Assembly: GCA_031441465.1 (NCBI GenBank)
Contig: JANOEP010000066.1
Location: forward strand, 94,132-158,131
Direction of reading: 5' to 3'
Length of the DNA stretch: 64,000 nucleotides
DNA from: a bacterium
Lineage (GTDB): Bacteria; Krumholzibacteriota; Krumholzibacteriia; LZORAL124-64-63
Translations under genes and position numbers: made by a program
The notes under the pieces: generated by a model
Told to the model about the DNA's origin: nothing
Seen by the model: the letters and a program-made list of their open reading frames with translations, nothing else
The model's database searches: none
In this document: positions 1 through 64,000 of the stretch, one piece after another
Position numbering within the stretch: the stretch's first letter is position 1
Layout of the letters: each line of letters begins with the position of its first letter

Positions 1-21
1 CGGCGCTGACCGGCGCGGACG

Positions 22-2160
22 GTGAAAATAAGTGGGCGCGCCTCCGGCCGAAGGTCTATCCTGGTAGCCATGAACGAACCAGCCGACGCGGGCCGCGCCC
101 GCCCCAGCGACAGCCGGTCCAACCGACTCGGCGACGAGGCGTCCGCCTACCTGCGGCAGCACGCCGGCAACCCCATCCACTGGCAGCCCTGGGACCGCGA
201 CGCCCTGGCGCACGCCCGCGACCGGGATCTGCCGATCTTCCTGTCGATCGGCTACGCGTCCTGCCACTGGTGCCACGTCATGGCGCACGAGGTCTTCGAG
301 GACGCGGAAGTGGCCGCGCTGCTGAACGAGCGGTTCGTCTGCATCAAGGTCGACCGCGAGGAACGCCCCGACCTGGACGAGGCCTACATGGCCGCCGTGA
401 CGGCGCAGTCCGGTCGCGGCGGCTGGCCGCTGTCGGTGTTCCTGACCTCGGACCTGCAGCCCTTCCACGGCGCCACCTACGTGCCTCGGGCGCGCTTCCT
501 GGAACTCTGCCACCGGATCGACGAAGCCTACCGCTCGCACCGCGGCGAGCTGCAGATCCAGGCGGGGCAGCTGGCCGGCGCGATCGCCGCCGTCCCGTTC
601 GACGACGACGGGCCGCCCATCACGACGGACGCGGTGGCGGCCGTGGCGCGGCAGGGCCTCGCCCACCACGACCCCGAATGGGGCGGTTTTCTGCAGCACC
701 AGAAGTTCCCCACGCCGTTGCGGTGGCAGTTCCTGCTGCACCACCACCGCCGCACCGGCGACCCGCTGGCCGCCACGGCGCTGCGACGCACGCTGGAGGC
801 GATGGCCACGGGTGGGATCCGCGACCACCTGGGCGGCGGTTTCCACCGCTACACGGTCGAGGAGACCTGGCTGGTGCCCCACTTCGAGATCATGCTCTAC
901 GACAACGCCCAGCTCGCGAGTCTCTACCTGGAGGCGGGCGCCGCCCTGGGTCAGCCGTGGTACCTCGGGGTGGCCCGCGACGTCCTGGATTTCCTGCTGG
1001 GCGAGATGCGCGATGGCGAGGGCGGCTTCTGCGCCAGCTTTGACGCCGACAGCGGCGGGCAGGAGGGCAGCTACTACGTCTGGACCCCGCAGGAGATCCT
1101 CGCGGCCGCGGGCGCGCGCGACGGGCCGCTGCTGGCGACCCTGCTCGGGGTGGCGCCCGGAGGCAACTTCGAGGGCCGCAGCATCCTGACGCGGCGCGTG
1201 GACGCGCCCCACGCGGCCATGCGGCACGGCCGCGAGCCGGCCGAGGCGGCGGCCTTGTTCGACCGTTTGCGCCCTCGACTGCGCGAGATCCGCGCAGCAC
1301 GCACCGCACCGGCGCGGGACCGCAAGATCGTGACCGCCTGGAACGGCCTGGCGTTGTCGGCGCTGGCGCGGGCCTCCGCACAACTCGACGAGCCCGCCTA
1401 CGGCCTGGCCGCCCGGCAAATCGCCGAACACCTCTGGTCGGCGCATCGCGACGCCCGTGGGCGCCTCGTGCGTGCGGTGACCGACGGCCGGCCCGCGGGC
1501 GAGGGCGTGCTCGACGACTACGCCTGCTTCGCCGAGGGCCTGCTGGACCTTTACCAGGCGACCGGCGACGCCGAACAGCTGCGGCGCGCCCACGAGTTGC
1601 TGGACACCGCCGTGACGCTCTTCGCCGACGACGAACTGGGGTTCGCCCTGACGGCCCGCGACGTCGACCTGCCTCTGGGCCGGCGCGCCGATTTCTTCGA
1701 CAGCGTCGAGCCCTCGGGCGCGGCCTCCCTGCTGCACGGCCTCTGGCGCGCGGCGCTGCTGGCGGGCGACCAGGCGGGGCAAGCGCGCGTGGTCGACCAC
1801 CTGCGCCGCCGCGGCGCGCTGCTGGAACGCGCCGGTCTGGAGATGGCCTGGTGGGCCGACGCGGCGCTGCTGGCCGTGGCCCCGGGCTACGCGGCGGTCA
1901 TCGCCGGTGATCCCGACGCCCGGGACACCCGCGCCTTGCGGGCCGCCTTCTGGAGCCTGGCGCCGCCCTGGGCGGTGCTGGCGACCGTGCCCGCGGCGGG
2001 CGCCGACGAATCCTTGCGTCCCCTGATTCCGGTGGCTGCCGGCCTGACGGCGCGCCACGGCCGCGCTGTCGCCCACGTCTGCCTTCCCGGCGCCTGCGGC
2101 GCCCCGACGTCGGACCCCGACGAGTTCGCGCGGCAGTTGCTCGGGGGCTGGAATTGCTGA
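22..2160 (+). CDS. YyaL/DUF255-family thioredoxin-domain protein
   Basis: 712-aa ORF. The N-terminal signature PIFLSIGYASCHWCHVMAHEVFED is the thioredoxin-like DUF255 motif. It is followed by a long alpha/alpha-toroid-like region typical of YyaL. Confidence 0.8.
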   Translation: MKISGRASGRRSILVAMNEPADAGRARPSDSRSNRLGDEASAYLRQHAGNPIHWQPWDRDALAHARDRDLPIFLSIGYASCHWCHVMAHEVFEDAEVAALLNERFVCIKVDREERPDLDEAYMAAVTAQSGRGGWPLSVFLTSDLQPFHGATYVPRARFLELCHRIDEAYRSHRGELQIQAGQLAGAIAAVPFDDDGPPITTDAVAAVARQGLAHHDPEWGGFLQHQKFPTPLRWQFLLHHHRRTGDPLAATALRRTLEAMATGGIRDHLGGGFHRYTVEETWLVPHFEIMLYDNAQLASLYLEAGAALGQPWYLGVARDVLDFLLGEMRDGEGGFCASFDADSGGQEGSYYVWTPQEILAAAGARDGPLLATLLGVAPGGNFEGRSILTRRVDAPHAAMRHGREPAEAAALFDRLRPRLREIRAARTAPARDRKIVTAWNGLALSALARASAQLDEPAYGLAARQIAEHLWSAHRDARGRLVRAVTDGRPAGEGVLDDYACFAEGLLDLYQATGDAEQLRRAHELLDTAVTLFADDELGFALTARDVDLPLGRRADFFDSVEPSGAASLLHGLWRAALLAGDQAGQARVVDHLRRRGALLERAGLEMAWWADAALLAVAPGYAAVIAGDPDARDTRALRAAFWSLAPPWAVLATVPAAGADESLRPLIPVAAGLTARHGRAVAHVCLPGACGAPTSDPDEFARQLLGGWNC

Positions 2161-2188
2161 GGCGCGCCGGCCCTGGTTGTGTGGGGTC

Positions 2189-2217
2189 TTGACGGCGACC
2201 ATAAATAAGAGTAAGAT
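2189..2217 (+). promoter_or_regulatory. sigma-70-like promoter candidate (TTGACG, 17 nt spacer, TAAGAT) in an AT-rich island upstream of trp
   Basis: The stretch cttgacggcgaccataaataagagtaagat is conspicuously AT-rich in a 70% GC context. The -35 hexamer is a good match. Confidence 0.3.
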
Positions 2218-2291
2218 CATCCACTGATCGCGGTCCAGCCGGCCGCTTGTTTCTTCAGAGTCCTCAGCTCAGGATCGGGAGTCCAGCACAG

Positions 2292-2399
2292 ATGTCCAGT
2301 CTCACCGCACGGACCGTCCACGCAGCCAACCGCCGATGGCGGTCGTGGCGTGGTCTGACGGGCGCGGAAGGTCGGCTGTGCGGAGGAACGGACCGGTAA
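2292..2399 (+). CDS. candidate trp leader peptide (35 codons, two Trp codons)
   Basis: ATG at 2292. It translates to MSSLTARTVHAANRRWRSWRGLTGAEGRLCGGTDR with stop TAA at 2397-2399. It is not in the ORF track because it is short. It ends 27 nt before the terminator hairpin. Confidence 0.3.
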   Translation: MSSLTARTVHAANRRWRSWRGLTGAEGRLCGGTDR

Positions 2400-2426
2400 C
2401 ACCGGACCTACCCCGATCCCCTCAGT

Positions 2427-2454
2427 CCCACCATCCGCAGATGGTGGGTTTTTT
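2427..2454 (+). terminator. intrinsic terminator / attenuator hairpin immediately upstream of trpE
   Basis: Stem cccaccatc, loop cgca, stem gatggtggg, followed by TTTTTT. The trpE ATG lies about 25 nt downstream. Confidence 0.55.
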
Positions 2455-2478
2455 CATGTCCGTGACAACGGAGGGACG

Positions 2479-3933
2479 ATGGGCACCACGACGCATCCCG
2501 GCTCGACGCGGCTCCGCACGCCCCGTCGGCGCCGTATCCCCGCCGACCTCGACACGCCGGTGTCGGCGTACCTGAAGCTGGCGCCGCTGGGCGCGTGCTT
2601 CCTGCTCGAGAGCGTGGAGAAGGGAATCCAGCTGGGCCGGCACTCCTTCGTCGGCATCGGCCCCTGCACCACGATCACGTTGCGCGACGGCACGGCGACC
2701 GTGGCGCGCGGCGGCGCCGAGCGCCGCGAGCCGGTCGATCCGGGCGACATCTTCGCCCCGGTCCGCCGCGAACTCGCGTCCCTGGACCTGCCGCCGGACC
2801 TGGACCTGCCGGCCCCGTTCGGCGGCGCGGTGGGCGCCATCGCCTACGATTGCGTGCGCCACTTCGAGCACGTACCGCTGCCCGAGACCGGCTGGCTGGA
2901 CGCGCCCGACTACCATTTCGTCATCCCGACGACCCTGGCGGTCTTCGACCACGTCAAGAGCGAGATCGAACTGTGGACCCTGGCGTCGGACGAGGGAACA
3001 CGGTCCGCCGACGAGCAGCTCGACCGGCTCTTGGCCGCGCTGGCCGCGCCCCTGCCGGCGCTACCGGCGGCGGCGCCGCCGGCGCCGCACGCCGCACCCG
3101 AGTTCTCGGTCACCCGCGAGGAGTTCGAGGCTTCCGTCCGCCGCGCCAAGGAACACATCCTGGCCGGCGACTGCTTCCAGGTCGTGCTGTCGCAGGCCCT
3201 GCGCGGGACGACCGCCGCCCACCCCTTCCATATCTACCGGGCGCTGCGCATCCTGAACCCCTCGCCCTACCTCTTCTACCTCGACCACGGCGACACGCAG
3301 GTGATCGGGTCTTCGCCCGAGGTGCTGGTGAAGCTCGAGCGCGGGCGCGTCACGCTGTGCCCGATCGCCGGCACCCGCCCGCGCGACGAGGACGTGGCCG
3401 CGGACCTCGCCCTGGAGCGGGATCTGCTGGCCGATCCGAAGGAACGCGCCGAGCACGTGATGCTCGTGGACCTGGGCCGCAACGATCTCGGCCGGGTCTG
3501 TGTGACCGACAGCGTGCGCACCGAAGCCTTCATGACGATCGAGCGCTACTCGCACGTCATGCACATCGTGTCGCGGATCACCGGGACGCTGCGGCCCGAA
3601 CACGACCAGTTCGACCTGCTGCGGGCGGCCTTTCCGGCCGGCACGGTGTCGGGCGCGCCGAAGATCCGGGCCATGGCGGTGATCTCCGAGCTGGAGGGAC
3701 TGCGGCGGGGGGCCTACGCCGGCGCCGTGGGCTACTTCGGCCCGCGCGGCGACATGGACATGAGCATCGCCATCCGCACCCTGCACGTCCGGGACGGCCG
3801 GTTCTACGCGCAGGCGGGAGCCGGCATCGTGGCCGATTCGGACCCCGGGCGTGAATACCAGGAGACTCTCGACAAGATCGGCGCGCTGATCCGCGCGGTG
3901 GAGATCGCCCAGGAGGGATTCCGATGCACCTGA
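2479..3933 (+). CDS. trpE: anthranilate synthase component I
   Basis: 484 aa. Contains LLESVEKG, SPEVLVKLERGRVTLCPIAGTRPR and IAIRTLHV, which are characteristic chorismate-binding TrpE motifs. Confidence 0.9.
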   Translation: MGTTTHPGSTRLRTPRRRRIPADLDTPVSAYLKLAPLGACFLLESVEKGIQLGRHSFVGIGPCTTITLRDGTATVARGGAERREPVDPGDIFAPVRRELASLDLPPDLDLPAPFGGAVGAIAYDCVRHFEHVPLPETGWLDAPDYHFVIPTTLAVFDHVKSEIELWTLASDEGTRSADEQLDRLLAALAAPLPALPAAAPPAPHAAPEFSVTREEFEASVRRAKEHILAGDCFQVVLSQALRGTTAAHPFHIYRALRILNPSPYLFYLDHGDTQVIGSSPEVLVKLERGRVTLCPIAGTRPRDEDVAADLALERDLLADPKERAEHVMLVDLGRNDLGRVCVTDSVRTEAFMTIERYSHVMHIVSRITGTLRPEHDQFDLLRAAFPAGTVSGAPKIRAMAVISELEGLRRGAYAGAVGYFGPRGDMDMSIAIRTLHVRDGRFYAQAGAGIVADSDPGREYQETLDKIGALIRAVEIAQEGFRCT

Positions 3934-4505
3934 TGATCGACAACTACGACTCGTTCACCTTCAACGTGGTCCAGGCGCTCGCGACGCTGGGCGCCGAGGT
4001 GGAGGTCGTGCGCAACGACGCGCTCAGCGTCGCGCAGATCGCGGCGCGGCGCCCCGCGTCGCTGATCATCTCGCCCGGGCCGGGCCGTCCCGTCGACGCG
4101 GGCGTCTCGCTCGCCGCGATCCGGGAATTCGCCGGGCGGATCCCGATCCTGGGTGTCTGCCTGGGTCACCAGTGCATCGTCGAGGCTTTCGGCGGCGAGG
4201 TGGTGCGGGCGGAGCGGGTCATGCACGGCAAGACCTCGCGCATCTACAACGACGGCCGCACCCTGTACGAAGGGATGTCGAACCCCTTCGAGGCGACGCG
4301 CTACCACTCGCTGATCGCGCGCGAGGAGACCCTGCCCGGAGTTCTGGAAATCAGCGCCTTCACGTCCGAGGGCGAGATCATGGGCGTGCGCCATCGCGAG
4401 CACCCGATCGAGGGCGTGCAGTTCCATCCCGAATCGATCCTGACGCGGGAGGGGCCGGCCCTGTTCGCGAACTTCCTGCGCCTGGCCGCCGCCGCCGTGC
4501 GCTGA
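3924..4505 (+). CDS. trpG: anthranilate synthase component II (glutamine amidotransferase)
   Basis: 193 aa starting MHLMIDNYDSFTFNVVQ. GVCLGHQ carries the catalytic Cys. Overlaps the trpE stop. Confidence 0.9.
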   Translation: MHLMIDNYDSFTFNVVQALATLGAEVEVVRNDALSVAQIAARRPASLIISPGPGRPVDAGVSLAAIREFAGRIPILGVCLGHQCIVEAFGGEVVRAERVMHGKTSRIYNDGRTLYEGMSNPFEATRYHSLIAREETLPGVLEISAFTSEGEIMGVRHREHPIEGVQFHPESILTREGPALFANFLRLAAAAVR

Positions 4506-4516
4506 AAGGAGGAGCC

Positions 4517-5541
4517 ATGGATCCCCGACTGCTCGATCGCCTGCTCGACGGCCGCGATCTGGACGCCGATCAGGCCGAAGCGCTCCTGGACGCGGTCATG
4601 GACGGAATCCTCGGCGAGGCGCGCCTCGCGGCCCTGCTGGCGGCCCTGCGCGCCAAGGGCGAGACCGAGGACGAGATCACCGGTTTCGCCCGGTCGCTGC
4701 GCCGGCACGCGGTGCGCGTCGAACCGGCGCCGAGCGGCGCGATCGACACCTGCGGCACCGGGGGCGACGGCTCCGGAAACTTCAACATCTCCACCGCGAC
4801 CGCGCTGGTGGCCGCGGCGATGGGCATCCCGGTGGCCAAGCACGGCAACCGGGCCGTCTCGTCGCGCTGCGGCAGCGCCGACGTCCTGGAGGCGCTGGGG
4901 GTGGCGGTGGACCTACCGCCGGAACGGGCCGCGGTCCTGGTGGAGAGCGTCGGCATCGGTTTCCTGTTCGCGCCCCTGCACCATCCCGCCCTGCGGCAGG
5001 CCGCGACCGTGCGCCGCGAACTCGGCGTGCGCACCGTCTTCAACCTGCTGGGTCCCCTGGCGAACCCGGCCGGGGTGCGCCGCCAATTGTTGGGCGTCTA
5101 CGCCCCCGCTCTGGTGCCGAAGATGGTCCGTGCGCTGCGCCGGCTCGGGACCGAGCGCGCCTTTGTGGTGCACGGCGACGACGGCTCCGACGAGGTCTCG
5201 CTGACCGGCCCGACGATGGTCGCCGAGCTGCGCGGCGGCGTGATCCGCACCACCGTGTTCGTGCCGGAGAAGGCGGGATTGCCGCGTTGTGCGGCGGCGG
5301 ACCTGTCCGGCGGCGACGCGCAGCTCAACGCGGCGCTGGTGCGTGGGGTCCTGGCGGGCGAGCCCGGGCCGCGGCGCGACGCCGTGCTGCTGAACGCGGG
5401 CTTCTGCGCGGTGCTGGCCGACCTCGCCGCGAACCCGGCGCAGGGCGTGGCCCTGGCCCGCCGCGCCGTCGAGTCGGGCGAGGCGTCGGCCGTGCTCGAG
5501 CGTCTGGTCGACGCTTCGCAGAAGCTGGCGAGGGAGGCGTC

Positions 5542-5545
<4 letters not shown>
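4517..5545 (+). CDS. trpD: anthranilate phosphoribosyltransferase
   Basis: In-frame ATG at 4517 preceded by aaggagg. Contains the TrpD glycine-rich motif CGTGGDGSGNFNISTA. The longer ORF-track version starting at 4172 was rejected. Confidence 0.85.
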
Positions 5546-6317
<772 letters not shown>

Positions 6318-6321
<4 letters not shown>

Positions 6322-6956
6322 GCCGCGTCCACGTCAAGATCTGCGGCCTGACCACCCCCGACGACGTGCGGTTCTGCCACGCCGCGGGCGCCCGCTACCT
6401 CGGCGTGATCCTCGCGCCGAGCCCGCGCCGCGTCGCGCCCGACGACGTGAAGCTGCTGCGCGACGCCGCGCCCGAGGCGCTGCTGGTGGGCGTCTTCGTG
6501 GACGCGCCGCTGCCGACCATCGGCCTCGCCGCGGACCACGCGGGCTTCGACTTCGTGCAGCTGCACGGGCGCGAGGACGCCGCGACGGTGCTGGCGGTGC
6601 GCGAGCGCTGCGGCGTGCCGGTCATCAAGGCCGTGCGGCCCGGCGAACTGGCGGACCCCGCCGTCGCCGCCGCCGCCGCCGAAGCCGCGGACTTCGTGCT
6701 GTTCGATCTGCCGAAGGGGTTCCCACCCGACGCGGGACTACGCGAGCGCCTGTGGGAGGAGGCCGCCGCCGCCGTGCGGGCGGGCCGCCGGGTCCTGCTG
6801 GGCGGCGGCCTGACGCCGGCGGACGCCGCCGAGGCGGCGCACCGGGTCCGGCCGTACGCGCTGGACGTGGCCTCGGGCGTCGAATCGGCGCCGGGTCGCA
6901 AGGATCCCGCCGCCGTCCGCGCCTTCATGGAGGAGGTCGCCCGTGTCCGCGCCTGA
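6318..6956 (+). CDS. trpF: phosphoribosylanthranilate isomerase
   Basis: GTG at 6318 overlaps the trpC stop. Starts VHVKICGLT and contains DFVQLHG, both PRAI motifs. Confidence 0.8.
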
Positions 6957-8142
6957 ATTCTCCGCAACAGGTCGCTTCGGCCTTTATGGCGGCCGCTACG
7001 TCCCCGAGACCCTGATGCCCGGACTGATCGAGCTGGAGGCCGCCTTCCACGCGGCCTGGGTCGACCCGGCGTTCCGGTCCAAACTCGACGCGCTGCGCCG
7101 CGACTACGGCGGCCGCCCGACGCCCCTGTTCCGCGCCCGCCGCTTCGGCGCGGCCCACGGCGGCGGGGCCGAAGTCTGGCTGAAGCGCGAGGACCTCAAC
7201 CACACCGGCGCCCACAAGATCAACAACAGCCTGGGCCAGGCGCTGCTCGCGCGGCGCATGGGCAAGCGGCGTGTGGTGGCCGAGACCGGCGCCGGCCAGC
7301 ACGGCGTGGCCACCGCCGCGGCCTGCGCCCTGTTGGGACTGGAGTGCGTGGTGCACATGGGCGAGGCGGACATGGCGCGCCAGGCGCCCAACGTCGCCCG
7401 CATGCGCCTGCTGGGAGCCCGCGTGGTCCCGGTCGGCGGCGGCAGCCGCACGCTCAAGGACGCCACCAGCGAGGCGATCCGCGACTGGGTCGCCAACGTC
7501 GCCACCACGCACTACATCCTGGGCTCGACCGTGGGTCCGCATCCCTACCCGACGATCGTGCGCGAACTGCAGGCGGTGATCGGCGGTGAGGCCCGCGCAC
7601 AGTTCCTGGCCGCGACGGGCCGGTTGCCCGCGACGGTCGTGGCCTGCGTGGGCGGCGGCAGCAACGCCCTGGGCATCTTCAGCGCTTTCCTCGCGGACGA
7701 CGGCGTCGCCCTAGTGGGCGTGGAGGCCGGCGGCTCGGCGGCCGGCCACTCGGCCGCTCTGGGACGCGGCACGCCCGGCGTCCTGCACGGCGCCTATTCC
7801 TACCTGCTCCAGGACGACGACGGCCAGGTCACCGCCGCCCATTCCATCGCCGCGGGCCTGGACTATCCCGGCGTGGGCCCCGAGCACGGGCACCTCAAGG
7901 ACACCGGCCGCGCCGTCTACGAGGAAGTCGACGACCGCGAGGCGCTCGCGGCTTTCCACGCGCTGTGCCGACTGGAAGGGATCATCCCCGCGCTGGAGTC
8001 CAGCCACGCGCTGGCCTGGGTCGCGCGCCGGCAGACGCAGGCGCCCGCGCTGGCGGGGCCGATCCTGGTGAACCTCTCGGGCCGCGGGGACAAGGACCTC
8101 GCCGAATTCGTGACCGGGTCCGCGGGAGGCGGCCCGTCATGA
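6943..8142 (+). CDS. trpB: tryptophan synthase beta chain
   Basis: 399 aa. Contains [16 protein letters not shown] and HTGAHKINN with the PLP lysine. Confidence 0.9.
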
Positions 8143-8950
8143 GGCTCGAGCAGACGACCCGCGCCGAGCGCGACGCCGGCCGCAAGGCCCTGGTGCCCTT
8201 CTTCACGGCGGGCTACCCGAGCGAGGCCGCGTTCCTCGACCTGGTGCGCGCGGCCGCGGACGCGGGCTGCCGCACCGTCGAGGTGGGTATCCCGTTCAGC
8301 GATCCGGTGGCCGACGGCCCGCTGATCCAGGCTTCGAGCCTGGCGGCGCTGCGCGGCGGCATGACCCTGCGCCGCGCCTTGGCGCTGACCGCACGGGCCA
8401 CGGCGGCGACGGGCGTGGGCGCCGTCGTGATGAGCTACGTGAACCCCGTGCTGCGGCTCGGCGCGGTGGAGTTCGCGGCGCGCGCCCGGGACGCGGGCGT
8501 CGTGGGCGTCATCCTGCCGGACGTGCCGCACGAGGAGGGCGGCCCGTGGCGCGGGCCGCTGGCGGCGGCCGGGCTGCCCCTGATCGAGCTGATCGCGCCG
8601 ACCACCGGCGCCGCGCGCGTCGCGGGCATCGCCGCGGACGCCCGCGGCTTCCTCTACCTGGTGGCCCTGACCGGGGTGACCGGCGCCGCCGCCGACCCGG
8701 CGGCCCACGCCGCGGCCCTGGTCGCGCACGCCCGCGCCGTCACCGACCTGCCCTGCTACGTCGGCTTCGGCGTGGCCGATCCCGCCGGCGCGCGCCGGGT
8801 CGCCCGCTCGGCCGATGGCGTGATCGTCGGCAGCGCCCTGGTGCGCTTGCTGCAGGCGGCGCCGGATCCGTCGTCCGGCATCCGCCACGTCGCCGATTTC
8901 TTGCACGCGCTGCGGGCGGCCCTCGAGCCGCCCGCGCAGGAGGTAACGTC

Positions 8951-8954
<4 letters not shown>
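8139..8954 (+). CDS. trpA: tryptophan synthase alpha chain
   Basis: ATG at 8139 overlaps the trpB stop in an ATGA overlap. Contains [24 protein letters not shown] and VGFGV, all TrpA motifs. Confidence 0.85.
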
Positions 8955-9973
<1,019 letters not shown>

Positions 9974-10057
9974 ACCTCGACCGCCTGGTTCTCCTCGGCT
10001 ATGCTGCACGGCAGACCGGCCGTCGGGGCCGGCCGCGACGCGCGAAAGAGGACCTGC

Positions 10058-10561
10058 ATGCGCATCCCCGTCCTGATCCTGCTGTCGCTGTGCCTGCTGG
10101 GCGCCGCCCAGGCGGCCTGGTACGGGCCCGGACTGCCCGTGCGGCCGGCGTCGCACTTCGGCGGCGACGGCGTGGCGGACGGCTGGAGCGACAAGGAATC
10201 GTTCCTGACGATGCAGATCGCCTTGCTGGCCCTGACGGCCGGGCTGTTCCTGCTGATCGGCTGGTTGTTGCCCCGGACCCCCGTGCGATGGATCAACCTG
10301 CCGCATCCCGAGTACTGGCTGGACGAGTCGCGTCGTGCCGCCACCCTCGCCGCCGTGTCCCGGTCCCTGGCCTGGTTCGGTTGCGCCACCACGCTGTTCC
10401 TGCTGTGGACCTTCCAGCTCACGATCCTGGCCAACCTCACCGATCCGCCGCGCCTGCCGGCGGCGGTCTTCTGGTCCGGTTTCGTGGCCTACATGGCCTA
10501 CAGCACGTGGTGGACGCTGCGGTTGATCCTGCGCTACCAGCGGTTGCCGGCACGGGGCTGA
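10058..10561 (+). CDS. hypothetical membrane protein
   Basis: Has a signal/TM-like N-terminus MRIPVLILLSLCLLGAAQA and several hydrophobic segments. No recognised motif. Confidence 0.45.
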   Translation: MRIPVLILLSLCLLGAAQAAWYGPGLPVRPASHFGGDGVADGWSDKESFLTMQIALLALTAGLFLLIGWLLPRTPVRWINLPHPEYWLDESRRAATLAAVSRSLAWFGCATTLFLLWTFQLTILANLTDPPRLPAAVFWSGFVAYMAYSTWWTLRLILRYQRLPARG

Positions 10562-10669
10562 CGGCGGCTCCGACGACTGCCCGGTTGCCCGCCGGGTCCG
10601 CGGACGCTAACCTGTGGCACGGCGCCGCCCGGCGGCGTTCCGGGAGCCACGACCGAACCGGGAGTCACG

Positions 10670-11521
10670 ATGCGACGAGGCGACTGGACCTTCCGAGCCT
10701 TCACCGACGGCACCTTCCGGCTGGACGGGGGCGCCATGTTCGGCGTCGTGCCGCGCACCATGTGGGCGCGCCATCACGAGCCCGACGACAAGAACCGCAT
10801 CCGCATGACGGTGCGCTGCCTGCTCGCCGAGTGCGGCGACCGGCGTGTGCTGGTGGACACCGGGCTGGGCGACCGCTGGGAGCAGAAGCACAAGGACATC
10901 TACGTCATCGAGCGCAGCGCCGGCCACCTGGTGGGCCAGCTCGCCGCCGCGGGCGTCTCGGCCGACGCGATCACCGACGTCGTGCTGACCCACCTGCACT
11001 TCGACCACACCGGCGGCACGGTGCGGCAGGGGCGCGACGGTCTGGAGCCGATGTTCCCGTCGGCGCGCCACTGGGTCCAGGAGAAGCAGTGGCGCTGGGC
11101 GCACCAGCCGAGCGAGCGCGACCGCGCCAGCTTCCGCCCCGACGACTTCGAGCCGCTGCGGCAGGCGGGTCTGCTGGAACTGGTCGACGGGGCCGGCGAG
11201 ATCCTGCCGGGCGTGCGCGTGCTGCCCGTCCACGGGCATACGCCGGGTCAGCAGATGGTGGAGTTCCGCACCGAGGACGCCGTGGTCGTCTTCTGCGGCG
11301 ACCTGGTCCCGCTGGCCAGCCAGGTGCGCGTGCCCTGGATCATGGGCTACGACCTCAACCCGCTGCTGACCCTCGAGGAGAAGAAGTCCTACCTGAGCCG
11401 CGCCGCCGAGGAGGGGCACGTGCTGGTCTTCGAGCACGACGCCGACGTGGAGTGCGCGCAGGTGGCCTTCCGCGACGGGAACTTCGAGACCGTCGGCCCC
11501 TTCACCCTGGCTGAGCGCTAG
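10670..11521 (+). CDS. MBL-fold metallo-hydrolase
   Basis: Contains the VLTHLHFDHTGG HxHxDH zinc motif and a downstream HGHTPG. Confidence 0.8.
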   Translation: MRRGDWTFRAFTDGTFRLDGGAMFGVVPRTMWARHHEPDDKNRIRMTVRCLLAECGDRRVLVDTGLGDRWEQKHKDIYVIERSAGHLVGQLAAAGVSADAITDVVLTHLHFDHTGGTVRQGRDGLEPMFPSARHWVQEKQWRWAHQPSERDRASFRPDDFEPLRQAGLLELVDGAGEILPGVRVLPVHGHTPGQQMVEFRTEDAVVVFCGDLVPLASQVRVPWIMGYDLNPLLTLEEKKSYLSRAAEEGHVLVFEHDADVECAQVAFRDGNFETVGPFTLAER

Positions 11522-11528
11522 GAGCCGC

Positions 11529-12458
11529 GTGGGAACCGTCAAGAGCGTGCGCCGCCACCATCTCGAGAAGCCGGCGTGGGTCAAGGCGCCGCGCAAGGGC
11601 GGCGACGCCTACAACGAGATGAAGCAGCTGCTGCGCACCGCCCAGCTGAACACCATCTGCGAGAGCGGCAACTGCCCCAACCGCGGCGAGTGTTTCAGCA
11701 ACCGGACCGCGACCTTCATGATCATGGGGCACGTCTGCTCGCGGAAATGCACCTTCTGCAACGTGCTGACCGGCCCCGCCGATCCCCTGGACCGCGACGA
11801 GCCGCGCCGCGTGGCCGAGACGGTCCGCCACCTCGAGCTGAAATTCGCCGTCGTCACCTCCGTCAACCGCGACGAGCACCCCGACGGCGGTTCGGCCCAG
11901 TTCGCCGCGACGATCCGCTGGATCCGCCGGCTGAATCCCGGCTGCGGCGTCGAGGTGCTGGTGCCCGACTTCCTCGGTGACCCGCGCCAGATCGGCAAGG
12001 TGCTCGACGCGCGCCCCGAGGTCCTGGCCCACAACCTCGAGACGGTGCCGCGGCTCTACGCCGAGGTGCGGCCCCAAGCCGTCTACCAGCGCTCGCTGAC
12101 CCTGCTGAAGCACGTCCGCCAACAGGCCGACGCCGCCGGCGCGACGCTGCGGGTCAAGACGGGCATCATGCTCGGGCTCGGCGAGGAACGCGACGAGGTC
12201 CTCGCGCTGATGCGCGACTGTGTGGACCACGGCGTGGACATCCTGACCGTCGGCCAGTACCTGCAGCCGACGCCGCGCCACCACCCCGTGCTACGCTTCT
12301 ATCCTCCCGAGGAGTTCGCCGACCTCGCCCGCGCGGGTCGCGAACTGGGGCTGGGCTGGGTCGAGGCGGGGCCGCTGGTGCGGTCCAGCTACCACGCGCG
12401 TGAGCAGGCTGCGGGCCGTGAGCAGGTCAAAGGGCACGGGCAGGACCATGACGCCTGA
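11529..12458 (+). CDS. lipA: lipoyl synthase
   Basis: CPNRGECF followed by GHVCSRKCTFCNV: two Cys clusters comprising the radical-SAM motif. Confidence 0.9.
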   Translation: MGTVKSVRRHHLEKPAWVKAPRKGGDAYNEMKQLLRTAQLNTICESGNCPNRGECFSNRTATFMIMGHVCSRKCTFCNVLTGPADPLDRDEPRRVAETVRHLELKFAVVTSVNRDEHPDGGSAQFAATIRWIRRLNPGCGVEVLVPDFLGDPRQIGKVLDARPEVLAHNLETVPRLYAEVRPQAVYQRSLTLLKHVRQQADAAGATLRVKTGIMLGLGEERDEVLALMRDCVDHGVDILTVGQYLQPTPRHHPVLRFYPPEEFADLARAGRELGLGWVEAGPLVRSSYHAREQAAGREQVKGHGQDHDA

Positions 12459-13850
12459 CCACCCCGAACCCGGCGCGTCGCCCGTCGCTCGGCCCGCGGG
12501 GGCGCGGCGCCGGCTCGCGACGGGTGCCGCGATCTACCTGGCGGTGCTGGCGGCCGTCGGCCTCTCGCTGCTGCGGCTGCACGCCTCGGCGTCGGCGAGC
12601 CTCGAGCGGGCGCTGGGCGAGCGGCTGCTGGGCGTCGCGACGACAGCCGCCCACCTCGTCGACGGCGACTCCCTGCAGGTCTGGGCCCTCGACCCCCAGG
12701 AGACGCTCGAGTTCGTCTGGATGCGCACGCGCCTGCAGGAAGTCCGCCGCGAGAATCGCCTGAGCGAGCTGACGCTCTGCGACCGCGAGGGCTTCGTGCT
12801 GGTCTCGGCGGCCGACCGGGTCGCCCGCGGCGACGTCGACTATTACTGGGAACTCGACCCCGCCGCCGTGGCCTCCGCGCTCGGGGGCGCGCCCGAGCCG
12901 GGGTCGCTGGTGAAGGTCGGGGACGAGTATCAGAAGAGCGCCTTCGCGCCGGTGTGGACCGCCGACGGCCGGGTCGCCGGCGTGCTGTCGGTCGACGCGG
13001 AGGCCAAGTACTTCCGCGCCCTGGGCGACCTGCGGCGCGTGGCCTGGCTCACCGTGGTCGCCGTGCTCGCCTTCCTGACGGCGATGGCCCTGGTCGTGGC
13101 GAGGCTCGAGCGCTCCCTGGCCCGCGCCCGCGCCGCCGCCCAGCGCCAAGAGACCCTGGCGGCGATGGGGCGGATGACCGCGGGGATCGCGCACGAGATC
13201 CGCAACCCCCTGGGCATCATCCGCGGGGCCGGCGAGATCCAGGCGGCCAAGCTGCGCGAGCTGGGCGTCGAACTGCCGACGGCCGATTTCATCCCCGAGG
13301 AGGTCGACCGCCTGGACCGCATCCTGACCCGCTACCTGACCTTCGGTCGCGGCGGCGCGCCGCGGCCCGAGCCGCTGGACCTCGAAGCCCTGGTGCGGCG
13401 CGTGGCCCGGTTGGCGACGGGCGAACTGGAGCGCGCGGGCGTGCGCATCGACATCGAGAACCGCGGCGTCGGCGGTCCGGTGGCGGGAGACAGTCCCGGC
13501 CTGCAGCAGGTCCTGCTGAACCTGCTGCTGAACGCGCGCGACGCGATGCCCGGCGGCGGCGTCGTCACCGTCGTGCTCGAGCCCCGCAGCGACGGCGTCG
13601 TCCTGCGCGTGCGGGACGAGGGGAGCGGCCTGGGCGGCCGCAGCCAGGACGAGCTGTTCACGCCCTTCTTCACCACGAGGCAACAGGGGAGCGGCCTCGG
13701 CCTGGCGGTGGTGCGCCAGCTCGTCCAGGAGCACGGCGGCACGATCGCCCTGCGCGACCGCGACGACGGCCCCGGCGCCGAAGCGGTCATCGTGCTGCCG
13801 CGCGGCGACACCACGGCGGACGCCGGGGGAAGCGAGCAACCGGAGGAACC

Positions 13851-13866
<16 letters not shown>
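12448..13866 (+). CDS. sensor histidine kinase
   Basis: N-terminal TM region, H-box GIAHEIRNPLG, and an HATPase region (LLNLLLNARDA ... GSGLGLAVV). Confidence 0.8.
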
Positions 13867-15209
<1,343 letters not shown>

Positions 15210-15324
15210 CCGGAGGCGGACGGGTTGTACCTGTCGGGACGATGCACAAGCCCTACGCGAAGGCGATCCAGGTTCAACTCATTGTATGACAATGCGATGG
15301 GCGCGCGATGGTCTGGTGCCGGCC

Positions 15325-15340
15325 TGGCCCAATGGTTGCA
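15325..15340 (+). promoter_or_regulatory. sigma-54 (-24/-12) promoter TGGCCC-N5-TTGCA
   Basis: ctGGcccaatggttGCa has correctly spaced GG and GC elements and TTGCA at -12. It lies 40 nt upstream of the 15381 ATG and just downstream of the NtrC-like gene. Confidence 0.55.
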
Positions 15341-15380
15341 CCCGGACACTCGCCACCCGTCACCGACCAGGAGTGCCGCC

Positions 15381-16445
15381 ATGCCGACCGCCGCCCGTAC
15401 CGCCGTTTCCCACTCCCTCGTGGCCCGCCTGCTGCTCCTGCTCGGGGCGGCCCTCGCCGTGACGATGCTCCCGGTCGGGTCCGCCCGCGCGCAGACCGTC
15501 GATCAGGAGCAGGCGGCCGAGATCCTGCAGGTCACGGCCGACGTGCTCCAGGAAGTGGCCCCCCTGGTCCAGGAATCGCAGAGCGAGCAGGCCCGCCGCA
15601 TCTTCGCTGAGGCCCTGCAGAAGCAGCAGCAGGCCGGCGACCTGTATCGGGACGGGCGCTACGTGCTGGCCGCCCGCCTGTCGCTGCGCGCGCGGGAGAT
15701 GGCGCGGCAGGCGGCGCGGGTGACCGGCGCTTCGCAGGGCTATCAGGAGCGCGTCCAGCCGCGGCTCGAGCGCGTGGGCGACCTCCTGGACTCCGTGCGC
15801 GACCGCGCCCGCGAAGCGGGCCACGTCCAGGCGATGCGCTTCGTCCGCGACGCCGAGGACCTCGTCGTGCGCGCGCGGGAGCAGGCGCGCCAAACGCACT
15901 ACGAGCAGGCCTTCCGCCTGCTGGAGACCGCCGAGAAGATGCTCGGCCGCGCCGCCCGGTTGCTGTACGAGGAAGGCGACGGCGAACGCCTGCGCCTGGA
16001 GATGGAACGCACGGCCGACCTGATCGCCCAGGCCCGCGAACGCCTCGGCGACGACGGCGACCAGGCGTTGCGCCTGCAGCTCGACCGGGCCGCCGAGGAG
16101 CTGGAACGGGCCCACGCCGCTCTCGACCAGGGAGACCCCATGCGCGCGATGCGCGCGGCCCGCCACGCCCGCGAATTGGTGCGTCGGGCGCTGCGGCAGA
16201 TCGGCGGCGGCCCCGGAGCCGAGGTCGTCGAGGCCCAGAGCGACCGCTTCGACGCGCAGCTGCCCGCGGTCGCCGACGCCGTGACCGCAGCGGGTTCGAC
16301 CGAGGCGCGGCAGGCGCTCGAACAGGCCACCGAAGCGCGGCACCGCGCCGCTGTCGCCCTCGAGGCCGGCGACCGCGACCAGGCCCTGCGGCTGGTGCGC
16401 ACCGCTCTGGACCACCTGCGCCGGGCCGAAGCGCTTTGCCGATGA
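15381..16445 (+). CDS. hypothetical secreted Ala/Arg/Glu-rich helical (coiled-coil-like) protein
   Basis: Signal peptide MPTAARTAVSHSLVARLLLLLGAALAVTMLPVGSARA. The rest is low-complexity helical repeats. Confidence 0.5.
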   Translation: MPTAARTAVSHSLVARLLLLLGAALAVTMLPVGSARAQTVDQEQAAEILQVTADVLQEVAPLVQESQSEQARRIFAEALQKQQQAGDLYRDGRYVLAARLSLRAREMARQAARVTGASQGYQERVQPRLERVGDLLDSVRDRAREAGHVQAMRFVRDAEDLVVRAREQARQTHYEQAFRLLETAEKMLGRAARLLYEEGDGERLRLEMERTADLIAQARERLGDDGDQALRLQLDRAAEELERAHAALDQGDPMRAMRAARHARELVRRALRQIGGGPGAEVVEAQSDRFDAQLPAVADAVTAAGSTEARQALEQATEARHRAAVALEAGDRDQALRLVRTALDHLRRAEALCR

Positions 16446-17695
16446 CCCCGGCGCGCAGGCGCCTCGCCGCAGCACTGGTGATCCTCGCCGCCGCCCCCGT
16501 TCACGCGGCGAGCCTGCAGTGGACCGCGGCGGCGTCGCCCGGCTACGACACCTTCGTGCAGCGTTACGCGCTCGCGCTCGAGGACACCGTCGAGTCGGTG
16601 AGCGAGTTCGACCTGACGCTCAGCGCCGAGGGCCGCACGCCCGCCGGCAGCCGTCACGGCTGGACGGTGCGGCCGCGGTTGTCGGCGGGATCGGAGCGCA
16701 CGCGCGGCCGGCTCGACTGGGAATACGCGCTGCGGCCCGATGACCTCGCCCCCGTCCTGCGCGTCGCGGGTTCGGCCCAGGCCGTGCGCTACAACGACGC
16801 CACCACCTACAACCTCAGCAGCGATCACGCGGAGGGAACCCTGTCCGCCCGCTGGCAGTTCGCGCGCGGCGGGGCCGCGGCCTGGGAGGCGCGCGCGTCG
16901 GGGGCGGTGCTGCGCTACGCCGAGCCTTCGGAACTGGAGCCGCAACGCAGCGACTGGACCGCCGCGTTCGCGGCCGTCGCGGGCGCCGAGTCCGCCGACC
17001 ACTGGCGGGCCGGCTTGAAGTACGGGCAGCGCGCGTACCCCGACACCACCGAGATCGACCGCGCCACCCTGGGCCTTGACGTCGCCTGGTCCCACGATCC
17101 CCTCGAGGGGCTCGCCTGGCGTCTGGACGGGCGCAGCGAGCGGCGCCGGGTGCGGGTCAGCGCCGTGCGGCCGTCCGCCTGGAGCCACGCCCTGGATGGC
17201 GAGGCGTCGGCGCCCGTCGGCGCTTGGCGGGCCGTCGTCGCGGCCTTGCTGGAAAGCTGGCGCTACGACGACGAGTGGGGGGCCTACGCCGACCAGACGC
17301 GCCTGGAGACCCGGGCGGCGGTGCGCGCGGGCGGCGTGCTGGGGCCGCTCTGGGAGCTGGGAGCCGTCCGCGAGAGCCTGGCCTCCCACGCCGCGGGGGA
17401 GAGCTACCGGCAGTGGGGAGCCTGCGGCGCCGTGGAGAGCTTCGGCGAGGCCCTGACGCTCCTGCTGTCCCTGGAGGCGGGTCGCCGGGACTACGACGAG
17501 GCCGACGTGGACGACCTCCTGGGTGCCTTGTACACGGATTTCACCTACGTCGAGGTGGGGTTGAACCTGTCGTGGGCCCTCTCCGACCGCCTGCGGCTGG
17601 ACGGCATGGCCCAGTACCTGCCCGAGAGCCACGCCGCCGACGAGGACGACCAGAGCCTCGGGTTCGGCAGTCTGCGGCTGGGCTACCGCTTCTAG
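16436..17695 (+). CDS. putative outer-membrane beta-barrel protein
   Basis: Signal peptide followed by alternating beta-strand-like segments. It ends in ...LRLGYRF with a C-terminal Phe typical of OMPs. Confidence 0.5.
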   Translation: MPMTPARRRLAAALVILAAAPVHAASLQWTAAASPGYDTFVQRYALALEDTVESVSEFDLTLSAEGRTPAGSRHGWTVRPRLSAGSERTRGRLDWEYALRPDDLAPVLRVAGSAQAVRYNDATTYNLSSDHAEGTLSARWQFARGGAAAWEARASGAVLRYAEPSELEPQRSDWTAAFAAVAGAESADHWRAGLKYGQRAYPDTTEIDRATLGLDVAWSHDPLEGLAWRLDGRSERRRVRVSAVRPSAWSHALDGEASAPVGAWRAVVAALLESWRYDDEWGAYADQTRLETRAAVRAGGVLGPLWELGAVRESLASHAAGESYRQWGACGAVESFGEALTLLLSLEAGRRDYDEADVDDLLGALYTDFTYVEVGLNLSWALSDRLRLDGMAQYLPESHAADEDDQSLGFGSLRLGYRF

Positions 17696-17803
17696 GGCGG
17701 TCGCGGCCCGGCTTTCCAGGACGGACTTCGGATGTTATCTTGCGGCGGTCGCGGGCAGCCGGCCTGCGCCGTGCCTACGCGTGAGGCCCCCGAAAGGACC
17801 CCC

Positions 17804-19282
17804 ATGGCCGACATCACCATGCGCAGCGAGGACTACTCGCGCTGGTACCAGGACGTCATCGCCGCCGCCGAGCTGGCCGAGAACAGCCCCGTGCGCGGCT
17901 GCATGGTCATCCGCCCCAACGGCTACGCCATCTGGGAGAGCATGCAGCGGCAGCTCGACGACCGCTTCAAGGAGCTGGGCCACGTCAACGCCTACTTCCC
18001 GCTGCTGATCCCCAAGAGCTTCCTGGCGAAGGAGGCGCAGCACGTCGAGGGGTTCGCCAAGGAGTGCGCCATCGTCACGCACTCGCGGCTGATGACCGTC
18101 GTGCGCGACGGCAAGATCACCGTCGAGCCGGATCCCGCCTCGAAGCTGGAGGAGGAGCTGATCATCCGCCCCACCAGCGAGACGGTCATCTGGAACCAGT
18201 ACCGCAAGTGGATCATGAGCTACCGCGACCTGCCGCTGCTGATCAACCAGTGGGCCAACGTCATGCGGTGGGAGATGCGCACGCGCCTGTTCCTGCGCAC
18301 CACCGAGTTCCTGTGGCAGGAGGGGCACACCGCCCACGCCACCGCCGAGGAGGCGCGCGCCGAGACCCTGCAGATGCTCGAGTGCTACCGCTGGTTCGCC
18401 GAGGACATCCTGGCGATGCCGGTGGTCTGCGGCGCCAAGACCCCGCGCGAGCGCTTCGCCGGCGCGGTGGAGACCTTTTCCATCGAGGCCATGATGCAGG
18501 ACAACAAGGCGCTGCAGGCCGGCACCAGCCACGACCTCGGCCAGAACTTCGCCAAGGCCTTCGACGTGAAGTTCCAGGACGCCGCCGGCGGCCAGGACTA
18601 CGTGTGGGCCACGAGCTGGGGCGCCTCGACCCGCCTGATCGGCGCGCTGATCATGTGCCACAGCGACGACAACGGGCTGGTGCTGCCGCCGCGCATCGCG
18701 CACCGCAAGGTCGTGATCGTGCCGATCTGGCGCAACGACGACGAGCGTGCCCTGGTCATGGCCAAGGCCGCCGAGCTGCGCGAGAGCCTGCGGCCGGTCG
18801 CCGGTTTCGTGCACATCGACGACCGCGACAACATGCGGCCCGGCTGGAAGTACGGCGAGTGGGAGCGCCGGGGCATGCCGATCCGCCTGGAACTGGGCCC
18901 GCGCGACGTCGCCGAGGACAAGTGCGTCCTGGTCACCCGTCACGACGGGCAGAAGTTCCCGACGCCGCTGAGCGGTTTGGCCGAGGCGGTCGCCGGCCAT
19001 CTGGAGCGCATGCAGAGCGAGCTGTACGCCGCCGCGGTGGCGCGGCGTACGGCCAACACGCACCGGCTGGAGACCTGGGAGGAGTTCCTGGCCCTCTACC
19101 AGGGGCCCGGCGGCTTCGCGTATTGCCACCACTGCGGGCAGGACGACTGCGAGGCGGCGATCCAGGACGAGACCAAGGTGACGATCCGCAACATCCCGCT
19201 CGGCACGCCGGACGAGGCGGGAGCCTGCATCCGCTGCGGAAAGCCCAGCGGACGGCGGGTGCTGTTCGCACAGTCGTACTAG
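17804..19282 (+). CDS. proS: proline--tRNA ligase (archaeal/eukaryotic-type class II)
   Basis: Contains [18 protein letters not shown] and RPTSETVIW with a class II aaRS core. A C-terminal zinc-binding region with paired Cys (CHHCG, CIRCG) is present. Confidence 0.9.
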
Positions 19283-19374
19283 GCGGGCCGGGCGGGCGCT
19301 TTCAGACGCCGCCGGCATTGATTATCTTGTGTCCCGGAGCGGCTTCGCCGCGCACCCCAACAGGAGACGGTGCC

Positions 19375-20280
19375 ATGCAGACCCCGTGGACGGATCAGAT
19401 GATCCAGGAGCGCATGCGGCTGAAGGTCGGCCTCGCCGAGATGCTCAAGGGCGGCGTCATCATGGACGTCACCAACGCCGAGCAGGCCAAGATCGCCGAG
19501 GAGGCCGGCGCGGTGGCCGTCATGGCGCTCGAGCGCATCCCCGCCGACATCCGCCGCGACGGCGGCATCGCGCGCATGAGCCAGCCCGCGATGATCAAGC
19601 AGATCCAGGACACGGTGTCGATCCCGGTCATGGCCAAGTGCCGCATCGGCCACTTCGCCGAGGCCCAGATCCTCGAGGCCCTCGGCGTCGACTTCATCGA
19701 CGAGTCGGAGGTCCTGACCCCCGCCGACGAGAAGAACCACGTCGACAAGTGGGCCTTCAAGGTGCCCTTCGTCTGCGGCTGCCGCGACCTGGGCGAAGCC
19801 CTGCGCCGCATCGGCGAAGGCGCCGCGATGATCCGCACCAAGGGCGAGGCCGGCAGCGGCAACATCGTCGAGGCCGTCCGCCACATGCGCCAGGTGCAGG
19901 AAGGCATCCGCCGCCTGACGGTGCTGCGCGAAGACGAGCTGATGCACGAGGCCAAGGAGCTGGGCGCCCCTTACCACATCGTGCTCCAGGTCGCCAAGAC
20001 GGGCAAGCTGCCGGTGCCCAACTTCGCCGCCGGCGGCGTCGCCACCCCGGCCGACGCCAGCCTGATGATGCAGCTGGGCGCCGAGACGGTCTTCGTCGGC
20101 TCGGGCATCTTCAAGAGCAAGGACCCGAAGCCCCGCGCCGAGGCCATCGTGCAGGCCGTCACCTTCTACCAGGACCCCGCGAAGCTGCTGGCGATCAGCA
20201 TGACCCTGGGCGAGCCGATGAGCGGCCTGGACATCGCGACCATGCCCGAGGACCAGAAGATGGCGGGGCGCGGCTGGTAG
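19375..20280 (+). CDS. pdxS: pyridoxal 5'-phosphate synthase lyase subunit
   Basis: Contains [35 protein letters not shown] and GSGIFKS, canonical PdxS/Pdx1 motifs. Confidence 0.9.
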
Positions 20281-20303
20281 CAGCGATCGGTGAAGACACG
20301 CGC

Positions 20304-20339
20304 GCCCGGCCTGGCGATCGCCGGGCCGGGCTTTATTTG
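20304..20339 (+). terminator. GC hairpin plus T-rich tail between pdxS and pdxT
   Basis: Stem cccggcc, loop ctggcgatcgccg, stem ggccggg, followed by ctttatttg. Confidence 0.45.
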
Positions 20340-20404
20340 AAGGATCGTGCCGCACGTCCCTGATGTCAGGGACCGGCGGGATGATCGATCAAACCGGAGC
20401 ATCC

Positions 20405-20968
20405 ATGACCGAGCAGCCCGTCGGCATCCTGGCCCTGCAGGGCGACTTCGAACTCCACGCCGCGGCTTTGGTCCGGCAGGGAACGCCCTATCTCTTCGTA
20501 CGTCGGCCGACGGAACTGGCCGCGTGCCGTGGCCTCGTCATTCCCGGCGGCGAGAGCACGACGATGACCCGCCTGCTGGACATCGTGGGGCTGCGGCAGC
20601 CGATCCTGGACTTCGCCGCAGCCGGCAAGCCGATCCTGGGCACCTGCGCCGGGCTCATCATGTTGGCGGCGCGCGTCGACGAGGACGAGCGCAGGCACGG
20701 CGTGAAGCCATTGGGGTTGCTGGACGTGCTGGTGCGGCGCAACGGCTACGGGCGGCAGGTGGACTCGTTCGTGGACGAGGTCGTCGTCGCTGGGCGAGCC
20801 GACCCGGCGCAGGGCGTGTTCATTCGGGCGCCGAGGATTCTCGAGGTGGGGGCGGGGGTCGAGGTCGTGGCGACCTGGCGGGGGGAGACGGTGGGGGTGC
20901 GGAGCGGGAAGGTGACGGGGTTGGCGTTTCATCCGGAGGCGGGGGAGAGCGAAGCCTGGATTCAGTAA
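20405..20968 (+). CDS. pdxT: pyridoxal 5'-phosphate synthase glutaminase subunit
   Basis: Contains GILALQGDF, GESTTM and GTCAGLIM with the catalytic Cys. Confidence 0.85.
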   Translation: MTEQPVGILALQGDFELHAAALVRQGTPYLFVRRPTELAACRGLVIPGGESTTMTRLLDIVGLRQPILDFAAAGKPILGTCAGLIMLAARVDEDERRHGVKPLGLLDVLVRRNGYGRQVDSFVDEVVVAGRADPAQGVFIRAPRILEVGAGVEVVATWRGETVGVRSGKVTGLAFHPEAGESEAWIQ

Positions 20969-21025
20969 TTTCTCATCTCTGGCCAGCCGGGATTGATAAT
21001 TCCGTATCGATCGCTTTCACTTATC

Positions 21026-21034
21026 TGCTACAAT
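21026..21034 (+). promoter_or_regulatory. extended -10 element TGcTACAAT upstream of LVIVD paralog 1
   Basis: It lies in the AT-rich region 20970-21160. The block TCTGCTAcAAT..GCCATC.CTCGTG is conserved upstream of paralog 2 as well. Confidence 0.4.
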
Positions 21035-21161
21035 CATGCCATCACTCGTGTGACCCCTTGGTGGAGGACGATTTACGTCATTTGATGAACGGCCACGGCT
21101 CGCATTACTGACCTGACTTGATATTTCGGATACGGGACCCTTAGCAACAAGGGGTGCATCC

Positions 21162-23777
21162 ATGTTGGGACCATTTAGGCTCCTGTTCGCAATCGTTTGG
21201 GGAAACCGGTCCACCTGCCGCGAGATGCCGCGACGAGCATTGCCGGCACGATGGCGTGTGTGCGTGGTATCCGTTGCGACGATCCTGGGGGTATCGACCT
21301 TGCCGGGATCGGCACTGTCGGGTTGTTTCGAGTATGGCGCCACACCTCGAAGGATCGGTGTCTTTGATGTTGACATGAATCAGCGCGACATCGCCGTAGG
21401 CGGCAACTATACATATGTGGCTGACTCACAGATCGGGATCAGGATCTACGATATCAGCGACGGCCATGCGCCTCAACTCGTCAATACCTGGAATATGGTG
21501 ATGTCTCCTGAGACCATCTCGGTGGACGGTGGCTATCTATACATCGGTGGTTCGACATCCGATATTTACATTGCCAACATCGTGGATCCGGTCAACCCCA
21601 GTATAGTCGGTAGCATGGTCGGTCCAGGTGGCGGATTCACGGTATCGCAGGGGTATATGTTTTTTTACGCAGGGGATGGAGGTCTATTGATCATCGACGC
21701 AACAGATCCCACAAACCCCAAGATAGCAAGCCGTGTGGACCTGTCGTACGGCTGTATGGGCATTGCTGCTGATTACCCGTATGTCTGTGTCATGGACGGT
21801 TTCTGGTACATTAATGTCATCGATATTCATGATCCCTATAATCCAGTCACCACTTCATCTGTTGACTTGTATCAAACATGCCTCAGCTTTGATGTTCTAG
21901 GTGATCATTTATTCATAATGGAGGATAGAATCCTCAAGCGTTACAATATTTCCGATCCGTACCACCCGAGCTACAGTGGCAATGTCGATTTGTCTGTGCG
22001 AGCAAACAATGTATTGGCATACAGTTACGATAGGGCAATAGTATCTTATGGCGCGAGTTTTGGCACGTATGGCAGTATCTGGTCGATCAATTTTTCCAAT
22101 GCCGCGCCATTCATGGTCGATTGGAAGATCCCCATGGCCATGCCGGCTCTTGTCGTGCAGGCTGATAGCTCGCGAGCGGTTGTACAGGAATATTCGTCGC
22201 ACATGGCGGCGGATAGATGGAGGTCGCAAATCGCCATCGTCGACATCGACGATGATGTTGTCTCGCCGCGCCCGGGAACCGACTACATCTCGTGGACGAT
22301 ACGTGCAGACTTGGCGGTGAATGGATCTTCTGCATATGTAAATCTCGGATTTGGAATCGGATTAGTCGATGTGACTGATGCCCTCGCTCCTTTCTACGTC
22401 AGCTATATCGGCATGCCGGAGTTGTCTGCACTGGCCGTGGATGGGGCGCTGATTTATGCCGCGTGCGCAGACAGTCGGTTGTATGCGATCGATGCAGGCA
22501 GTTTCCAGGAGCCAGTAGTATTGGGCAGCATCGACCTCCCTGGCGTGCCGACTGGATTGTCAGCCGAGTGCGGTGCCGTTTATGTCGCATGTGGCGGCGA
22601 CGTCACCGTCGTGGATGTTGCAGATCCGGGGGCGATGGCGGTGACTGGTACTGTGGTGACGCCCGGTGTGGCGGCCACTCTTGTAGCAGTCGGTAGTTAT
22701 GCATATGTGGCGGACGGTGCGGCGGGCTTGCAAATCATTGATGCGTCCGTACCTCAACATCCAGAAATCATCGGCCAGGTGGCGGCCCTTGGTATTGCGA
22801 ACAAAGTCGCAGTAGCGGATTCTTGCGCGTATGTTGCAAACGGCAGAGATGGGTTGCAGATCATCAATATCGCCGACCCGCTCGATCCGTATCAAACTGG
22901 AGTGTTTGTCGAATTTACAAATGTCGCCGATATTGCTGTTTCTGATGAATATGCATACTTGGCGTGTGGCGAACATGGAGTGTACGTAGTCGACGTAACG
23001 GACCCATTGGAGCCCAAGTTCACGGGAAGAGCATGGACGCAGGGCGATGCAGTGGGGATTGTGGTTGCCAATGACGTCGTGTATTACATCGATTCTGGCG
23101 GATATATCAATATTATACCGAGGCAATGCAGCGGCAGCGTGCCGGTGATGATGGCGGCATTCATGGCTGAAGAGATCGACGGCGGATGCGGCCTAGACGA
23201 CGGGTATGCGGGCGATGCTGCACAGACAAGACAGATCCGTGTGACTTGGCGGTTCGAGGAGCCTCTGGCAAGTAGCCGCCTCAGGCTCGAGGCTGAAGCA
23301 GATGACGCAACGTGGAGCATTGCACTGGGTGCGCCATCTGATAACAGTTTACTGTGCGAGTTCTTTGTTGATGACTGTGTGCCCATGACAATGAGTGGAA
23401 GATCAATTGTCTATCGTCTCCAATACTTCCGGAATGCCGGCGGTTGGGAGGAATTGGGAGAGACGTCGGTCGAATTGCTTGATCTGGCCATGCCCGGCGC
23501 CAGGGTGCCTGCATTGTCTGTCTGTCCGAACCCCTTCAACCCGAGCACGCAGGTGTCGTACGAGATGGCGCGCCCCGGGACTGCGCGGGTGACGGTCCAC
23601 GCACTGACCGGCGCGCTGGTGCGGGTGCTGGCGGACGGGCCGCAGACCGCGGGAGCGCACTTCGCGACGTGGGACGGCCGGGATGGGCGGGGGCGCGAGA
23701 TGCCGGCAGGCGGGTACGTGGTGCGGATCGCGACGGAGGCGGGGACCGGGGCGGTCAAGGCGGTGCTGGTGAGGTAA
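21162..23777 (+). CDS. LVIVD-repeat beta-propeller protein with a C-terminal FlgD-Ig / Por-secretion-tail-like sorting domain (paralog 1)
   Basis: 871 aa. Probable start at 21225 (MPRRAL...SGC, lipoprotein-like signal). Has approximately 40-aa periodic repeats (G.Q..D.S.P..P..). Confidence 0.75.
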   Translation: MLGPFRLLFAIVWGNRSTCREMPRRALPARWRVCVVSVATILGVSTLPGSALSGCFEYGATPRRIGVFDVDMNQRDIAVGGNYTYVADSQIGIRIYDISDGHAPQLVNTWNMVMSPETISVDGGYLYIGGSTSDIYIANIVDPVNPSIVGSMVGPGGGFTVSQGYMFFYAGDGGLLIIDATDPTNPKIASRVDLSYGCMGIAADYPYVCVMDGFWYINVIDIHDPYNPVTTSSVDLYQTCLSFDVLGDHLFIMEDRILKRYNISDPYHPSYSGNVDLSVRANNVLAYSYDRAIVSYGASFGTYGSIWSINFSNAAPFMVDWKIPMAMPALVVQADSSRAVVQEYSSHMAADRWRSQIAIVDIDDDVVSPRPGTDYISWTIRADLAVNGSSAYVNLGFGIGLVDVTDALAPFYVSYIGMPELSALAVDGALIYAACADSRLYAIDAGSFQEPVVLGSIDLPGVPTGLSAECGAVYVACGGDVTVVDVADPGAMAVTGTVVTPGVAATLVAVGSYAYVADGAAGLQIIDASVPQHPEIIGQVAALGIANKVAVADSCAYVANGRDGLQIINIADPLDPYQTGVFVEFTNVADIAVSDEYAYLACGEHGVYVVDVTDPLEPKFTGRAWTQGDAVGIVVANDVVYYIDSGGYINIIPRQCSGSVPVMMAAFMAEEIDGGCGLDDGYAGDAAQTRQIRVTWRFEEPLASSRLRLEAEADDATWSIALGAPSDNSLLCEFFVDDCVPMTMSGRSIVYRLQYFRNAGGWEELGETSVELLDLAMPGARVPALSVCPNPFNPSTQVSYEMARPGTARVTVHALTGALVRVLADGPQTAGAHFATWDGRDGRGREMPAGGYVVRIATEAGTGAVKAVLVR
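23526..23777 (+). repeat. conserved 3' sorting-domain cassette (copy 1 of 3)
   Basis: About 95% nucleotide identity to 26310-26561 and 28972-29224. The sequence ccgaaccccttcaacccgagcacgcaggtgtcgtacgag... recurs. Confidence 0.7.
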
Positions 23778-23832
23778 CGGTACCTCCATCGCGCTGATTC
23801 CAGATCATTCTCTTTCGCACCGACTCCCGCTC

Positions 23833-23841
23833 TGCTAGAAT
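23833..23841 (+). promoter_or_regulatory. extended -10 element TGcTAGAAT upstream of LVIVD paralog 2
   Basis: tctgctagaatgtcgccatctctcgtg matches the conserved block seen at 21024-21050. Confidence 0.4.
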
Positions 23842-23969
23842 GTCGCCATCTCTCGTGCACAAACCCGACGGAGGGTGAGCCTCATCATCTGGCTATCGAC
23901 CGGGGATCCTATCCCAAGTCAAATGTGATGTGCCGATGACCGTGACCCTTTGCACGAGGGGGCCGGACC

Positions 23970-26561
23970 ATGCCGAAGACTCGCCACCGTTCCGACTCGG
24001 AGCATGCCAGCCCGAGGACCTCCGCCACCAAAACACCGCTGCGGGAGACGACGCTGCGGCGACGCGCCGGGCTGGCCGCCGCGTCCCTCGCCTTGGCGTG
24101 CGTGTGCGCGTCCGGATCGGCGGCGACCGCCTGCACCGATTACCGGGACCACATCCGCGGCGTCAGCAGAGTCGACACGCCGGGACTGGCCTACGACGTG
24201 GCGGTCTCCGGCCTCTACGTCTACGTCGCGGACTGGTTGGCCGGCTTGCAGGTGATCGATGTCTCGTTCCCGTACTACGCCCAGATCGTGGGCGGCATCG
24301 ACACGCCGGGTCACGCCATGGACGTCGTCATCGTGGGGGATCTCGCCTACGTCGCGAATTACGAGCTCGGCCTGCAGGTGATCGACGTCTCGGATCCGCG
24401 ACACCCCTGGCTCAAGGGCAGCGTGGACACGCCGGGGCACGCCTGGCAGACGGCCGTGTCGGGCGACCGCGCCTATGTCGCGGACGATCTGTTCGGCCTC
24501 CACGTGATCGACATCACGGACCCGGCGCACCCGCAGCTCCTGGGCAGCGTGGACACGCCGGGGCACGCCTGGGGGGTGGCCGTCGCGGGGCCTTACGCCT
24601 ACGTCGCGGACGAGAATTTCGGTGTGCAGGTGGTCGACGTCACGGACCCCGCGAGTCCGCAGATCGTCGCCTGCCTGGACACGCCCGGCCAAGCCCGAGA
24701 AGTGGTCATCGCGGGCGCCAAGGCCTACGTCGCGGACGGCGACGCGGGCCTGCAGGTGTGCGACCTCTCGGACCCCGCCGACCCGCAGATCGTCAGCGGC
24801 GTCGACCGCTTCGGCTACTGCCACGGCGTCGTCTTGACGGGAACCACGGCTCACGTCGTGTTCGATTCCTACGTGTGCACGATCGACCTGTCCGACCCCC
24901 TGGCACCCGTCGTCGAGGACGGCCAGGGGATCGCCAGCGGCGCCACCAGCATCGCTGTTTCCTGGCCCTACGCCTTCGTGGCGAACGGCAGTTCCGGGGT
25001 GTTGGCGTTGGACGTTTCGGTCCCCGGGATCATCGGGAGCGTCGAGGCGCCGGGAGAGGCCGCAGCCGTCGCGGTATCGGGCGTCCACGCCTACGTGGCG
25101 GCCAGGGATGCCGGACTGCAGGTGTTCGATGTCGCGGATCCCTACCATCCCTTGGTCGTGACCGGTCTGGACACCCCGGGATACGCGGGCGACGTGGCGA
25201 TCTCGGGCACCTGCCTGCTCGTCGCGGACGGGGATGCGGGGCTGCAGGTGGTCGACATCGCGGATCCGGGTAACCCCGTGATCGTCGGCACGCTGGAGAC
25301 GCCCGGATTCGTCGGCGGCGTGGCGGTCGAGGGGACGATCGGCTACGTCGCGGCCGGGACGATCGGGTTGCTGGTGGTCGATCTCGCCGACCGCGAGCAC
25401 CCGGCGGTCCTGGGCAGCGTGAACACGCCCGGTTTCGCCCTGGACGTCTGCGTCGGGCGGGGCTGCGCCTACGTCGCGGACAGGAATACGGGCGTGCAGA
25501 TCGTCGATGTCGCGAACCCGTCGCAACCCGTCCTGCACGGCAACCTCGACACGCTCGGCGACGCCGAGGGCCTCGCGCTGGACGCGCGCTACTGGTACGG
25601 CCGCCTCTTCATCGCCGAAGGGGATTCCGGTCTCCAGGTCTACGACGTGTCGTCCCCGCTCTATCCCTGGCTCGTCGACAGCGGCACGACTCCCGGCCCC
25701 GCCCGCCGGATCGCGATCACGTACAACCACGCCTACGTCGCTCTCGAAGACCATGGTCTCTACGTCATGGAACGATCCTCGGGCGGCCCGTTCGCGGTCG
25801 AGCAGGTCAACGTGCCGGGACTGGTCCGCGGCGTCGCGGTCTCGGGATCCTTCGTCCTGATCGCTGCCGGGCCCGCCGGGTTGGCCGTGATGCCGGTCCA
25901 GTGCGACCTGAGCGTCCCTAACCTGCTCGCTTCGTTCAACGCGGCGGTGGCCGCGGCGTCGCCGCCATCGCCTGCGGCGCCCGGGCTGCCGGGCGCGCCG
26001 CTGCAGCGGCCGCGGGCCGTCGATCTGACCTGGTCGCTCACCGCCCCCCCGGCGCCCGGGTCCCTGCGCCTCGCCGCCGAATGCGCCGGCGCGGGTTGGG
26101 ACATCCCCTTCCTGCCGGACCCCCAGGGCGCCGCCGGGATGAGCTACGTGGCCCGCGATGACTCCCCCCTGCTCGCAGGCGTGCCGCGGGCACGCTACAC
26201 GCTGCTGCACGCCGTGACCCCCGGCGCCTGGACGGCGCTGGGCGACGTGACGGTCGTGTTCGGGACTTCCGAGACGCCCGGCGCGGCCGTGCCGCAACTC
26301 CACGTGTACCCGAATCCCTTCAACCCGAGCACGCAGGTGTCGTACGAGCTGACGCGGCCCGGCGTGGCGCGGGTGACGGTCCACGCGCTGACCGGCGCGT
26401 TGGTGCGGGTGCTGGCGGACGGGCCGCAGGCCGCGGGAGCGCACTTCGCGACGTGGGACGGCCGGGACGGGCGGGGGCGCGAGATGCCGGCCGGCGGGTA
26501 CGTGGTGCGGATCGCGACGGAGGCGGGGACGGGGGCGGTGAAGGCAGTGCTGGTGCGTTGA
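23970..26561 (+). CDS. LVIVD-repeat beta-propeller protein with C-terminal sorting domain (paralog 2)
   Basis: 863 aa with tandem repeats of the GLQVIDVSDP..P...G.VDTPG.A..V.V.G..AYVA type. The C-terminal 85 aa is identical or near-identical to paralogs 1 and 3. Confidence 0.8.
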   Translation: MPKTRHRSDSEHASPRTSATKTPLRETTLRRRAGLAAASLALACVCASGSAATACTDYRDHIRGVSRVDTPGLAYDVAVSGLYVYVADWLAGLQVIDVSFPYYAQIVGGIDTPGHAMDVVIVGDLAYVANYELGLQVIDVSDPRHPWLKGSVDTPGHAWQTAVSGDRAYVADDLFGLHVIDITDPAHPQLLGSVDTPGHAWGVAVAGPYAYVADENFGVQVVDVTDPASPQIVACLDTPGQAREVVIAGAKAYVADGDAGLQVCDLSDPADPQIVSGVDRFGYCHGVVLTGTTAHVVFDSYVCTIDLSDPLAPVVEDGQGIASGATSIAVSWPYAFVANGSSGVLALDVSVPGIIGSVEAPGEAAAVAVSGVHAYVAARDAGLQVFDVADPYHPLVVTGLDTPGYAGDVAISGTCLLVADGDAGLQVVDIADPGNPVIVGTLETPGFVGGVAVEGTIGYVAAGTIGLLVVDLADREHPAVLGSVNTPGFALDVCVGRGCAYVADRNTGVQIVDVANPSQPVLHGNLDTLGDAEGLALDARYWYGRLFIAEGDSGLQVYDVSSPLYPWLVDSGTTPGPARRIAITYNHAYVALEDHGLYVMERSSGGPFAVEQVNVPGLVRGVAVSGSFVLIAAGPAGLAVMPVQCDLSVPNLLASFNAAVAAASPPSPAAPGLPGAPLQRPRAVDLTWSLTAPPAPGSLRLAAECAGAGWDIPFLPDPQGAAGMSYVARDDSPLLAGVPRARYTLLHAVTPGAWTALGDVTVVFGTSETPGAAVPQLHVYPNPFNPSTQVSYELTRPGVARVTVHALTGALVRVLADGPQAAGAHFATWDGRDGRGREMPAGGYVVRIATEAGTGAVKAVLVR
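26022..26561 (+). repeat. conserved 3' cassette (copy 2; extended homology with copy 3)
   Basis: Shares RAVDL.WSL ... MSYVARDDSPLLAG ... PNPFNPSTQVSYE... with 28675-29224. Confidence 0.65.
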
Positions 26562-26629
26562 ACGACGTCGCATTGCAGGTATGACGACGCGTGGTGCAGA
26601 TCGTTGTCACGAATCGAGGAGGCCCGGCC

Positions 26630-29224
26630 ATGACAGGATGCCCGTCGAGTCCGTTTCATTGGCACGTCCTGGCGCGGGCCAGGCGCCCGATCGCGCCGCT
26701 GCGCGGGAGGCCGGTGTGTGGCCTCGGTCTGGTGGTCGTGATCCTCTCGCTGGCCTCCAGCCTGTACGGGGTCGATTGGTGGTACTGTTTCAACTACTAC
26801 GGTTACTTGAAATGGGTGGGTAGGCTCGACACGCCTGGCAACGCCAGCGACATCGAAATCGCCGGCGGTCACGCCTACGTCGCCGATTTGTTTTCGGGAC
26901 TGCAGATCGTCGATATCACCGGACCGGAGCCGCCCCAGATCGTCAGCAGCATTCCGATCACCAACGGCGCGATGGGCGTCGCCGTCGAGGGCGACCACGC
27001 CTTCGTCGTGGACGCCGCCGCACGTCTGCATGTCGTCGACGTTACGGACCCCGCGGAACCTGAGGTCGTCAGCAGCGTGGACGTGGAGGGATCTGCGTAC
27101 GGCGTGGTCATCGCCGGTCACTACGCCTACATGGCCGCCGGTTACGCCGGAGTCCAGATCATCGACATCACGGACGTGAGCGACCCGCGGCTGGTCGCGA
27201 CCGTCAACACCCCCGTCTCCGCGATGGGCGTGACCATCTCGGGATCGTACATCTACGTTGCTGACGGCACTTCCGGCCTGCAGGTGATCGACATCACGGA
27301 TCCGGCCACGGCGCAGATCGTGGGCGGGCTGAACACGCCGGGAGAAGCTCTCAACACGGAGATCGTCGGCGCTTATGCCTACATCGCGGATTCCGGTACC
27401 GGATTGGTGGTGGCGGACATCACGATCCCCCAATCGCCGGTGATCGTCGCTGTGGTGCCCATGCCGGGGAATGCCCGGGATATGGTGTTGTCGCCAGCAT
27501 TCCTCTACGTCGGGGACTCGACGGGCCTGCATCTGGTCGACGTCACGGCACCCGGGTCTCCCGAACTCGTCGACAGCTACGGGCTCACTGATGACGTCAC
27601 GAGCGTGGCCGTGGTGGGCGATCTCGTCTTCGCCGCCGTCGATGTGCGTGGGATCGAGATCATCGAGACGACGGATCCGGTCCCCTCGGCCAGCTTGGAC
27701 CTGCCGGGAACCGCCGCTGGCGTATCCGTCCAGGGCGATTACACATACCTCGCGTGCGGCGATGCCGGATTGTGCGTGGTCGATGTCTCGAACTATCTGG
27801 ATCCCCGGTTGGTAGGCACCGGGATCGTGCCGGGGAATGCCGTCGATGTGGCAGTCGTGGGGCCGTACGCCTACGTCGCCGCCAGCGAGTCCGGCCTCCA
27901 GGTGGTCGATGTCTCCGACCCCGCGAGTCCACAGCACGTCGGCGGTGTGGACACGCCGGGTTCGGCGTGTGCGGTCGCGATCGCCGGCACCATCGCCCAT
28001 GTCGCGGACGGCGTCGGCGGTCTGCTTCTGGTCGACGTTGCGGACCCTGTTCATCCCGCCATCGTCGGCGGCGTGGACACGCCGGGCAGCGCCCAAGGTG
28101 TATACGTGTTGAATTCCCGAAACAAGACTTACGTCGCCGATGGTGTGTCGGGCGTGCAGGTCGTCGATATCGTGGATCCCGGAAACCCCGTGATCGTGGA
28201 TGTCATCGAGACGCTGGACGACGCCGTCGGCATCACCTTCACGTCGACTCACGGCATCCTCGGCTATCTCTACGTGGCTGAAGGCGTCGGCGGCATCCAG
28301 GTATTCCGCGTCATGGCCGACGGCCAGGTGACACCTCAGGCCATCGGTGGACTGGCCTCGCCGGGCGGTGCCCGGAACCTGTGCATCTCCGGACCCTACG
28401 GCTACATCGCCGAGGGTCCGGCCGGGATCCAGGTGTGCCAGTATTACCAGCAAGGTCTGCAATCCGTTCGCCTCGTCGATGAAATCGCCGAAGCGCTGGA
28501 TGTGATCGCGAACAATAGGAACGTCTATGTCGCGTGCGGCACCGCCGGATTGACTGTTCTGCCGCAACAATGCTCTGGAGAGGGAGTGCCGGTCGTGCTG
28601 TCCACATTCACCGCCGCCGTGAGCGAACCCGATGCGGGGGACTCCGAGGTCCAGGGCGCACCGCCACGACGGCCCCGGGCCGTCGATCTGGCGTGGTCGC
28701 TAGCGGAGCCGATCGATGCGATATCCTTGCGGCTGAGCGCCGAGTCGGCCGGCGATAGCTGGGACGTCTCCTTCCTGCCGGGCCCCCTCGGCGCACCCGA
28801 CATGAGCTATGTCGCCCGTGACGATTCCCCCTTGCTGGCGGGGGCGCCTTCGGTCCGCTACACGCTGCTGCACGCCGCGTCTCCCGGCGCCTGGGCGGCG
28901 CTGGGCGACGTGACGGTCGTGTTCGGGTCCTCGTCGACGCCCGGCGCGCTCGTGCCGCAGCTCCACGTGTACCCGAACCCCTTCAACCCGAGCACGCAGG
29001 TGTCGTACGAGATGGCGCGGCCCGGGACGGCGCGGGTGACAGTCCACGCGCTGACCGGCGCGCTGGTGCGGGTGCTGGCGGACGGGCCGCAGGCCGCGGG
29101 GGTTCACTACGCGGTGTGGGATGGCCGGGACGAGCGCGGGCGCGAGATGTCGGCCGGCGGGTACGTGGTGCGGATCGCGACGGAGGCGGGGACGGGGGCG
29201 GTCAAGGTGGTGCTGGTGCGCTGA
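26630..29224 (+). CDS. LVIVD-repeat beta-propeller protein with C-terminal sorting domain (paralog 3)
   Basis: ATG at 26630 after gaggagg. Has the same repeat architecture. The last about 180 aa are highly similar to paralog 2. Confidence 0.8.
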   Translation: MTGCPSSPFHWHVLARARRPIAPLRGRPVCGLGLVVVILSLASSLYGVDWWYCFNYYGYLKWVGRLDTPGNASDIEIAGGHAYVADLFSGLQIVDITGPEPPQIVSSIPITNGAMGVAVEGDHAFVVDAAARLHVVDVTDPAEPEVVSSVDVEGSAYGVVIAGHYAYMAAGYAGVQIIDITDVSDPRLVATVNTPVSAMGVTISGSYIYVADGTSGLQVIDITDPATAQIVGGLNTPGEALNTEIVGAYAYIADSGTGLVVADITIPQSPVIVAVVPMPGNARDMVLSPAFLYVGDSTGLHLVDVTAPGSPELVDSYGLTDDVTSVAVVGDLVFAAVDVRGIEIIETTDPVPSASLDLPGTAAGVSVQGDYTYLACGDAGLCVVDVSNYLDPRLVGTGIVPGNAVDVAVVGPYAYVAASESGLQVVDVSDPASPQHVGGVDTPGSACAVAIAGTIAHVADGVGGLLLVDVADPVHPAIVGGVDTPGSAQGVYVLNSRNKTYVADGVSGVQVVDIVDPGNPVIVDVIETLDDAVGITFTSTHGILGYLYVAEGVGGIQVFRVMADGQVTPQAIGGLASPGGARNLCISGPYGYIAEGPAGIQVCQYYQQGLQSVRLVDEIAEALDVIANNRNVYVACGTAGLTVLPQQCSGEGVPVVLSTFTAAVSEPDAGDSEVQGAPPRRPRAVDLAWSLAEPIDAISLRLSAESAGDSWDVSFLPGPLGAPDMSYVARDDSPLLAGAPSVRYTLLHAASPGAWAALGDVTVVFGSSSTPGALVPQLHVYPNPFNPSTQVSYEMARPGTARVTVHALTGALVRVLADGPQAAGVHYAVWDGRDERGREMSAGGYVVRIATEAGTGAVKVVLVR
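28675..29224 (+). repeat. conserved 3' cassette (copy 3)
   Basis: Same as the entry above. Confidence 0.65.
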
Positions 29225-29458
29225 AGCGGTCCGGTCCTGTTCCCAGCTCGTCTGGCTCGCCAGGCCTCCGATTCCGGGCGAAGTCTTTCGCCGGTGGTGA
29301 CGTTTCCGTATCATTTCTATGATTATGACAGTCGAGTATCGATCCGATATGCAGTTCCAGGGTATCGCCCGCCAGGGTGCGGCATCACGAAGGGAGCGTC
29401 GACGTCCTGACGGATCCGCTCCGGCAGTTCGTCGGCGACACGGACACATCCACCTTCA

Positions 29459-31825
29459 ATGCCAAGGATGATCACGATGAAGACCCGATCGGCACCAGGG
29501 AAAGTTCCGGAGATCCGGCTGCTGCTCGTGCTCGCGACTGCGCTGGTCGCCGCGCTCGCCGGCTTCACGACCAGCGCCGGAGCCACCGGCGAGATCCTCA
29601 GTTGGGGCGGGACGGTCGTCGTCGCCCAGGATGCCTTGACTAACCTGTCGGCGGTGTCGGCGGGCGAGGGGCATAGCCTGGGTCTGAAGACCGACGGGTC
29701 GATCGTCGCCTGGGGACGCAACAACTTCGGCCAATGCACCGTGCCGGCGCCCAACGCGGGGTTCGCGGCGGTGGCGGCCGGCGGCGAGTACAGCCTGGGC
29801 CTGAAAGCCGACGGCTCCGTCGTGGTGTGGGGATCCAGCCAGGACGGTCTTCATGACGTGCCCGCGCCGAACCTGGGATTCACGGCCGTGTCGGCCGGGA
29901 TCTACCATGCGCTGGGCCTGAAGGCCGATCAGACCGTCGTGGCGTGGGGCTACAACCTTGCGCCGGGCGGCGATCCCGGCGGCCAGTGCGACGTGCCGTC
30001 TCCGAATCAGGATTTCACGGCGGTCGCCGCCGGCGGATTCCACAGCGTGGGCCTGAAGTCCGACGGGTCCGTCGTCTGTTGGGGTAACAACCGGAGCGGC
30101 CAGTGCGACGTGCCTGCGCCGAACACGGGCTTCACGGCGATCGCGGCGGGCATGGACCACAGCATGGGTCTGAAGGCCAACGGTTCCATCGTCGTGTGGG
30201 GCGACAACAGTATGGGCCAGTGGAACGTGCCGGCGCCGAACTCCGGGTTCATGGCCCTGGCGGCGAGCAGGTACGGCAGCACGGGTCTGCGGCCCAACGG
30301 CACGATCGTCGCCTGGGGCGACGACTGGGGGATGGGCCCCGCCGTGCCGTACCCGAATGCGGACTTCACGATGATCGCGACGGGATCCATGCACAAGCTG
30401 GCCCTGAAGTCCGACGGGACCGCCGTCGCCTGGGGCTCGAACGTGTTCGCCCAGTGCAACCTGCGCCCGGCGAGCCTCGGCTGCACGGAACTGGCTGCGG
30501 GGACGATGCACTGGCTGGGCCTCAAATCGAACGGATCCATCGTCGGCTGGGGTGCGAATTCCAGCGGCCAGGCCACGGCGCCCACGGTGAACACGGGTTT
30601 CACGGCGCTAGGGGCGGGACGATACCACAGCCTGGCTCTGAAGACCGATGGTTCGATCGTCGCCTGGGGTGGCAACTTCAACGACGATCTCGAATACACC
30701 GGCCAGTGCAACGTGCCGGCGCCGAACGCGGGGTTCGTGGCGATCGCCGGGGGCGGCTATTTCAGTTTGGGCGTGAAGGACGACGGCTCCGTCGTCGCAT
30801 GGGGTGACAACCGGCTCGGCCAGTGCGACGTGCCGGCGCCGAACGCCGGGTTCGCGGCGGTCGCGGCGAGCGACCGTCACAGCCTAGGCCTGATGCTCGA
30901 CGGCTCCGTCGTCGCCTGGGGGGACAACCTGCACGAACAGTGCAACGTCCCCGGATCGAACTCGGGCTTCACGGCGATCGCGGCGGGCGGCGACCACAGC
31001 CTGGGGTTGAAGGTCGACGGCTCCATCGTCGCTTGGGGAGACAACCAGTTCGGCCAGTGCGAGGTCCCCGCGCCGAACGCGGACTTCATCGCGGTGGCGG
31101 CGGGCGACATCCACAGCCTGGGCCTGAAATCCGACGGGTCGATCTTCGCGTGGGGGAGCCACGGATCCGGTCGGTGCGACGTGCCCGCGCCTAACGCGGG
31201 TTTCACGGCGATCGCGGCGCGTGGCGACGTCAGCCTGGGGATCCGCAGCCTCGTGCCGCAATCCGTCCAGCTGACCCGGTTTGACGTCGAGCGCCGCGGC
31301 GGCCGGGCGACGGTCCGCTGGGCGATGTCCCGGCCGCTCGACCACGCCGGCTTCCATCTCTGGCGGCAGGAGCCCGGCAGCGACCGTGTTCGTCTGAGCC
31401 AGATGCTGTTGATCGGTGAGAACACCTACGACTTCATCGACCGGTCACCGCCGAGGGGAAAGGCGGAATATTGGCTGCAGGAAGTGACGACCGACGGTTC
31501 GGAGAACTGGTACGGCCCCGCGCTCCTGGAGGCAGCCCCGATTCCGACTTCCTTGCATTTGGCCCAGAATCGTCCCAACCCTTTCAATCCAAGCACATCG
31601 TTCAACTTCGAGCTCCCAAAACCTGGCCGCGCCGTACTGGTGATCTACGACGTGCGGGGCGCACGTGTCGCAACATTGGTCGATGCCGGCGTGTCCGCCG
31701 GTGAGCAAAGCATGGAATGGGGCGGCCTCGATGACGGCGGTGTCCCGATGCCTTCGGGGATCTACTTCGCGCGGCTGGAGGCGGAGGATGGTATTCGGAC
31801 GATCAAGGTGACTCTGGCGCGATAA
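29459..31825 (+). CDS. RCC1-repeat (alpha-tubulin-suppressor-like) beta-propeller protein with C-terminal FlgD-Ig / Por-tail-like domain
   Basis: 788 aa with about 13 tandem repeats of HSLGLK.DGS.V.WG.N..GQC.VP.PN. The C-terminus is RPNPFNPSTSFNFELPKPGRAVLVIYDVRGARVATL...GIYFARLEAEDGIRTIKVTLAR. Confidence 0.8.
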   Translation: MPRMITMKTRSAPGKVPEIRLLLVLATALVAALAGFTTSAGATGEILSWGGTVVVAQDALTNLSAVSAGEGHSLGLKTDGSIVAWGRNNFGQCTVPAPNAGFAAVAAGGEYSLGLKADGSVVVWGSSQDGLHDVPAPNLGFTAVSAGIYHALGLKADQTVVAWGYNLAPGGDPGGQCDVPSPNQDFTAVAAGGFHSVGLKSDGSVVCWGNNRSGQCDVPAPNTGFTAIAAGMDHSMGLKANGSIVVWGDNSMGQWNVPAPNSGFMALAASRYGSTGLRPNGTIVAWGDDWGMGPAVPYPNADFTMIATGSMHKLALKSDGTAVAWGSNVFAQCNLRPASLGCTELAAGTMHWLGLKSNGSIVGWGANSSGQATAPTVNTGFTALGAGRYHSLALKTDGSIVAWGGNFNDDLEYTGQCNVPAPNAGFVAIAGGGYFSLGVKDDGSVVAWGDNRLGQCDVPAPNAGFAAVAASDRHSLGLMLDGSVVAWGDNLHEQCNVPGSNSGFTAIAAGGDHSLGLKVDGSIVAWGDNQFGQCEVPAPNADFIAVAAGDIHSLGLKSDGSIFAWGSHGSGRCDVPAPNAGFTAIAARGDVSLGIRSLVPQSVQLTRFDVERRGGRATVRWAMSRPLDHAGFHLWRQEPGSDRVRLSQMLLIGENTYDFIDRSPPRGKAEYWLQEVTTDGSENWYGPALLEAAPIPTSLHLAQNRPNPFNPSTSFNFELPKPGRAVLVIYDVRGARVATLVDAGVSAGEQSMEWGGLDDGGVPMPSGIYFARLEAEDGIRTIKVTLAR

Positions 31826-31858
31826 ACGGCTTGTCGTTCCAGCTGGATGCACCCACGT

Positions 31859-32191
31859 TCACCCGGCGATCTGCGCGGCCCTGCGTCGGATCACCGCTCC
31901 CGCAATGGCGCCAGCGAACGACATCGCGAGTACCAGGAGCATGCCGACGTTCAACTGACGCCATTCAGCAACGATCAGCGGTCCAGCAATCAGGATGGCC
32001 GCCACCCACGGGAGCACGCCGGCGAGTGCGGCCAGCCCCGCTGTCAGCAACAGCGCACCCGCCGTGATGCCCGTATCGTCCCAGTTCGGGCGGGTGTCCA
32101 TCCAGGCGATGGCCAGCCCCGCGGCCAGCGTCAGGACGAGGCCCACGGCGGCCACCGCCGCGGACCGCGGCCCTTTCGATGTCTTCGGCAT
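31859..32191 (-). CDS. hypothetical small membrane protein
   Basis: Three hydrophobic helices (AAVAAVGLVLTLAAGLAIAW, AGALLLTAGLAALAGVLPWVAAILIAGPLIV, MLLVLAMSFAGAIAGAVI). The start chosen is the internal M (MPKTSKG). Confidence 0.4.
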   Translation of the reverse strand: MPKTSKGPRSAAVAAVGLVLTLAAGLAIAWMDTRPNWDDTGITAGALLLTAGLAALAGVLPWVAAILIAGPLIVAEWRQLNVGMLLVLAMSFAGAIAGAVIRRRAAQIAG

Positions 32192-32358
32192 GGGAGCCTC
32201 CCGTCTCGCTCCGGATCCGGGGCGTGACTGCCAGCGAACCTGGTCACGGTAACGGAATCCTCGAACACGCGCCAAGCCTCTTCGTTCCGGCCCGGCAGCA
32301 GGAGAATCGCGCTGGCGCCCCCCGCCCCCCTCCGCTAGGATCCCCCCGGAGGTACCCC

Positions 32359-32577
32359 ATGTTCCTGAAACTCCTGCTCTGGCTGCTGCTGTTCGTGCTG
32401 TGCTGGCCGCTGGCCATCCTGGCGCTGATCTTCTTCCCGCTGATCTGGTTGCTGCTGCTGCCGTTCAAGATCCTGGGCATCGCGGTCACCGGCGTGCTGG
32501 AACTGTTCAAGGCGATCATCATGCTGCCGGCCAGGGTGCTGGGCGGACGTCCCGGCGCCAAGCCGAAGCGCCCCTGA
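32359..32577 (+). CDS. hypothetical small hydrophobic protein (72 aa, 2 TM)
   Basis: ATG at 32359 after ggagg. Sequence is MFLKLLLWLLLFVLCWPLAILALIFFPLIWLLLLPFKILGIAVTGVLELFKAIIMLPARVLGGRPGAKPKRP. Confidence 0.45.
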   Translation: MFLKLLLWLLLFVLCWPLAILALIFFPLIWLLLLPFKILGIAVTGVLELFKAIIMLPARVLGGRPGAKPKRP

Positions 32578-32610
32578 GGCGCCGCCCACCGCTCCCGACG
32601 AAGGACCACC

Positions 32611-33795
32611 ATGCCGACCCGTCGCGGCTGCCAGAGAGCGATCCGCGCGAGCGCGTTGTGCGTGTTCGCGCTGTTCGGTTGTGCGGCGGCGGCGGCCCAG
32701 GGCCTCGACGGTCTGCTGTCGGCCGGCTATTGGGTCCCGCAGCCCGGTGAGCGGGTCCAGCTCGCCTTGGACCTCGACGGGCACGGCACCGAATTCCACC
32801 TGCTGCGCCACCACGAGGGCACCTCGATCCTCTTCGCGGTGCGCGACCGCGCCACCGGCCGCGACGTGGCCGTGGTCAAGACCAACTCCCTGAGCACAAA
32901 CGTGAGCGCGGAGATCTACGCCTGGCGGCTGGCGGTCGTGCTGGGCTTTCCCGAGGTGGTCGCGCCCGTCTCGCCCGTCACCCTCTCGGGCCGCTCCCTG
33001 GCCAAGCTGCGCGACCTGCTGGCGGGCGTGTCTTACGGCGCGTCGCGCAAGGAGGACGCGCGGCGCGAGGTCCTGGCCGAACTCGACCGCGTGCTCGCCG
33101 CCGGTCGCGGCCTGCCCGGCGCGATCAAGCCCTGGCTCGACTGCTTCGTCCAGAACCGGCGGCTGGGCTCGCGCGAATCGCTCGCCGATACGGACGCGGC
33201 CGCCTGGCTGCGTGCCGGCGGGCCGCATCCCGACGACGGGATCGTTGCCCTGTCGCAGGCGAGCGACCTGCAGGAGCCGCACGGCATCCACCTCGGGCGC
33301 ATCCCGGCGCGCCGGCTCGCCGCCGACCTCGCGGACATCATGCTGCTGGACGCGCTGATGGGGCAGGACGACCGCTTCGCCGGCGGCAACCTGCACGTCT
33401 GGCGCGACGGCGGCGAGCGCAGGCGAACGGGCGGCGGGCAGGAGATGCCCCTGTGGGATCTGGGTGAGGTGCGGCTGCTGGCGCTGGACAACGGGGCGGC
33501 CCTGCGCCCGGGCCTCAACACGGGGCTGCGGGACCTGCGCGGCGAGATCCACCCGGGCGTGCGCGCCGAGCGCTTCGACCGCGGCGTCGTGGAGCGGTTG
33601 CGGGAGCTGAAGCGTCAGACGGCGGTCGCGGACTCCGCACAGGTCTGGGAGATCCTGGGTCTGGCCGGCAAACGCGCCGACCTGGCGGCGATCCGGCTCG
33701 CCGACGTCCTCGACTACCTCGACGGCCTCGAAGCCGTGCGCGGCGTGGATATCTGGTTGCCGGACGCCGCGGTCAGGGACCGTCGCTGGCCGTGA
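32611..33795 (+). CDS. hypothetical secreted protein with a protein-kinase-like (PI3/PI4-kinase-like) catalytic-loop motif
   Basis: Signal peptide MPTRRGCQRAIRASALCVFALFGCAAAAAQG. Contains VAVVKTN (lysine motif), AEIYAWRLAVVLG and DIMLLDALMGQDDRFAGGNLHVW (a D-R-..-N-..-W loop). Confidence 0.4.
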   Translation: MPTRRGCQRAIRASALCVFALFGCAAAAAQGLDGLLSAGYWVPQPGERVQLALDLDGHGTEFHLLRHHEGTSILFAVRDRATGRDVAVVKTNSLSTNVSAEIYAWRLAVVLGFPEVVAPVSPVTLSGRSLAKLRDLLAGVSYGASRKEDARREVLAELDRVLAAGRGLPGAIKPWLDCFVQNRRLGSRESLADTDAAAWLRAGGPHPDDGIVALSQASDLQEPHGIHLGRIPARRLAADLADIMLLDALMGQDDRFAGGNLHVWRDGGERRRTGGGQEMPLWDLGEVRLLALDNGAALRPGLNTGLRDLRGEIHPGVRAERFDRGVVERLRELKRQTAVADSAQVWEILGLAGKRADLAAIRLADVLDYLDGLEAVRGVDIWLPDAAVRDRRWP

Positions 33796-35857
33796 CCTTG
33801 ATCACGACCGACGGCAGCACGACTCCGGGATGATCCGCGCCGAAGTTCCAGACGACCGACCGCGAGTCGCCGACCGCGACCCCGGACCCCACGTGCCCCG
33901 TCGTCGTGTTCACGACCAGATTCCAGGTAGCTCCCCCATCATCCGAAGCCGCCAGGGTCACGTTCACGGCCGGGCTGTCGGGATCGGCCAGGTCGTAGCT
34001 CACGTCGACCAGGCCCGATCCGTCGGAGCGCTGCGCGAACACGACGTTGCTCGCGAGGGGCGGCTCCGGGCTGCCCGCCACCAGCGAGTAGGCCTGGCTG
34101 CCGCCGCTGAGCGTCCCCTTGTGCCGCACGATGACGCGGTAGGCGCCGGCTTGGACCGCGGCGGTCTCGGCCTTCTCCACGTTGTCGCGCACGTTGTCGC
34201 CGCGGACCGCCCAGGCGCCCGGCGACGCCGGGTTCAGGGTCCAGGGTTGGGTGACCTGGCCGCCGCTCACGCGCTCGAGGCGCAGGTCGAGGTCGTTGAC
34301 CAGCACGAGCTGGGTCGGGTTCAGCGTCCAGGGTTGCACGGGGCCGGGCGGGTCGTTCCAGGCCAGGGTGGCGGTGACCGGCCCGGCGCCGTTGCTCCAG
34401 ATCACGAGCGTGTCGGCCTCGCCCTGGGCCAGCGTCGCTTCGGTGATGCGCGAGGGGAACGCGAGGTCGCCGGCGATCAGCAGGCCGGCGGCTTCGGCGT
34501 CCAGCAGGCCCCAGCCGTAGGAGTAGTCGGGACCCGGCGAGGCGCCGGTCTCGCTCGCGGTGTGAATCGTGACGGCCTTGAGCGTGGCCGAGCGGGCCGT
34601 CTGGCCGCCGTGGACGTCGCGCCAGAGCTGGGCCAGCAGGTGCAGCGAACCGGAAGCGTTGGGGGTCGCCATCGAGGTGCCGCTGTAGCTGGCGTAGCTG
34701 GCGTTGGTCGCGGTGCCGCAGCTGTAGAGCAGGACGCCGTTGGCCACCAGGTCGGGCTTGATGCGTCCGTCGTCGGTGGGACCCCAGCTGCTGAAGGACG
34801 ACATCGTCACGTCGGCGGGCTGGGTCCAGCCGCCCGGCACGTCGAGGATGGCGCCGATGGTCAGGATGTTCTTGCAGGTGCCGCGGTAGGGGATGCAGTC
34901 GAAACCGTCGGCGCCGCCGTCCTGTTCGCGGGTCGCCGTGCTCTGCGCCCAGTCGTCGAGGCCGGGATCCCAGTAGTAGTGCAGGCCGCCGGGGCCGGGC
35001 CCGTAGTTGGCGCGGTCGTTGCCCGCGGCGCAGACGATCAGGTAATTCGGGGCGTCGTGGGCGGTCTGGTCCCACTCCTGCGAGTAGCTGCTGTAGATGC
35101 CGAAGCCGGGGTCCTGCGTCAGGCTGACGTCGACGTCGCCGTACCAGTACCAGGCCGACTGCGAGCTGTTGTAGTACCAGCCCGCGACGAACGAGTAGCT
35201 GTGGTTGGAGATCAGCAGGCCCTGCGCGGCGGCCGCCGCCATCTCGATCTCGTCGTCGGTCCAGTCGTAGCTGTCCAGCCACGCGGCCGGCGACATGCCG
35301 TGCGCCAGGGGATCGACGCCGGTGGCGGCCATCGTGCCGGCCACGTGCGTGGCGTGGTAGTGGACCGACGGGGAGCCGTCCTGCACGACGGCCCGGCCGC
35401 CGAATTCCTGGTGGGAGGTCAGCACGGCGCCGGCGTCCCAGACGGCCAATTCACCGGCCGCGTTGGCGCCGTCGAGGTCCAAACCCGTGGCGCCGCCCGG
35501 CCACAGCCGGTCGGTGCCGACGGTCTGCGCGGCGACGAGGTTCAATGTCTGCAGGAACAGCGGCCGGCCCCGCTCGGTGCCGACCAGCATCAACGAGGTG
35601 TCCCGGTTCAACGCGGCCTGCGGGCCGTCGGTCGCCGCGAGCAACTCGCGGTAGCGCGGCGTGCGCCGCGCCGCGGCGCGGGCCGCCAGGTCGCGGGCCT
35701 GCGCCTGCAGTTCCTTGACGCGGGTGCCGTCCGCGGGGGAGGCGCGGCGGGGAAGCCCACCCTGGCGCGCGGCGCCGGTCAGGAGCGCGGCGGCCGATAG
35801 GGCGGCGGCCAGCAGGGCCAGGATCAGTAGGCCACGGCGGAATTTGCGTGTCGACAT
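33773..35857 (-). CDS. S8-family subtilisin-like serine peptidase
   Basis: Signal peptide MSTRKFRRGLLILALLAAALSAAALL. Contains HGTHVAGT (His) and GTSMATPNASG (Ser) and has C-terminal beta-rich extension domains. Confidence 0.8.
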   Translation of the reverse strand: MSTRKFRRGLLILALLAAALSAAALLTGAARQGGLPRRASPADGTRVKELQAQARDLAARAAARRTPRYRELLAATDGPQAALNRDTSLMLVGTERGRPLFLQTLNLVAAQTVGTDRLWPGGATGLDLDGANAAGELAVWDAGAVLTSHQEFGGRAVVQDGSPSVHYHATHVAGTMAATGVDPLAHGMSPAAWLDSYDWTDDEIEMAAAAAQGLLISNHSYSFVAGWYYNSSQSAWYWYGDVDVSLTQDPGFGIYSSYSQEWDQTAHDAPNYLIVCAAGNDRANYGPGPGGLHYYWDPGLDDWAQSTATREQDGGADGFDCIPYRGTCKNILTIGAILDVPGGWTQPADVTMSSFSSWGPTDDGRIKPDLVANGVLLYSCGTATNASYASYSGTSMATPNASGSLHLLAQLWRDVHGGQTARSATLKAVTIHTASETGASPGPDYSYGWGLLDAEAAGLLIAGDLAFPSRITEATLAQGEADTLVIWSNGAGPVTATLAWNDPPGPVQPWTLNPTQLVLVNDLDLRLERVSGGQVTQPWTLNPASPGAWAVRGDNVRDNVEKAETAAVQAGAYRVIVRHKGTLSGGSQAYSLVAGSPEPPLASNVVFAQRSDGSGLVDVSYDLADPDSPAVNVTLAASDDGGATWNLVVNTTTGHVGSGVAVGDSRSVVWNFGADHPGVVLPSVVIKVTASDGP

Positions 35858-35880
35858 CGCGAGCCTCCTGCTGCTTCCTG

Positions 35881-36651
35881 CTACTTCAAGAGGGTGAGCC
35901 GCGCCGTCAAGGCGTCGCGACGGTCGGCGCCGCGCACGTCCAGGCGCGCGAAGTACGTCCCGCTCGGGGCGGAGCGGCCGTCGGATCCGCGCCCGTCCCA
36001 GGCCGCGGCGTGGCGGCCGGCCGGCCAGTCGCCCTGGGCGAGGGTGGCCATCACGCGCCCGCGCACGTCGAAGACCGTCAGTTCGATCACGGCCGCGGCG
36101 CGCAGGTTGAAGGCCACGGTGGTCCCGGGGTTGAAGGGGTTGGGATGCACCGGGCCGAGGCGGTCGACCGTCACGGTCGGCGGCGTGCCGGTGCCGCTGC
36201 CCTCGATCGCGAACTCCCCGCCCTGGTCGGCGCCGATCCCGCCGAAGCGGTCGACGGCCCCCACCGCCAGCACGGCCGCGGCCGTCGCGTGGTCGGGGAC
36301 GGTCCAGACCCAGGTGTACTGGCCGTCGGGATCGGGCGGTACGAGGGCCTGCGCGAGCACTTCGGCGCCGTCGAACACCGTCACGGTGATCGCCGCCGGT
36401 GCGGCGCCCCAGCTCGATTCGTCGACGCTCCAGCGCAGCGTCTCCTGGGCGGCGGCCTGCAGCGACTCGCCGCCGGCCGGGTACAACACCGACACGAGCG
36501 GCGGGCGGCTGTCCAGGGTGTCGGGCGCGGAGACGGCGCTGCCCGTCGCGGCGGCGGCGGGGCCGGCGGCGACGAGGCTGATGGCGACCAGGACGGCGGC
36601 GGACAAGACGCCGTGCGGCGGCGAAACGCCACGGATCGTTGCGGTACGCAT
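35881..36651 (-). CDS. secreted protein with C-terminal FlgD-Ig / Por-tail-like domain
   Basis: Signal MRTATIRGVSPPHGVLSAAVLVAISLVAAGPAAA. The C-terminus is HPNPFNPGTTVAFNL...VFDVRGRVMATL...WDGRGSDGRSAPSGTYFARL. Confidence 0.6.
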   Translation of the reverse strand: MRTATIRGVSPPHGVLSAAVLVAISLVAAGPAAAATGSAVSAPDTLDSRPPLVSVLYPAGGESLQAAAQETLRWSVDESSWGAAPAAITVTVFDGAEVLAQALVPPDPDGQYTWVWTVPDHATAAAVLAVGAVDRFGGIGADQGGEFAIEGSGTGTPPTVTVDRLGPVHPNPFNPGTTVAFNLRAAAVIELTVFDVRGRVMATLAQGDWPAGRHAAAWDGRGSDGRSAPSGTYFARLDVRGADRRDALTARLTLLK

Positions 36652-36797
36652 GGCTTGCACCTCGGGTTCGGGGGCTCCGGACGGACGCAGCAAGCGCCGC
36701 GCCGGGGCGGCATGGTCAAGATACGGATGTTCTCAGTAGTGGAAAGGAAGGGCCGCCCGCGTGGGCGGCCCGGCAGGGGGCGGCGTCGTCGGCTGGA

Positions 36798-37544
36798 TCA
36801 GTCGATGCCGTAGGTGACGGTGACCACGGCCTTGACGACCTTCTCGATGGTCGAGGTGTCGTAGGTGCCGTAATCGTCGACCATGGTCGAGTTCGCCGGC
36901 GTGATCTGGAAGACGCCCTGGCTCGCCGACTGCAGCTTGCCGGCCTTGCTGCCGCTGTTGCCGGCCAGCATCTCGGCGCGCTCGCGGGCGTTGCGGGTGG
37001 CCTCGCCCAGCAGCTCGAGCTTGAAGGCGTCCAGATGCGCGACGAAGTACTCGGGCTGCCAGGATTCGAAGGCGACCCCGTCCTTGATCAGCTCGGTCGC
37101 GGCGCGCGCCACCGTTTCCACCAGCTTCACGTCGGACGACTCGACGCGCACCTGCTGGCGCAGCACGTAGCCCTCCACGACGTTCGTCATGTGGCCGCCC
37201 TCGGAGACGCGTTGGAGCGTCTCGGTCATCACCGGCTGCAGGACCACGGCGCCCTGCGGCAGGCCGCGGGCGGCGAGGAAGGCCTGCACCCGCGCGCGGT
37301 CGCGTTCGATGCCCCGGTAGGCCTCGGCCAGCGACGAGGCGCGCACCGTGAAGCTGCCCGACCAGGTGGCCAGGTCGGAGGTCACCATGCGCTCTGCGTA
37401 GCCCTTGACGACGATCGCCTGCCCCGAGGGGCGGACGTCGCGCAGGGCGTCCGCGCCGATCCAGGCCGCGACGATCAGTGCGACGGCCAGGAACAGACCC
37501 TGCGGCGCCTGCACCCGCGAAGATTCCCTGACGTGGTCTGCCAT
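36798..37544 (-). CDS. SIMPL-domain (DUF541) protein
   Basis: N-terminal TM followed by a region typical of SIMPL/YggE (VVKGYAERMVTSD...EGYVLRQQVRVES...KLELLGEATRNARERAE...QGVFQITP). Confidence 0.65.
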   Translation of the reverse strand: MADHVRESSRVQAPQGLFLAVALIVAAWIGADALRDVRPSGQAIVVKGYAERMVTSDLATWSGSFTVRASSLAEAYRGIERDRARVQAFLAARGLPQGAVVLQPVMTETLQRVSEGGHMTNVVEGYVLRQQVRVESSDVKLVETVARAATELIKDGVAFESWQPEYFVAHLDAFKLELLGEATRNARERAEMLAGNSGSKAGKLQSASQGVFQITPANSTMVDDYGTYDTSTIEKVVKAVVTVTYGID

Positions 37545-37629
37545 GCTATCTTGCCTCCCGTGCTCCGTGCCGTCCGCGGCCGCATCGGCCCGCGCCGCCG
37601 CCAGGATAGATCGAAAGGGACCGTCACGC

Positions 37630-38457
37630 ATGAGAAATTCGTGGATCGCTGCCGCCGTCCCGGCGGCGCTGCTGCTCGTCGCCGGGACCGTGCGCGGCGA
37701 CAACGGCCACCTGTGGGGCGCCCCCGCCGCGGCGGTGGCGGGTCCCGAGGTGCGCGACCCCTTCTTCGCCTTCTGCGTGGAGCTGGCCGAGGGGGATTCA
37801 TTGGGCGCGTGGTCGGGTTCGGATCTGGCCGCCCGGATCGCCGCGACGGGCCGGCGCAGCCAGCTGCCCGTCGAGACGATCGTGCGCCTCGAGCGCCGCG
37901 AGGTGCCCTTGCCGCTGCAGCCTACGCATCGGGACCGGCGCGCGACCCGGCGGTGGCGCCTCGAACTGGACGCCGACCTCGCGCGGCCCCTGCCCTACAG
38001 CATCCTCGGCTATCATCCCGGCACCCTGCACGTGTCGCGGGTGCTGGAGGCGCTCGAGTGGACCCTGCCGGGCTCGTCGGTGCGGGTCGACGGCCCCGAC
38101 GGTCCCGAACTGCGCGTGGGCGCGATCCACGCCCTGCGCCTCGAGGCCGGGCACGTGATCCTGGACGCCGACGGCCTGGTCGACCGGCTCCTGGGCAAGA
38201 AGCTGGATGACACCTGGACTGAGGCCTTCGTCCTGGCGCGGGTCGAGGGGTCGGACGACCTGCGGGAGAACGGCCTGAACGGCGTCGCCCTGGGCCGTTC
38301 CCGCGGCGGGCGGCCGCTGAGCGGCGCCTTCGATTTCCGTCGCGACGAGGTGCTGCCCAACGGCCGACCCGCCGCCCGCGCGCTCAGCGGACTCAGCCGG
38401 CCCTTCGTGGCGCCCTACGAGCGGCCCGATCCGCGAGCCTGGACCTGGCAGCCATGA
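37630..38457 (+). CDS. hypothetical secreted protein
   Basis: ATG at 37630 with signal MRNSWIAAAVPAALLLVAGTVRG. No recognised domain. Confidence 0.4.
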   Translation: MRNSWIAAAVPAALLLVAGTVRGDNGHLWGAPAAAVAGPEVRDPFFAFCVELAEGDSLGAWSGSDLAARIAATGRRSQLPVETIVRLERREVPLPLQPTHRDRRATRRWRLELDADLARPLPYSILGYHPGTLHVSRVLEALEWTLPGSSVRVDGPDGPELRVGAIHALRLEAGHVILDADGLVDRLLGKKLDDTWTEAFVLARVEGSDDLRENGLNGVALGRSRGGRPLSGAFDFRRDEVLPNGRPAARALSGLSRPFVAPYERPDPRAWTWQP

Positions 38458-38506
38458 ACGGGCGACGCGGGTGACAGGCCCCGGTCGCGGTGCTATCTTC
38501 CCCCGC

Positions 38507-39409
38507 ATGTGCGCTCAGGAACGACAGGATCGCTGGCTGGTGGCCCTCGACGTCGACGGCACGCTGCTGAACACCGAGTTCGAGGACGTGGTCCACGCCC
38601 GCGAGCAGGCGGCCATCCGCAGCCTGCGGGCGGCCGGCCACGTGCTGGCGCTTTGCACCGGCCGCAACCGGCGCTCGGCGGCCGATGTGGTTCGCAGCGC
38701 CGGCGGGGCGTTGGACGGCGTGCCGCAGGTGCTGCTCAACGGTGCGCTGGTGCTGTGCGGCGATCCGCCGCGCCTGCTGCGCCACGCCGGCCTCGAGCGC
38801 GGGCAACTGCGCCGCGTGGTCGAACTGTTCCGCGCTGCGGGCGCGTTGCCGATGATCTTCGGCACCGAGGAGGACGGCGGCGACCTGCTGACCGAAAACA
38901 TCGAACCCAACGGCGTCCTGGGCACCTACCTGGCGCGGCGGCGGGACCGCGTCGGCGCGATCCGCATGGTCGACGACCTGAGCGCGCACCTGCCCGAGTC
39001 CGCGCTGGAGATCGGCACCATCGACCGCCTTGAGGTGGCGACGCCCCTGGCCGCGGCGATCCGCGCCGAGATGGGCGACAGCGTGCGGGTGGTCCTGACC
39101 GAGTCCCTGCTGGAGCGGGGATCCTACCTGTGGGTCGAGGTGTATCAAGCGGATAGCGGCAAGGGGGCGGGCCTGACGCTCCTGGCCGAGGCCCTGGGCG
39201 TGCCGCGCGAGCGCACGCTGGCCGTCGGCGACAACTACAACGACCTGGACATGTTCTTGGCGGCGGGCCACAGCGTCGCCATGGGCAACGCGCCGCCCGA
39301 GGTGCGCGCGGCCGCCGACCGCACGGCGCCGCACGTCGCCGACCACGGCGCCGCGGTGATCTGCGAAGAGATCGCCGCCGGCAGGTACCCGGACGCGAAG
39401 GGGCGGTGA
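38507..39409 (+). CDS. Cof-type HAD-IIB family hydrolase
   Basis: LVALDVDGTLL (motif I), the cap region, and VGDNYNDLDMF (motif IV). Confidence 0.75.
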   Translation: MCAQERQDRWLVALDVDGTLLNTEFEDVVHAREQAAIRSLRAAGHVLALCTGRNRRSAADVVRSAGGALDGVPQVLLNGALVLCGDPPRLLRHAGLERGQLRRVVELFRAAGALPMIFGTEEDGGDLLTENIEPNGVLGTYLARRRDRVGAIRMVDDLSAHLPESALEIGTIDRLEVATPLAAAIRAEMGDSVRVVLTESLLERGSYLWVEVYQADSGKGAGLTLLAEALGVPRERTLAVGDNYNDLDMFLAAGHSVAMGNAPPEVRAAADRTAPHVADHGAAVICEEIAAGRYPDAKGR

Positions 39410-40956
39410 TGGCGGGACGCGGGGACGACTGGCTGCAGGACGGGGCCGGCGGCGACTGGCAGGACGGCGACTGGAACGACGAGGAGTTCCGCCGCGTCGG
39501 CTACGCCTTCGTCGACCTCATGGCCGAGTACCTGCAGGGACTGGAGGGCCGCCGCGTCTACGGGCCGGTCTCGCCCGCGGGCCTCGACGACCTGTTCGCC
39601 GAGGACCTGCCCGAGGAGGGCGCGTCCAGCGCCGACCTGCTGACCGAGTGCCGCGCCAAGATCTTCCCCAACTCGATGGCCATCGGCAGCCGCCGCTACT
39701 TCGGCATGATGAACCCCGCGCCCCTGCCGGTGGCCGTGTTCGCCGACGCGCTGGCCTCGGCCATGAACCAGAACGCCGCCTCCTGGCGCAACGCGCCGGC
39801 GGCGACGGCCGTGGAGAAGCGGGTCGTGCGCTGGCTTTGCTCGCTGTTCGGTCTGGGAGACGCGGCCTTCGGCACCCTGGTGCCGGGCGGCTCCTTCGCC
39901 AACATCACCGGCCTGAAGCTGGCGATGAACCGTTCGCTGGGACGCAACCTCGAGACCTGGGACCCCGAGGAGGCGCCGCACCTGGCTGCCACGGCGAAGC
40001 TGCGGTTCTACGTCTCCAAGCAGGCCCACTACTCGTTCCGCAAGGCGATCGACCTGCTGGGGCTCGGCCACGGCCAGCTCTGCAAGATCCCCGTGGACGA
40101 GCTGTTCCGCATCGACCTCGCGGCGCTCGAGGTCAAGCTGCGCGCCGACCGCGCGGCGGGCCTGGTCCCCTGCTGCATCATCGGCATCGCCGGCACGACC
40201 AACACCGGCAGCATCGACAAGCTCGACAAGCTGGCCGATCTGGCCGCGGCGCACGGCTGCTGGTACCACGTCGACGCCGCCTACGGCGGCGCGGTCATGC
40301 TCAGCGATAAGTACCGGCCCATGCTCAAGGGGATCGAGCGCGCCGACTCGATCACCGTCGACCCGCACAAGTGGTTCTACGTGCCCTTCGAAGCCGGCGG
40401 CATCCTGGTGCGCGACGGCGACCTGCTGCGCGAGACCTTCCTGGTGCGCCCCGAGTACTACATGGAGAAGCGCGGCGAAGGCGCCGCGGCGCAGCCCGAC
40501 CCCCGCAGCTTCCACATGGGGGAGCGGGTGAACTTCTTCCAGTACGGCCTGCACGGCAGCCGCCGCTTCAACGCGCTGAAATTGTGGCTGGCGATGAAGA
40601 GCGTGGGTCGGCGCCGCTTCGCGGCCTGGGTGGAGAAGGACATCGAGCTGGCCCGGGTCCTGGCCGGCCTGCTGCAGCACGCGCCCGAGTTCCGCCTGAT
40701 CGGGCCCAACACCCTGGGGATCTGCACCTTCCGCTGGGAGCCCAACGGCGCCCCGCGCACGCCCGAGCAGGTCGACCAGCTCAACCGCGACCTGCAGGAA
40801 CTGGTCGAGCGTGAGGGCGACGCCTGGTTCAGCCACACCATCCTGAACGGGCGCGTGGCCTTGCGCGTCAACTTCGAGAACCGCCAGATGCGCCGCGAGG
40901 ACGTGCTGCGCCTGCTGTCCGTGCTGCGCCGCGCGGCCGACCGGCTGCGACCCTGA
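39406..40956 (+). CDS. PLP-dependent group II decarboxylase (aromatic-L-amino-acid / Glu decarboxylase family)
   Basis: 516 aa. DPHKWFYVPFEAG carries the PLP-Lys, together with GSFANITGL and CIIGIAGTTNTGSID. Overlaps the HAD stop. Confidence 0.75.
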   Translation: MMAGRGDDWLQDGAGGDWQDGDWNDEEFRRVGYAFVDLMAEYLQGLEGRRVYGPVSPAGLDDLFAEDLPEEGASSADLLTECRAKIFPNSMAIGSRRYFGMMNPAPLPVAVFADALASAMNQNAASWRNAPAATAVEKRVVRWLCSLFGLGDAAFGTLVPGGSFANITGLKLAMNRSLGRNLETWDPEEAPHLAATAKLRFYVSKQAHYSFRKAIDLLGLGHGQLCKIPVDELFRIDLAALEVKLRADRAAGLVPCCIIGIAGTTNTGSIDKLDKLADLAAAHGCWYHVDAAYGGAVMLSDKYRPMLKGIERADSITVDPHKWFYVPFEAGGILVRDGDLLRETFLVRPEYYMEKRGEGAAAQPDPRSFHMGERVNFFQYGLHGSRRFNALKLWLAMKSVGRRRFAAWVEKDIELARVLAGLLQHAPEFRLIGPNTLGICTFRWEPNGAPRTPEQVDQLNRDLQELVEREGDAWFSHTILNGRVALRVNFENRQMRREDVLRLLSVLRRAADRLRP

Positions 40957-40972
40957 ACCTGAGGAGAACGAG

Positions 40973-41440
40973 ATGCTGCGACGCCTGTTGCCGATGTTCG
41001 CCCTGTTGCTGATCGCCGCCTTCGCGTCGGCCCAGGGTCTGCGCGACTCCGGGTCGGTGGTCAAGATGACGGTGCAGCCCAAGTCCGTGATCGCCGCGGT
41101 GGGAGATCAGGTCTCCTGGACCGTGACCCTGGACATCGACCAGGACTGGCACCTCTACGCGCACGGCGACCCCAAGTACTACGGCATCGCCGTCACCGGC
41201 CTCGACAGCCTGCCGCTGGTCGGCGCCGAGGTGGCGTACCCGGCCGGGAAGAAGGGCAAGTTCCTGGACGAGACGGTGCAGCTGCTCGAGGGACGCCAGA
41301 CGCTGACCGTCAGCGGCTTCCTCGCCGCCGAGCCGGCGGGGCCGATGCTGCTGGAACTGGAGCTGCAGGCCTGCGACCGGAAATCCTGCCTCGCGCCGGC
41401 CTTCGTGCCGATCCAGCTCGTCGTCGAGCCGAAGCGATGA
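40973..41440 (+). CDS. hypothetical periplasmic protein, DsbD N-terminal-domain-like (tentative)
   Basis: Signal MLRRLLPMFALLLIAAFASAQG followed by a beta-rich region with a Cys pair (QACDRKSC). The family assignment is weak. Confidence 0.35.
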   Translation: MLRRLLPMFALLLIAAFASAQGLRDSGSVVKMTVQPKSVIAAVGDQVSWTVTLDIDQDWHLYAHGDPKYYGIAVTGLDSLPLVGAEVAYPAGKKGKFLDETVQLLEGRQTLTVSGFLAAEPAGPMLLELELQACDRKSCLAPAFVPIQLVVEPKR

Positions 41441-41805
41441 ACGGACCGCGCATCCTGCTGGTCGAGGACGACCCGGACAACCGCCGCCTTCTGCAGACCA
41501 TGCTGCTGAAGCTGGGCTGCGCCGTCGACGCGGTGGCCGACGGGGAGTCGGCCTTGTCGGCGCTGTCCGGCAGCTCCTACGCCTGCGTCCTGATGGACGT
41601 GCAGCTGCCGGGCATCGACGGCCTGGAGACCACGCGCCGGCTGCGCGAGCGCGGGCTGACCGGCTTGCCCGTGATCGCGGTGACCGCCCACGCCATGCAG
41701 GGCGACCGGGAGCGCTGCCTGAAAGCCGGCATGAACGCCTACCTGACCAAGCCGCTCACGATGGAGATGCTGGGAAAGGCCTTGCGGGAGATCGGAGTGG
41801 GATGA
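41437..41805 (+). CDS. response regulator receiver protein (stand-alone CheY-like)
   Basis: ILLVEDDPDNRRL...CVLMDVQLPGIDG...AVTAHAM...KP. The ATGA overlap with the upstream gene indicates translational coupling. Confidence 0.8.
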   Translation: MNGPRILLVEDDPDNRRLLQTMLLKLGCAVDAVADGESALSALSGSSYACVLMDVQLPGIDGLETTRRLRERGLTGLPVIAVTAHAMQGDRERCLKAGMNAYLTKPLTMEMLGKALREIGVG

Positions 41806-41827
41806 GCCGGAGCCGCGACCCGGTTCC

Positions 41828-42997
41828 TCATTCGGCGACGATGCGCACGACGCGCCCGCCGGCGACGTCCAGCACGTACAGCTCGCCCGCGTCGTCTCGG
41901 CAGATGCCGGCGATGCCCTGGTAGCCGCCGGGCGGCTGCAATTCCCCCGTCAGTTCCTCGACCGCGGGCGCGCCGCCGCCGGCCCCGGGCGTCAGCGCCC
42001 AGATCTGGTTGCTGCAGTAGTCGGCGAACAGGTAGCGCCCGACGAGGGACGGCACCGCCGAGCCGCGGTAAACGCAGCCGCCGGAGATCGAGCAGCGGAA
42101 CGGTTCGCCGCCGTGCGTGTACTCGTGGACCGGCAGCACGAGCGTGTCCGGTTCGCAGCCGGTCGGCGGATCGAAGCAGGTTGTGCCCTCCATCAGACGC
42201 CATCCGTAGTTGCGGCCGCCCGCCTCGCCGGCGGGCGCGAAGTCGATCTCCTCCCGCTCATCCTGCCCCACGTCGGCGATCCACAGGTCCCCGGTCGCGC
42301 CGTCGAAGGCGAACACCCAGGGATTGCGCAGGCCGAGCGCCCAGATCTCGTCGCGGGGCGGCTTCCCCACGTAGGGGTTGTCGGCGGGGACGGCGTAACC
42401 CGACGGTGGGGAGACATCCAGGCGCAGCAGCTTGCCCAGCAGGGTGCGACCGTCCTGCGCGCGGTTTTCGGGATCGCCGGCGGCGCCGCCGTCGCCCATC
42501 CCCACGTAGAGCATGCCGTCGGGGCCGAAGGCGAGCATCCCTCCGTTGTGGTTGCTGTACGGCTGGTCGACCGTCAACAGCACCTCGGCGCTGCCGGGAT
42601 CGGCGCGGTCCGGGTCGCCGGCCGAGACGCGGTAACGCGCGATGCGGGTGTCGCCGTCGAGGTCCGTGTAGTTGACGTAGAAGCGGCCGTCGTTCGCATA
42701 GTCGGGCGGGAATGCCAGGCCCAGCAGTCCGCGCTCACCGCCGGCCGCGGTCTCGCCGCTCAGGTCCAGGTAGACGCCCCGGTCGCCGCCGTCACGGTCG
42801 TAGACGCGGATCCGGCCGACCTGCTCCACGACGAAGAGGCGGGCGTCGCCCCGAGGCGAGACCAGCCGTACGGGGCGGTCCAAGCCCGAGAGCAGCACTT
42901 CGACGCCGAGCGCGGCGACGGCCGGCGGCGGCTTCGAGGACTCGCAGCCGAACGCGGTGGCGAGGCAGGTCAGGAGCAGGAATCGGAACGTGCGCAT
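41828..42997 (-). CDS. PQQ-dependent sugar dehydrogenase (soluble aldose dehydrogenase / SGL family)
   Basis: Lipoprotein signal (LLTCLATAFGCES). Contains LFVVEQVGRIRV and SNHNGGMLAFGPDGMLYVGMGDGG, beta-propeller motifs of the YliI family. Confidence 0.7.
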   Translation of the reverse strand: MRTFRFLLLTCLATAFGCESSKPPPAVAALGVEVLLSGLDRPVRLVSPRGDARLFVVEQVGRIRVYDRDGGDRGVYLDLSGETAAGGERGLLGLAFPPDYANDGRFYVNYTDLDGDTRIARYRVSAGDPDRADPGSAEVLLTVDQPYSNHNGGMLAFGPDGMLYVGMGDGGAAGDPENRAQDGRTLLGKLLRLDVSPPSGYAVPADNPYVGKPPRDEIWALGLRNPWVFAFDGATGDLWIADVGQDEREEIDFAPAGEAGGRNYGWRLMEGTTCFDPPTGCEPDTLVLPVHEYTHGGEPFRCSISGGCVYRGSAVPSLVGRYLFADYCSNQIWALTPGAGGGAPAVEELTGELQPPGGYQGIAGICRDDAGELYVLDVAGGRVVRIVAE

Positions 42998-43197
42998 GGT
43001 GGTCTCCCGGGACGGGGTCGGCGGTCGTGCCGATTCCCAGGATAAGCCAGGGATGCGGTTACGGCCCCATTCGCCGTCCGGTTGCGGGGCAGCTGCCCGG
43101 GCCGGGGTCGGCCGAACTTGTTCCCCGATGGCAGTTGTGATATCTTGGTTTCAATATCCCCTGATGCTATCACCACCCCTGGAAAGGACCGACAATC

Positions 43198-43902
43198 ATG
43201 GGCCTGACCAGAAACCTGATCGTGATCGCGACCCTGGCGCTGATCGGCGCCTGCAACGACGCCACCCCTCCCGCGGAAACCAACAGCGACCTGCGCGGGC
43301 AGGTCGTCGACGCCCTCGGCCAGCCGGTGGCCGGCGCGGCCGTGATCCTGCAGTACGACACGACGCCACCCATGTCCGGGAAGCAGGACAAGCCCCAGAT
43401 GCAGATCGAATTCGGGCTGCTGGATCCGGGTCACGTCACGGCCTGGATCGCGGACTACTGCGACGGCGACATCCTGCGTCTGCTCGCCGACGGGGATTTC
43501 CCCAGAGGAAACCACTCGATCCTGTGGGACGGACTGGACGACGACAACCGGGTCCTGCCGGACGGCGTCTACCGGTTCCACTTGGTGACGGATGCCGGGG
43601 AAGACATCCAGTCCCTGGCGATCCTGCGCATGGGGTACGGCGACTTCGCGGCGGACACCGCGCTGGCACCGCTGGCGATCGCCGACGCGCAGGGCCGGTT
43701 CACACTGCCACAGGCGTGCCTGCCCTTCGGATTCGAGTACGAGGTGGTCGATGGTCTCGGCAATCCCGTGGTGGTGTTCACCATCAACCGCAGCGTCCGT
43801 GTCTGGGCGTTCAGCGCTTCTGCCGGCGCCAGCGGGTCGAGTCCCGTGGTGACCGTCGATCCCGACACCGGCGCCGACGTCACGGTGACGCTGGATCCGT
43901 AA
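43198..43902 (+). CDS. hypothetical lipoprotein with internal FlgD-Ig-like motif
   Basis: Signal LIVIATLALIGACND. Contains GQVVDALGQPVAGAAVILQY ... HSILWDGLDDDNRVLPDGVYRFHLV. Confidence 0.45.
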   Translation: MGLTRNLIVIATLALIGACNDATPPAETNSDLRGQVVDALGQPVAGAAVILQYDTTPPMSGKQDKPQMQIEFGLLDPGHVTAWIADYCDGDILRLLADGDFPRGNHSILWDGLDDDNRVLPDGVYRFHLVTDAGEDIQSLAILRMGYGDFAADTALAPLAIADAQGRFTLPQACLPFGFEYEVVDGLGNPVVVFTINRSVRVWAFSASAGASGSSPVVTVDPDTGADVTVTLDP

Positions 43903-43978
43903 CCGACTATGCAAGGGATCGGCAAGAGGAAGCGGGCGGGGATGGGCCCCCGCCCGCTTCCTCTTGCCGATCCCGTGC

Positions 43979-44947
43979 CTAGAGGTTGGCGAAGATCCGG
44001 TCGAACGCCTCCCGCATCCCCGCCTGCAGCTTCGCCACGTTCTCCGCCGACCACGACTCCTGCGGGTCGCGGATGAAGGTCGTGCGGTCGACGCGGTTGT
44101 CGAAGCGGCCCAGGGGCAGGTGGTAGGTGCGGCCGTGCGCCCGCACCGTCACGGTGTCGGATTTCTCGGTGTGGTCCAGCAGCCACGCCATGTCGTCGCA
44201 TCCGTAATCGCCGAGCATGACCTCGATGGGCACGCCGTGGTGCAGGATCGAGCCGGGGTCGTTGGGGTCGGTGCGGGCGTCGTTCTTGCGGCGGGACTCC
44301 TCGGGCGTGACCCAGATGTAGAGGATGCTGGCGCGCTCGAGCATCGCCGGCGAGAGCATGCGCAGCGAGTACTGGTAGCCCCAGGGATCCTGCAGGGGCA
44401 GGGCCGAGCCTTGCCCGCCGCCGCGGGCGAACTCCACCACGACGGTCTTGTCGTCCAGCGTGTCGGGCACCTCGCGCACCTTGTCGTCGAGCAGCTTCTT
44501 CGCCTCGGGCTGCAGGGCGGCGACCAGCTGCGCGCGTTCCGCCGCGGGCAGGTCCTTCCAGATGGTCGCGGCGCCGACCTTGGCGCGGCAGGTGTCGAAG
44601 CGCTCCAGGAGCCAGGTCGTCGGGCAGGCGGGGGCGGGCCGGCGGTGCGCGACCAGGTCGGCGTAGTCCTCGTTGAGCAGTTCGATGAGCGTGCCCCAGT
44701 CCAGGGGGTTCTTCATGGGCAGGTTGTCGGCGTCGAAGAACGCCGGGTCGCAGCCCAGGGCGCGCAGTTCCTGGCTGACGCGGCGCATCATGTGGACGTA
44801 GGGGTAGTCGTCGAGCTGGACGGTCTGGCCGAGGCCGAACTGCCGCTCGCACTCGGCGGCGTTCAGGCTGGCCAGGTAGCGCCGCGCCTCGGACTTGCCG
44901 GAGGCGGGCAGGGCGCAGAGCAGCAGGACGTCGATGTGCTTGGCCAT
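43979..44947 (-). CDS. hypothetical protein with degenerate P-loop (kinase-like)
   Basis: N-terminus is VLLLCALPASGKSE, a Walker-A-like motif with Gly replaced by Ala. The rest is unrecognised. Confidence 0.35.
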   Translation of the reverse strand: MAKHIDVLLLCALPASGKSEARRYLASLNAAECERQFGLGQTVQLDDYPYVHMMRRVSQELRALGCDPAFFDADNLPMKNPLDWGTLIELLNEDYADLVAHRRPAPACPTTWLLERFDTCRAKVGAATIWKDLPAAERAQLVAALQPEAKKLLDDKVREVPDTLDDKTVVVEFARGGGQGSALPLQDPWGYQYSLRMLSPAMLERASILYIWVTPEESRRKNDARTDPNDPGSILHHGVPIEVMLGDYGCDDMAWLLDHTEKSDTVTVRAHGRTYHLPLGRFDNRVDRTTFIRDPQESWSAENVAKLQAGMREAFDRIFANL

Positions 44948-45017
44948 GGTCGTGCTCCTGTCGGGCGGTCCGGTGAAGGTGTGCCGACCGGGAACATGGC
45001 GAGGGCCGCGGGCGCGG

Positions 45018-48000
45018 TCAAGCCCCGGATCCGGACTCCGGCGCCGGAGACGGGGCGCAAGGCGCGCGCCGCAGCAGGCGTTCGCGCAGCGCGGACAGCC
45101 GCCAGCCGCAGCGGCACAGCACCCAGTAGAGCGGGGGCATCACCGCGACGATCAGCACCGTGCTGGAGGCCAGGCCGCCGATGCTCGACAGCGCCAGGTT
45201 CTCCCAGATGTCCTTGCCCTGGGTGTCGTCCATCCGGACCAGCAGCGGCAGCAGGCCGGCGATCGTCGAGCCGGTGGTCAGCAGGATCGAGCGCAGCTGG
45301 ATGCCGGTGCCCGCGACGATCGCCCCGCGCAGCAGCTCCAGGCGCGCCCCCGCCGGCAGCCGCCACAGGTCGCCGCCGCCCAGCCGCGGCACGTCGGGCA
45401 CCAGGCCGGACCAGGGGTGGCCGCGATCGAGGCGATCGGCGGCGAGGCGCTCGCGCAGCTGCAGCCGGAAGCGGTTGATCAGCAGGATGGCGTTGTTGAC
45501 CACGATGCCGAACAGCAGCACCAGGCCGATGCGGGCCGAGGAGTCGAACTGCGAGTCGGTGAGCCAGAAGACGGCCATCACGCCGCACAGCGCCATCGGC
45601 AGCGACAGCATGATCAGCAGGGGCAGCGCGATGCTCTCGAACAGCGCGGCCATGGTGATGAAGACGAACGCCGCCGTCAGCCACAGCATCGTGTTCATCT
45701 CCTGTTCCTCTTCCTCGGTGAGCTGTTCGCCCGAGACGTCCTCGGCGGTGTAGCCGTAGGGGAGGTCGACGCCGGCGATGATCTCCTGCAGGTAGTGCTG
45801 GCGCATCCGGTCGGTGCCCACGTACTCCCAGTTGATCTGGACGGCGTACTGCTGATCCTGGCGGTTGATGGCGGTCACCACCGGCCGCTGCTGCAGGGCC
45901 ACGAGTTCGTCGAGGCGCACCCGCTGGCCGGTGAGCGTGGTCATGGTGTGGCCGACGATCTGGTCGTACTGGAGGTCCTCGGCGTCGGCGAAGGCCAGCT
46001 GCAGGCGCTGGTCGCGGCCCTCGAGGATCATGTGCCAGGGGAACTCGATGCCCAACAACCGGCGCAGGTAGCCCACGACCTCCTGCACGGTGAGGTGGTG
46101 TTCGGCGAGGGCGGCGCGATCGATGACGATCAGCGTCTCGTCGGTGTCGGCGCGGTCGAAGCGGTCGCCGCCGGTCAGCCGCACGTTGCGCACGCGGCGG
46201 CTGCGTTCCAGGCGCGCCATGACCCCGGCCGACAGGCCCTCGAGTTCGCGGCTGTTGTAACCGGTGAGCCGCAGCAGCGAGTTGCTCATGCCGCCCCCGC
46301 CGCCGCCCTTCAGGTAGGGGTCGCCGAACCCGTTGATCCAGATGAACATGCCGCCGAGTTCCTCGGCGAGCAGGATCAGGCGGTTGCGGTACAGCTCCGG
46401 GTACTCCGTGCGCAGCATCGATTCCTCGAACTCGACGCGCATGTAGGCGCGGTTGTCCCAGGAGGTCGTCTTGACGGTCACGCCGGCGGGCACCGGGTCC
46501 AGTTCGATCTCGAACTGCTTCATCGTCTCGCTGGCGAGGATGACGTCGGTGCCGACGGGGCGCTCGAGGTAGAGCACCAGGGTCTCCGCGTCCTGCTGCT
46601 GCCAGAAGCCGCCGTGGGCGACCTCGTGGCGGTAAAGGTGGATGCCGCCGTAGACGGCGCCCGCCAGCAGCAGCAGGGGGATCCACCACCGTCGCAGGTG
46701 GAAGGCCGTGATCCGCTGCACGTAGGCGGCGAAGGCGCCCACCAACGACATCAGGCCCAGGGCGCCGCCGAACCAGGGCAGCATCCGCACGACGGCCGCG
46801 CGGTCGCGGACGACGGCGAAGGCGACCAGCGCGACCAGGGAGAGCCCGGCCGCGGTCAGCGTCCAGCGCCACAGCAGCGCCCAGCCCTCGCGCTCGGGCG
46901 CGGGCGCGCGCGACTGCAGCATTTCGCGCTCGACCAGCGGGCGCAGGGCGACGGGGATCCAGGCGAAGGCCACGAAGATCGAGGCCGTCATCGCGATGCC
47001 CACGCTCACCGCCAGGGGCTTGTAATAGACGGCCAGCCGGTCGGAGAGGTACATGAAGGACAGGAAAGCGACGACCGTGGTCAGGGTCGTCGCCATGATC
47101 GGGAAGGCCACCTCGCGGGTGCCGTCGACCAGGACCCCGCGGACGTCGCCGCGCCGCCCGAGCGCGTGGCTCCCGAGAATGCGGCGATGGATGGCGTCGA
47201 GCACCAGGATGCTGTTGTCCATCAGCATGCCGAAGCAGACGGTCAGACCGCTGATGGTGATGAAGTTCACCGAGATCCCGAAGAAGTAGAACAGCGACAG
47301 GCAGATCACGATCGCCATCAGGATCGAACCGGTGACGACGGCCGTGAAGCGCACGCGGCGCAGGGCGGCCGCCAGCAGCAGGAACAGCAGCGCCAGGATG
47401 GCCAGCGAGCGGTTGACCAGCTCCTGCACCTTGCCGCGCAGTTCCTCGCCGTTGTCGGTGTCGATCTCGAAGTCGACCGGGAAGGGCATGTCGGCGCGGA
47501 TGCGTGGCAGGGCCGCGCGCACGTCGCGGCTGACGGCGATGGCGTTGGTGCCGCTGCGCTTGGCGACCGAGGCCTGGATCACGTTGCGCCCGTTGATGCG
47601 CACGAAGTGGGTGGGGTCGTCGAACGACGGCGCCAGCTCGGCGAGCCGCCACAAGGCGATCGGCTGCCCGCCGCGGGTGGCCACCACGGTGTCCAGGATC
47701 ATGCGCGCGGTCACCGAGTCCTGCACGCTGACGGCGATCTCGCGGCCGCGGCGCCGCACGCCGCCCGCGGGCAGGATGTCGTCCAGCACGTCGATCGCGG
47801 CGTACACCTCGTCGGCGTGGACGGCGTAGCGTTCCATGAGGTCGAAGTCCAGCAGCACCTTGACCAGCGGCAGCGCCCCGCCCTGCAGTTCGACGTCGGC
47901 GACGCCCGGCACCGCCAGCAGTCGGGGCAGCAGCCAGGTCTCGGCCTTGTCGCGCAGTTCGTTCGCGCTCAGGCTCGAGATCAGGCTGACGGTCATGAAG

Positions 48001-48413
48001 TCCTCGGTGCGGAACTCCTCGGGGACCTCGGGTACGACCCGCGGTTGGGCGGCGGTGGCGGGCAAGCCGGCGCGCACGGCGCCCAGCTGCTCGGCGAGTT
48101 CGAGCTGCGCGAACTCCAGGTCGACGTCGCGGCGCAGTTCGACGGTGACCTGGCTCCAGCCGGGGCGGGAGCTGGAGGTGACGCTCTCGACGCCGTAGAC
48201 CTTGCGCGCGGCCTCCTCGATCGGCAGGGTGAGCGAGCGCAGGACCGCCGACGGCGAGGCGCCGATCCAGGTGGTGGTCACCGAGAGGGTGGGCAGCTCG
48301 GCGTCGGGCATCGCCTCGATCTCGAGGCGCGGCAGGGCGTACAGGCCCATGAACACCAGCGCCGCGAACAGCATCCAGGTGGCGACGGGATGGTCGACGA
48401 AGCGCCGGATCAC
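45018..48413 (-). CDS. efflux RND transporter permease subunit (second permease of operon)
   Basis: 1131 aa. GTG start at 48413. Twelve-TM AcrB/MdtC-like architecture (MLFAALVFMGLYALPRLEIEAMPD...). Confidence 0.85.
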   Translation of the reverse strand: MIRRFVDHPVATWMLFAALVFMGLYALPRLEIEAMPDAELPTLSVTTTWIGASPSAVLRSLTLPIEEAARKVYGVESVTSSSRPGWSQVTVELRRDVDLEFAQLELAEQLGAVRAGLPATAAQPRVVPEVPEEFRTEDFMTVSLISSLSANELRDKAETWLLPRLLAVPGVADVELQGGALPLVKVLLDFDLMERYAVHADEVYAAIDVLDDILPAGGVRRRGREIAVSVQDSVTARMILDTVVATRGGQPIALWRLAELAPSFDDPTHFVRINGRNVIQASVAKRSGTNAIAVSRDVRAALPRIRADMPFPVDFEIDTDNGEELRGKVQELVNRSLAILALLFLLLAAALRRVRFTAVVTGSILMAIVICLSLFYFFGISVNFITISGLTVCFGMLMDNSILVLDAIHRRILGSHALGRRGDVRGVLVDGTREVAFPIMATTLTTVVAFLSFMYLSDRLAVYYKPLAVSVGIAMTASIFVAFAWIPVALRPLVEREMLQSRAPAPEREGWALLWRWTLTAAGLSLVALVAFAVVRDRAAVVRMLPWFGGALGLMSLVGAFAAYVQRITAFHLRRWWIPLLLLAGAVYGGIHLYRHEVAHGGFWQQQDAETLVLYLERPVGTDVILASETMKQFEIELDPVPAGVTVKTTSWDNRAYMRVEFEESMLRTEYPELYRNRLILLAEELGGMFIWINGFGDPYLKGGGGGGMSNSLLRLTGYNSRELEGLSAGVMARLERSRRVRNVRLTGGDRFDRADTDETLIVIDRAALAEHHLTVQEVVGYLRRLLGIEFPWHMILEGRDQRLQLAFADAEDLQYDQIVGHTMTTLTGQRVRLDELVALQQRPVVTAINRQDQQYAVQINWEYVGTDRMRQHYLQEIIAGVDLPYGYTAEDVSGEQLTEEEEQEMNTMLWLTAAFVFITMAALFESIALPLLIMLSLPMALCGVMAVFWLTDSQFDSSARIGLVLLFGIVVNNAILLINRFRLQLRERLAADRLDRGHPWSGLVPDVPRLGGGDLWRLPAGARLELLRGAIVAGTGIQLRSILLTTGSTIAGLLPLLVRMDDTQGKDIWENLALSSIGGLASSTVLIVAVMPPLYWVLCRCGWRLSALRERLLRRAPCAPSPAPESGSGA

Positions 48414-48414
48414 G

Positions 48415-51400
48415 TCACGCCCCGGCCTTTCCCTCGTAGTCGCGGTCCAGGCGCCGGTGCACGATCTCGTACAAGGACGGCGTCAGGAACAGCATCACCA
48501 CCGTGGAGATCGTCAGGCCGCCCAGGATGGTGATGGCCAGCGGGCGCTGCACCTGGGCGCCGGTGCCCAGGCCGATGGCCATCGGGATCAGGCCCAGCAC
48601 CGTGGTGAGGTTCGTCATCATGATGGGACGGAAGCGCAGGCGGCCGGCCTCGAGCACGGCGGCGCGCCCCGACATCCCCTCTTGGCGCAGCTGGCGGATG
48701 GCCGAAACCTTGATGATGGCGTCGTTGACGTCGATGCCGAGCAGGGCCACCAGTCCGATCAGCGAGATGATGTTGACGGTCTGTCCGGAGATCGCGCAGG
48801 CCAGGCCGGCGCCCAGCACGCCGACCGGCAGCACCGTGGTGATGATCAGGGGATCGACGAAGGACTCGAACTGCGCGGCTAGGATCATGTAGACCAGCAG
48901 GGCCGACAGCAGCAGGGCCCAGCCCAGGTCGCGGAACGAGCGGGTGATCTCCTCTTGCTCGCCGCCCTGGACGAAGCCGACGCCGGCCGGGACGTCCAGG
49001 CCGGCGATCTCACGCTCGACGTCCCGCCACACCCGGCTCAGGCCGCGGCCGTTCACGTCCCCGCTGAGGGTGATCTGACGGCGCTGGTCGCGGCGGACCA
49101 CCTCGCGCACGGGGCGGCCCTCGGAGAGGTCGGTGAAGTTGCCCAGGGGCACGCTCAGACCCTCGCCGACCTGGACCGGAGAGGCCAGCACGCCTTCGAG
49201 GTCGCGGCGGTGCTCCAGCGGCAGGCGCACGGCGATGTCGATGCGCTGCTCGACCTCGTTGAAGGTCGTGGCCACCACGCCCTGCACGCGGGCCTGCAGT
49301 TCGCGCGCCAGCGTGTCGGGGTCCAGCCCGTGCCGCAGGGCGTCCTCGCGGTCGATGCTGACCTCCACGCTGGGGTTGCCCAGCACGCGGTCCATCTCCA
49401 GGTCGACCAGGCCGGGCACTTGCGGCAGGCGGAGCATCAGTTCGTCGGCCACCGACACGGCGTCCTCGGCGTGCTCGGCGACCACGCCGAGATTGAAGGG
49501 CGCCTCGCCGCTGGCGAGGATCTCCTGCAGGCCGATGCCCTCGTCGTGGTAGGTGGCGACAGTGCCCGAGAGCTGGTCGAGTCGCGGCCGCAGGCGCTCC
49601 TTGACGCGCGCCATGCGCGCGGCGCCGTCGCGGGCCGGGTGCAGCAGCACGCGCAGGCGCACGGTGTTGGCGGCCGTGTAGTCCTTGAGCGCGGCCAGCG
49701 TGCGCTCCGTCTGGCCGACCTGGGAGAAGACCGTCGCCACCTCGGGCATGGCGGCCAGTTCCTCGGCCAGGGCGGCGGCGGTCGCGCCGGTGGCTTCCAG
49801 CGGGGTGCCGCTGGGCAGTTCGAGGACGAGCGTGAAGTCGCCCGTGTTGCGTTCCGGCAGGAACGAGCGCGGCAGGCCCAGGCCCACGACCACGGCGGCG
49901 GCCATCGCCAGCCCCAGCCAGGCGTAGAACGGGCCCTTGTGGTCCATGACCTTCACCAGGCCGGCGTGGTAGACCCGGTAGGTCCGTTCGAACAGGTCGT
50001 CGCCGAGGCGGAAGATCCCCCGCGGCCGCTCGCGGCCGGGCTTGAGCATCCGCGCCGAGAGGGTCGGCTGCAGCAGCAGGGCCGTGGCCACCGAGATCAG
50101 CAGCGCGATCGTCACGGTGATGGCCTGGTCGCGGAAGAACTCGCCGGCGATGCCCGGCACGTAGATGACGGGGAAGAAGACGGCCACGGTCGTCAGCGTC
50201 GAGGCCAGCACCGGCATGGCGACCTCGCGCGTCGCCGAGGCGCAGGTCGCGGCCACCGACGCGCCGCCGGGCGCGTCCTCGGCCAGGTGGCGCTTGATGT
50301 TGTCCAGCACGACGATCGAGTTGTCGACAAGCATGCCGGCCGCCAGCGAGAGGCCGCCGAGGGACATCAGGTTGATGTTCACCTTGAAGGCGTGCATGAA
50401 GGCGAACGCGGTGATGATGCTGACGGGCATCGACAGGCAGACCACGACAGGGCTGCGCCACTCGCGCAGGAAGAAGAACAGCACCAGGAAGGCCAGCGCG
50501 GCGCCCGAGAGCAGCGAGCCCGTCAGCCCGCGGAAGCTCTCCTGCACGAAATCGGCGTCGCGGTAGACGAAGCGCGACTTGAAGTCGGGATACTGGCCGC
50601 GCAGCACCTCCAGGATGCGGTCGACTTCGGCGGTGGCGCGGATCGTGTTGGCGCCCACTTCCTTGTAGACGAGGATCGCGACCGCTTCCTGCCCGGCGAT
50701 CAAGGTCAGACCCTCGGGCTCCTTGACCGTGTCGAGCACCTCGGCGACGTCGCCGATCGTGATCAGGCCGGCGTGGCTCGTCGGGATCTCGGTGCGGCGG
50801 ATGTCGTCGAGGGATTCGAACTCGCCCAGGATGCGCAGCGGCAGGTGCAGCGGGCCCTGGCGCACGCGGCCGCCGGGGAAGCTGACGTTGCTCTGGGCCA
50901 GGGCCTGCCTCAGTTCGGCCATCGTGAGGCCGTAGAGGCGCAGCTTGTCGGGATCCGGGCGCACGAGGATCTCGCGCTCGCGGCCGCCGATCACCTCGGC
51001 CTGGCTGATGCCGTCGACCTGCTCCAGCGCGGGCTTGACCACCTCCTCGCAGAACTGGGTCATCTCGGCCATGTCGTCGTCGCCCTCGAGCACCATGATG
51101 GCGACGGGGCGCGCGCCCGGGTCCCAGCGCAGGATCAGCGGGCGCTCGGCGCCGTCGGGGAAGTCCTCGCGGTTGGACACCTGGTCCACGGCTTCGCGCA
51201 GGTGCAGGTTGGCGAAGTCCATCGCCGTGCCCCACTCGTACTGCACCGTCACCGTGCTGGCGCCCTCGCGGGTGCGCGAGACCACCTGGCGCACGCCGGC
51301 CAGGCCGGTGATGCGCTCCTCGAGCGGCTGGGTGACCAGGCGGGCGAGGTCGTCGGCCGGCACTTCGGGGTACTCGGTGATGACCGTCAGGTTGGGGTAG

Positions 51401-51516
51401 TTGATGCTCGGCAGCAGGTCCACCGGCAAGCGGCGATAGGACTGCACGCCCACCAGCAGCAGTCCCGCGAACACCATCAGGACCGCGACCGGTCGCGCGA
51501 CGGCGGCGCGGATCAT
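48415..51516 (-). CDS. efflux RND transporter permease subunit (first permease)
   Basis: Start chosen at MIRAAVARPVAVLMVF (51516), giving an ATGA overlap with the MFP stop. AcrB family. Confidence 0.85.
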   Translation of the reverse strand: MIRAAVARPVAVLMVFAGLLLVGVQSYRRLPVDLLPSINYPNLTVITEYPEVPADDLARLVTQPLEERITGLAGVRQVVSRTREGASTVTVQYEWGTAMDFANLHLREAVDQVSNREDFPDGAERPLILRWDPGARPVAIMVLEGDDDMAEMTQFCEEVVKPALEQVDGISQAEVIGGREREILVRPDPDKLRLYGLTMAELRQALAQSNVSFPGGRVRQGPLHLPLRILGEFESLDDIRRTEIPTSHAGLITIGDVAEVLDTVKEPEGLTLIAGQEAVAILVYKEVGANTIRATAEVDRILEVLRGQYPDFKSRFVYRDADFVQESFRGLTGSLLSGAALAFLVLFFFLREWRSPVVVCLSMPVSIITAFAFMHAFKVNINLMSLGGLSLAAGMLVDNSIVVLDNIKRHLAEDAPGGASVAATCASATREVAMPVLASTLTTVAVFFPVIYVPGIAGEFFRDQAITVTIALLISVATALLLQPTLSARMLKPGRERPRGIFRLGDDLFERTYRVYHAGLVKVMDHKGPFYAWLGLAMAAAVVVGLGLPRSFLPERNTGDFTLVLELPSGTPLEATGATAAALAEELAAMPEVATVFSQVGQTERTLAALKDYTAANTVRLRVLLHPARDGAARMARVKERLRPRLDQLSGTVATYHDEGIGLQEILASGEAPFNLGVVAEHAEDAVSVADELMLRLPQVPGLVDLEMDRVLGNPSVEVSIDREDALRHGLDPDTLARELQARVQGVVATTFNEVEQRIDIAVRLPLEHRRDLEGVLASPVQVGEGLSVPLGNFTDLSEGRPVREVVRRDQRRQITLSGDVNGRGLSRVWRDVEREIAGLDVPAGVGFVQGGEQEEITRSFRDLGWALLLSALLVYMILAAQFESFVDPLIITTVLPVGVLGAGLACAISGQTVNIISLIGLVALLGIDVNDAIIKVSAIRQLRQEGMSGRAAVLEAGRLRFRPIMMTNLTTVLGLIPMAIGLGTGAQVQRPLAITILGGLTISTVVMLFLTPSLYEIVHRRLDRDYEGKAGA

Positions 51517-52862
51517 GGCTCGAGGCCGTCCGCCGCGGCAGCCCAGCGGTCGTCGGTGGGCACGGTGCGTCGGATGTCCAGCTTGGCCTCGTGCGCCAGC
51601 GTCAGGTGGTCGCTCACGACCACCAGGTCGCCCGGCGCCAGCGAGCCGCCGCTGTGCACGGCCAGGACCTCTATCCAGGCGGCGTTCTGCAGGCCGGTGT
51701 CGACGTACAACCACTGGGCGCGGTCCTCGGCGGCCTTGAAGACCAGTGGCCGGTCGTCGCGCATCAGCACGGCGTCGCGGGGCACGAGCAGGCGGTCGCG
51801 GTGGATGCGCGCCGCCACCTCGGCGCGGGCGAACATGCCCGGGCGGAAGCGGCCGTCCGGGTTGGCGAAGCGGATCAGGACCTGGCAGGTGCGGCTCGTC
51901 TGGTCGAGCACGGGGCTGATCACGTCGACGGTGCCGCGGATCGTGTCGCCGGCCGCCGGCACCGCCACCAGGGCCGCGCTGCCCTCGGCCAGGTCGCCGA
52001 GGTCGGCCTCGAGCACGTTGACCACGGCCTCGAGCCGCGCGTTGTCCGACACGGTGCCGACGGTCTGGCCCACCGAGACGTTGGCGCCCTTGACGGCGGT
52101 CAGGCGGCTGACCACGCCGCTGAACGGGGCGCGGACCTCGGCGTACTCGAGGTCGAGCCGGGCGCGTTCTTCGGCGATGCGGGCCTCGGCCAGTCCGGTG
52201 CGCTGGGCGGCGGCGTCGCGGCGGAAGGCGCCGGATTTGAGCGCTGCCAGCTCGAGTTCCAGCAGCTGCGCGGCGTGGTCGGCGGGATCGATCTCGCCGC
52301 GGTCGCGCCGCGCCTGGAGTTCGTCGCGCTGCGTCACGAACGCGGACATGGCGGCGGGGTCGTCGACCTGCTCCTCGTCCTCGGCCGCGATCTGGCCGAG
52401 GGCCCGCAGGTGGCGCAGCCGGCTCTCCTCCAGGGCGAGCCGGTAGGGGCGGGCGTCGAGGCGCGCGAGCACCTGGCCCGAGCGCACGTGATCGCCGTCG
52501 CGGACCAGCACCTCGACCAGCTCCCCGCCGAGCTTGCTGCGGACCTCGACGGTCCGCGTGGTGCGCAGCACGCCGTCGGCGAAGACGGGGATCACCAGTG
52601 CGCCCCGCTGCACGGCGCCGACGTCGACCTTGATGGCCTTCTCCCGCTTGGGCTCGTCGGCCTCGCCGCCCGCGGTGTCGGCGGCGGCCGCCGCCGTGCT
52701 GTCGGCGCCGGCGGCGTGGTCACCGGCCTTGTCGCCGGCGCAGCCGGCCAGCGCCAGCAGGACGAACAGGGTCGCCGGTGCGATCGCTGCCGGCAGTCGG
52801 CTCGAGGTCGCTGACACGGGTCGGCGGCGGGCGGCGGCTGGACTCATCACGAGCGTCTCCAA
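51513..52862 (-). CDS. efflux RND periplasmic adaptor (membrane fusion protein)
   Basis: Lipoprotein-like N-terminus (LLALAGCAG) and a coiled-coil hairpin (ARPYRLALEESRLRHLRALGQ) with beta-barrel and MP domains. Confidence 0.8.
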   Translation of the reverse strand: METLVMSPAAARRRPVSATSSRLPAAIAPATLFVLLALAGCAGDKAGDHAAGADSTAAAAADTAGGEADEPKREKAIKVDVGAVQRGALVIPVFADGVLRTTRTVEVRSKLGGELVEVLVRDGDHVRSGQVLARLDARPYRLALEESRLRHLRALGQIAAEDEEQVDDPAAMSAFVTQRDELQARRDRGEIDPADHAAQLLELELAALKSGAFRRDAAAQRTGLAEARIAEERARLDLEYAEVRAPFSGVVSRLTAVKGANVSVGQTVGTVSDNARLEAVVNVLEADLGDLAEGSAALVAVPAAGDTIRGTVDVISPVLDQTSRTCQVLIRFANPDGRFRPGMFARAEVAARIHRDRLLVPRDAVLMRDDRPLVFKAAEDRAQWLYVDTGLQNAAWIEVLAVHSGGSLAPGDLVVVSDHLTLAHEAKLDIRRTVPTDDRWAAAADGLEP

Positions 52863-52885
52863 TCTCCGGATGGAACGGCGTCGCG

Positions 52886-54106
52886 TCAGCGCACGATCTT
52901 GCAGCTGATGATCTCCATGGGGGCGACCTCGGCCGCCGCGGCGGCCCCGGCGTCGTCGCCGGCGCCCATGCCGGCCATGAACGCGTCCCAGTAGTTGAGC
53001 ACCAGCACGGCCCGGTCCGGCGAGATCAGGAACAGCTGGTCCGCGAGGCCGTCGGCGTCGGCGTGCACGCGGACCTGGCGGTCGAAGGCGCCCTTCGCGT
53101 CGAACACGTCGTAGGTCAGCATCACGCCGTCGGGCTGGCGGCGCTGGCCGCGGCCGGAAAGGATCCAGACCGAGCCGTCGTCGAGCACGGTGAGGCTCTG
53201 GATGTCCGGTTCACGGTCGGCCACCTTGACCGGCGGCGGCACGGGATAGTTGCGGGCCTGGGCCTTCAACAGCGATTCGGCGCGGTCGTGGTCGGCGCGG
53301 TCGCGCGCCAGCGATTCGTAGGGGCGGTCGAAGGTGCCCAGCAACCGGCCGTCGGCGGCGTGGCGTTCGACGAAGTAGCGGTCGCGGTGCGGGGCCGCGA
53401 GCACCTCGCCGTTCGGCGCGAGTCCCCAGCGCGTCCAGACGAAATCCACGGCCAGCTCGTCCAGGACCATGTTGCCGAAGTCCTGCACGGCGGTCTTGGC
53501 GGTGATCGTCCCCAGCGTCGAACCGTCCGGGCGCACGCCGTCCAGGAAGTAGGACTGGGTCAGCTTGCCGGCGGCGAACGTCTGGCGGATGCCGCACAGC
53601 GTCGTCGAGCCGCCCCGGCTGTTGCCGCCGACCAGCACCGCGAAGCCCCCGGCCGCGGGATCGCCCGCCTGGAAGGGGAAATTGCCGGCGGGATTCCCCT
53701 GGCGGTCGAGTTGCACGATCTTGCCGGGGAACACCTGCACCACCGCGAGCTTGCCGTCGGGCAGGAAGAACACGTCGGCCGGACGGCGGAACTCACCGGG
53801 TCCCTCGCCCTCGCGGCCGAGCGTGCCGGTGCGCCGGCCGTCGGGCGCGAAGACCGCGACCTCGGACAGCTGCTGGTCCAGGACGTAGAGGTTGCCCTTC
53901 TCGTCGACGATGATCTGGGAGATGACGCCGAACAGGTTCGCCTCGTCCTGCTCCCCGCCGACGCTCCACATCGGCTGCAGCTCGACGTCGACCACGCCGT
54001 GGCGGGGGACCGAGCCGTTGGCCACGTGGGGCACCTCGGCGGCGAGGGCGGCGCCGGTGATCAGGCAGCACAGGCTGAGACTGAAAGCGGAGACGGCGCG
54101 GGACAT
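52886..54106 (-). CDS. hypothetical secreted beta-propeller-like protein
   Basis: Start at MSRAVSAFSLSLCCLITGAALAA (54106). The in-frame N-terminal extension of the ORF track was rejected. Repeated NLYVLD / VWILS motifs. Confidence 0.5.
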   Translation of the reverse strand: MSRAVSAFSLSLCCLITGAALAAEVPHVANGSVPRHGVVDVELQPMWSVGGEQDEANLFGVISQIIVDEKGNLYVLDQQLSEVAVFAPDGRRTGTLGREGEGPGEFRRPADVFFLPDGKLAVVQVFPGKIVQLDRQGNPAGNFPFQAGDPAAGGFAVLVGGNSRGGSTTLCGIRQTFAAGKLTQSYFLDGVRPDGSTLGTITAKTAVQDFGNMVLDELAVDFVWTRWGLAPNGEVLAAPHRDRYFVERHAADGRLLGTFDRPYESLARDRADHDRAESLLKAQARNYPVPPPVKVADREPDIQSLTVLDDGSVWILSGRGQRRQPDGVMLTYDVFDAKGAFDRQVRVHADADGLADQLFLISPDRAVLVLNYWDAFMAGMGAGDDAGAAAAAEVAPMEIISCKIVR

Positions 54107-54246
54107 CGCAACTCCTCGGGATAGTGTGGGTCCGATTCGGAGGCAGCAGGACGGTCCCCGGCGGGGATTGTTGCAAAACGCCGCGCCGACCGCAAGTCCG
54201 GCTGCGCGGACGGCGGCGGCGGGGCGCATCCGTGGGGTGGGACGGG

Positions 54247-56232
54247 TCAGCGTTTCTGGGTGGACGCCCAGGCCGCAAGGACGCGGGCGGCGTCGGCCGC
54301 CGCGGCCGGCATGGCGCCGCGGTAGACGGCCGCCACGACTCCCGGTTGGGCCTGCTGCAGGGCGTCGAGCTGCGGCGACTCGGCGCCGAAGCCGACCAGC
54401 AGCACACGGCGGCCCGGCAGCGCGTTCGGCAGCCAGTCGACGACGGCCGCAGCCTCGGCGGACGCGGCGAGGGTCCAGCTCCCCCGGGCGTCGTGCAGGG
54501 CGGGCAGGGCGACGGCGAAGTCCCCGCCGTCCAGGACGAGCGGCGCCAGCGCGTCGAAGACGCGGGTGGCCGCCGAGCCGCCGGGTTCCAGCAGCAACAG
54601 GACCGGCGTCGCGGCGACCGCGCCCGGCGGCGGCAGGGCCACGCGCACCGGCAACCAGCCGTCGCCGCCCGCGTCGAGGGCGGTCACGGACACGTCCCCG
54701 TCCGTCAGCACCGAGGCGCCGCCGGCGCCCTTGCGCAGGCAGTCTTCGACTTCGAGTACGGTCACCAGCAGGGAAGTCGGGCTGGCGCGACGGTCGCGCG
54801 TGCTCAGGTCGGTCCGGATCAGGTCGAGCCGGTAGTCCACCGCGGGGCGGTCGATCGCCGCCAGCGACTTGGCGCGGTCGTGGGAATCGCCGAACCATTC
54901 CTGATCGAAGCGGGCCAGGCCCGTGAACCACGCCGACCGCCTGCCGTCGTCCAGCTCCAGCACCGCTTCGAGCCGGTAGGGTCCCATCGTCAGCGCCGCG
55001 AGGTCGGCTTCGCGGGTCCAGGTGGTCAGGCCCGGGGCCAGGGTCACGCGACCCGCAGTGCCGCCGGCGCTGACCAGCTCGTGGCCCGTGGTGTCGCCGA
55101 TCCCGGTGACCAGGCGACCGGCGCCGCCGCCGGGTACCCAGGCCGCGACCGTGAAGCCGAGGGGCTTGTTGCCCAGGACCGTGCTGGTGACCTTCACTTG
55201 CAGTCGCATCTGTTCGCCGCCCGGCGGCAACGTCACGGGCAGGAAGCGGCGCGGCCCCGGTTGCGGGTCGGCGAGGCGGGGGTCCCGCACCAGCTGCGCC
55301 GAGCGCGCCCGGCCGGACTCGTCGCGCCAACGGTGCACGATCGCCACGCCGAAGAGCGTGTCGGTCGGCGGCGCGTAAGGCTCCAGGTAGCTCCAGGGGA
55401 CGTTCGCCTGCTGGAAGCGCCGGCCGCCCTCGTCGCGGCGGACGGGCGCGAGTTCGCGGACGGCCAGGTCGAGACGGCGTCCGGGTCGGGCGAGCACGCG
55501 GCCGATGGGCGCGGGCCCATCGACGTCGGCACCCGCCCCCGGCGTGTCGAAGCCGAAGCTCCAGACCCGCGCGGTGTCGTAGGCCTCGCCGGTGTCGGGC
55601 GCGGCGAGCGTCAGTTCCAGCGACGGCGCCGGATCGCCGGCGGTGCGCAGGTGCCAGCCGAGGTCGTCGACCATCAGCGACAGCCGCAGCGGGGACGCGC
55701 CGCCGTCCGCCTCGGTCAGCGGCCCCGGATCGAACCAGGCGCCCCAGCGCGGGTGCAGGGCGCGGCTGCGGGCGGCGGCGGACAGACGCCGTTCGAGGTC
55801 GGCGATCAGCCGGGTGAAGGCGGGGTCGGTGCGCAGCGCGCCCAGATCGGGATCATCGCGCAGGCGGCGCGTGTCGTCGTAGCCGTGGGCGACGGCGGCG
55901 CGGACGGCGGCGAGCGCGGCCGCCGGGTCGGAGAGGCGGGCCGCGACGCAGGCGGCGTTGTAGTGCAGCAGGGGATCGTCGGGCCGGCGCCGCAGCGCCT
56001 CCGCGATGAGTTCGCGGGCCGGCGCCAGGTCGCCCTCGCGCAGGCGGCGCCCGATCTCGCGCCGCAGGTCGTCGTCGCCGAGACGCGCGGGCACGGGCGC
56101 GGCCGCGGCCGCCGCGGCGGACAACAGCGCGGCCAGGGCGCAGCCGAGGAGCAGGGCGCGGCGGCGGGAGGGTCCGGGCTCAGCCGGCGGCGACGACGGC
56201 GGGGAAGGCGACGTCCACGGTGTCGCGGGCAA
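54247..56232 (-). CDS. hypothetical secreted protein with an N-terminal TPR-like region and a C-terminal alpha/beta-hydrolase-like region
   Basis: 661 aa. The true start is probably downstream of 56232, because the annotated start would overlap ackA by 53 nt. An internal signal-like segment RRRALLLGCALAALLSAAAAAAAPVPA is present. Confidence 0.45.
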   Translation of the reverse strand: MPATPWTSPSPPSSPPAEPGPSRRRALLLGCALAALLSAAAAAAAPVPARLGDDDLRREIGRRLREGDLAPARELIAEALRRRPDDPLLHYNAACVAARLSDPAAALAAVRAAVAHGYDDTRRLRDDPDLGALRTDPAFTRLIADLERRLSAAARSRALHPRWGAWFDPGPLTEADGGASPLRLSLMVDDLGWHLRTAGDPAPSLELTLAAPDTGEAYDTARVWSFGFDTPGAGADVDGPAPIGRVLARPGRRLDLAVRELAPVRRDEGGRRFQQANVPWSYLEPYAPPTDTLFGVAIVHRWRDESGRARSAQLVRDPRLADPQPGPRRFLPVTLPPGGEQMRLQVKVTSTVLGNKPLGFTVAAWVPGGGAGRLVTGIGDTTGHELVSAGGTAGRVTLAPGLTTWTREADLAALTMGPYRLEAVLELDDGRRSAWFTGLARFDQEWFGDSHDRAKSLAAIDRPAVDYRLDLIRTDLSTRDRRASPTSLLVTVLEVEDCLRKGAGGASVLTDGDVSVTALDAGGDGWLPVRVALPPPGAVAATPVLLLLEPGGSAATRVFDALAPLVLDGGDFAVALPALHDARGSWTLAASAEAAAVVDWLPNALPGRRVLLVGFGAESPQLDALQQAQPGVVAAVYRGAMPAAAADAARVLAAWASTQKR

Positions 56233-57397
56233 TCATCAGCTCCTCGTTGGTGGGGACGATCATGATCGCGATCCGCGACGACATCTTGCTGATGACGGCC
56301 TCGTCGCGCCGGGTGGCGTTCTTGAAGGGGTCCAGCAGGGCGCCGATGATCTCCAGGCCGCGGCAGGACCACTCGCGCACCAGCGAGTCGTTCTCGCCCA
56401 CGCCGGCGGTGAAGACGATGCCGTCGACGCGGCCCAGGGCCACGGCGTAGGCGCCGATGTACTTGCGGATGTGGTAGCAGTAGACCTCGAGGGCCAGGCG
56501 GCAGCGGTCGTTGCCGTTGGCGTACTCGCGCTCGACGTCCCGCAGGTCGCTCGAGACGCCGCTGATGCCCAGCAGGCCGCTCTGCTTGTTGAGCATCTTC
56601 TCGACGGCGTCGACGCCCATGCCCAGGTTGCGCTCGAGGTGGCCGATGATGGCGGGGTCGATGTCGCCGCTGCGGGTGCCCATGACCAGGCCTTCCAGCG
56701 GCGTGAAGCCCATCGAGGTGTCGATGGACTTCCCGTTGCGCACCGCGGCGACCGAGGCGCCGTTGCCGAGGTGGCAGGTGATCAGGTTCGTCTCGGACGG
56801 GTCGCGGCCCAGCATCGCCGACGCGCGCAGCGTCACGTAGCGGTGGCTGGTGCCGTGGAAGCCGTAGCGCCGGATGCGGTGCTTCAGGTACATCTCGTAG
56901 GGCAGCGGGTAGATGTACGAGGTGTCGGGCATGGTCTGGTGGAAGGCGGTGTCGAAGACGCCCACCATCGGCACGTCCGGCAGCACCGCCTGCGCGGCGC
57001 GGATGCCCACGATGTTCGGCGGGTTGTGCAGGGGCGCAAGCGAGGAGCACTCCTCGAGCGCGGCCATGACGTCGGGCGTGATCACCACGCTGCCGGCGTA
57101 CTTCTCGCCCGCGTGCACCACGCGGTGGCCCACGGCCGCGATCTCATTGTAGTTGCCGATGACGCCATGGACAGAGTCCGTCAGGGCCTCCAGCACCAGC
57201 GCCACGGCGGCCTTGTGGTCGGGCACGGGGCGCACGACCACGAGGTCTTCCTGCCCGGGCCGCTTGTAGACGTGGTTCCCGTCGTCCAGTCCGATGCGCT
57301 CGACCAGGCCCTTGGCGAGCAGGGTCTCGTGCTCCATTTCCAGGAGCTGGTACTTGAGCGAACTGCTGCCGCAGTTCAGGACCAGGACGTTTTTCAC
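56180..57397 (-). CDS. ackA: acetate kinase
   Basis: Starts [18 protein letters not shown] and contains HLGNGASV and GFTPLEGL... motifs. Confidence 0.9.
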
Positions 57398-58395
57398 CTG
57401 CCGCCTCCGGCCTGCAGGGCGGTGATCGCCGCCACGTTGACGATGTCCATGACGCTGCAGCCGCGCGACAGGTCGTTGATGGGTTTCGCCATGCCCTGCA
57501 TGACGGGGCCCACCGCCTCGGCTCCGGCCAGGCGCTGCACCAGCTTGTAGGCGATGTTGCCGGCGTCGAGGTCGGGGAAGATCAGCACGTTGGCGCGGCC
57601 GGCGACCGCACTGCCCGGCGCCTTGCGCTCGCCGATGGCGGCGACCAGGGCGGCGTCGGCCTGCAGCTCGCCGTCGACGGCGAGGCCGGGCGCGCGCTCG
57701 GCGAGGATCTCCCGCGCGCGCACCACCTTGTCGACGCCCGGTCCCGCGCCGCTGCCCTTGGTGGAGTAGCTCAGCAGGGCCAGCCGCGGCTCGAAGCCGC
57801 AGAGGGCGCGGGCGGTCGCGGCGCTGGCGACCGCGATGTCGGCCAGCTGGTCGGCGTCGGGGTCGGGGTTCACGGCGCAGTCGGCGAAGACGATCATGCC
57901 GTCCTCGCCCAGCTTCCAGTCCGGGTTGACCATCACGAAGCAGCTCGAGACGATCTTGCAGCCCGGCGCGGTGCCGATGGCCTGGAAGCCCGCGCGCAGG
58001 ACGTCGCCGGTGCTGTTGACCGCGCCCGCGACCATGCCGTCGGCCAGGCCGGCGCCGACCATCAGCGCCCCGCAGAACAGCGGGTCGACGGCCTGGCGGC
58101 GCGCTTCCTCGAGCGTCAGGCCCTTGTGACGGCGGCGCTCGAAGAGCCGGCCGGCCAGGATCTCGTGATCGGGATGGTCGGCCGGGTCCAGGACGCGCAG
58201 GTCGCCGCCGCGCAGGTTCAGGGCACCGAGGCGGTCCCAGACGACGCCCGGGTTGCCGAGCAGCACGACCTCGGCCACGCCCTCGTCGCGCAGCTTGACC
58301 GCGGCCTCGAGGGTGCGGTCGTCGCCGCTCTCGGGCAGCACGATGGTTTTGTGCAGGGCGGCGGCGTTGCGGCGGAGCCGGGCGGTGAAATCCAT
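57394..58395 (-). CDS. pta: phosphate acetyltransferase
   Basis: Start at MDFTARL (58395). PTA_PTB family ([15 protein letters not shown] ... SGDV). GTGA overlap with ackA. Confidence 0.85.
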
Positions 58396-58504
58396 GACGG
58401 TCTCCTCGGGAGGCGCTGGCTTTTGGGCGTTATTCGGCAAATCTCGCTGGCAGTTGAGGGATTGTCAAACCGCTAACATGGGGCGGAATCGCGTGGTGGC
58501 GGGT

Positions 58505-58969
58505 CTAAGCCAGCGGCAGGGCCCGGTCGAAGAGCGCGGGATCGGGCGCGCCGTCCTGGACTTCCGGCAGCCGCTCGATGAGGTCCTGCAGGGTGAACGA
58601 TTCCCAGAAGGCCTGGAGCTTCTGGTCGAGCAGGACCCAGATGGTGCGGGTGGTGCAGTCGTCGGCGCGCACGCAGGTCTCGGGGTGGGGGATGCATTCC
58701 ACCAGGGGAGCGCGGCCCTCGAGCGCGCAGAAGATTTCCCAGAGTGAGATGTCGCGCGGCTCGCGCGTGAGGTAGTAGCCGCCGCGCACACCCTTGCGGC
58801 TGCCGACTAGACCGGACTTGCGCAACGAGGAGACCAGCAGTTCGAGGTACTTGCGGCTGATCTCCTGGGTGTCGGCGATCGCGCTCAGCGGGACGGGGTC
58901 GTCGCCCTTGGTGACGGCGATCTGCAGGAGGGCGCGCAGACCGTAGCGGACCTTGGTGGTGATTCTCAT
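58505..58969 (-). CDS. Rrf2-family transcriptional regulator (IscR/NsrR-like)
   Basis: MRITTKVRYGLRALLQIA with an HTH. Three clustered Cys (CIPHPETCVRADDC) suggest an Fe-S ligand set. Confidence 0.8.
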   Translation of the reverse strand: MRITTKVRYGLRALLQIAVTKGDDPVPLSAIADTQEISRKYLELLVSSLRKSGLVGSRKGVRGGYYLTREPRDISLWEIFCALEGRAPLVECIPHPETCVRADDCTTRTIWVLLDQKLQAFWESFTLQDLIERLPEVQDGAPDPALFDRALPLA

Positions 58970-59054
58970 GCGCAGAACTCCTGACTCGAGGTGGACCCCT
59001 CGCGCCGAACAATAGGATCCGGCGGGGCGGGGAGCAAGCTCCGCCCCGCCGGTC

Positions 59055-60038
59055 CTATTTCACGATTTCCGGCACGCCGACGACCAGCTGCGGCGGCAGG
59101 TGCAGGGGGAGCGTGGTGGCCCGTTTGCGCTCGATGTCGTGGAAGACGCGTTCGACCTGGACCGCGGTCAACCCCAGCGGCACGGCGGCTTCGGCGGCGG
59201 GCACGGCGTGGTTGTGGGCCCACAGCAGCAGGTCCATCTCGGCGTAGGGCAGCACGAAGTAGAACTCGTCCTGGCCCTGGGGCAGCGAGTAGGTGTCGGT
59301 CGTGGGCACGACCGCGCAGATGTCCTCGGGCAGCTTCAGGTGGCGCGCCAGCGCGTAGACCTGCGTCTTGTAGAGGTGGGCGATGGGTTTGATGTCCGCG
59401 GCGCCGTCGCCGTTCTTGACGAAGAAGCCCTGGTCGTACTCCAGCCGGTTGGGCGTGCCCAGCACCGCGTAGTTCAGCCGGTCCGCGTGGTAGTAGTCCA
59501 TGGTCTTGCGGATGCGCTGCTTGAAATTCGTGGCGGCGACGATCTGCAGGTAGGCCTGCAACGGCAGCCGGGACTCGTGCATGCCGCCCTGCGGGTCCTG
59601 CACCACCAGCCGGTAGACGTTCATGCGGTCGGAGTCCATCAGGTCGGCCGGCAGGACGATCTTCGACTTCCAGCCCTCGCCGTACTGGGGGAAGACGGAG
59701 CGGATGGCCTCGTCGCGCCGCTCGTAGCAGCCGATGGCGTGCAGCGTCGGGGCGATGTCCTCGACCACGTAGTCGATGCCCAGGTGCTGCGCCAGGCTCT
59801 CGCCCAGGCTGCGGCTGCGGGCGCTGGAGTCCAGTTCGGGCAGCATCAGCCCGAACACCTTCTTCGGGCCGAGGGCCTTGACCGCCAGGGCGGCGGTCAC
59901 GCTGCTGTCGATCCCGCCGCTCATCGCCACCACGGCGCCGCGCCGCAGCATCCGCCGCGACACCAGCTCGCGCAGGCGTTCGGAGATCTCGGCGACGGTC
60001 CGGTCCAGATCCAGCTGCAGCACGTTGCGGTCGAACAT
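59055..60038 (-). CDS. nadE: NAD+ synthetase (NH3-dependent)
   Basis: Start at MFDRNV (60038). Contains AVVAMSGGIDSSV, a PP-loop SGGxDS motif. Confidence 0.8.
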   Translation of the reverse strand: MFDRNVLQLDLDRTVAEISERLRELVSRRMLRRGAVVAMSGGIDSSVTAALAVKALGPKKVFGLMLPELDSSARSRSLGESLAQHLGIDYVVEDIAPTLHAIGCYERRDEAIRSVFPQYGEGWKSKIVLPADLMDSDRMNVYRLVVQDPQGGMHESRLPLQAYLQIVAATNFKQRIRKTMDYYHADRLNYAVLGTPNRLEYDQGFFVKNGDGAADIKPIAHLYKTQVYALARHLKLPEDICAVVPTTDTYSLPQGQDEFYFVLPYAEMDLLLWAHNHAVPAAEAAVPLGLTAVQVERVFHDIERKRATTLPLHLPPQLVVGVPEIVK

Positions 60039-60163
60039 CCGGTCATCCCTCCGCGGGTGGGTGAGTCGTATCGTCGGAAACGCAGGCTCCCAGGGTAAGC
60101 TCACGCCTGCCGGGTGTCGACCGGATTCTCCCGGCGCGCCCGCGCGCCCGCCTGCGGACGATA

Positions 60164-60197
60164 TTGACTTGAGCCGGGCGCACGCACGCACGATAAT
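60164..60197 (+). promoter_or_regulatory. sigma-70-like promoter candidate (TTGACT/TTGAGC ... GATAAT) for the FGE-family gene
   Basis: The sequence gatattgacttgagccgggcgcacgcacgcacgataatg lies in the divergent intergenic region between nadE and the FGE gene. Confidence 0.3.
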
Positions 60198-60268
60198 GTC
60201 CCTCCGCCGGCGTCGCTCGCCGGCGGCCCACGCCCTGCGTTCCGCGTCACCGACTCCGGGGAGCGATC

Positions 60269-61336
60269 ATGCGCGCCACACGGTTCACCTACCTGCTGCT
60301 GGCGGCCGCCCTGGCCCTGTTGCCGGCCGGTTGCGGCGACGACGAGCCGACCGGCCCGCAGGCGGCCGCGCTGGCGGTCCGGATCGAGCCGGCGCACCTC
60401 GGCGCCACTTGGCAGCTGAGCGGTCCCGGCGGGTACAGCCTGTCGGCCGACGGGGACACGACGCTCACGGACCTGCCTGCCGGGTCGTACACCCTCGCCT
60501 GGCTGGACGTCGCCGGCTGGGAGACCCCGACCCCGGCCGCCGCGGTCCGGCAGCTGGAGGCGAGCGGCACGACGACCTTCCTCGGCCTCTATCAGGCGGA
60601 GGTTGGCCCCGCCCTGGCCGTGGTCCCGGCGGGGGACTTCATGATGGGCAGCGAACGCGACGAACCGGGGCGCAACGACGACGAGTCCATGGTGCAGTAC
60701 TTCTTCAACACGGGCTTCCGGGTCTCGCGGTTCGAAGTGACCGAAGCGCTCTGGGACCGGGTGATGGGCGGGTCCTCGGTCTCGCGCCTGCCGAAAGTCG
60801 ACGTGAACTGGTACGAGGCCCTCCTCTTCTGCAACGCCCTCTCGGTCCAGGAGGGACTGACGCCCGCCTACGAGGGCTCCGGCACGAACTGGACCTGGAA
60901 TCCGCTGAACGACGGCTACCGCCTGCCTCTGGAAGTGGAGTGGGAATACGCCTGCCGCGCCGGCAGCACCACCGAACTGGCCAACGGCAGCCTGCGCTAC
61001 ACCGATTGCCAGCCCATCGACCCGACGCTCGACGCGATCGGCTGGTCCTGTCAGAATTCCGGCTTCCCCGTCTACCGCGCCCACGAAGTGGGCCAGAAAA
61101 TGCCGAACGCCTGGGGCCTCCACGACATGCACGGCAACGTGTGGGAGTGGTGCTGGGACAGCTACTACGAGACCGACGCCGACGGCTACCCGACGGGCGA
61201 ATCGCTCGGGCAGGTGAACCGCGGCGGGGCCTTCGACAACTTCGCGCAGTTCTGCCGGGCGGCCAACCGGCACTACACTGACCCGCGGCGGGGGGATGCC
61301 CACCGCGGCTTCCGCATTGTCCGCTCCGGTGAATAG
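60269..61336 (+). CDS. formylglycine-generating-enzyme (SUMF1/FGE) family lipoprotein
   Basis: Lipobox LLPAGCGDD. Contains HGNVWEWCWD and GFRIVRS, conserved FGE-sulfatase-domain motifs. Confidence 0.75.
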   Translation: MRATRFTYLLLAAALALLPAGCGDDEPTGPQAAALAVRIEPAHLGATWQLSGPGGYSLSADGDTTLTDLPAGSYTLAWLDVAGWETPTPAAAVRQLEASGTTTFLGLYQAEVGPALAVVPAGDFMMGSERDEPGRNDDESMVQYFFNTGFRVSRFEVTEALWDRVMGGSSVSRLPKVDVNWYEALLFCNALSVQEGLTPAYEGSGTNWTWNPLNDGYRLPLEVEWEYACRAGSTTELANGSLRYTDCQPIDPTLDAIGWSCQNSGFPVYRAHEVGQKMPNAWGLHDMHGNVWEWCWDSYYETDADGYPTGESLGQVNRGGAFDNFAQFCRAANRHYTDPRRGDAHRGFRIVRSGE

Positions 61337-61466
61337 CTGAAGATCCTCCCGCGACGGGGGACGCGCTCCGTTCACATCCTGTGAACGGAGCGCTCGGCTT
61401 TCGGCCCCCAGTGCCCTCCTGGCACTGGGGGCCGAAAGACGCCCCCGTCGCGGGAGGATCTTCAGC
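61337..61466 (+). ncRNA. nested inverted-repeat element: a 25-bp outer stem enclosing two hairpins (loops AUCCU and CUCCU)
   Basis: Outer stem gctgaagatcctcccgcgacggggg pairs with cccccgtcgcgggaggatcttcagc. Inner hairpin 1 is gcgctccgttcac-atcct-gtgaacggagcgc. Inner hairpin 2 is ctttcggcccccagtgcc-ctcct-ggcactgggggccgaaag. There is no U-tract. Confidence 0.4.
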
Positions 61467-61500
61467 GATGCAGCACAATCGGATCTTGTTTGGAGTCATG

Positions 61501-61509
61501 TGGTATAAT
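61501..61509 (+). promoter_or_regulatory. extended -10 promoter TGgTATAAT
   Basis: catgtggtataatcatcc is a perfect TATAAT with an upstream TG. It lies 43 nt upstream of the 61552 ATG. Confidence 0.45.
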
Positions 61510-61551
61510 CATCCATCATCGGGAGTGGAGACTGGACGGTCGGGGGGGAAG

Positions 61552-61935
61552 ATGAATCGGCGCTTCTTGATCACGATCTTATTGTATTGCATGGCGTTGT
61601 TGGCTGCGGGCGTCGTCGGGGCCGCGGAGGGACCGCCGGGGGCGCCGGGGCGACCGGGGCGGGTCAGGCTGGAGCAGCCGTTCCCGCGGACGGCCGATCC
61701 GGCGGCGTTCGTGCCGTTCGAGGTGGATGGGCGGACCCACGTGACGCTCGACGTGCTGGATGCGGCCGGGAATCCGGTCGTGCGGCTGGCCGAGGGGGTC
61801 TACGCCGGGGGGCGGCATGCGGTGCGTTGGCGGGGGTGCGACGGGGACGGGCGGCGGGTCGCGCCGGGCGTTTATACGGTGCGGATGAATGCGGGGGGGC
61901 GGATCCGCACCCGGGTCTTACCGGTGATCGGCTGA
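61552..61935 (+). CDS. small secreted protein consisting essentially of a FlgD-Ig / Por-tail-like domain
   Basis: ATG at 61552 after ggggggg-aag. Has a signal (LITILLYCMALLAAGVVGAA) followed by VPFEVDGRTHVTLDVLDAAGNPVVRL...WRGCDGDGRRVAPGVYTVRM. Confidence 0.6.
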   Translation: MNRRFLITILLYCMALLAAGVVGAAEGPPGAPGRPGRVRLEQPFPRTADPAAFVPFEVDGRTHVTLDVLDAAGNPVVRLAEGVYAGGRHAVRWRGCDGDGRRVAPGVYTVRMNAGGRIRTRVLPVIG

Positions 61936-61963
61936 TCGCATCGATCATCTCCTGCCTGCTCCG

Positions 61964-61996
61964 TTGACGTCTCACGATATTGAATCATAATCTTCA
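61964..61996 (+). promoter_or_regulatory. sigma-70-like promoter candidate (TTGACG, 16-17 nt spacer, cATAAT)
   Basis: The sequence ccgttgacgtctcacgatattgaatcataatc forms an AT-rich island upstream of the 62067 gene. Confidence 0.35.
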
Positions 61997-62066
61997 ATTG
62001 AGGGAGTGATCGAGGGGGACGAGGCCCGGCCTCGTCGGCACCATCAGCAGGCGAGGTCACCATACC

Positions 62067-62984
62067 ATGAACAACATGACACGATCGATCCATCGCATCG
62101 CACCGGCAGTCCTGATCGCGCTGCTGGTCCTGGGCTGCGGTCAGTCCGACACCAAGCAGGCCGACAAGGAACAGGCAGCCGCGAGCCGCACCGCCGTCGC
62201 GCCGGCGCCCAAGGCCGCCGGCACCGGCGAGTTCAACAACGCCGCCGCGCTGCTGCTGGACGGGACCATGCCCGCCGACCAGACCGCCTTCGACTCCGAG
62301 CAGTGCGTGCACTGGGTCGACCCCGCGGTCAGCTTCGTGATCGACCTGGGCGAGGTGCGCCGCGTCACCGGCGTCACCCTGCAGGTCGACAACAACGACG
62401 ACTACGTGCTGGAGACCAGCCGCGACGGCGTCGCCTACGCCGCCTTCGCGACGATCCCGGCCACGGCCGGCGCGAACGAGTGGGGTCTGGAAACCCTCAG
62501 CACGCTCCCCGAGCACCCGGGCGCCGTGCCGAACCTCGCGGTCGCACCGACCGAGGCCCGCTACCTGCGGCTGCGGGGCAGCGAGGGCGACAGCGCCTAC
62601 GGCGTGTCCGAGGTGCGGGTCGCCAGCGAAAGCCTCGCACCGAGCGGGACGGCCGCCGCCGCCGCGCCGTCCGCCGGGTCCGGATCCGCGCCGCCGGCGA
62701 CCGGTGCAGGCGCCGCGGCCACCGCCGCGGTCCCCGCCGCCGTCAAACCCTCCGAACTGGTGGGCTTCACCGAGCAGGAGGCGCGGGACGTCACCCTGGA
62801 GCAGGCCTTCGACGCCGTGGACGCCGACCACGACGGCAAGCTGACCAAGGCGGAATACGCGGCCATCTGGAAGGACAAATCCGGAGTCGACGACAACTTC
62901 GCCTACTTCGACCACGACCGCAGCGGCTGCATCGAGAAGCAGGAATACTTGAGCTTCCCGGACCGGCTGCGCGACGGCAAATAG
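62067..62984 (+). CDS. lipoprotein with a discoidin (F5/8 type C)-like domain and C-terminal EF-hand calcium-binding motifs
   Basis: Lipobox LLVLGCGQSD. ARYLRLRGSEGDSAYGVSEVRV is discoidin-like. DADHDGKLTKAEY and DHDRSGCIEKQEY are EF-hand loops. Confidence 0.6.
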   Translation: MNNMTRSIHRIAPAVLIALLVLGCGQSDTKQADKEQAAASRTAVAPAPKAAGTGEFNNAAALLLDGTMPADQTAFDSEQCVHWVDPAVSFVIDLGEVRRVTGVTLQVDNNDDYVLETSRDGVAYAAFATIPATAGANEWGLETLSTLPEHPGAVPNLAVAPTEARYLRLRGSEGDSAYGVSEVRVASESLAPSGTAAAAAPSAGSGSAPPATGAGAAATAAVPAAVKPSELVGFTEQEARDVTLEQAFDAVDADHDGKLTKAEYAAIWKDKSGVDDNFAYFDHDRSGCIEKQEYLSFPDRLRDGK

Positions 62985-63124
62985 CCGCGCCCGCCCGTCG
63001 CAGCGCTACCCGCCCGCGGCCGGCGACCGCCCGGCCGCAGGCGGTTCGCGTCCCGGTGGACAGTCCGCCCATCACTGCCTATCCTTGTGCCAGCAAAAAA
63101 CGGGAATGACACAAGGGAGGTGGC

Positions 63125-64000
63125 ATGACAGCCACGCAACGACGCGAATTCCTCGCGACCCTCCCGCTCGCCGAGCTGCACCGTCACTTCGACGGCGCCA
63201 TCCGGCCGGCGACGCTGTGGGAGATGTCCGAGAAGTACTACTCCGCGGTGCCGGGTCTCGACTTCGAGGCCTTCCGGCACTACCTGCAGTGGGACGACGC
63301 CCAGGACCGGTCCCTGATCGACTACCTGGACAAGTTCCACGTGCCGCTGCAGTACACCCAGTTCTACGACACCATCAAGCGCGTCGCCTTCGAGATCGCC
63401 GAGGACGCGTACGCCGACGGGGTGCGGCTGCTGGAGCTGCGGATCAACCCGCTGATCCACCGCCGCGCCGGCCTGTCCAACCGCCAGGTGCTGAACGCCA
63501 CGCGCAAGGGGCTGATGCGCTTCGCGGACGCGCACCCCGACTTCCGCTGCGGCATCGTGGTGATCGCCATGCGCAGCCACGGCGGCAACATGGCGAAGAT
63601 CCTGCTGCGCGAGATCGTCGGCGAGAAGGAGCAGTACCACTCCCGCGTCGGGGTGGTCGGCTTCGACATCGCCGGGCCGGAGTCGCCGTTCCCGCCCATC
63701 CTGTTCCGGGAGGCCTACGAGCTGGCCGCATGCATGGGCCTGCACCGGACCGTCCACGCCGGTGAGAGCGAGGGCCCCGAGCGCATCTGGGAAGCGTTGG
63801 ACAACCTGGGACCGCAGCGCATCGGCCACGGCACCTCGGCGGGGCAGGATCCCGAGCTGTTGCGCCGCCTGGCGCGTGACGGCATCTACCTGGAGGTCTG
63901 CCTAAGCTCCAACGTGCAGACCGGCGCCGTCGCCGACCTGCGCGACCACCCGCTGCCGCGCTTCCTGGACGCGGGCGTGAAGGTCGCGCTCTGCACCGAC
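63125..64000 (+). CDS. add: adenosine deaminase (3' end beyond window)
   Basis: ATG at 63125. Contains LPLAELHRHFDGAIRP (the HxH zinc motif) and VHAGESEGPE (the HAGE motif). It is open to the window end and is not in the ORF track because it lacks a stop. Confidence 0.85.
   Translation, partial: MTATQRREFLATLPLAELHRHFDGAIRPATLWEMSEKYYSAVPGLDFEAFRHYLQWDDAQDRSLIDYLDKFHVPLQYTQFYDTIKRVAFEIAEDAYADGVRLLELRINPLIHRRAGLSNRQVLNATRKGLMRFADAHPDFRCGIVVIAMRSHGGNMAKILLREIVGEKEQYHSRVGVVGFDIAGPESPFPPILFREAYELAACMGLHRTVHAGESEGPERIWEALDNLGPQRIGHGTSAGQDPELLRRLARDGIYLEVCLSSNVQTGAVADLRDHPLPRFLDAGVKVALCTD

Follow-up and report, generated by a model that had tools for sequence, protein, structure and literature searches.

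How the tryptophan genes are regulated in a bacterium whose trpE is preceded by a short open reading frame (ORF) with two tryptophan codons and by a hairpin with a U tract is the question raised by positions 2189 to 2478 of the window, the whole 64,000-nucleotide stretch of DNA analysed here. The answer we consider highly probable, from sequence comparison and RNA modelling, is a leader-peptide (ribosome-mediated) transcription attenuator that would make expression of trpEGDCFBA and a DAHP synthase gene depend on charged tRNA-Trp, the tryptophan-synthesis genes most likely being switched on only when tryptophan is short. All parts of such an attenuator are present and conserved, the antiterminator (regions 2 and 3, or 2:3) and the terminator (regions 3 and 4, or 3:4) are mutually exclusive, and both pairings show covariation. 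Translation of the leader ORF, stalling of the ribosome, the timing of these steps and the role of region 1 are what we infer.

The genes that flank the leader are as follows:

22 to 2160, plus strand (the strand of the trp operon): upstream DUF255/thioredoxin gene.
2479 to 9973, plus strand: operon trpEGDCFBA and DAHP synthase, with ORFs and Pfam matches for all eight genes.
2479 to 3933, plus strand: trpE (Pfam).
3924 to 4505, plus strand: trpG (Pfam).
4517 to 5545, plus strand: trpD (Pfam).
5542 to 6321, plus strand: trpC (Pfam).
6318 to 6956, plus strand: trpF (Pfam).
6943 to 8142, plus strand: trpB (Pfam).
8139 to 8954, plus strand: trpA (Pfam).
8951 to 9973, plus strand: DAHP synthase (Pfam).

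Six of the seven junctions within the operon have a start-stop overlap and trpG and trpD are separated by a gap of 11 nt, which suggests that the eight genes share one transcript. Between the upstream gene and trpE, the leader presents these elements before its terminator:

2189 to 2217, plus strand: sigma-70-type promoter, with a -35 box TTGACG (2189-2194), a 17-nt spacer and a -10 box TAAGAT (2212-2217).
2230 to 2246, plus strand: GC-rich 5' hairpin GCGGTC/CAGCC/GGCCGC, directly after the predicted transcription start and present in every predicted fold.
2277 to 2281, plus strand: plausible Shine-Dalgarno (SD) sequence GGGAG of the leader ORF, 10 nt 5' of the ATG at 2292.
2292 to 2399, plus strand: predicted trpL-like leader peptide ORF, from the ATG at 2292 to the TAA at 2397-2399, 35 codons plus TAA.
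2393 to 2405, plus strand: stop-codon hairpin CCGGU/AAC/ACCGG, with the UAA at its apex (U2397 in the closing pair, A2398-A2399 in the loop).
2412 to 2419, plus strand: C-rich box CCCGAUCC, between the leader stop and the terminator, with CGATCC conserved in alignments A1 and A3.

The leader promoter is the only sigma-70-like site found between 1800 and 3000, a search in which shuffled sequences yield 0.1 sites, and transcription is predicted to start near 2224. In alignment A1 of 11 orthologs, the promoter columns TTGACG and TA...T are invariant; outside that alignment, L172 has TTGACG as well, and L173 and L174 have TTGACA-17-TATCAT and TATGAT. The 5' hairpin, which in most orthologs is replaced by a GC hairpin of other sequence at the same place, may possibly serve transcript stabilisation or RNA polymerase pausing. 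Most main-clade orthologs carry a purine-rich SD 9-10 nt before the leader ATG. For an SD, this is among the longer of the usual distances.

The leader ORF, with its own candidate ribosome-binding site and start codon as is typical of the attenuator class, has the predicted translation MSSLTARTVHAANRRWRSWRGLTGAEGRLCGGTDR. Both of its Trp codons are in frame, W16 at 2337-2339 and W19 at 2346-2348, and the leader thus has a cluster of codons for the operon's own end product, a further mark of the class. About 5% of the short ATG ORFs in the window have two Trp within 3 codons; at this base rate, the window sequence by itself is merely suggestive. The hairpin at the stop codon is predicted in both the free and the Trp-stalled folds of the window. 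The C-rich box forms 8 bp with GGAUCGGG in the minimum free energy (MFE) fold, and would either lengthen the antiterminator helix or, alternatively, pair with the leader SD region at 2272-2279. Coupling of leader and trpE translation by reinitiation was considered and is unlikely, the leader stop lying 79 nt from the trpE ATG.

A predicted intrinsic terminator separates the leader ORF from the first gene of the operon, as in other attenuators of the class. Its hairpin at 2427-2448 reads CCCACCATC/CGCA/GATGGTGGG, a perfect 9-bp stem with 6 GC pairs, a 4-nt loop and an energy of -15.2 kcal/mol, followed by T6 at 2449-2454 and ending 24 nt before the trpE ATG (2479). A stricter scan of both strands of the 64 kb, which has a GC content of 70.7%, returned 8 terminator-like sites, and only the leader site has an uninterrupted T6. 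The distance from the leader stop to the terminator arm is 25-31 nt in 12 core orthologs. Within the terminator stem, one pair covaries across 12 orthologs (GC 7, AU 3, UA 2). Thus, the promoter TTGACG...TAAGAT, the 35-codon ORF at 2292-2399 with its two close Trp codons and the 9-bp GC hairpin with U6 at 2427-2454 just before trpE are all found as the earlier note had described them.

What carries the argument beyond the window is comparison with its relatives. A one-genome-per-species contig scan with TrpE gave matches scattered across phyla, the best at 53% identity, which made them unusable for alignment. The upstream regions compared here instead come from 13 loci (L161-L166, L168, L170, L172-L174, L081 and L082), whose TrpE proteins are 89% to 61% identical to that of the window; L081 (69%) and L082 (64%) were obtained by a metagenome scan and the eleven others by a protein search. 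A protein look-up returned no exact-sequence record for the window's TrpE. The only informative source names among its nearest named relatives are Candidatus Krumholzibacteria and Krumholzibacteriia, so that an initial guess of an FCB or Gemmatimonadota-like genome was roughly right in its direction, the lineage being, as far as this one gene indicates, probably Krumholzibacteriota or a close neighbour. A literature search on trp regulation in Krumholzibacteria found none, the words co-occurring only in an unrelated bioreactor study, and a tRNA scan of the window found no tRNA.

All 13 relatives share one layout: a TTGAC(G/A)-17-TAnnnT promoter, an ATG-started leader ORF of 30-38 codons in which the ATG column is invariant, a Trp cluster and a terminator made of a GC-rich hairpin and a T run. 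An SD before the ORF belongs to this layout, and a GC hairpin past the predicted start is usual. Clustered in-frame Trp codons, 2-4 of them, occur in each of the 14 leaders (window and 13 relatives), in the motifs RRWRSWR, RRWWRWY, RHWWLWR, RYWRRWW, PLWWLWC, HRWWWWR, RLWWWWP, RQWWPWW, TRWWRWS, DWCWRWS and GWWAWRTW. The cluster is the sole conserved feature of the peptide, the remaining residues drifting freely, and among the 12 core-family sequences (window and 11 orthologs), 10 have their first Trp at codon 16. Chance falls far short of explaining why all 13 related trpE leaders have the same combination. The ortholog comparison that had been proposed as a check therefore came out in favour of the leader, with Trp codons and hairpin conserved in 13/13 relatives, and the core of the earlier note, a trp attenuation leader, is upheld by a promoter, ORF, Trp cluster and terminator kept in every relative examined.

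The family appears narrow. A covariance model (R1), built for the window's leader family, gave 143 bits for the window and weak matches of 23.4 bits in L174 and 12.8 bits in L173, and identified no family members among 158 TrpE loci from other phyla. A match of R1 upstream of trpE in L124 was rejected, being an unrelated T-box-like leader. A scan of 160 TrpE loci from many phyla brought up Trp-rich leaders that have terminators but are unrelated, in Binataceae, Syntrophales/Smithella and Thermaceae.

The choice between termination and read-through would be made by four RNA regions, to which an apical hairpin is added:

2305 to 2335, plus strand: region 1, the 5' strand of the leader hairpin, which would pair with region 2 and act as an anti-antiterminator.
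2329 to 2343, plus strand: apical hairpin ACCGCC/GAU/GGCGGU of the window fold, containing the first Trp codon.
2364 to 2384, plus strand: region 2, the candidate antiterminator 5' strand, inside the ORF, with the core GCGGAAGGUCGG at 2364-2375.
2427 to 2438, plus strand: region 3, the terminator 5' arm CCCACCAUC (2427-2435) and the loop bases CGC, also paired in the predicted antiterminator.
2440 to 2454, plus strand: region 4, the terminator 3' arm GAUGGUGGG (2440-2448) and U6 (2449-2454).

The core of region 2 is the window's version of a conserved box, CGGAUGGCAGG (GGA(U/A)GG), which in the orthologs is complementary to the terminator 5' arm CC(C)GCCAUCCG; in the window, GCGGAAGGUCGG (2364-2375) faces CCCACCAUCCGC (2427-2438). 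Region 2 is modelled to pair with 2417-2438, and since bases 2427-2438 are shared with the terminator, the two structures exclude each other, providing the putative mutually exclusive antiterminator expected of a leader-peptide attenuator. Across 12 orthologs, 84.6% of the cells of its 13 pairs are paired, as against 29-46% for registers slid by 1-3 columns. Four of the pairs show compensatory changes, and the covariation score is matched by 2 of 500 shuffles, a control that overstates significance because the 12 orthologs are related sequences. These counts come from anchored gap-free alignments; MAFFT shifts the GGATGG box of L170 and L082 by a few columns.

One position covaries in three strands at once, G/A/U in region 3 facing C/U/A in region 2: its 2:3 pairs are CG in 7, UA in 3 and AU in 1 with one mismatch, and its terminator pair is GC in 7, AU in 3 and UA in 2. 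The GGAUGG box lies in the frame of codon position 2 in L170 and L082 and of position 3 in the other ten, and the same nucleotides in two frames indicate a constraint on the RNA rather than on the peptide. In L081, the bases ATCCGC are retained despite having lost their partners in the terminator, as would be expected if they served the antiterminator. In 12 of 12 sequences, region 2 follows the last Trp codon after 11-17 nt, a distance that would place region 2 just clear of a ribosome stalled at the Trp codons. The antiterminator core of the window itself has two mismatches, A.A and C.C, and with this mismatched core and its two non-adjacent Trp codons, the window's attenuator is the weakest of its family.

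A different antiterminator had been suggested in the earlier note, in which the Trp-codon segment GAUGGCGG (2336-2343) pairs with the terminator 5' arm CCACCAUC (2428-2435). The near-complementarity on which it was based is real: 7 of the 8 bases of GATGGCGG (2336-2343) agree with the reverse-complemented CCACCATC (2428-2435), the duplex has an energy of -15.6 kcal/mol in the window, 80% of it is paired across the 12 orthologs and it is a perfect 8/8 in L162. However, this match arises because the UGG codons and CCA are invariant, and the orthologs provide zero compensatory changes and a covariation score of 0.063, below the shuffle mean of 0.094. The segment moreover falls inside the footprint (about 2322-2358) of a ribosome stalled on W16 or W19, and would thus be hidden in just the situation that calls for antitermination; the conserved apical hairpin CCGCC...GGYGG also ties it up, and the 2:3 duplex is stronger than the Trp-segment duplex in 11 of 12 orthologs. 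We regard the Trp-segment pairing as highly unlikely to be the antiterminator. The strand that the comparison supports is probably 2364-2384 rather than 2336-2343.

Folding was then the means of relating this antiterminator to the position of the ribosome, modelled with a Trp codon in its A site and covering -15 to +12. The results given for the 12 orthologs are from downstream-only folding; ribosome masks that allowed spanning pairs gave noisy, state-dependent partners for region 3. With the stalled ribosome in place and region 4 absent, 2:3 forms in 12 of 12 orthologs with 10-14 bp, the window having 13 bp, and when region 4 is added, 2:3 is still the MFE structure in 7 of 12. For the stalled window, the antiterminator fold is at -33.9 kcal/mol and the terminator-containing fold at -37.9 kcal/mol. 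The latter being about 4 kcal/mol more stable even when the ribosome is stalled, read-through must depend on 2:3 forming first.

The states of the window follow the same pattern in the model, with one exception. In the free RNA, region 2 is bound to region 1, region 3 is free and the terminator forms; with the ribosome on W16, the 1:2 pairing is broken and 2364-2384 pairs with 2417-2438; with the ribosome at the stop codon, the terminator forms again. With the ribosome on W19 and spanning pairs allowed, region 2 is not freed. Several orthologs are predicted to form 2:3 already as free RNA. The leader fold that had been proposed as a check thus yielded the mutually exclusive structures (2:3 against 3:4), but the fold of the leader as a whole is undistinctive, the plain MFE of the free RNA 2224-2478 having a z-score of -1.62.

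The pairing of region 2 with region 1 is more variable. In the unconstrained fold of the window, 2321-2327, 2329-2331 and 2333-2335 pair with 2374-2380, 2370-2372 and 2365-2367, respectively. Before region 3 exists, 10 of 12 orthologs are predicted to pair region 2 with ORF sequence 5' of the first Trp, mostly 18-35 nt upstream. Since the 1:2 registers differ among orthologs, column-wise covariation is not computable and the measure is a z-score against shuffles, with a mean of -2.0 over the 12 sequences, all 12 of which are negative; in the window (z -0.74), the modelled hairpin is not significantly more stable than shuffles. Region 1 sits upstream of the Trp codons, not over them. In the RNAalifold consensus of 12 orthologs, CCGCC is paired with GGYGG in 10-12 of 12.

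Taken together, these elements suggest the following course of events. Transcription driven by the promoter at 2189-2217 would begin near 2224, and a ribosome would start on the 35-codon leader ORF. Under Trp shortage, it would stall at W16 or W19 (2337-2348), with a footprint ending about 12-15 nt downstream, so that region 2 (2364-2384) would be exposed and separated from region 1. With region 4 still to be transcribed, region 2 would then capture the bases at 2417-2438 (spacer and terminator 5' arm), no terminator would form and RNA polymerase would continue into trpE. When Trp is plentiful, the ribosome would pass through region 2 as far as the stop codon at 2397, leaving region 2 either covered by the ribosome or re-paired behind it with region 1; regions 3 and 4 (2427-2448) would form the terminator, and transcription would stop at U6.

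Whether the Trp codons are the sensor at all can be questioned, as the leader might sense translation in general, or a constitutive partial terminator might set a basal level, with the Trp codons incidental. Such a reading would suit a window with only two Trp codons and the orthologs whose free-RNA folds are already antiterminated, and it has a precedent in actinobacterial ilvB and leuA leaders, in which mutants of the candidate codons lacked classical attenuation effects (PMC1262725). Against it, all 14 leaders retain a group of 2-4 Trp codons, set at a constant distance 5' of region 2, in a peptide that otherwise drifts, and a Trp cluster, expected by chance in about 5% of short ORFs, precedes an operon that makes tryptophan. 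We judge incidental Trp codons very improbable.

A trans-acting factor that reads the leader RNA, either uncharged tRNA-Trp in the manner of a T-box or a TRAP-like protein, would also dispense with the ORF as a sensor. T-box and TRAP elements are generally known to control trp operons in other phyla, and a T-box-like motif precedes trpE in L124, an unrelated locus. A TRAP-regulated leader needs 9-11 (G/U)AG triplets spaced 2-3 nt apart; between 2224 and 2478 there are 4 such triplets, no two of them with the required spacing and with no regular array. An Rfam search of 2100-2600 at E<=10 returned no family, neither T-box (RF00230) nor Trp_leader (RF00513), and at the gathering score there was no match in the whole window or in 17 loci, 13 of which are the relatives. 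A trans-acting factor would, in addition, leave unexplained an in-frame, SD-preceded ATG ORF with conserved Trp codons, and has only the slightest probability in our estimate. Least credible of all is that the hairpin and T tract serve to end the transcript of the upstream gene (22-2160) or a small independent one, with the ORF arising by chance: that gene shares the strand and lacks another obvious terminator, but a conserved promoter separates it from the hairpin, conservation extends to the ORF, its reading frame and its Trp codons, and in L170, L173 and L174, where the upstream gene differs or is on the opposite strand, leader and terminator stay with trpE, which excludes an upstream-gene terminator.

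For the favoured reading, attenuation by a translated leader peptide, the consequences are those of a known mechanism in a new place. It gives a candidate phylum known only from metagenomes a trp attenuator family backed by covariation, and it points to an annotation gap upstream of trpE in Krumholzibacteria-related genomes, consisting of a small ORF and a regulatory RNA. It predicts that tryptophan supply governs all eight genes of the operon, including that for DAHP synthase, the entry step of aromatic amino-acid synthesis. The window's trp attenuator opens no new mechanism.

In E. coli, the trp terminator is thermodynamically favoured, and read-through needs 2:3 to form first; the window leader resembles it in both respects, as modelled. 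Likewise, the trpL leader of E. coli and Salmonella (RF00513) agrees with it in its logic and in the order of a promoter, an SD, a short ORF with clustered Trp codons, alternative 2:3 and 3:4 pairings with a 1:2 pairing that is predicted here, an intrinsic terminator close to trpE and an operon that begins with trpE. The window leader nevertheless has no sequence or structure match to Trp_leader (RF00513) even at E<=10: it would work like trpL without being a member of that family. The leader ORF has 35 codons here and 14 in E. coli trpL, and the Trp codons, adjacent in E. coli, are two codons apart in the window. In the window, a predicted hairpin of about 80 nt (2305-2384) carries them at its apex, whereas those of E. 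coli are within strand 1, and strand 2 is inside the ORF, 15-24 nt before the stop, whereas it is past the stop in E. coli. With strand 2 inside the ORF, the ribosome would act by translating through this strand, not by masking it from the stop codon.

These differences might amount to a distinct geometry with three joint features, namely apex Trp codons with an in-ORF antiterminator strand, a C-rich box that shuts leader translation and an RNA of about 230 nt that acts in trans, although we hold the three together to be rather unlikely. In such a geometry, a ribosome translating through strand 2 may commit the transcript to termination, and the 25-31 nt between stop and terminator, roughly the closest approach of ribosome and RNA polymerase, may help. 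The box at 2412-2419, complementary to the leader ribosome-binding site, may block further leader translation once it has been transcribed. By analogy with rnTrpL, the RNA left after termination, about 230 nt long, could act in trans. In Sinorhizobium meliloti, the trpL attenuator gives rise to rnTrpL and to the peptide peTrpL, which have separate trans-acting roles (PMC6614838, PMC7298713). The two systems would be alike in having a trpE-proximal leader-peptide attenuator that sets free a short leader RNA on termination, and the RNA predicted here is much longer, at about 230 nt.

That such a layout would be unusual outside the Proteobacteria, as the earlier note had it, was overstated, since there are documented leader-peptide attenuators of trp in Corynebacterium and Streptomyces (PMC1262725) and section 37 of a further source cites them for Chlamydia and Deinococcus (PMC7968998). 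The actinobacterial examples, in C. glutamicum and S. venezuelae/coelicolor, have a leader peptide with two or three UGG codons, a GC-rich terminator with poly-U and a short motif common to the antiterminator and terminator strands (PMC1262725). The window is similar in its high GC content, its UGG leader and its shared motif, here GGAUGGC / GCCAUCC / GGAUGGC. It differs in that their motif is gGCC-rGCy-GGCC, in its phylum and in the lack of detectable homology, the leaders having been compared by description. The T-box and TRAP systems of Firmicutes and relatives make the same choice between terminator and antiterminator according to Trp supply; their sensor is a tRNA or a protein, whereas here it would be, as proposed, the translating ribosome. 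In this sense, the window and its relatives are best read as a lineage-specific RNA family, one without an Rfam match, that uses a mechanism already known, and they support the view that leader-peptide attenuation of trp is widespread, has arisen repeatedly and is no proteobacterial speciality.

The C-rich box that follows the leader ORF of the predicted trp attenuator is predicted to pair with a segment upstream of that ORF, which is considered here together with the other elements of the leader and the genes that border it.

22-2160, gene for a DUF255/thioredoxin-domain protein of 712 aa, upstream of the leader
2230-2246, with a tail to 2256, GC hairpin GCGGTC/CAGCC/GGCCGC, a few bases past the predicted transcription start
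2412-2419, C-rich box CCCGATCC, conserved, past the leader stop and ahead of the terminator
8951-9973, DAHP synthase gene, last of the trp operon, encoding an N-terminal ferredoxin-like (FXD) domain

The C-rich box is complementary to GGATCGGG (2272-2279), with which it forms 8 bp in the MFE structure, and this upstream segment overlaps the ribosome-binding site of the leader. Among the loci with related trpE leaders, the box likewise matches the leader SD or start region in L165, L168, L172, and L081. Repeated translation of the leader could be shut off by this element. Between the two partners, the leader stop codon UAA sits at the apex of a small hairpin, CCGGU/AAC/ACCGG (2393-2405).

The start-proximal GC hairpin is followed on its 3' side by TTGTTTCTTC, and a terminator scan of the window classed hairpin and tail as terminator-like. 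Most orthologs carry a GC hairpin of differing sequence at the same position, and in L173 and L174 its stem (GCCCGCC...GGCGGG) is identical to that of their own terminator. Most orthologs also repeat the 5' arm motif of the terminator, (T)GCCCGCC, directly after the T run, within the first ~15 nt past the tract in L165, L166, L168, L172, L173, L174, L081, and L082; the window has no such second copy, and neither do the two relatives nearest to it.

Because the DAHP synthase gene, whose start overlaps the end of trpA, closes the operon, the attenuator would control entry into the shikimate pathway as well. On the other side, the DUF255/thioredoxin gene and the trp leader are syntenic in the closer relatives (L161-L168, L172), a linkage absent from L170, L173, and L174. 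Far downstream, a palindromic GC hairpin with T-rich tails, GCGGGCGGGG...CCCCGCCCGC (43932-43957), was scored as terminator-like on each strand and may be a bidirectional terminator with convergent genes on either side.

Other leader types precede trpE elsewhere. The metagenomic contig L124 carries, at 2895-2965, a T-box-like motif, GGGTGGCACCACGGG, and then a terminator-like hairpin; the motif was left uncalled by Rfam at gathering score. In several lineages, Trp-rich leader ORFs unrelated to that of the window precede strong terminators (L009, L010, L018, L023, L105; L057, L116, L117, L134, L136, L152; L045, L126; L085, L092), with Rfam matching none of the three scanned. Their motifs are CAGWWRWH in Binataceae-type MAGs, NWWWWN in Syntrophales/Smithella, and RRWWPG and GWWWPG in Thermaceae; the rest of these leaders lie on other metagenomic contigs.

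Follow-up and report, generated by a model that had tools for sequence, protein, structure and literature searches.

Organisation of the islet downstream of pdxT

The window, which is the whole 64-kb stretch of DNA analysed (64,000 nucleotides), belongs to an uncultured lineage of the FCB group with a genome GC content of ~71%. Directly 3' of its genes proS-pdxS-pdxT lies a variable slot that codes for three LVIVD propeller proteins, called here paralogs 1, 2 and 3, and for an RCC1-repeat propeller (Table 1). LVIVD repeats are ~42 amino acids long and make up the propeller blades of proteins predicted to be on the cell surface (PF08309; Adindla et al. 2004, PMC2447325). The ProRS of the window is 73% identical to Krumholzibacteria MAG proteins, and synteny with relatives picks up again at ~32302-32308 (blastn).

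Table 1. Features of the islet and of its borders, in positions of the 64-kb window.
Feature	Coordinates	Strand	Evidence
pdxT (SNO glutamine amidotransferase), conserved left anchor	20405..20968	+	Pfam SNO, E = 7e-47
Low-GC leader of paralog 1, 193 bp, GC 0.50	20969..21161	+	homology, shared motif
Paralog 1 ORF, 871 aa	21162..23777	+	ORF list, translation, Pfam
Low-GC propeller body, aa about 60-655, 14 four-stranded blades (predicted)	21339..23126	+	AF2 model, Foldseek
Low-GC beta-sandwich linker domain, aa about 660-788 (predicted)	23139..23525	+	AF2 strands at aa 664-771
High-GC C-terminal cassette, 83 aa, FlgD Ig-like / T9SS-type	23526..23774	+	GC 0.75, GC3 0.94
Paralog 2 leader, GC 0.58, homologous to the paralog 1 leader	23778..23969	+	TTCGCA-16-TAGAAT with upstream TG
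Paralog 2, canonical high-GC LVIVD propeller, GC3 0.90	23970..26561	+	Pfam LVIVD, 321 bits
Paralog 2 cassette	26310-26558	+	shared C-terminal sequence
Paralog 3, high-GC LVIVD propeller, GC3 0.82	26591..29224	+	Pfam
Paralog 3 cassette	28973-29221	+	shared C-terminal sequence
RCC1-repeat propeller with a more distant FlgD_ig tail, last islet gene	29459..31825	+	Pfam RCC1_2, 305 bits
72-aa membrane-protein gene, conserved right border of the slot	32359..32577	+	tblastn, 93-96% to the L001 and L002 products

The paralog 1 product starts with a predicted lipoprotein-type signal featuring the lipobox-like motif LSGC (Cys55, positions 21324-21326). Its match to Pfam LVIVD scores 92.7 bits over three stretches, above the gathering cut-off of 20.2, and the repeats are degenerate when compared to paralog 2, in which nine stretches are recognisable. 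The AF2 model (pLDDT 77.7) predicts 56 strands arranged in 14 blades between amino acids 63 and 653, and its top Foldseek matches are tandem double propellers. The linker domain has a GC3 of 0.48-0.72; paralogs 2 and 3 have it in collinear position, the alignment reaching amino acid 787. In contrast to these two paralogs, the body of paralog 1 has no tandem repeats at the DNA level. No second copy of the body is found between 20.7 and 32.6 kb, which led to rejection of a diversity-generating retroelement or a cassette donor.

The reading frame is unbroken through 23526, the first position of the C-terminal cassette. The cassette features a FlgD_ig domain (PF13860) at amino acids 802-859 with a score of 34.5 bits, above the cut-off of 27. 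With the Por_Secre_tail profile TIGR04183 (cut-off 23) the cassettes of paralogs 1 and 2 score 16.5 and 21.4, the near-identical paralog 3 cassette scores 24.8 and the tail of the RCC1 gene 26.8. Matches to the PorU and PorZ profiles within the window fall only on the C-terminal tails of those families themselves. The product of paralog 1 is probably a surface protein, either a lipoprotein or a T9SS-type cargo.

The content of the slot differs among lineages whose proS-pdxT are 94-95% identical. The source window has paralogs 1, 2 and 3 and the RCC1 gene; the related loci L001 and L002 carry paralog 1, their sole LVIVD gene at this place, and an uncharacterised 422-aa gene; L024 has the RCC1 gene only, as an allele with 61% amino acid identity between flanks of 88-89% nucleotide identity. 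More distant relatives (ProRS 79-83% identical) have Fic/HNH/HIT genes, a ScoMcrA-type domain, or GT2 and Wzy in the slot. At least six distinct contents are found after pdxT, a patchy presence at a conserved insertion point. The GC content of the slot is often lowered in relatives (0.57-0.67 in L024 and 0.42-0.50 in L029); the low-GC stretch of L029, considered as a possible relative of paralog 1, turned out to be unrelated. For paralog 2, the database contains 1780 homologs with E ≤ 1e-20. Its cassette is also found, at 92% amino acid identity, in another LVIVD protein, P0192, which has 49% identity to paralog 2.

The low-GC block and its leader

The original prediction, made from the letters of this DNA, was that of an abrupt low-GC block at 20969-23525 in which GC recovers where the shared C-terminal cassette starts. 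Windowed GC, codon usage and a change-point fit bear this out: the drop is not smooth, its edges are sharp and the recovery occurs at 23526. The block has a GC content of 0.532 versus 0.714 across the remainder of the window, and is ~18 GC points below the host genome. It corresponds to the lowest-GC 2557-bp stretch of the 64 kb (minimum at 20951) and lies 8.1 sd under all non-overlapping windows of equal size. A two-change-point likelihood fit (lnL gain 110) positions the left edge at 20952 (2-lnL interval 20919-20967) and the right edge at 23484 (2-lnL interval 23430-23568). In 300-bp sliding windows GC is 0.41-0.61 within the block versus 0.65-0.78 beyond, and on the pdxT side it is 0.69-0.75 until ~20940.

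Synonymous codon preference is inverted in the paralog 1 body. Its GC3 is 0.572 versus 0.928 ± 0.031 in 38 other ORFs (z = -11.3), and the codon shares of TAT (0.58 versus 0.07), GAT (0.60 versus 0.12) and GCA (0.36 versus 0.02) follow the same trend. The step inside the ORF, from a GC3 of 0.57 to 0.94 at 23526, amounts to 37 GC3 points, and the last 249-252 nt of the gene have a GC3 of 0.93-0.94. Such atypical composition and codon usage with sharp borders are features of genomic islands. The dinucleotide delta* (0.159 for the body and 0.123-0.147 for paralogs 2 and 3) does not separate the body from its paralogs. A strand-specific deamination or hypermutation origin was ruled out, T and A being near equal at third positions of the body (GGT 0.25 and GGA 0.24; GTT 0.15 and GTA 0.17).

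That the block is an artefact has a negligible probability. Two artefacts were considered: an assembly or binning chimera, conceivable for a sequence whose source is probably a metagenome-assembled genome, and the mere composition of a repeat-rich protein with abundant Tyr, Ile and Asp, a doubt that came with the prediction. The position of the deficit at synonymous sites excludes amino acid bias as its cause, and the non-coding leader shows the deficit as well. The frame is continuous at the cassette border, and the same junctions recur in four other assemblies from different samples.

The leader is as GC-poor as the body, as had been predicted, and its GC is the lowest among the short intergenic regions of the window (0.58-0.78 in the others). 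It contains a promoter-like extended -10 element, TGCTACAAT (21026-21034), from which transcription would start ~7 nt past 21034; the block CATCACTCGTG, which is conserved; and, 7 nt 5' of the ATG, AAGGGG (21149-21154), which resembles a Shine-Dalgarno sequence. The roles of the first and the last are putative. Homologs of the leader are present in L001, L002/L018 and L024, as well as 5' of paralog 2, and a leader of this type also precedes another gene in a relative without paralog 1. A 21-base leader motif occurs exactly twice in the window, at 21026 and 23833, versus 0 expected occurrences, and local alignment of the leaders of paralogs 1 and 2 gives z = 5.8 at equal offset. Across three haplotypes with a divergence of 34-42%, leader GC stays at 0.46-0.52. 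With the same conserved promoter/leader standing 5' of paralog 2, the GC-poor region is no imported flank, and it presumably acts as a promoter. A riboswitch-like leader was also considered and dropped: the Rfam search of the leader gave no family, its sole match being a chance snoRNA inside the ORF (E = 0.69), and RNAalifold on five leaders yielded no convincing conserved fold (-11 kcal/mol, without covariation support).

Junctions, allele exchange and the shared cassette

Paralog 1 follows pdxT in L001 and L002 with matching junctions and a matching low-GC profile. Each of these loci has a second, independent assembly, L017 being identical to L001 and L018 to L002. L001 and L002 are 95.2% identical over 9.5 kb of flank, but identity falls to 74.9% for the body and 69% for the leader, with dense mismatches running from 20968, at the stop codon of pdxT, to 23525. 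Since the block of allele divergence is bounded exactly by these positions, both of its edges are recombination junctions. The body has a dS of 0.80-0.85 versus 0.07-0.33 in proS, pdxS and pdxT, an incongruent and deep divergence of alleles between conserved flanks that is characteristic of hypervariable loci. The searched collections hold three body haplotypes only, two of them close. Differences between the source window and L001 are patchy along the gene (dS 0.06-0.50), so that many of these 'substitutions' may be imports from other low-GC alleles.

Position 23526 is also a border between paralogs. DNA similarity to paralogs 2 and 3 starts exactly there (93.5% and 92.3% over 246 bp) and none is detectable upstream, the bodies of paralog 1 and of paralogs 2 and 3 having only ~26% amino acid identity. 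The cassette junction is identical in L001 and L002. Cassettes are 91-93% identical between paralogs within the genome and 90-93% between orthologs of different genomes, the whole identity matrix, from which the rows of L017 and L018 were excluded, spanning 88.8-93.2%. In the source window the cassettes of paralogs 1 and 2 share derived sites (FATWDG versus FAAWDG in orthologs). The paralogous cassettes are as alike as the orthologous ones and the tract border is abrupt: the cassette of paralog 1 evolves in concert with those of its paralogs through gene conversion. The prediction of a mosaic gene with a candidate recombination junction at its internal boundary holds, the two parts having different histories and 23526 being at once the start of paralog identity and the end of the allele-divergence block.

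Paralog 1 is under purifying selection. Its body has a dN/dS of 0.22-0.31 (about 0.24 for the divergent allele), showing that both alleles are functional, and the highest value in any 100-codon window of the gene is 0.75. These ratios below 1 give no direct sign of diversifying selection. It is very improbable that paralog 1 is a decaying gene, in other words that relaxed selection lets a redundant copy drift towards AT and become a pseudogene. Its three LVIVD stretches versus nine and its AT-shifted amino acid usage (FYMINK fraction of 0.22 versus 0.12-0.14 in paralogs 2 and 3) might be seen as signs of such a decay, but the 871-codon ORF stays open at ~53% GC in three alleles, that of L002 beginning at the same start codon, and its dN/dS is like that of the flanking housekeeping genes (0.06-0.29). 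The 14-blade fold is also predicted with confidence, and no other LVIVD gene accompanies paralog 1 at the L001 and L002 loci.

Surface proteins secreted by the T9SS of Porphyromonas gingivalis have divergent alleles exchanged by homologous recombination and gene conversion and share domains between paralogs, for which negative frequency-dependent selection was proposed (Dashper et al. 2017, PMC5266723). The islet is similar to this system by its C-terminal sorting domain, its divergent exchanged alleles and the domain common to paralogs. It differs by its occurrence in an uncultured lineage of ~71% GC and by a body that is 18 GC points off the genome and 37 GC3 points off its own tail. The locus is a hypervariable surface-protein islet of atypical composition, a familiar pattern, and the combination of a mosaic gene with allele exchange provides a further example of AT-richer, recombination-shuffled surface genes, here from an FCB-group lineage.

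Origin and substitution regime of the body

The body aligns end to end and collinearly (amino acids 16-787) with the resident paralogs 2 and 3. Orthologs apart, no match scores better than these two (202 and 201 bits versus 169 for the top database protein). A search of 5.8 billion proteins retrieved two orthologs followed by a match only 30% identical. Paralog 1 is a degenerate LVIVD member with just two close relatives among these proteins. GTDB genomes and metagenome contigs contain nothing nearer than the known orthologous loci, and a GTDB scan with the ortholog alignment found only distant LVIVD proteins with ≤31% identity. The exact-protein look-up gave no record for paralog 1, nor for P0192. 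Of the 'foreign or ancient-divergent' body joined to a resident cassette that had been envisaged, the different histories are supported and the foreign character is not, as the best relatives are resident paralogs and no donor was found; 'ancient-divergent' suits the body better. The body may originally have been acquired from a relative with lower GC, earlier than the divergence of its alleles.

Mobility signatures or an identifiable donor, also expected of a genomic island, were not found. The body has no match in phages and its plasmid matches are ≤28% identical. The 64-kb window has no tRNA genes. No att-like repeats were found, the only long direct repeats being the cassettes and internal blades. 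In a non-systematic inspection no mobility genes such as those of integrases or transposases were noticed.

Third-position changes were polarised with an outgroup at dS about 0.8, which yielded about 70 informative changes in the body. Changes S→W and W→S are 88/4242 and 23/81 in the flanks, and 43/612 and 29/346 in the body. The ratio of AT→GC over GC→AT bias is 1.19 in the body versus 13.7 in the flanks (Fisher p = 6e-6 and 8e-10), and the body does not fit the regime of the flanks even under 35% mispolarisation (p = 4e-4). The equilibrium GC3* of the body, 0.50-0.57, equals its present GC3 (0.565-0.580 in 3/3 alleles), and that of the flanks is 0.93-0.94. Only the third-position counts are informative, those of all sites being ambiguous with a GC* of ~0.5 in body and flanks alike. 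There is no excess of AT→GC changes towards the host composition: the body is not ameliorating towards genome GC. If the patchy differences are imports, this spectrum may reflect the allele pool rather than mutation in situ.

These results make a classical horizontal transfer improbable, that is, a recent import from a donor of ~50% GC which was inserted after pdxT, fused to the resident tail and is now ameliorating. The atypical GC3 and codon choice, the abrupt edges, the variation of the slot among close relatives, often with reduced GC (L024, L029), and the degeneracy of paralog 1 relative to the LVIVD consensus are what such an event would leave. However, neither the protein, genome and contig searches nor the phage, plasmid, tRNA, att and mobility-gene evidence points to a donor or a vehicle. 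The architecture matches that of resident paralogs collinearly, paralog 2 has the leader as well, two alleles at dS 0.8 have equal junctions and GC3, and the substitution spectrum lacks the AT→GC excess of an import.

We propose with moderate confidence that the block consists of the leader and body of a resident, strain-variable surface LVIVD double-propeller gene, which form a module that is swappable and has its own substitution equilibrium. On either side of the module is a conserved anchor that recombines: on the left the 3' end of pdxT, on the right the sorting cassette of 250 bp. Related genomes exchange whole divergent alleles of the module, which would occur via homologous recombination in these anchors, and gene conversion keeps the paralog 1 cassette near-identical to those of the neighbouring paralogs. 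Allele exchange and cassette conversion would together generate one ORF with two histories and a GC3 step at 23526. Low GC would be an old and stable property of the module rather than that of a recent import nearing the host composition.

As cause of the different substitution regime of the body we infer a force holding the genome at 93% GC3 that would act where homologous DNA recombines, in core genes and in the cassette. GC-biased gene conversion or selection for GC are candidates. This force would be weak within the hyper-divergent body and leader, so that both would be near the AT-biased mutational equilibrium. Divergence alone is no predictor of low GC: GC3 remains at 0.82-0.90 in paralogs 2 and 3 and in the RCC1 gene, although these too diverge and are strain-specific. 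A GC-biased gene conversion model of bacterial GC3 was reportedly put forward by Lassalle et al. in 2015; the locus resembles it, as far as three haplotypes tell, in that the recombining or converting cassette and flanks have a GC3 of 0.93-0.95 and the hyper-divergent module between them 0.57.

More tentatively, the locus could be a compositionally insulated compartment, whose substitution regime shifts more than ten-fold within one ORF at the conversion border, which corresponds to a population-scaled bias B of about 2.4. Either biased conversion would spare the body or its AT-rich recoding would bar overwriting by paralogs 2 and 3; we consider this possible but rather doubtful. If GC-biased conversion acts on the anchors and spares the body, the locus is a natural within-gene experiment: the 93% GC3 of this uncultured phylum would then be set by conversion bias and not by biased mutation or selection on codons. 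If AT-rich recoding is the barrier, leader and tail would be the fixed ends of a system for swapping propeller bodies.

Selection for AT-richness as such seems unlikely, to about the same degree as horizontal transfer. Its basis might be that a nucleoid-associated silencer or regulator binds there, that the secreted propeller is translated more slowly, or that synonymous divergence shields paralog 1 from homogenisation by paralogs 2 and 3. The low GC3 that is stable across alleles at dS 0.8, the low GC of three very divergent leaders, the body's own substitution equilibrium and the halt at 23526 of a gene conversion that works on the adjacent cassette are all compatible with it. A neutral equilibrium would look alike, though, silencer binding or an expression effect is putative only, and paralogs 2 and 3, proteins of the same kind, use ordinary codons.

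The value of the proposed resident module lies in its cleanness: GC3 values of 0.57 and 0.94 occur in one frame, the step coincides with a mapped conversion/recombination border and each side of 23526 is at its own substitution equilibrium. Combined with population data, it would put to a direct test both how very high GC is kept up in bacteria and why amelioration never takes place in some atypical genes. In annotation, it is a caution against taking every low-GC block in a high-GC MAG for foreign DNA inserted recently or for a chimeric assembly.

In bacteria, accessory genes have a higher AT content than core genes (Bohlin et al. 2017, PMC5303225). Codon-usage mismatch and amelioration have been described for transferred genes (Callens et al. 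2021, PMC8461475). Like the accessory genes of these studies, paralog 1 is strain-variable, lower in GC and atypical in codon usage versus its core neighbours. Unlike them, it lacks the expected amelioration signal and displays an extreme compositional contrast inside a single ORF.

The low-GC block and its protein product

The stretch 20969-23525 has a GC content of 53.2%, against 71.4% in the remainder of the window, and is the minimum-GC stretch of that size in the 64 kb, 8.1 standard deviations under all non-overlapping windows. A two-change-point fit places its borders at 20952 (interval 20919-20967) and 23484 (interval 23430-23568); the profile is not smooth and the abrupt block of the original prediction has matching coordinates. 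It is made up of an intergenic leader of 193 bp (20969-21161) and the body, codons 1-788, of an 871-aa ORF (paralog 1, 21162-23777). GC3 of the body is 0.572, compared to 0.928 ± 0.031 in the 38 other ORFs of the window (z = -11.3). It is low throughout, at 0.38-0.72 per 50 codons, and rises abruptly to 0.90-0.94 over the final 83 codons, confirming that GC returns where the C-terminal cassette shared with paralogs 2 and 3 begins (~23526). The deficit is synonymous, with codon choice inverted relative to the other ORFs (TAT 0.58 versus 0.07, GAT 0.60 versus 0.12, GCA 0.36 versus 0.02). Amino acid composition is somewhat AT-shifted too (FYMINK fraction 0.22 versus 0.12-0.14 in the paralogs). 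Amino acid bias, the alternative formulated with the original prediction, cannot account for the block given the synonymous GC3 deficit and the inverted codon usage.

Paralog 1 matches the Pfam LVIVD repeats (92.7 bits) and, at its carboxyl terminus, FlgD_ig (34.5 bits). Its AlphaFold model (pLDDT 77.7) has four parts (see table). The amino terminus features a basic stretch, a hydrophobic stretch and the sequence LSGC, a putative lipobox-like motif. Twenty-one codons (21162-21224) precede a methionine that opens a typical signal peptide (MPRRALPARW...); this extension is a conserved open frame in the two allele classes (MLGPFRLLFAIVWGNRSTCRE and MLGPLRILIVFVWRIRSSCLR), leaving two candidate start ATGs. 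Paralog 1 is a degenerate LVIVD member, with 3 recognisable repeats versus 9 in paralog 2 and 63 database matches versus >1780. DNA-level tandem repeats are found in paralog 2 and in the RCC1-repeat gene and not in paralog 1; they may reflect recent duplication or homogenisation of blades that was confined to the high-GC genes.

Features of the module, its neighbours and related loci (window coordinates unless a locus or residues are named)
Feature	Position	Remarks
Leader motif copies	21026-21050; 23833-23857	L001 9865-9889; L024 leader ~13166-13356
Disordered amino terminus	aa 1-53	AlphaFold model of paralog 1
Tandem double propeller	aa 63-653	AlphaFold model; 14 four-stranded blades, 56 strands
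Beta-sandwich	aa 664-771	AlphaFold model
C-terminal Ig-like domain	aa 786-869	AlphaFold model
Cassette direct repeats	23492-23771; 26276-26555; 28939-29218	2.7-2.8 kb apart
Paralog 2	23970-26561	Canonical high-GC LVIVD gene, FlgD_ig tail
Paralog 3	26591-29224	Canonical high-GC LVIVD gene, FlgD_ig tail
RCC1-repeat propeller gene	29459-31825	FlgD_ig tail
DNA-level tandem repeats	24217-24788; 29979-31240	Periods 126 and 117 nt, 71-77% matches
72-aa membrane-protein gene	32359-32577	Synteny with L001 and L002 restarts
RCC1-type gene	L024 13626-15821	
422-aa protein gene	L001 12613-13881; L002 12388-13655	
Low-GC stretch in slot	L029 8104-9631	
Insertion	L024 1025-2131	Between ~9918 and ~9958 of the window

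Probable exchange of the module and concerted evolution of the cassette

Among 5.8 billion clusters the only close relatives of paralog 1 are P0001 (88%) and P0002 (72%), the next match being at 30%. Their genes directly follow pdxS-pdxT in two related loci, L001 and L002, and feature the same low-GC block with the same recovery in the tail. Both loci were recovered identically in independent assemblies (L017 and L018), which excludes an assembly chimera.

In 9.5 kb of flanking sequence, L001 and L002 share 95.2% identity, and the window matches each of them at 91%. Window and L001 bodies share 90.9% identity while L002 is ~75% identical to both, and its leader ~70%. Dense L001-L002 mismatches start at the pdxT stop codon (20968) and cease at 23525. 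Divergence from L002 reaches a dS of 0.80-0.85 in the body versus 0.07-0.33 in proS, pdxS and pdxT; body dN/dS is 0.22-0.31 and the L002 ORF is intact with the same start codon. Faster evolution of the L002 lineage alone would be compatible with these distances, but fails to explain an equal speed-up of synonymous, non-synonymous and leader sites with sharp edges. The simplest reading is that a divergent functional allele of the whole leader-body module was swapped by recombination, pdxT and the cassette being the crossover sites. Window-L001 divergence is uneven along the gene (dS 0.06-0.50), a patchiness that suggests further intragenic exchange between alleles.

Nucleotide similarity of paralog 1 to paralogs 2 and 3 is limited to 23526-23771 (93.5% and 92.3%), none being detectable 5' of 23526. 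Paralog similarity starts and L001-L002 divergence ends at this position, which upholds its proposal as a recombination junction. The 249-nt cassettes are 91-93% identical between paralogs of the window genome and 90-93% between orthologs of related genomes, whereas the bodies share only ~26% protein identity. Derived cassette sites are common to window paralogs 1 and 2 and missing in the orthologs. The tail is under concerted evolution with a tract border at 23526. The LVIVD protein P0192, 49% identical to paralog 2, has the same tail at 92% amino acid identity, while the other tails found are at most 49% identical.

The cassette repeats share 88-93% identity and include exact matches of 38-47 nt. 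Judged from their sequence, they could support unequal crossing-over leading to gain or loss of whole propeller genes. Paralogs 2 and 3 are missing from L001 and L002.

A probably resident gene with its own base composition

The proposed mosaic, a foreign or ancient-divergent body joined to a resident tail, holds in that body and tail have separate histories, the tail evolving in concert up to 23526; a foreign origin of the body is not supported. The body aligns collinearly (aa 16-787) to paralogs 2 and 3 with 202 and 201 bits, including the sandwich domain that follows the propeller, while the best database protein beyond the two orthologs reaches 169 bits. Searches of GTDB representative genomes, metagenome contigs, plasmids and phages yielded no donor. 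The islet is flanked by neither a tRNA nor att-like repeats, and the dinucleotide signature is not decisive on origin; the gene may still stem from an ancient acquisition from a lower-GC relative. The collinear alignment and the shared leader argue for paralog 1 as a member of the resident family rather than a fusion of an unrelated body to a resident tail.

The low-GC intergenic region, previously counted in the foreign block, is no imported flank either but a conserved, probably regulatory region. The 21-base motif TGCTAnAAT ... CATCnCTCGTG has exactly two copies in the window (0 expected), at equal offset 5' of paralogs 1 and 2, whose leaders align locally with z = 5.8. The conserved leader of ~190 nt heads these two genes and, in L024, another related locus, an RCC1-type gene. 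Within the motif, TGCTAnAAT is an extended -10-like element; a promoter scan detects the copy in front of paralog 2. A GGGG Shine-Dalgarno-like element lies 7 nt 5' of both ATGs; the -10-like element, the CATCnCTCGTG block and GGGG keep fixed distances from the ATG. No Rfam family or convincing conserved fold was found for the leader, which may be a regulatory element shared by these surface-protein genes. Leaders of the window, L001, L002 and L024 are 58-66% identical, except for window-L001 (96%), and all have a GC of 0.46-0.52.

Parsimony was used to polarise third-position substitutions: the window served as outgroup for the branches of L001 and L002 in the flanks, L002 for those of the window and L001 in the body. 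In the flanks 88 of 4242 GC sites changed to AT and 23 of 81 AT sites to GC, which implies an equilibrium GC3 (GC3*) of 0.93-0.94 (observed 0.938). The body counts, 43 of 612 and 29 of 346, imply 0.50-0.57 (observed 0.57), values that rest on few haplotypes and a distant outgroup. Per site, the bias ratio falls from 13.7 in the flanks to 1.19 in the body (Fisher p = 6e-6 and 8e-10). AT→GC changes make up 40% of the S↔W changes of the body versus 89% expected under the flank regime, which is rejected even at 35% mispolarisation (p = 4e-4). Body GC3 is 0.565-0.580 across all three alleles. Some body substitutions are likely imports from other low-GC alleles, the result then describing the allele pool; either way, the body is not ameliorating and its low GC is a stable property of the module between high-GC flanks.

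In conclusion, the block is the exchangeable unit, leader plus body, of a surface propeller gene that varies between strains; two recombining anchors delimit it, and its composition is decoupled from that of the genome. A GC-favouring force (either biased gene conversion or selection) would reach the core genome and the converting cassette and be only weakly effective inside the hyper-divergent module; we infer this uneven reach to be the most economical cause of the low GC. Short intergenic regions elsewhere in the window are GC-rich (0.63-0.78), which disfavours codon selection as the only force. Against a simple version of the GC-favouring force speak the RCC1 gene and paralogs 2 and 3, which are strain-specific as well and yet have a GC3 of 0.82-0.90; direct selection for AT-richness may instead be the cause of the low GC. 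The locus resembles hypervariable surface-protein loci exchanged by recombination, like the T9SS cargo genes of Porphyromonas gingivalis (PMC5266723), and accessory genes, which are generally AT-richer than core genes (PMC5303225). Its unusual features are the sharp GC3 step inside a single ORF and the absence of amelioration when tested for. A familiar pattern is now seen in an uncultured high-GC lineage.

The hypervariable slot after pdxT

The block follows proS, pdxS and pdxT, and paralogs 2 and 3 and the RCC1 gene form a tandem array 3' of paralog 1. Paralog 3 and the RCC1 gene score above the TIGR04183 (T9SS type A) cut-off, paralogs 1 and 2 slightly below, despite tails near-identical to that of paralog 3. 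Window ProRS is 73% identical to Krumholzibacteria MAG proteins, only a hint of taxonomy. The region after pdxT is a hypervariable slot. Occupied by the four propeller genes in the window, it holds paralog 1 and a 422-aa gene in L001 and L002 (ProRS dN ~0.035 to the window) and the homologous leader followed by the RCC1-type gene alone in L024 (ProRS 96%). More distant relatives carry Fic/HNH/HIT genes (L025, ProRS 79%), a ScoMcrA-type domain gene (L026-L028, 83%), HIT/HNH genes (the contig with P0067, 83%), or GT2 and Wzy followed by a 1.5-kb ORF-poor stretch of 42-50% GC (L029, 81%). The proS-pdxT identity among the window, L001, L002 and L024 is 93.6-95.3%. The L024 and window RCC1-type genes share 61% amino acid and ~69% nucleotide identity, with flanks at 88-89%; the L024 copy is a hyper-divergent allele of reduced GC (0.57-0.67).

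The 422-aa protein looks secreted, and the start of its gene overlaps with the stop of paralog 1. The window lacks this protein, which has no Pfam or NCBIfam match; its calling as 104 + 317 aa in L002 is possibly due to a frameshift or in-frame stop. The low-GC stretch of L029 lies in the same slot, within a contig of 68-79% GC; it has no ORF of at least 80 aa and no relation to paralog 1. The L024 insertion of ~1.1 kb, with a 224-aa ORF lacking a Pfam match, has a reduced GC of 0.52-0.59, which gives this genome group a second small islet of low GC.

Follow-up and report, generated by a model that had tools for sequence, protein, structure and literature searches.

Downstream of pdxS-pdxT in an uncultured high-GC bacterium, three consecutive genes, g1, g2, and g3, encode LVIVD-repeat propeller proteins whose bodies have diverged strongly and whose last 252 nt are nearly the same. 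How such different genes came to carry a common 3′ end, and whether that end has a history separate from the genes to which it is joined, is the question that this locus raises. It was addressed by comparing the window, the whole 64,000-nucleotide stretch of DNA that was analyzed, with related loci (L001 to L006) in other genomes.

20963..23793, no strand assigned: g1 unit (leader, body, and cassette), missing from L003, L004, and L006
20969..21161, plus strand: g1 leader/promoter region, homologous by alignment to the g2 leader
21162-23777, plus strand: g1, LVIVD double propeller with an 84-codon C-terminal domain
21162..23525, plus strand: g1 body (GC3 0.57), running from a putative signal peptide through the LVIVD propellers to a beta-sandwich middle domain
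23526..23777, plus strand: cassette copy 1, FlgD-Ig/T9SS-type-A-like C-terminal domain of g1 (GC3 0.94)
23774..32307: segment with g2, g3, g4, and a small minus-strand open-reading frame, replaced in L001 and L002
23794..23969, plus strand: g2 leader/promoter region, common to L003, L004, and L006
23970..26561, plus strand: g2, 863-aa LVIVD double propeller with beta-sandwich and C-terminal domains
25998..26309, plus strand: g2 middle-domain tract with patchy homology to g3
26310..26561, plus strand: cassette copy 2, C-terminal domain of g2
26630..29224, plus strand: g3, 864-aa LVIVD double propeller with beta-sandwich and C-terminal domains
28973..29224, plus strand: cassette copy 3, C-terminal domain of g3, with six private amino-acid changes
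29459..31825, plus strand: g4, propeller protein built on RCC1 repeats, its C-terminal domain belonging to the class of copies 1-3 but divergent

The propeller genes of the array

An earlier note on this DNA had described three tandem paralogous open-reading frames with LVIVD repeats, and all three are present at the coordinates that it gave. The repeats (PF08309) were detected in g1, g2, and g3 at E values from 8e-27 to 3e-98, with scores of 92.7, 321.5, and 250.5 bits, respectively, against a cut-off of 20.2. Such 42-residue repeats are known from predicted cell-surface proteins (Adindla et al. 2004, PMC2447325), which the array bodies resemble in carrying 42-residue LVIVD repeats. An AlphaFold2 model of g2 (pLDDT 87.9) has regular four-strand blades over residues 63-644, and basic n-regions and hydrophobic stretches are visible by eye at the N-termini, with a helix at residues 26-48 in the g2 model. 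Each array protein is predicted to run from a signal peptide through about 14 LVIVD blades and a beta-sandwich spacer to an 84-residue, seven-stranded Ig-like C-terminal domain.

The g3 reading frame is open from GTG 26591, and ATG 26630 is more likely to be its start because a GGAGG motif precedes it and the resulting sequence agrees with database protein P0066, which is the g3 protein itself read from that ATG. Exact-protein look-ups of g2 and P0066 returned no contig. The gap between g2 and g3, 68 nt long and without a promoter motif, suggests that the two genes probably form one operon. The C-terminal domain of g4 is only 52-55% identical in nucleotide and 38% in amino-acid sequence to copies 1-3 and is therefore not homogenized.

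A discrete 3′ tract with a history of its own

Pairwise identity over the last 252 nt is 92.5% for g1-g2 and 91.3% for both g1-g3 and g2-g3, and over 255 nt including the stop codon the identity of copy 1 is 91.8% with copy 2 and 90.6% with copy 3. The earlier note had put this ~250-bp cassette at ~95% identity; the tract and the position of its edge are as it described, and the figure is lowered by alignment to 91-92.5%. The propeller bodies, as the note had also claimed, have diverged strongly, with 43-55% nucleotide identity, 29-40% amino-acid identity (29-33% for g1 against g2 and g3), pS of 0.55-0.75, and dS of at least 1.0 and up to saturation. Cassette dS among the same paralogs is 0.17-0.21.

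Base composition changes at the same point. The whole g1 gene has a GC of 0.555 and a GC3 of 0.61, compared with 0.67-0.72 and 0.82-0.90 in g2 and g3, confirming that paralog 1 differs in composition, and the maximum-likelihood GC3 change point within g1 is nt 23526, where GC3 rises from 0.57 to 0.94. The identity edge and the GC3 edge in g1 fall together, and the cassette has the form of tract expected under concerted evolution, discrete, raised in identity, lowered in dS, and sharply bounded at nt 23526. The end of the tract varies by gene pair, lying about 252 nt before the stop codon for g1 and about 360 nt before it for g2/g3, with patchy identity to 565 nt. The additional homology of g2 and g3, which the earlier note had put at ~550 bp, amounts to 86% identity in the last 500 nt and 81.5% when 600 nt are taken, and 565 nt (25998-26562) can be aligned at 85% between relatives. 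Positions 25994-26194 of the g2 middle domain are only 66-68% identical to the L003 ortholog, and one 60-nt stretch of that patch (~26082-26141) is 75-82% identical to the g3 copies.

Five syntenic loci were found in relatives, with ~91% nucleotide identity in the flanks and with gene sets of g1 and p422, g2 and g3, g2 alone, or g3 and g4. In L001 and L002, a 1.2-kb gene encoding an unrelated protein of 422 aa takes the place of the g2-g3-g4 segment, and the left junction of the replaced segment is the g1 stop codon. The number of LVIVD genes at the site varies from one to three among these relatives, in which mosaic tracts are also present. The suggestion of a variable surface-protein locus is thus supported, as both the number of genes and the gene content of the site differ between close relatives, and within the species complex the site downstream of pdxST can be regarded as hypervariable for surface proteins and of use in strain typing and in studying surface diversification in uncultured FCB bacteria. 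A metagenome scan with the invariant 23-mer GGCGGGTACGTGGTGCGGATCGC returned two loci only, redundant with L001 and L002, and no further cassette-bearing genes; three chance matches encode GGYVVRIA within an unrelated protein, which we take by eye to be a molybdenum hydroxylase.

Orthologs of g1 are present in L001 (88% aa identity) and L002 (71-72%), with low GC there too (0.54), those of g2 in L003 (86%) and L004 (74%), and those of g3 in L003 and L006 (92% aa identity). Since other species carry separate orthologs of each body, at 71-92% aa identity, the paralogs predate the complex. The cassettes do not follow these orthologies. In a cassette tree, which was built on 249 sites from 8-9 sequences and is poorly resolved, bootstrap values for the g1, g2, and g3 orthologous groups are 6-7%, and an L003/L006 clade (with L004) receives 64% whatever the gene. 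Mean cassette divergence is 6.8% between orthologs, 7.6% between paralogs of the same genome, and 6.9% between paralogs of different genomes (p = 0.23 on permutation of gene labels), and copy 1 is 93-94% identical to g2 and g3 copies in other genomes.

Breakpoints are also seen directly, with 17 of 36 informative site pairs incompatible in a four-gamete test. Between g1 of the window and of L001, the cassette is 9.8% diverged and the adjacent body 2.8% (p = 1.6e-4), while for g1 of L002 the corresponding values are 7.5% and 26% (p = 7e-10), this divergent L002 allele reaching from the pdxT stop to where the cassette begins. The cassettes of L003 g2 and L006 g3 differ by 2.7%, with a perfect run of 143 nt, compared with 4.9% divergence in the genomic flanks of the two loci, and the window and L003 share tracts at 98-100% and others at 66-68% identity. 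As a control, the domain of L005, an unlinked paralog from the source genome of L003, is only 69-70% identical in nucleotide sequence. These edges, the tree, and the breakpoints support well the view of the earlier note that a portable anchor module was placed on divergent propellers by recombination or gene conversion. Its further view, that the process is ongoing, is not supported for this genome, as the window copies are 8.2-9.4% apart and 5.9-7.8% from the L003 and L006 copies, fail to cluster (bootstrap 4.5%), and share perfect runs of only 38-52 nt at the longest. The closer resemblance of paralogs than of orthologs that conversion within a genome would leave is partly seen in the L003/L004/L006 clade, with its 64% bootstrap and the 2.7% difference between L003 g2 and L006 g3.

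Routes to a shared module

We consider it likely that the array is a recombination-prone set of exported LVIVD double-propeller genes, the 252-nt C-terminal module of which has repeatedly been overwritten or exchanged by homologous recombination. The C-terminal-domain sequence would act as a portable module, moved by non-reciprocal conversion between linked cassette copies and by allelic replacement between related lineages, with homology arms formed on the right by the cassette and on the left by either pdxT or the conserved promoter-leader. Repeated overwriting or exchange would then give g1, g2, g3, and the species complex one shared cassette history. The propeller bodies would be old, saturated paralogs, that of g1 being compositionally foreign and joined to a cassette of native composition, and we infer that selection favors diversification of the exposed propellers. 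The g1-g2 junction is taken as assembled.

Much of the data would also agree with a burst of homogenization just before the complex radiated, after which the copies drifted mostly independently. That a single ancient module fusion or homogenization in the ancestor of the complex accounts for everything, with no cassette exchange afterwards and with the 91-92% identity reflecting elapsed time, is unlikely. The cassette tree is star-like, as such an event would produce, the window paralogs are unclustered with short perfect runs, and their dS equals ortholog dS genome-wide (ProRS 0.16-0.21, PdxT 0.20-0.33); yet equal divergence of cassette and body between orthologs, which a single event predicts, is contradicted by g1 of the window and L001, and the L003 g2 and L006 g3 cassettes are closer than their flanks. 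The incompatible site pairs and the tract ends that vary by gene pair also speak against a single event. A recent whole-gene tandem duplication, with fast propeller divergence under diversifying selection and a constrained anchor, is hardly credible. It would account for the tandem arrangement and the single architecture, and the dN/dS of ortholog bodies is raised (~0.33-0.43 vs. 0.12-0.24 for ProRS and PdxS), but protein-level selection does not produce saturated synonymous sites, the g1 body departs in GC3 from its own cassette, and the bodies have their own orthologs in other species; the duplication was rejected on dS and GC3.

Very improbable too is that the identity is kept by selection on DNA or RNA, through an antisense gene, regulatory RNA, or terminator, or that it is an assembly artefact from a collapsed or chimeric repeat. 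Long antisense open-reading frames do overlap the cassettes, a feature found throughout this genome of 70% GC, but ortholog cassette dS is at the ordinary rate (0.12-0.31), so that selection at the nucleotide level does not explain the identity and was ruled out; an Rfam search of 20500-32500 gave no match, and the unlinked paralog, at ~70%, has not kept the sequence. Repeats of ~250 nt can mislead short-read assemblers, but the copies differ at 21-24 sites and are therefore not collapsed, and a false join through the cassette would have set g1 beside g3 or g4 rather than the g2 leader. L003, an independent assembly, matches the g2-g3 tandem colinearly at 92%, and both the g2-g3 and the g3-g4 orders recur in independent assemblies. 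Divergence from each of the other lineages is 5-10% in all window genes, and the window is therefore not a mixture of those lineages. The collapsed repeat, a danger of which the earlier note had itself warned, can thus be dismissed.

In the g1 leader, TCTGCTACAAT at 21024-21034 fits an extended -10 element (TGnTAnAAT), a motif that occurs twice in the window, against 0 occurrences expected by chance, and once in each related locus. A putative g2 promoter at 23814-23841 reads TTCGCA-16-TAGAAT with TG upstream, and the L004 leader is, by alignment, chimeric between those of g1 and g2. No leader RNA element is claimed, as the consensus fold is weak (-7.9 kcal/mol, with compensatory changes in 3 of 21 pairs, of which one belongs to the hairpin in columns 109-131 of the alignment). 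Beyond the repeated exchange of the module, we raise tentatively, as a doubtful extension, that promoter-leader and cassette might be the joint homology arms of a population-level cassette-exchange locus, at which whole propeller bodies, among them the xenolog-like one with its persistently low GC, would undergo insertion, deletion, and swapping between species of an uncultured FCB lineage. The cell surface would vary as a result, and pressure from phages or predators may be the driver. If so, the anchor domain would double as a recombination handle and offer CTD-anchored proteomes a general route to foreign surface modules. A programmed system of antigenic or phase variation, such as pilE/pilS, vlsE, invertible promoters, or shufflons, was rejected, as all copies are full-length genes and there are no silent cassettes; no recombinase was found among the scanned neighbor open-reading frames, and the search for direct repeats gave coding repeats only.

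Comparable systems and the C-terminal domain

Domain rearrangement and allelic exchange have been described for T9SS cargo of Porphyromonas gingivalis, namely the adhesin and C-terminal regions of Kgp, RgpA, and HagA (Dashper et al. 2017, PMC5266723). The array is similar in that secreted surface proteins of an FCB-group bacterium are concerned, homologous recombination reshuffles conserved C-terminal modules and variable functional regions, and the variant mosaic is unrelated to genome phylogeny. It differs in that propellers of the LVIVD type form the variable part, the uncultured lineage carries the label Latescibacterota, what the genes have in common is the terminal Ig domain of 84 codons itself, one of the paralogs has a foreign composition, and T9SS dependence is putative. 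Neither mosaic loci for surface proteins nor the concerted evolution of conserved modules is new, and the array is a fresh example of a familiar pattern rather than a new mechanism. It documents, in a poorly known group, a C-terminal anchor or sorting domain that evolves as an independent recombining nucleotide module and can be fused to a compositionally foreign gene body.

In NCBIfam naming, "choice-of-anchor" denotes one body paired with different anchors, an idea that the swappable anchor module of the array recalls, although its proteins score 24-69 bits with "choice-of-anchor B" (TIGR04312), below the cut-off of 100. No description of nucleotide-level anchor homogenization in LVIVD or "choice-of-anchor B" families was found in the literature searched.

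The C-terminal domain itself scores 34.5, 35.9, and 33.5 bits in g1, g2, and g3 with FlgD_ig (PF13860), above the gathering cut-off of 27, and contains a WDGRDxxG insertion that we take to be a FlgD_ig hallmark. With the T9SS model TIGR04183 (cut-off 23 bits), g3 (24.8) and g4 (26.8) lie above and g2 (21.4) and g1 (16.5) below. The domain model (pLDDT 94) is a seven-stranded Ig-like sandwich, the top PDB matches of which are FlgD structures (3osv, 7bhq, 7eh9; 28-30% identity, E 3e-4 for 3osv). T9SS proteins follow in the Foldseek search, with PorZ 5m11 (E 2e-3), PorU 6za2 (5e-3), the RemA C-terminal domain 8gl8_D and 8gl6_D (1e-2), and the mirolase C-terminal domain 8qb1 (1e-2). The predicted fold thus resembles solved T9SS C-terminal domains without separating them from FlgD, to which it matches slightly better. 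Like T9SS type A domains (TIGR04183/PF18962; RgpB, PorZ, PorU, RemA; PMC11285876), the array domain is C-terminal, after a putative Sec signal peptide, and a seven-stranded Ig-like sandwich with a GxY motif, a first strand marked by PNP, and a basic strand at the C-terminus; unlike them, it finds its best sequence and fold matches in FlgD Ig-like domains (PF13860).

T9SS core genes (SprA/Sov, PorV, PorU, PorK/L/M/N) were found neither among ten open-reading frames scanned in 39-63 kb, nor by Pfam in five window open-reading frames at 31.9-38 kb, 43.2-43.9 kb, and 61.3-61.9 kb, nor in five related-locus open-reading frames or the Pfam-annotated syntenic left flank of L001. The frames scanned encode AcrB-type pumps, GSDH, PTA, NAD synthase, FGE-sulfatase, S8 peptidase, and SIMPL, with HIT and HNH in L006 and L003, and a search of the literature on Latescibacteria and type IX secretion found nothing. 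A T9SS sorting role of the domain is plausible, and we infer that it directs export and surface attachment in a T9SS-like manner.

PorZ of P. gingivalis also combines a double propeller with a terminal Ig domain, and its structure 5m11 is the best PDB match of the full g2 model (E 2.4e-23). Orthology to PorZ was rejected, as NF052228 gives only 16.7-19.2 bits against a cut-off of 260. The TM-score of the g2 model is only 0.26-0.30, and the array proteins differ further from PorZ in building their blades from LVIVD repeats and in carrying an extra beta-sandwich domain.

Gene content downstream of pdxT

In the window, proS-pdxS-pdxT is followed by four genes on one strand, three encoding LVIVD double propellers (g1, g2, and g3) and one encoding RCC1 repeats (g4).

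Genes following pdxT in the window, all on one strand
g1: 21162-23777, 871 aa, LVIVD double propeller
g2: 23970-26561, 863 aa, LVIVD double propeller
g3: reading frame open from 26591, likely start ATG 26630 behind a GGAGG motif, end 29224, LVIVD double propeller
g4: 29459-31825, RCC1-repeat propeller with a tail of the g1-g3 class

The database protein P0066 corresponds to g3 read from the likely start. Pfam searches identified LVIVD repeats in g1, g2, and g3 (E 8e-27, 3e-98, and 4e-76, respectively) as well as a FlgD_ig domain at the C-terminus of each (33-36 bits, cut-off 27), a domain type carried by seven ORFs within the 64-kb window. g4 contains 13 tandem 117-nt RCC1-type units with a mutual identity of 61-78%, followed by a divergent FlgD_ig tail; its identity to the ortholog in the related locus L006 is only 84%. 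Other FlgD_ig ORFs are located at 43165-43899, where the domain is internal, and 61333-61932. On the minus strand at 33776-36732, a Peptidase_S8 (subtilase) ORF overlaps a 283-aa ORF in another frame with a terminal FlgD_ig tail, a pair represented in the L001 annotation by separate genes of 694 and 255 aa, and two AcrB/RND-family transporter genes lie side by side at 45021-52719, also on the minus strand.

A protein search identified g1 orthologs (P0001, 88%; P0002, 72%), and a genome scan with g2 as the query produced three further syntenic loci; one related locus bears the label Candidatus Latescibacterota. The left flank is common to all of the related loci at ~91% nucleotide identity, with flank distances of ~9% between the window and every other locus, 4.9% for L001-L002, 4.9% for L003-L006, and 6.2% for L003-L004. 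Copy-number variation, which the earlier note had proposed looking for, is present, as the locus is polymorphic for gene presence and absence.

Gene order after pdxT in the window and the syntenic loci
Window: g1-g2-g3-g4
L001, L002: g1 and an unrelated gene of 422 aa where the window has 23774-32307; left junction at the stop codon of g1
L003: g2-g3, followed by an HNH + HIT insert of 1.6 kb
L004: g2, then the contig end
L006: g3 fused to the g2 leader, then the HNH/HIT insert, then g4

The 422-aa gene that replaces g2-g3-g4 (L001 12613-13881; L002 12388-13655) has a signal-peptide-like N-terminus, produced no Pfam match, and is broken up in L002 (two ORFs, 104 and 317 aa). The 1.6-kb insert (L006 12441-14102; L003 15257-16735) lies between g3 and g4 and is missing from the corresponding point of the window (29225-29338). 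Its genes, both on the minus strand, encode a HIT-domain protein (PF01230) and an HNH endonuclease (PF01844), the HNH-like ORF being seemingly frameshifted in L006. The 5′ third of g3 (window 26600-27500) matches L003 and L006 at 98-100% identity, compared to ~91% for the flanks, indicating that the locus as a whole exchanges DNA between lineages and pointing to recent import by recombination.

Exchange of the 3′ cassette among linked paralogs

The shared 252-nt cassette at the 3′ end of g1-g3 begins at nt 23526 in g1, precisely where the earlier note had placed it. The sole correction concerns its identity, given there as ~95%; it is 92.5% (g1-g2), 91.3% (g1-g3), and 91.3% (g2-g3) when 252 nt are counted back from the stop codon. 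In codon alignments, the 84-codon cassette has a dS of 0.17-0.21 and a dN of 0.04-0.06 at 91-92% nucleotide identity, compared to a dS of 1.0 to saturated and a dN of 0.59-0.87 at 43-55% nucleotide and 29-40% amino acid identity in the propeller bodies. The additional homology reported for g2 and g3 was also recovered as a graded tract upstream of the cassette (middle domain, 77% nucleotide identity, dS 0.53; last 500 nt, 86%). The tail of g4, despite its adjacency, is only 52-55% identical to the g1-g3 cassettes at the nucleotide level, with 54-55% over the same 252 nt.

The deviating base composition noted for g1 was borne out (GC 0.555, GC3 0.61 vs GC3 of 0.82-0.90 in its neighbours), and a two-segment likelihood fit placed a change in GC3 from 0.57 to 0.94 at nt 23526. 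The g1 body (21162-23525) has a GC of ~0.54 and a GC3 of ~0.57 in three lineages (the window, L001, and L002) in a genome of 70% GC; this low GC is kept even in the divergent allele at 75% identity, with no drift toward the host genome.

Synonymous divergence between the window and its relatives was calibrated with ProRS (dS 0.16-0.21) and PdxT (0.20-0.33). Orthologous bodies have a dS of 0.09-0.35, up to 0.76 for L002 g1, and orthologous cassettes have a dS of 0.12-0.31, indicating that the synonymous sites of the cassette evolve normally. This rules out selection on the nucleotide sequence as the cause of paralog identity. The paralogous cassettes coalesce near the depth of the species complex, and the bodies are far older.

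Among nine cassette copies from six genomes, mean divergence was 6.8% for orthologs, 7.6% for paralogs in one genome, and 6.9% for paralogs across genomes (gene-label permutation, p = 0.23), and 17/36 informative site pairs failed the four-gamete test. A bootstrapped neighbor-joining tree supported the g1, g2, and g3 orthologous groups at 6-7%, while L003 g2, L003 g3, and L006 g3 grouped at 64%. This decoupled tree, along with breakpoints at the cassette, supports the gene conversion or recombination of a common module proposed in the earlier note. That the process is still ongoing was not supported, since the window copies do not form a cluster (4.5% bootstrap) and diverge from one another by 8.2-9.4%, with uninterrupted matches reaching only 38-52 nt, so that recent conversion in this genome is not demonstrated.

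Much of the window data would fit a single homogenisation that shortly preceded the radiation of the complex, with drift thereafter, but this fails to account for breakpoints between orthologs. Window g1 differs from L001 g1 at 25/255 cassette sites vs 11/400 immediately upstream (p = 1.6e-4), and differs from L002 g1 in the opposite direction (7.5% in the cassette vs 26% upstream); in a sliding comparison, the L002 g1 unit of leader and body (~75% identity) occupies the interval between the pdxT stop and the start of the cassette. The cassettes of L003 g2 and L006 g3 differ at only 7/255 sites, with a perfect run of 143 nt, in genomes whose flanks are 4.9% apart. It also fails on the unequal tract ends, as the sequence shared by g1 begins only at about -252 nt, counted from the stop, and identity among all copies of g2 and g3 is 85-100% starting at about -360 nt. 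Farther upstream, a single 60-nt segment of g2 in the window (-480 to -421, ~26082-26141) is 75-82% identical to g3 copies, and across 25994-26194 the identity of this g2 to L003 g2 is only 66-68%. An assembly artefact is argued against by the recurrence of the g2-g3 and g3-g4 orders in independent assemblies and by the 5-10% distance of each window gene from its orthologs, like that of the flanks; a false join through the cassette would also be unable to put g1 upstream of the g2 leader. As a control, the terminal domain of L005, an unlinked LVIVD paralog of the same architecture from a different contig of the L003 MAG, is only 69-70% identical at the nucleotide level (65% amino acid). Taken together, the dS calibration, the nine-copy tests, the breakpoints, the unequal tract ends, and the L005 and g4 controls show that homologous exchange was repeated and confined to linked, already-similar copies.

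Homologous recombination and concerted evolution are already established as a mechanism at variable surface-protein loci. The nearest described behaviour is that of P. gingivalis surface virulence factors, in which domain rearrangement and allelic exchange produce a variant mosaic independent of genome phylogeny (PMC5266723). Novel at the present locus are its lineage and LVIVD bodies, the terminal Ig domain as the very unit of exchange, and the native-composition cassette on a low-GC body (g1).

A conserved leader upstream of the LVIVD genes

A leader of ~190 nt upstream of g1 (20969-21161) and g2 (23794-23969) is kept in all related loci (alignment A1), where it precedes the first LVIVD gene after pdxT; in the window it is duplicated. 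Its invariant motif, TCTGCTAsAAT, fits an extended -10 element and occurs twice in the window, against a chance expectation of 0; each related locus has exactly one occurrence.

Leader motif in the related loci
L001: 9863-9873
L002: 9633-9643
L003: 9862-9872
L004: 9863-9873
L006: 9685-9695

A promoter scan identified TTCGCA-16-TAGAAT with an upstream TG in the g2 leader (23814-23841). Consensus folding produced weak structure, with one compensatory pair in a small hairpin at alignment columns 109-131, and the leader had no Rfam match; we regard it as a promoter plus 5′ UTR rather than an established RNA element. The L004 leader is chimeric, with a g1-like 5′ half and a g2-like 3′ half, the footprint expected if recombination between leaders deleted g1.

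Predicted structure and putative export of the propeller proteins

An AlphaFold2 model of g2 (66 sequences in the input alignment, mean pLDDT 87.9) contains an N-terminal helix (26-48), regular blades (63-644), a beta-sandwich (653-763), and a terminal domain (778-861). Its best PDB match was PorZ (5m11, E 2.4e-23, TM 0.26-0.30), which likewise combines two propellers with a C-terminal domain. Modelled by itself, the terminal domain is a seven-strand sandwich (pLDDT 94) with top matches to FlgD Ig domains (3osv, E 3e-4; identity 28-30%) and further matches to the T9SS C-terminal domains of PorZ, PorU, RemA, and mirolase (E 2e-3 to 1e-2). With the NCBIfam T9SS type A model (cut-off 23 bits), g3 (24.8) and g4 (26.8) scored above and g2 (21.4) and g1 (16.5) below the threshold. 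The position, fold, and PNP, GxY, and basic-terminus motifs of the domain fit a T9SS-type cargo signal, and it is equally a FlgD_ig member. Scans of fifteen window ORFs revealed no T9SS machinery, and neither did the annotation of the L001 syntenic flank; the g1-g3 products are therefore only inferred to be exported and surface-anchored. LVIVD repeats were defined in predicted cell-surface proteins (PMC2447325), and T9SS is possibly present in FCB phyla other than Bacteroidota (PMC11285876). Orthologous bodies have a dN/dS of ~0.33-0.43, compared to 0.12-0.24 for ProRS and PdxS, which is consistent with exposed proteins evolving faster.

A cysteine near the N-terminus is conserved in the motif C-x-[DN]-Y (g1 ~54-58, g2 ~55-58, and g3 ~65-68 when g3 is numbered from GTG 26591), and a second is conserved in P-x-Q-C ("QC") after the last blade, just ahead of the middle domain in g1-g3. 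Both motifs are also found in the distant homologs P0087 and P0140, and the pair might form a disulfide closing the propeller.

Follow-up and report, generated by a model that had tools for sequence, protein, structure and literature searches.

Background

Known sorting domains of the kind discussed here are the T9SS type A C-terminal domains (CTDs; TIGR04183/PF18962), of which the solved examples (RgpB, PorU, PorZ and mirolase) come from Bacteroidota. Motifs of such CTDs in the literature are a conserved beta3-beta4 glycine motif (G699 of RgpB) and, at the C-terminus, the 'C-t.' motif with a basic residue (PMC11285876). Small CTD proteins have been described as well: PorA of P. gingivalis counts 246 aa and consists of a signal peptide, an Ig-like domain and a CTD, and Fjoh_0547 of F. 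johnsoniae is a CTD protein of 112 aa (PMC7712824). A second related system is the Ig domain of the FlgD hook cap (PF13860), a beta-sandwich. Krumholzibacteriota, the phylum concerned here, belong to the FCB superphylum.

We analyzed a 64-kb stretch of DNA, hereafter called the window, from an uncultured Krumholzibacteriota bacterium of a MAG lineage. A preliminary description had pointed to seven ORFs sharing one domain and had read them as a dedicated system for surface display or sorting. The overall explanation that we consider likely is a set of T9SS-tagged cargo proteins in a variable slot, together with a minimal member of 127 aa and a lipoprotein whose module is unrelated to sorting.

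A domain common to seven proteins

A homologous FlgD-Ig-like beta-sandwich of about 90 aa is present in all seven ORFs, which confirms that one domain connects them. Pfam PF13860 (FlgD_ig) matches each of the seven. With a gathering cut-off of 27 bits, six pass at 32-42 bits and the lipoprotein is slightly under it (24.7 bits). When a local HMM built from the seven window copies was searched against all six-frame ORFs of the window, exactly these seven were recovered (i-Evalues 1e-24 to 5e-34), and the copies can be aligned end to end. Among the domains of three LVIVD-repeat proteins (A, B and C) identity is 83-88%; the remaining pairs show 23-39% identity. All seven proteins start with an N-terminal signal, recognized by eye in the translations as a basic n-region that leads into a hydrophobic stretch.

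The position of the domain divides the seven ORFs into three classes. In five of them, namely LVIVD A, B and C, the RCC1-repeat protein D and a 256-aa protein, it reaches the stop codon, as it does in all 21 matches within 556 kb of relatives' loci. These five are C-terminal tags. The second class is one domain-only protein of 127 aa, where the domain ends one residue before the stop, and the third is the lipoprotein, where the domain is internal with 90 residues after it, as had been stated earlier. The seven can however not be treated as one group: the lipoprotein represents a separate family, and the gene of the 127-aa protein, conserved and syntenic, is found 25 kb from the cluster. The proposed enrichment of the domain is real (10.9 copies per 100 kb in the window against 3.8 in the 556 kb of fetched Krumholzibacteriota loci) but modest. 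Three of the seven copies are tandem paralogues.

With respect to the origin of the DNA, the ProRS of the window shares 92-96% identity with its counterparts in wastewater MAGs and 70-83% with those in MAGs labelled Krumholzibacteriia or Krumholzibacteriota.

C-terminal tags of a probable T9SS type

LVIVD A is an LVIVD-repeat beta-propeller protein of 871 aa (21162..23777, plus strand; Pfam LVIVD 8e-27, FlgD_ig 2e-8) with its tag at 23526-23774; translation probably begins at the ATG at 21225, after which comes a lipobox-like LSGC. On the same strand follow LVIVD-repeat protein B (23970..26561, 863 aa; LVIVD 3e-98, FlgD_ig 7.5e-9; tag 26283-26558), LVIVD-repeat protein C (26591..29224, 877 aa; LVIVD 4e-76, FlgD_ig 4e-8; tag 28946-29221) and the RCC1-repeat beta-propeller protein D (29459..31825, 788 aa; tag 31547-31822). 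The fifth tagged gene (35881..36693; FlgD_ig 8e-11) is located on the minus strand. It had been listed as a 270-aa protein at 35881-36651, yet 256 aa are obtained from the ATG at 36651, and 270 aa from a TTG at 36693. The 256-aa product consists of a signal peptide, a passenger of some 130 aa without assignment and the tag (35884-36171).

These five tags match the T9SS CTD type in sequence and fold. Among solved structures, sequence matches are obtained to the CTDs of RgpB (E 2.9e-4) and PorZ (E 1.9e-3), and the CTD of PorU is matched at residues 1060-1139 of 1156 (E 4.2e-4). The fold is a compact Ig-like beta-sandwich of seven strands that can be superposed on the solved CTDs. In the tag alignment (A1) G38 is invariant, canonical tags start with an invariant PNPFNP, in strict form PNPFNP(S/T)T, and all 19 canonical tags compared end in R or K, most of them with a further K or R near position -6. 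Scores for TIGR04183 straddle its curated cut-off of 23 bits: C (24.8) and D (26.8) are above, whereas B (21.4), the 256-aa protein (19.8) and A (16.5) are below, and the lipoprotein and the 127-aa protein yield no match. No window protein matched PF18962 at E<0.01 in our Pfam scan. Nonetheless, among 120 listed of the 6652 tag homologues most carry precomputed PF18962 (Por_Secre_tail) and PF13860 annotations. The earlier reading as a Por-tail or T9SS-like sorting domain can be maintained for most of the seven, but not for the lipoprotein.

The best match among solved structures is the Ig domain of FlgD (E 7e-11, 24-27% identity), to which the tags are closer in sequence than to the Porphyromonas CTDs. 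The beta-sandwich is common to both. Identity with the hook cap itself was rejected: the match is confined to the Ig-like part and reaches 15-31 bits, where the equivalog cut-offs are 230-383. Moreover, the window proteins lack the N-terminal domain of FlgD, Pfam and NCBIfam scans found no flagellar genes in the window, and the domain is here appended to the ends of secreted passengers of unrelated kinds. Compared to the type A CTDs of Bacteroidota, the Krumholzibacteriota tags differ by a FlgD-like insert (W.G.D..G..V.SGVY) and by the strict start motif. The model of the 'choice-of-anchor B' LVIVD-type surface proteins (TIGR04312) is matched weakly by LVIVD B and C (69 and 51 bits against a family cut-off of 100).

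It could be argued that the domain is a structural or adhesive module (for the cell surface or for carbohydrate binding) rather than a secretion signal, and that the proteins are exported in some other way or remain in the outer membrane or the periplasm. We regard this as unlikely. All 26 canonical copies extend to the very last residue, on unrelated passengers; an invariant start combined with a basic residue at the end is characteristic of a terminal signal; and the profile matches to the CTDs of RgpB, PorU and PorZ fall on the C-terminal ends. Passengers in the relatives are of typical secreted types (S8 peptidases with PKD-like repeats, FG-GAP, Big_5 and LVIVD proteins), with N-terminal signal peptides. 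The suggested test for a cleavage signature at the C-terminus would tell little, since cleavage by PorU is reported to be independent of sequence (PMC4804311).

On the preferred reading of T9SS-tagged cargo, LVIVD A, B, C, RCC1 D and the 256-aa protein would be exported by Sec, after which the tag would carry the folded passenger from the periplasm across an outer-membrane T9SS translocon. The tag may then be removed, or may attach the protein to the cell surface. Dependence on T9SS, if confirmed, would extend a well-studied export system of Bacteroidota to a phylum about which little is known and which is common in sediments and wastewater, and a search for the PNPFNP...R/K tail would yield a list of the surface and secreted proteome of this phylum. 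Current understanding would not be overturned. The claim of novelty for the lineage holds only in part: our literature search found no report on T9SS in Krumholzibacteriota, nor in one paper on Latescibacteria, but the tag itself already bears an NCBI label, homologues in Latescibacteria, Eisenbacteria and other MAGs being named 'T9SS type A sorting domain-containing protein'.

Cargo genes in a hypervariable slot

The cluster is flanked by pdxT and, on its right, by a conserved module, and comparison with relatives (loci designated L001 and onwards) shows that it is a hypervariable slot for cargo genes. At the left end of the module is a small membrane protein, the 72-aa conserved core (32359..32577, plus strand) of a 132-aa ORF, with tblastn identities of 86% in L003 and 97% in L086, where a 72-aa gene is called at the corresponding position. 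The small membrane proteins mentioned before are in fact two overlapping ORFs, of which this plus-strand one is conserved in relatives and the other is not. Next come a secreted or lipoprotein-like protein of 394 aa (32611..33795, plus strand; 84-86% identity in L003 and L086), an S8 subtilase of 694 aa (33773..35857, minus strand; Peptidase_S8 3e-29; 88% in L086), the 256-aa tagged protein (255 aa and 86% identity in L086) and, at the right end, a SIMPL (DUF541) protein (36798..37703, minus strand; 9.5e-24; 93% in L086). Pfam thereby confirms the S8 and SIMPL assignments made previously. The S8 protein bears a signal or an anchor at its N-terminus and is untagged at the C-terminus.

Close relatives hold different subsets of A-D. 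The order is pdxT-B-C in L002, pdxT-C-?-D followed by the module in L003, and pdxT-A-X422 followed by the module in L086. An orthologue of A (P0133, 87% identity) has the same position after pdxT in JADHEF010000292; B is 86% identical in L002 and 74% in L001, and C is 92% identical in L002 and L003. A repeat search identified a family of direct DNA repeats (D4) that code for the tags, with three copies of 280 nt on the plus strand (23492-23771, 26276-26555 and 28939-29218) at 88-89% identity. By blastn the tag-coding block of A is 92-93.5% identical to that of B or C over 246 nt (93.5% to B); identities to the B and C tags in L002 and L003 are 95-96%. The near-identical repeat is also carried by the low-GC gene A, the body of which has a GC content of 40-63%.

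Such repeats may well promote unequal crossing-over and gene conversion among the tandem cargo genes, and their ability to recombine would account for the different A-D subsets in the relatives. Even gene A, compositionally foreign, bears the resident tag. A slot whose genes vary between close relatives, together with tag-coding repeats that are likely substrates of recombination, could be of specialist interest. A mobile-element origin of the island was considered and dismissed: the window contains no tRNA, and no integrase or transposase was found among the genes scanned. An Rfam scan of the whole window gave zero family matches.

Search for export and attachment genes

No T9SS core gene (gldKLMN, sprA, porV, porU and others) was detected in the window when every sizeable ORF was scanned with Pfam or NCBIfam, nor among some 26 ORF families from relatives' loci scanned with NCBIfam. 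The latter scan covered eight large ORF sets and nine sets of ORFs with signal peptides or transmembrane segments, and neither these sets nor the window gave a match to GldK/L/M/N, SprA, PorV, PorU, PorP or PorQ; this sample of the relatives' ORFs is small, so that the negative outcome says little about the whole genome. The search for T9SS machinery that the preliminary description had called for therefore returned nothing in the 64 kb or in the sampled loci.

Two kinds of candidates were considered. FGE-sulfatase genes are found beside tagged genes (60269-61336 in the window, adjacent to the 127-aa gene, and in L034), but their resemblance to GldK/GldJ is weak and they are not GldK: the window gene reaches 51.4 bits for the T9SS ring lipoprotein GldK/PorK (TIGR03525, cut-off 350), and it is matched best by PvdO and by a variable protein of Treponema. 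An 810-aa propeller protein with a tag in L027, examined as a PorZ candidate, matches the PorZ model by its tail alone (40.6 bits against 260), scores 19.5 bits for Reg_prop (against 20.4) and has no PDB match to PorZ.

Might the module itself process or attach the tags, as a sorting system specific to the lineage built from the S8 peptidase, the 394-aa protein, the membrane protein and SIMPL? The closest relatives keep the module beside the slot, which would fit, as would the S8 gene starting 23 nt past the stop of the tagged 256-aa gene on the same strand, and the 394-aa and membrane proteins have no Pfam or NCBIfam match. Against this, the S8, SIMPL and 394-aa genes occur in the nearest relatives only (L003 and L086). 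These genes are absent from that neighbourhood in more distant Krumholzibacteriota loci, although tagged proteins are still there, and the sequences with tagged proteins number thousands and represent several candidate phyla. Furthermore, S8 is a common secreted protease and a frequent passenger of the tag itself (L018 and L036). We judge this possibility very improbable. Because the module is confined to the closest relatives and the tagged proteins are phylum-wide, these neighbouring genes cannot act as machinery for the tag in general; what had been taken for a dedicated system is a cargo slot in which no machinery gene was found.

The 127-aa domain-only protein

The 127-aa protein (61552..61935, plus strand; FlgD_ig 6.7e-10) is essentially the domain alone, as described before: a signal peptide, a PPGAPGRPG linker and one tag-homologous domain. 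Comparison of its family with the tag family by hhalign gives a probability of 99.8% over 89 columns; residues 37-126 align to the tags and the remainder is signal peptide and linker. The structure model has a pLDDT of 78, with values of about 90 within the sandwich. Neither the PNPFNP start nor the C-terminal basic residue of canonical tags is present.

An obvious concern is that such a protein could be a gene fragment or an error of gene calling, the C-terminal end cut off from some larger cargo gene. Indeed most database proteins of about 100 aa named 'sorting-domain' look like fragments (2 of the 74 starting with Met have a signal peptide), and the stop-to-stop ORF of the 127-aa gene extends upstream to 61333. 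The protein has however its own signal peptide, and its orthologues form 12 sequence clusters of 49-100% identity, again with signal peptides, in which length is kept (115-127 aa for the full-length ones) and 46 columns of the alignment are invariant. The gene is syntenic, between nadE and an adenosine deaminase gene, and keeps this position even where a complete tagged LVIVD protein is the upstream neighbour. In the window the upstream gene is in a different frame, with a 137-nt structured element in between. In our opinion a fragment is hardly credible. A 155-aa call of the gene is present in run SRR20217196.

Most probably the protein is a very small substrate or accessory of a T9SS and can be compared with the small CTD proteins known in Bacteroidota. 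Its minimal architecture (signal peptide plus tag) recalls that of PorA and Fjoh_0547, as does that of the 256-aa protein (signal peptide, small passenger and tag). The likeness is one of architecture; no sequence homology to PorA was seen. The 127-aa protein lacks the canonical motif of the first strand as well as the basic residue at the end, and no link to a regulator of the PorXY-SigP type is known for the window proteins. As a conserved protein consisting of the tag only, it would offer a simple probe for whatever recognises the tag.

A bolder interpretation is that the FlgD-Ig-type tag of Krumholzibacteriota and neighbouring candidate phyla is handled not by a canonical T9SS of the Bacteroidota type but by a divergent or different outer-membrane apparatus for export and attachment, to which the 127-aa protein would belong as a dedicated part that occupies the tag-binding site, be it as plug, shuttle, decoy or signalling ligand, and, separately, that the tag repeats are recombination handles by which foreign passengers such as low-GC gene A are shuffled or captured onto a resident tag. 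We consider it improbable.

The top matches of the tag profile of about 100 aa were not accepted as precedents for domain-only proteins, because they mostly lack signal peptides and are fragment-like. One protein of this size, P0107, is encoded by a stand-alone gene among LPS genes.

The lipoprotein with an internal copy

The 234-aa lipoprotein (43198..43902, plus strand; lipobox LIGAC) carries its FlgD-Ig-like module at approximately 43351-43629. The domain envelope covers residues 63-155 of the stop-to-stop ORF 43165-43902, which corresponds to about 52-144 of the 234-aa protein. It is a member of a separate, widespread family of about 234 aa and not a sorting tag. Among 1.84 billion representatives 2238 proteins match, many of them full-length at 225-245 aa and others giant proteins with 4-17 matched stretches. 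Here the fold of the tag serves as an internal structural module unrelated to sorting, present in up to 17 tandem copies in the giant proteins.

Shared domain in seven ORFs

According to the preliminary description, seven ORFs of the window carry one common beta-sandwich domain, and this is borne out. All of them match Pfam PF13860 (FlgD_ig), six above the gathering cut-off and the lipoprotein (43198-43902) just below it (24.7 bits against 27). An HMM built from the seven copies and searched against all six-frame ORFs of at least 50 aa returned the same seven in the window and no others (i-Evalues 1e-24 to 5e-34), and the copies can be aligned end to end. The shared domain is therefore real and not a chance motif. 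The ORF described as 270 aa long does contain it, but lies on the minus strand and probably measures 256 aa, with ATG 36651 as its start codon; the orthologue has a gene call of 255 aa. The idea of one single group, however, has to be given up, as the ORFs fall into three classes: terminal tags, a tag-only protein and the lipoprotein. Two features of the region are of moderate interest: an apparently recombining cargo slot and a conserved tag-only gene.

Host genome

The window is chromosomal DNA of about 72% G+C with ordinary housekeeping genes (trp operon; proS, pdxS and pdxT; RND efflux genes; ackA-pta; nadE). Its ProRS shares 92-96% identity with that of four MAGs (two with Danish wastewater-plant sample names), 70-83% with MAGs bearing the label Krumholzibacteriia or Krumholzibacteriota and 55-61% with Bacteroidota. 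These identities place the host in Krumholzibacteriota, within the FCB superphylum. Two ORFs upstream of proS (406 and 419 aa, 15225-17695) are kept as a pair beside this gene phylum-wide at 32-87% identity, with no match in Pfam or NCBIfam. The 419-aa product has a signal peptide and a C-terminal end (...LRLGYRF) resembling that of an outer-membrane beta-barrel.

Terminal domains as sorting tags

In five of the seven ORFs the domain ends at the stop codon: the LVIVD-repeat proteins A (21162-23777), B (23970-26561) and C (26591-29224), the RCC1-repeat protein D (29459-31825), all on the plus strand, and the 256-aa protein. When the same HMM was applied to 556 kb of Krumholzibacteriota loci, 21 further copies were found and every one ends exactly at the stop codon. 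The passengers in relatives bear signal peptides and are unrelated to each other (S8 proteases with PKD-like repeats, FG-GAP, Big_5, LVIVD propellers). The tag consensus opens with PNPFNP, which is invariant, and closes with R or K.

Among solved structures, the tag profile hits RgpB (E 2.9e-4), PorU (residues 1060-1139 of 1156, E 4.2e-4) and PorZ (E 1.9e-3) at their C-terminal ends, although the FlgD Ig domain is a better match (E 7e-11). C and D exceed the cut-off of NCBIfam TIGR04183 (type A sorting domain), with B, A and the 256-aa protein just under it. A profile search of 5.8 billion proteins yielded 6652 homologues; on most of the 120 listed, both PF18962 (Por_Secre_tail) and PF13860 are precomputed. 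[quoted passage not shown] Taken together, the profile matches, TIGR04183, the homologue annotation and this labelling make type-A-like T9SS sorting tags, in a lineage variant near FlgD-Ig, the best-supported reading of the terminal domains.

The best-scoring public hits (P0001-P0120) are 83-168-aa 'T9SS sorting domain' proteins, mostly without a signal peptide, and several on long contigs begin a few residues before PNPFNP. Such short hits probably arise from frameshifts, contig ends or internal starts, and database counts of 'domain-only' proteins would therefore be inflated.

Secretion machinery

No T9SS machinery genes were found within the 64-kb window or among about 26 ORF families scanned from the loci of relatives. 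The FGE-sulfatase gene beside the 127-aa gene was considered as a GldK candidate, but model scores ruled this out: secreted proteins of this family, which adjoin tagged or tag-only genes at two loci (window 60269-61336; L034, from a relative, 6876-7920), reach 51-82 bits with GldK/GldJ models whose cut-offs start at 350, a weak resemblance, and look more like PvdO and a Treponema variable protein. Likewise, the resemblance to PorZ of a propeller protein with a tag in another relative (L027) is confined to its tail.

The preliminary description proposed a dedicated display or sorting system, and only part of this stands: the sorting-type domain is shared, but the cluster is a variable cargo slot (see below). 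The module of S8 subtilase, 394-aa protein and SIMPL is unlikely to be the machinery, being confined to the nearest relatives whereas tagged proteins occur phylum-wide and beyond. Judged by tag homology, the tags probably depend on a T9SS, and the system would be an instance, in a new lineage, of an already known kind. A literature search found no paper on T9SS in Krumholzibacteriota, and T9SS is possibly present in several other FCB phyla according to one review.

Variable cargo slot between pdxT and the HAD gene

Relatives share a common backbone, in which the 406-aa and 419-aa ORFs, proS, pdxS and pdxT are followed, after a gap, by genes for a HAD hydrolase and a PLP decarboxylase. The distance from pdxT to the HAD gene varies between about 2.5 kb and 17.5 kb, and close relatives differ in what fills the left part of this gap. 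In the window, pdxT is followed by A, B, C and D and then the full right-hand module (small membrane protein, 394-aa protein, S8 subtilase, 256-aa protein and SIMPL). One relative (L002) has B and C, a second (L003) has C, an unaligned stretch and D before the small membrane protein and the 394-aa protein, and a third (L086, JADHEF01) has A and an unrelated 422-aa gene before the full module. The 'island' is thus a hypervariable slot for cargo genes, next to a conserved module that is specific to the clade. A tRNA search and family scans revealed no tRNA, integrase or transposase in the slot.

Clustering of the tags is statistically modest. Outside the three orthologous loci, the background in relatives is 3.2 copies per 100 kb (16 in 498 kb); at that density a 64-kb stretch should hold about 2, and the window has 7. 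Counting the tandem trio as a single event leaves five independent units, an excess that a Poisson estimate no longer finds significant at the 5% level.

A, B and C all end in a direct repeat of 246-280 nt with 88-93.5% identity, and these copies are 95-96% identical to the B and C tags of relatives. Gene A is a mosaic (21162-23777; 10001-12616 in L086): its body has 40-63% G+C and its tag (last 246 nt) about 79%, against 72% for the genome. The switch is abrupt, and the orthologue in L086 has the same pattern. Whereas the tag is 92-96% identical to those of neighbouring paralogues, the body protein shares only about 33% identity with B and C; apart from two orthologues (87% and 69%), its best homologues reach at most 35% and come from many phyla. 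This suggests that gene A is a captured foreign passenger with a converted resident tag, which fits the reported species-specificity of T9SS tags (PMC11285876). We infer that gene conversion and unequal crossing-over take place through the tag repeats; such recombination would account for both the homogenised tags and the presence/absence variation of cargo.

Elsewhere in the phylum, varied tagged cargo (S8 with PKD, LVIVD, BNR-like and others) is seen at various points of the proS-pdxS-pdxT-HAD neighbourhood (L007, L018, L021, L022 and L023), apparently a place where cargo genes have landed repeatedly. Within the module, 23 nt separate the S8 subtilase gene from that of the 256-aa tagged protein on the minus strand (33773-36693), with SIMPL upstream. 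Given the common strand, the spacing and the conservation of all three in L086, one operon is likely. The S8 protein itself lacks the tag; an Asp-box-like motif (SDDGGATW) is found in its C-terminal region.

Lipoprotein and tag-only protein

The lipoprotein belongs to a separate, large uncharacterised family in which the fold is an internal building block rather than a signal. A search of 1.84 billion representative proteins gives 2238 matches, many of them full-length at 225-245 aa, and 41 representatives of the family lie at E<1e-30. Towards its N-terminus the lipoprotein has a CarboxypepD_reg-like stretch, and its FlgD-Ig-like domain is internal. The domain segment on its own also finds giant proteins of 1000-4900 aa with 4-17 matched stretches.

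The 127-aa protein (61552-61935) is made up of a signal peptide, a linker (PPGAPGRPG) and a single domain, which aligns with the tag family over 89 columns (hhalign probability 99.8%). Its search yielded twelve orthologous sequence clusters (49-100% identity); full-length orthologues measure 115-127 aa, all have signal peptides and their alignment holds 46 invariant columns. In a relative with 83% identical ProRS the gene also lies between nadE and an adenosine deaminase gene; its upstream neighbour there encodes a complete LVIVD protein with a tag, where the window has the FGE-sulfatase protein. Judged by this conservation, it is a genuine gene of small size rather than a fragment. The region also occurs, in identical form, in an assembly of run SRR20217196.

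The family has PFPRTADP or PHPRVADP where canonical tags have PNPFNPST and, unlike these, lacks the terminal basic residue, ending in ...LPV(I/L)G. The predicted model is a six- to seven-strand sandwich (pLDDT about 90), with Foldseek matches including PorZ, PorU, the RgpB CTD, the translocon-bound RemA and NucA tags, FlgD and Fn3-like domains. Public 'sorting domain' proteins of about 100 aa were rejected as precedents, being fragment-like and mostly without signal peptides. Precedents do exist in Bacteroidota (PMC7712824; PMC12152298): PorA (246 aa; signal peptide, Ig-like domain and tag) binds PorV and feeds PorXY-SigP signalling, and Fjoh_0547, a 112-aa tagged protein, is secreted even in sprA and porV mutants. 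The 127-aa protein may plausibly serve as a minimal substrate or as an accessory or regulatory ligand.

A 137-nt near-perfect three-way-junction inverted repeat (61336-61472, plus strand) lies between the 127-aa gene and that of the FGE-sulfatase protein; in it, a 25-bp outer stem surrounds two hairpins of 14 and 18 bp. Its predicted RNA folding energy is -126 kcal/mol (z = -15.9 against shuffles). No Rfam family matches the element, which is present once in the window and, among the fetched loci, recurs only in L082, from the other assembly of the same genome. Just downstream, at 61501-61509, is an extended -10-like sequence (TGgTATAAT).
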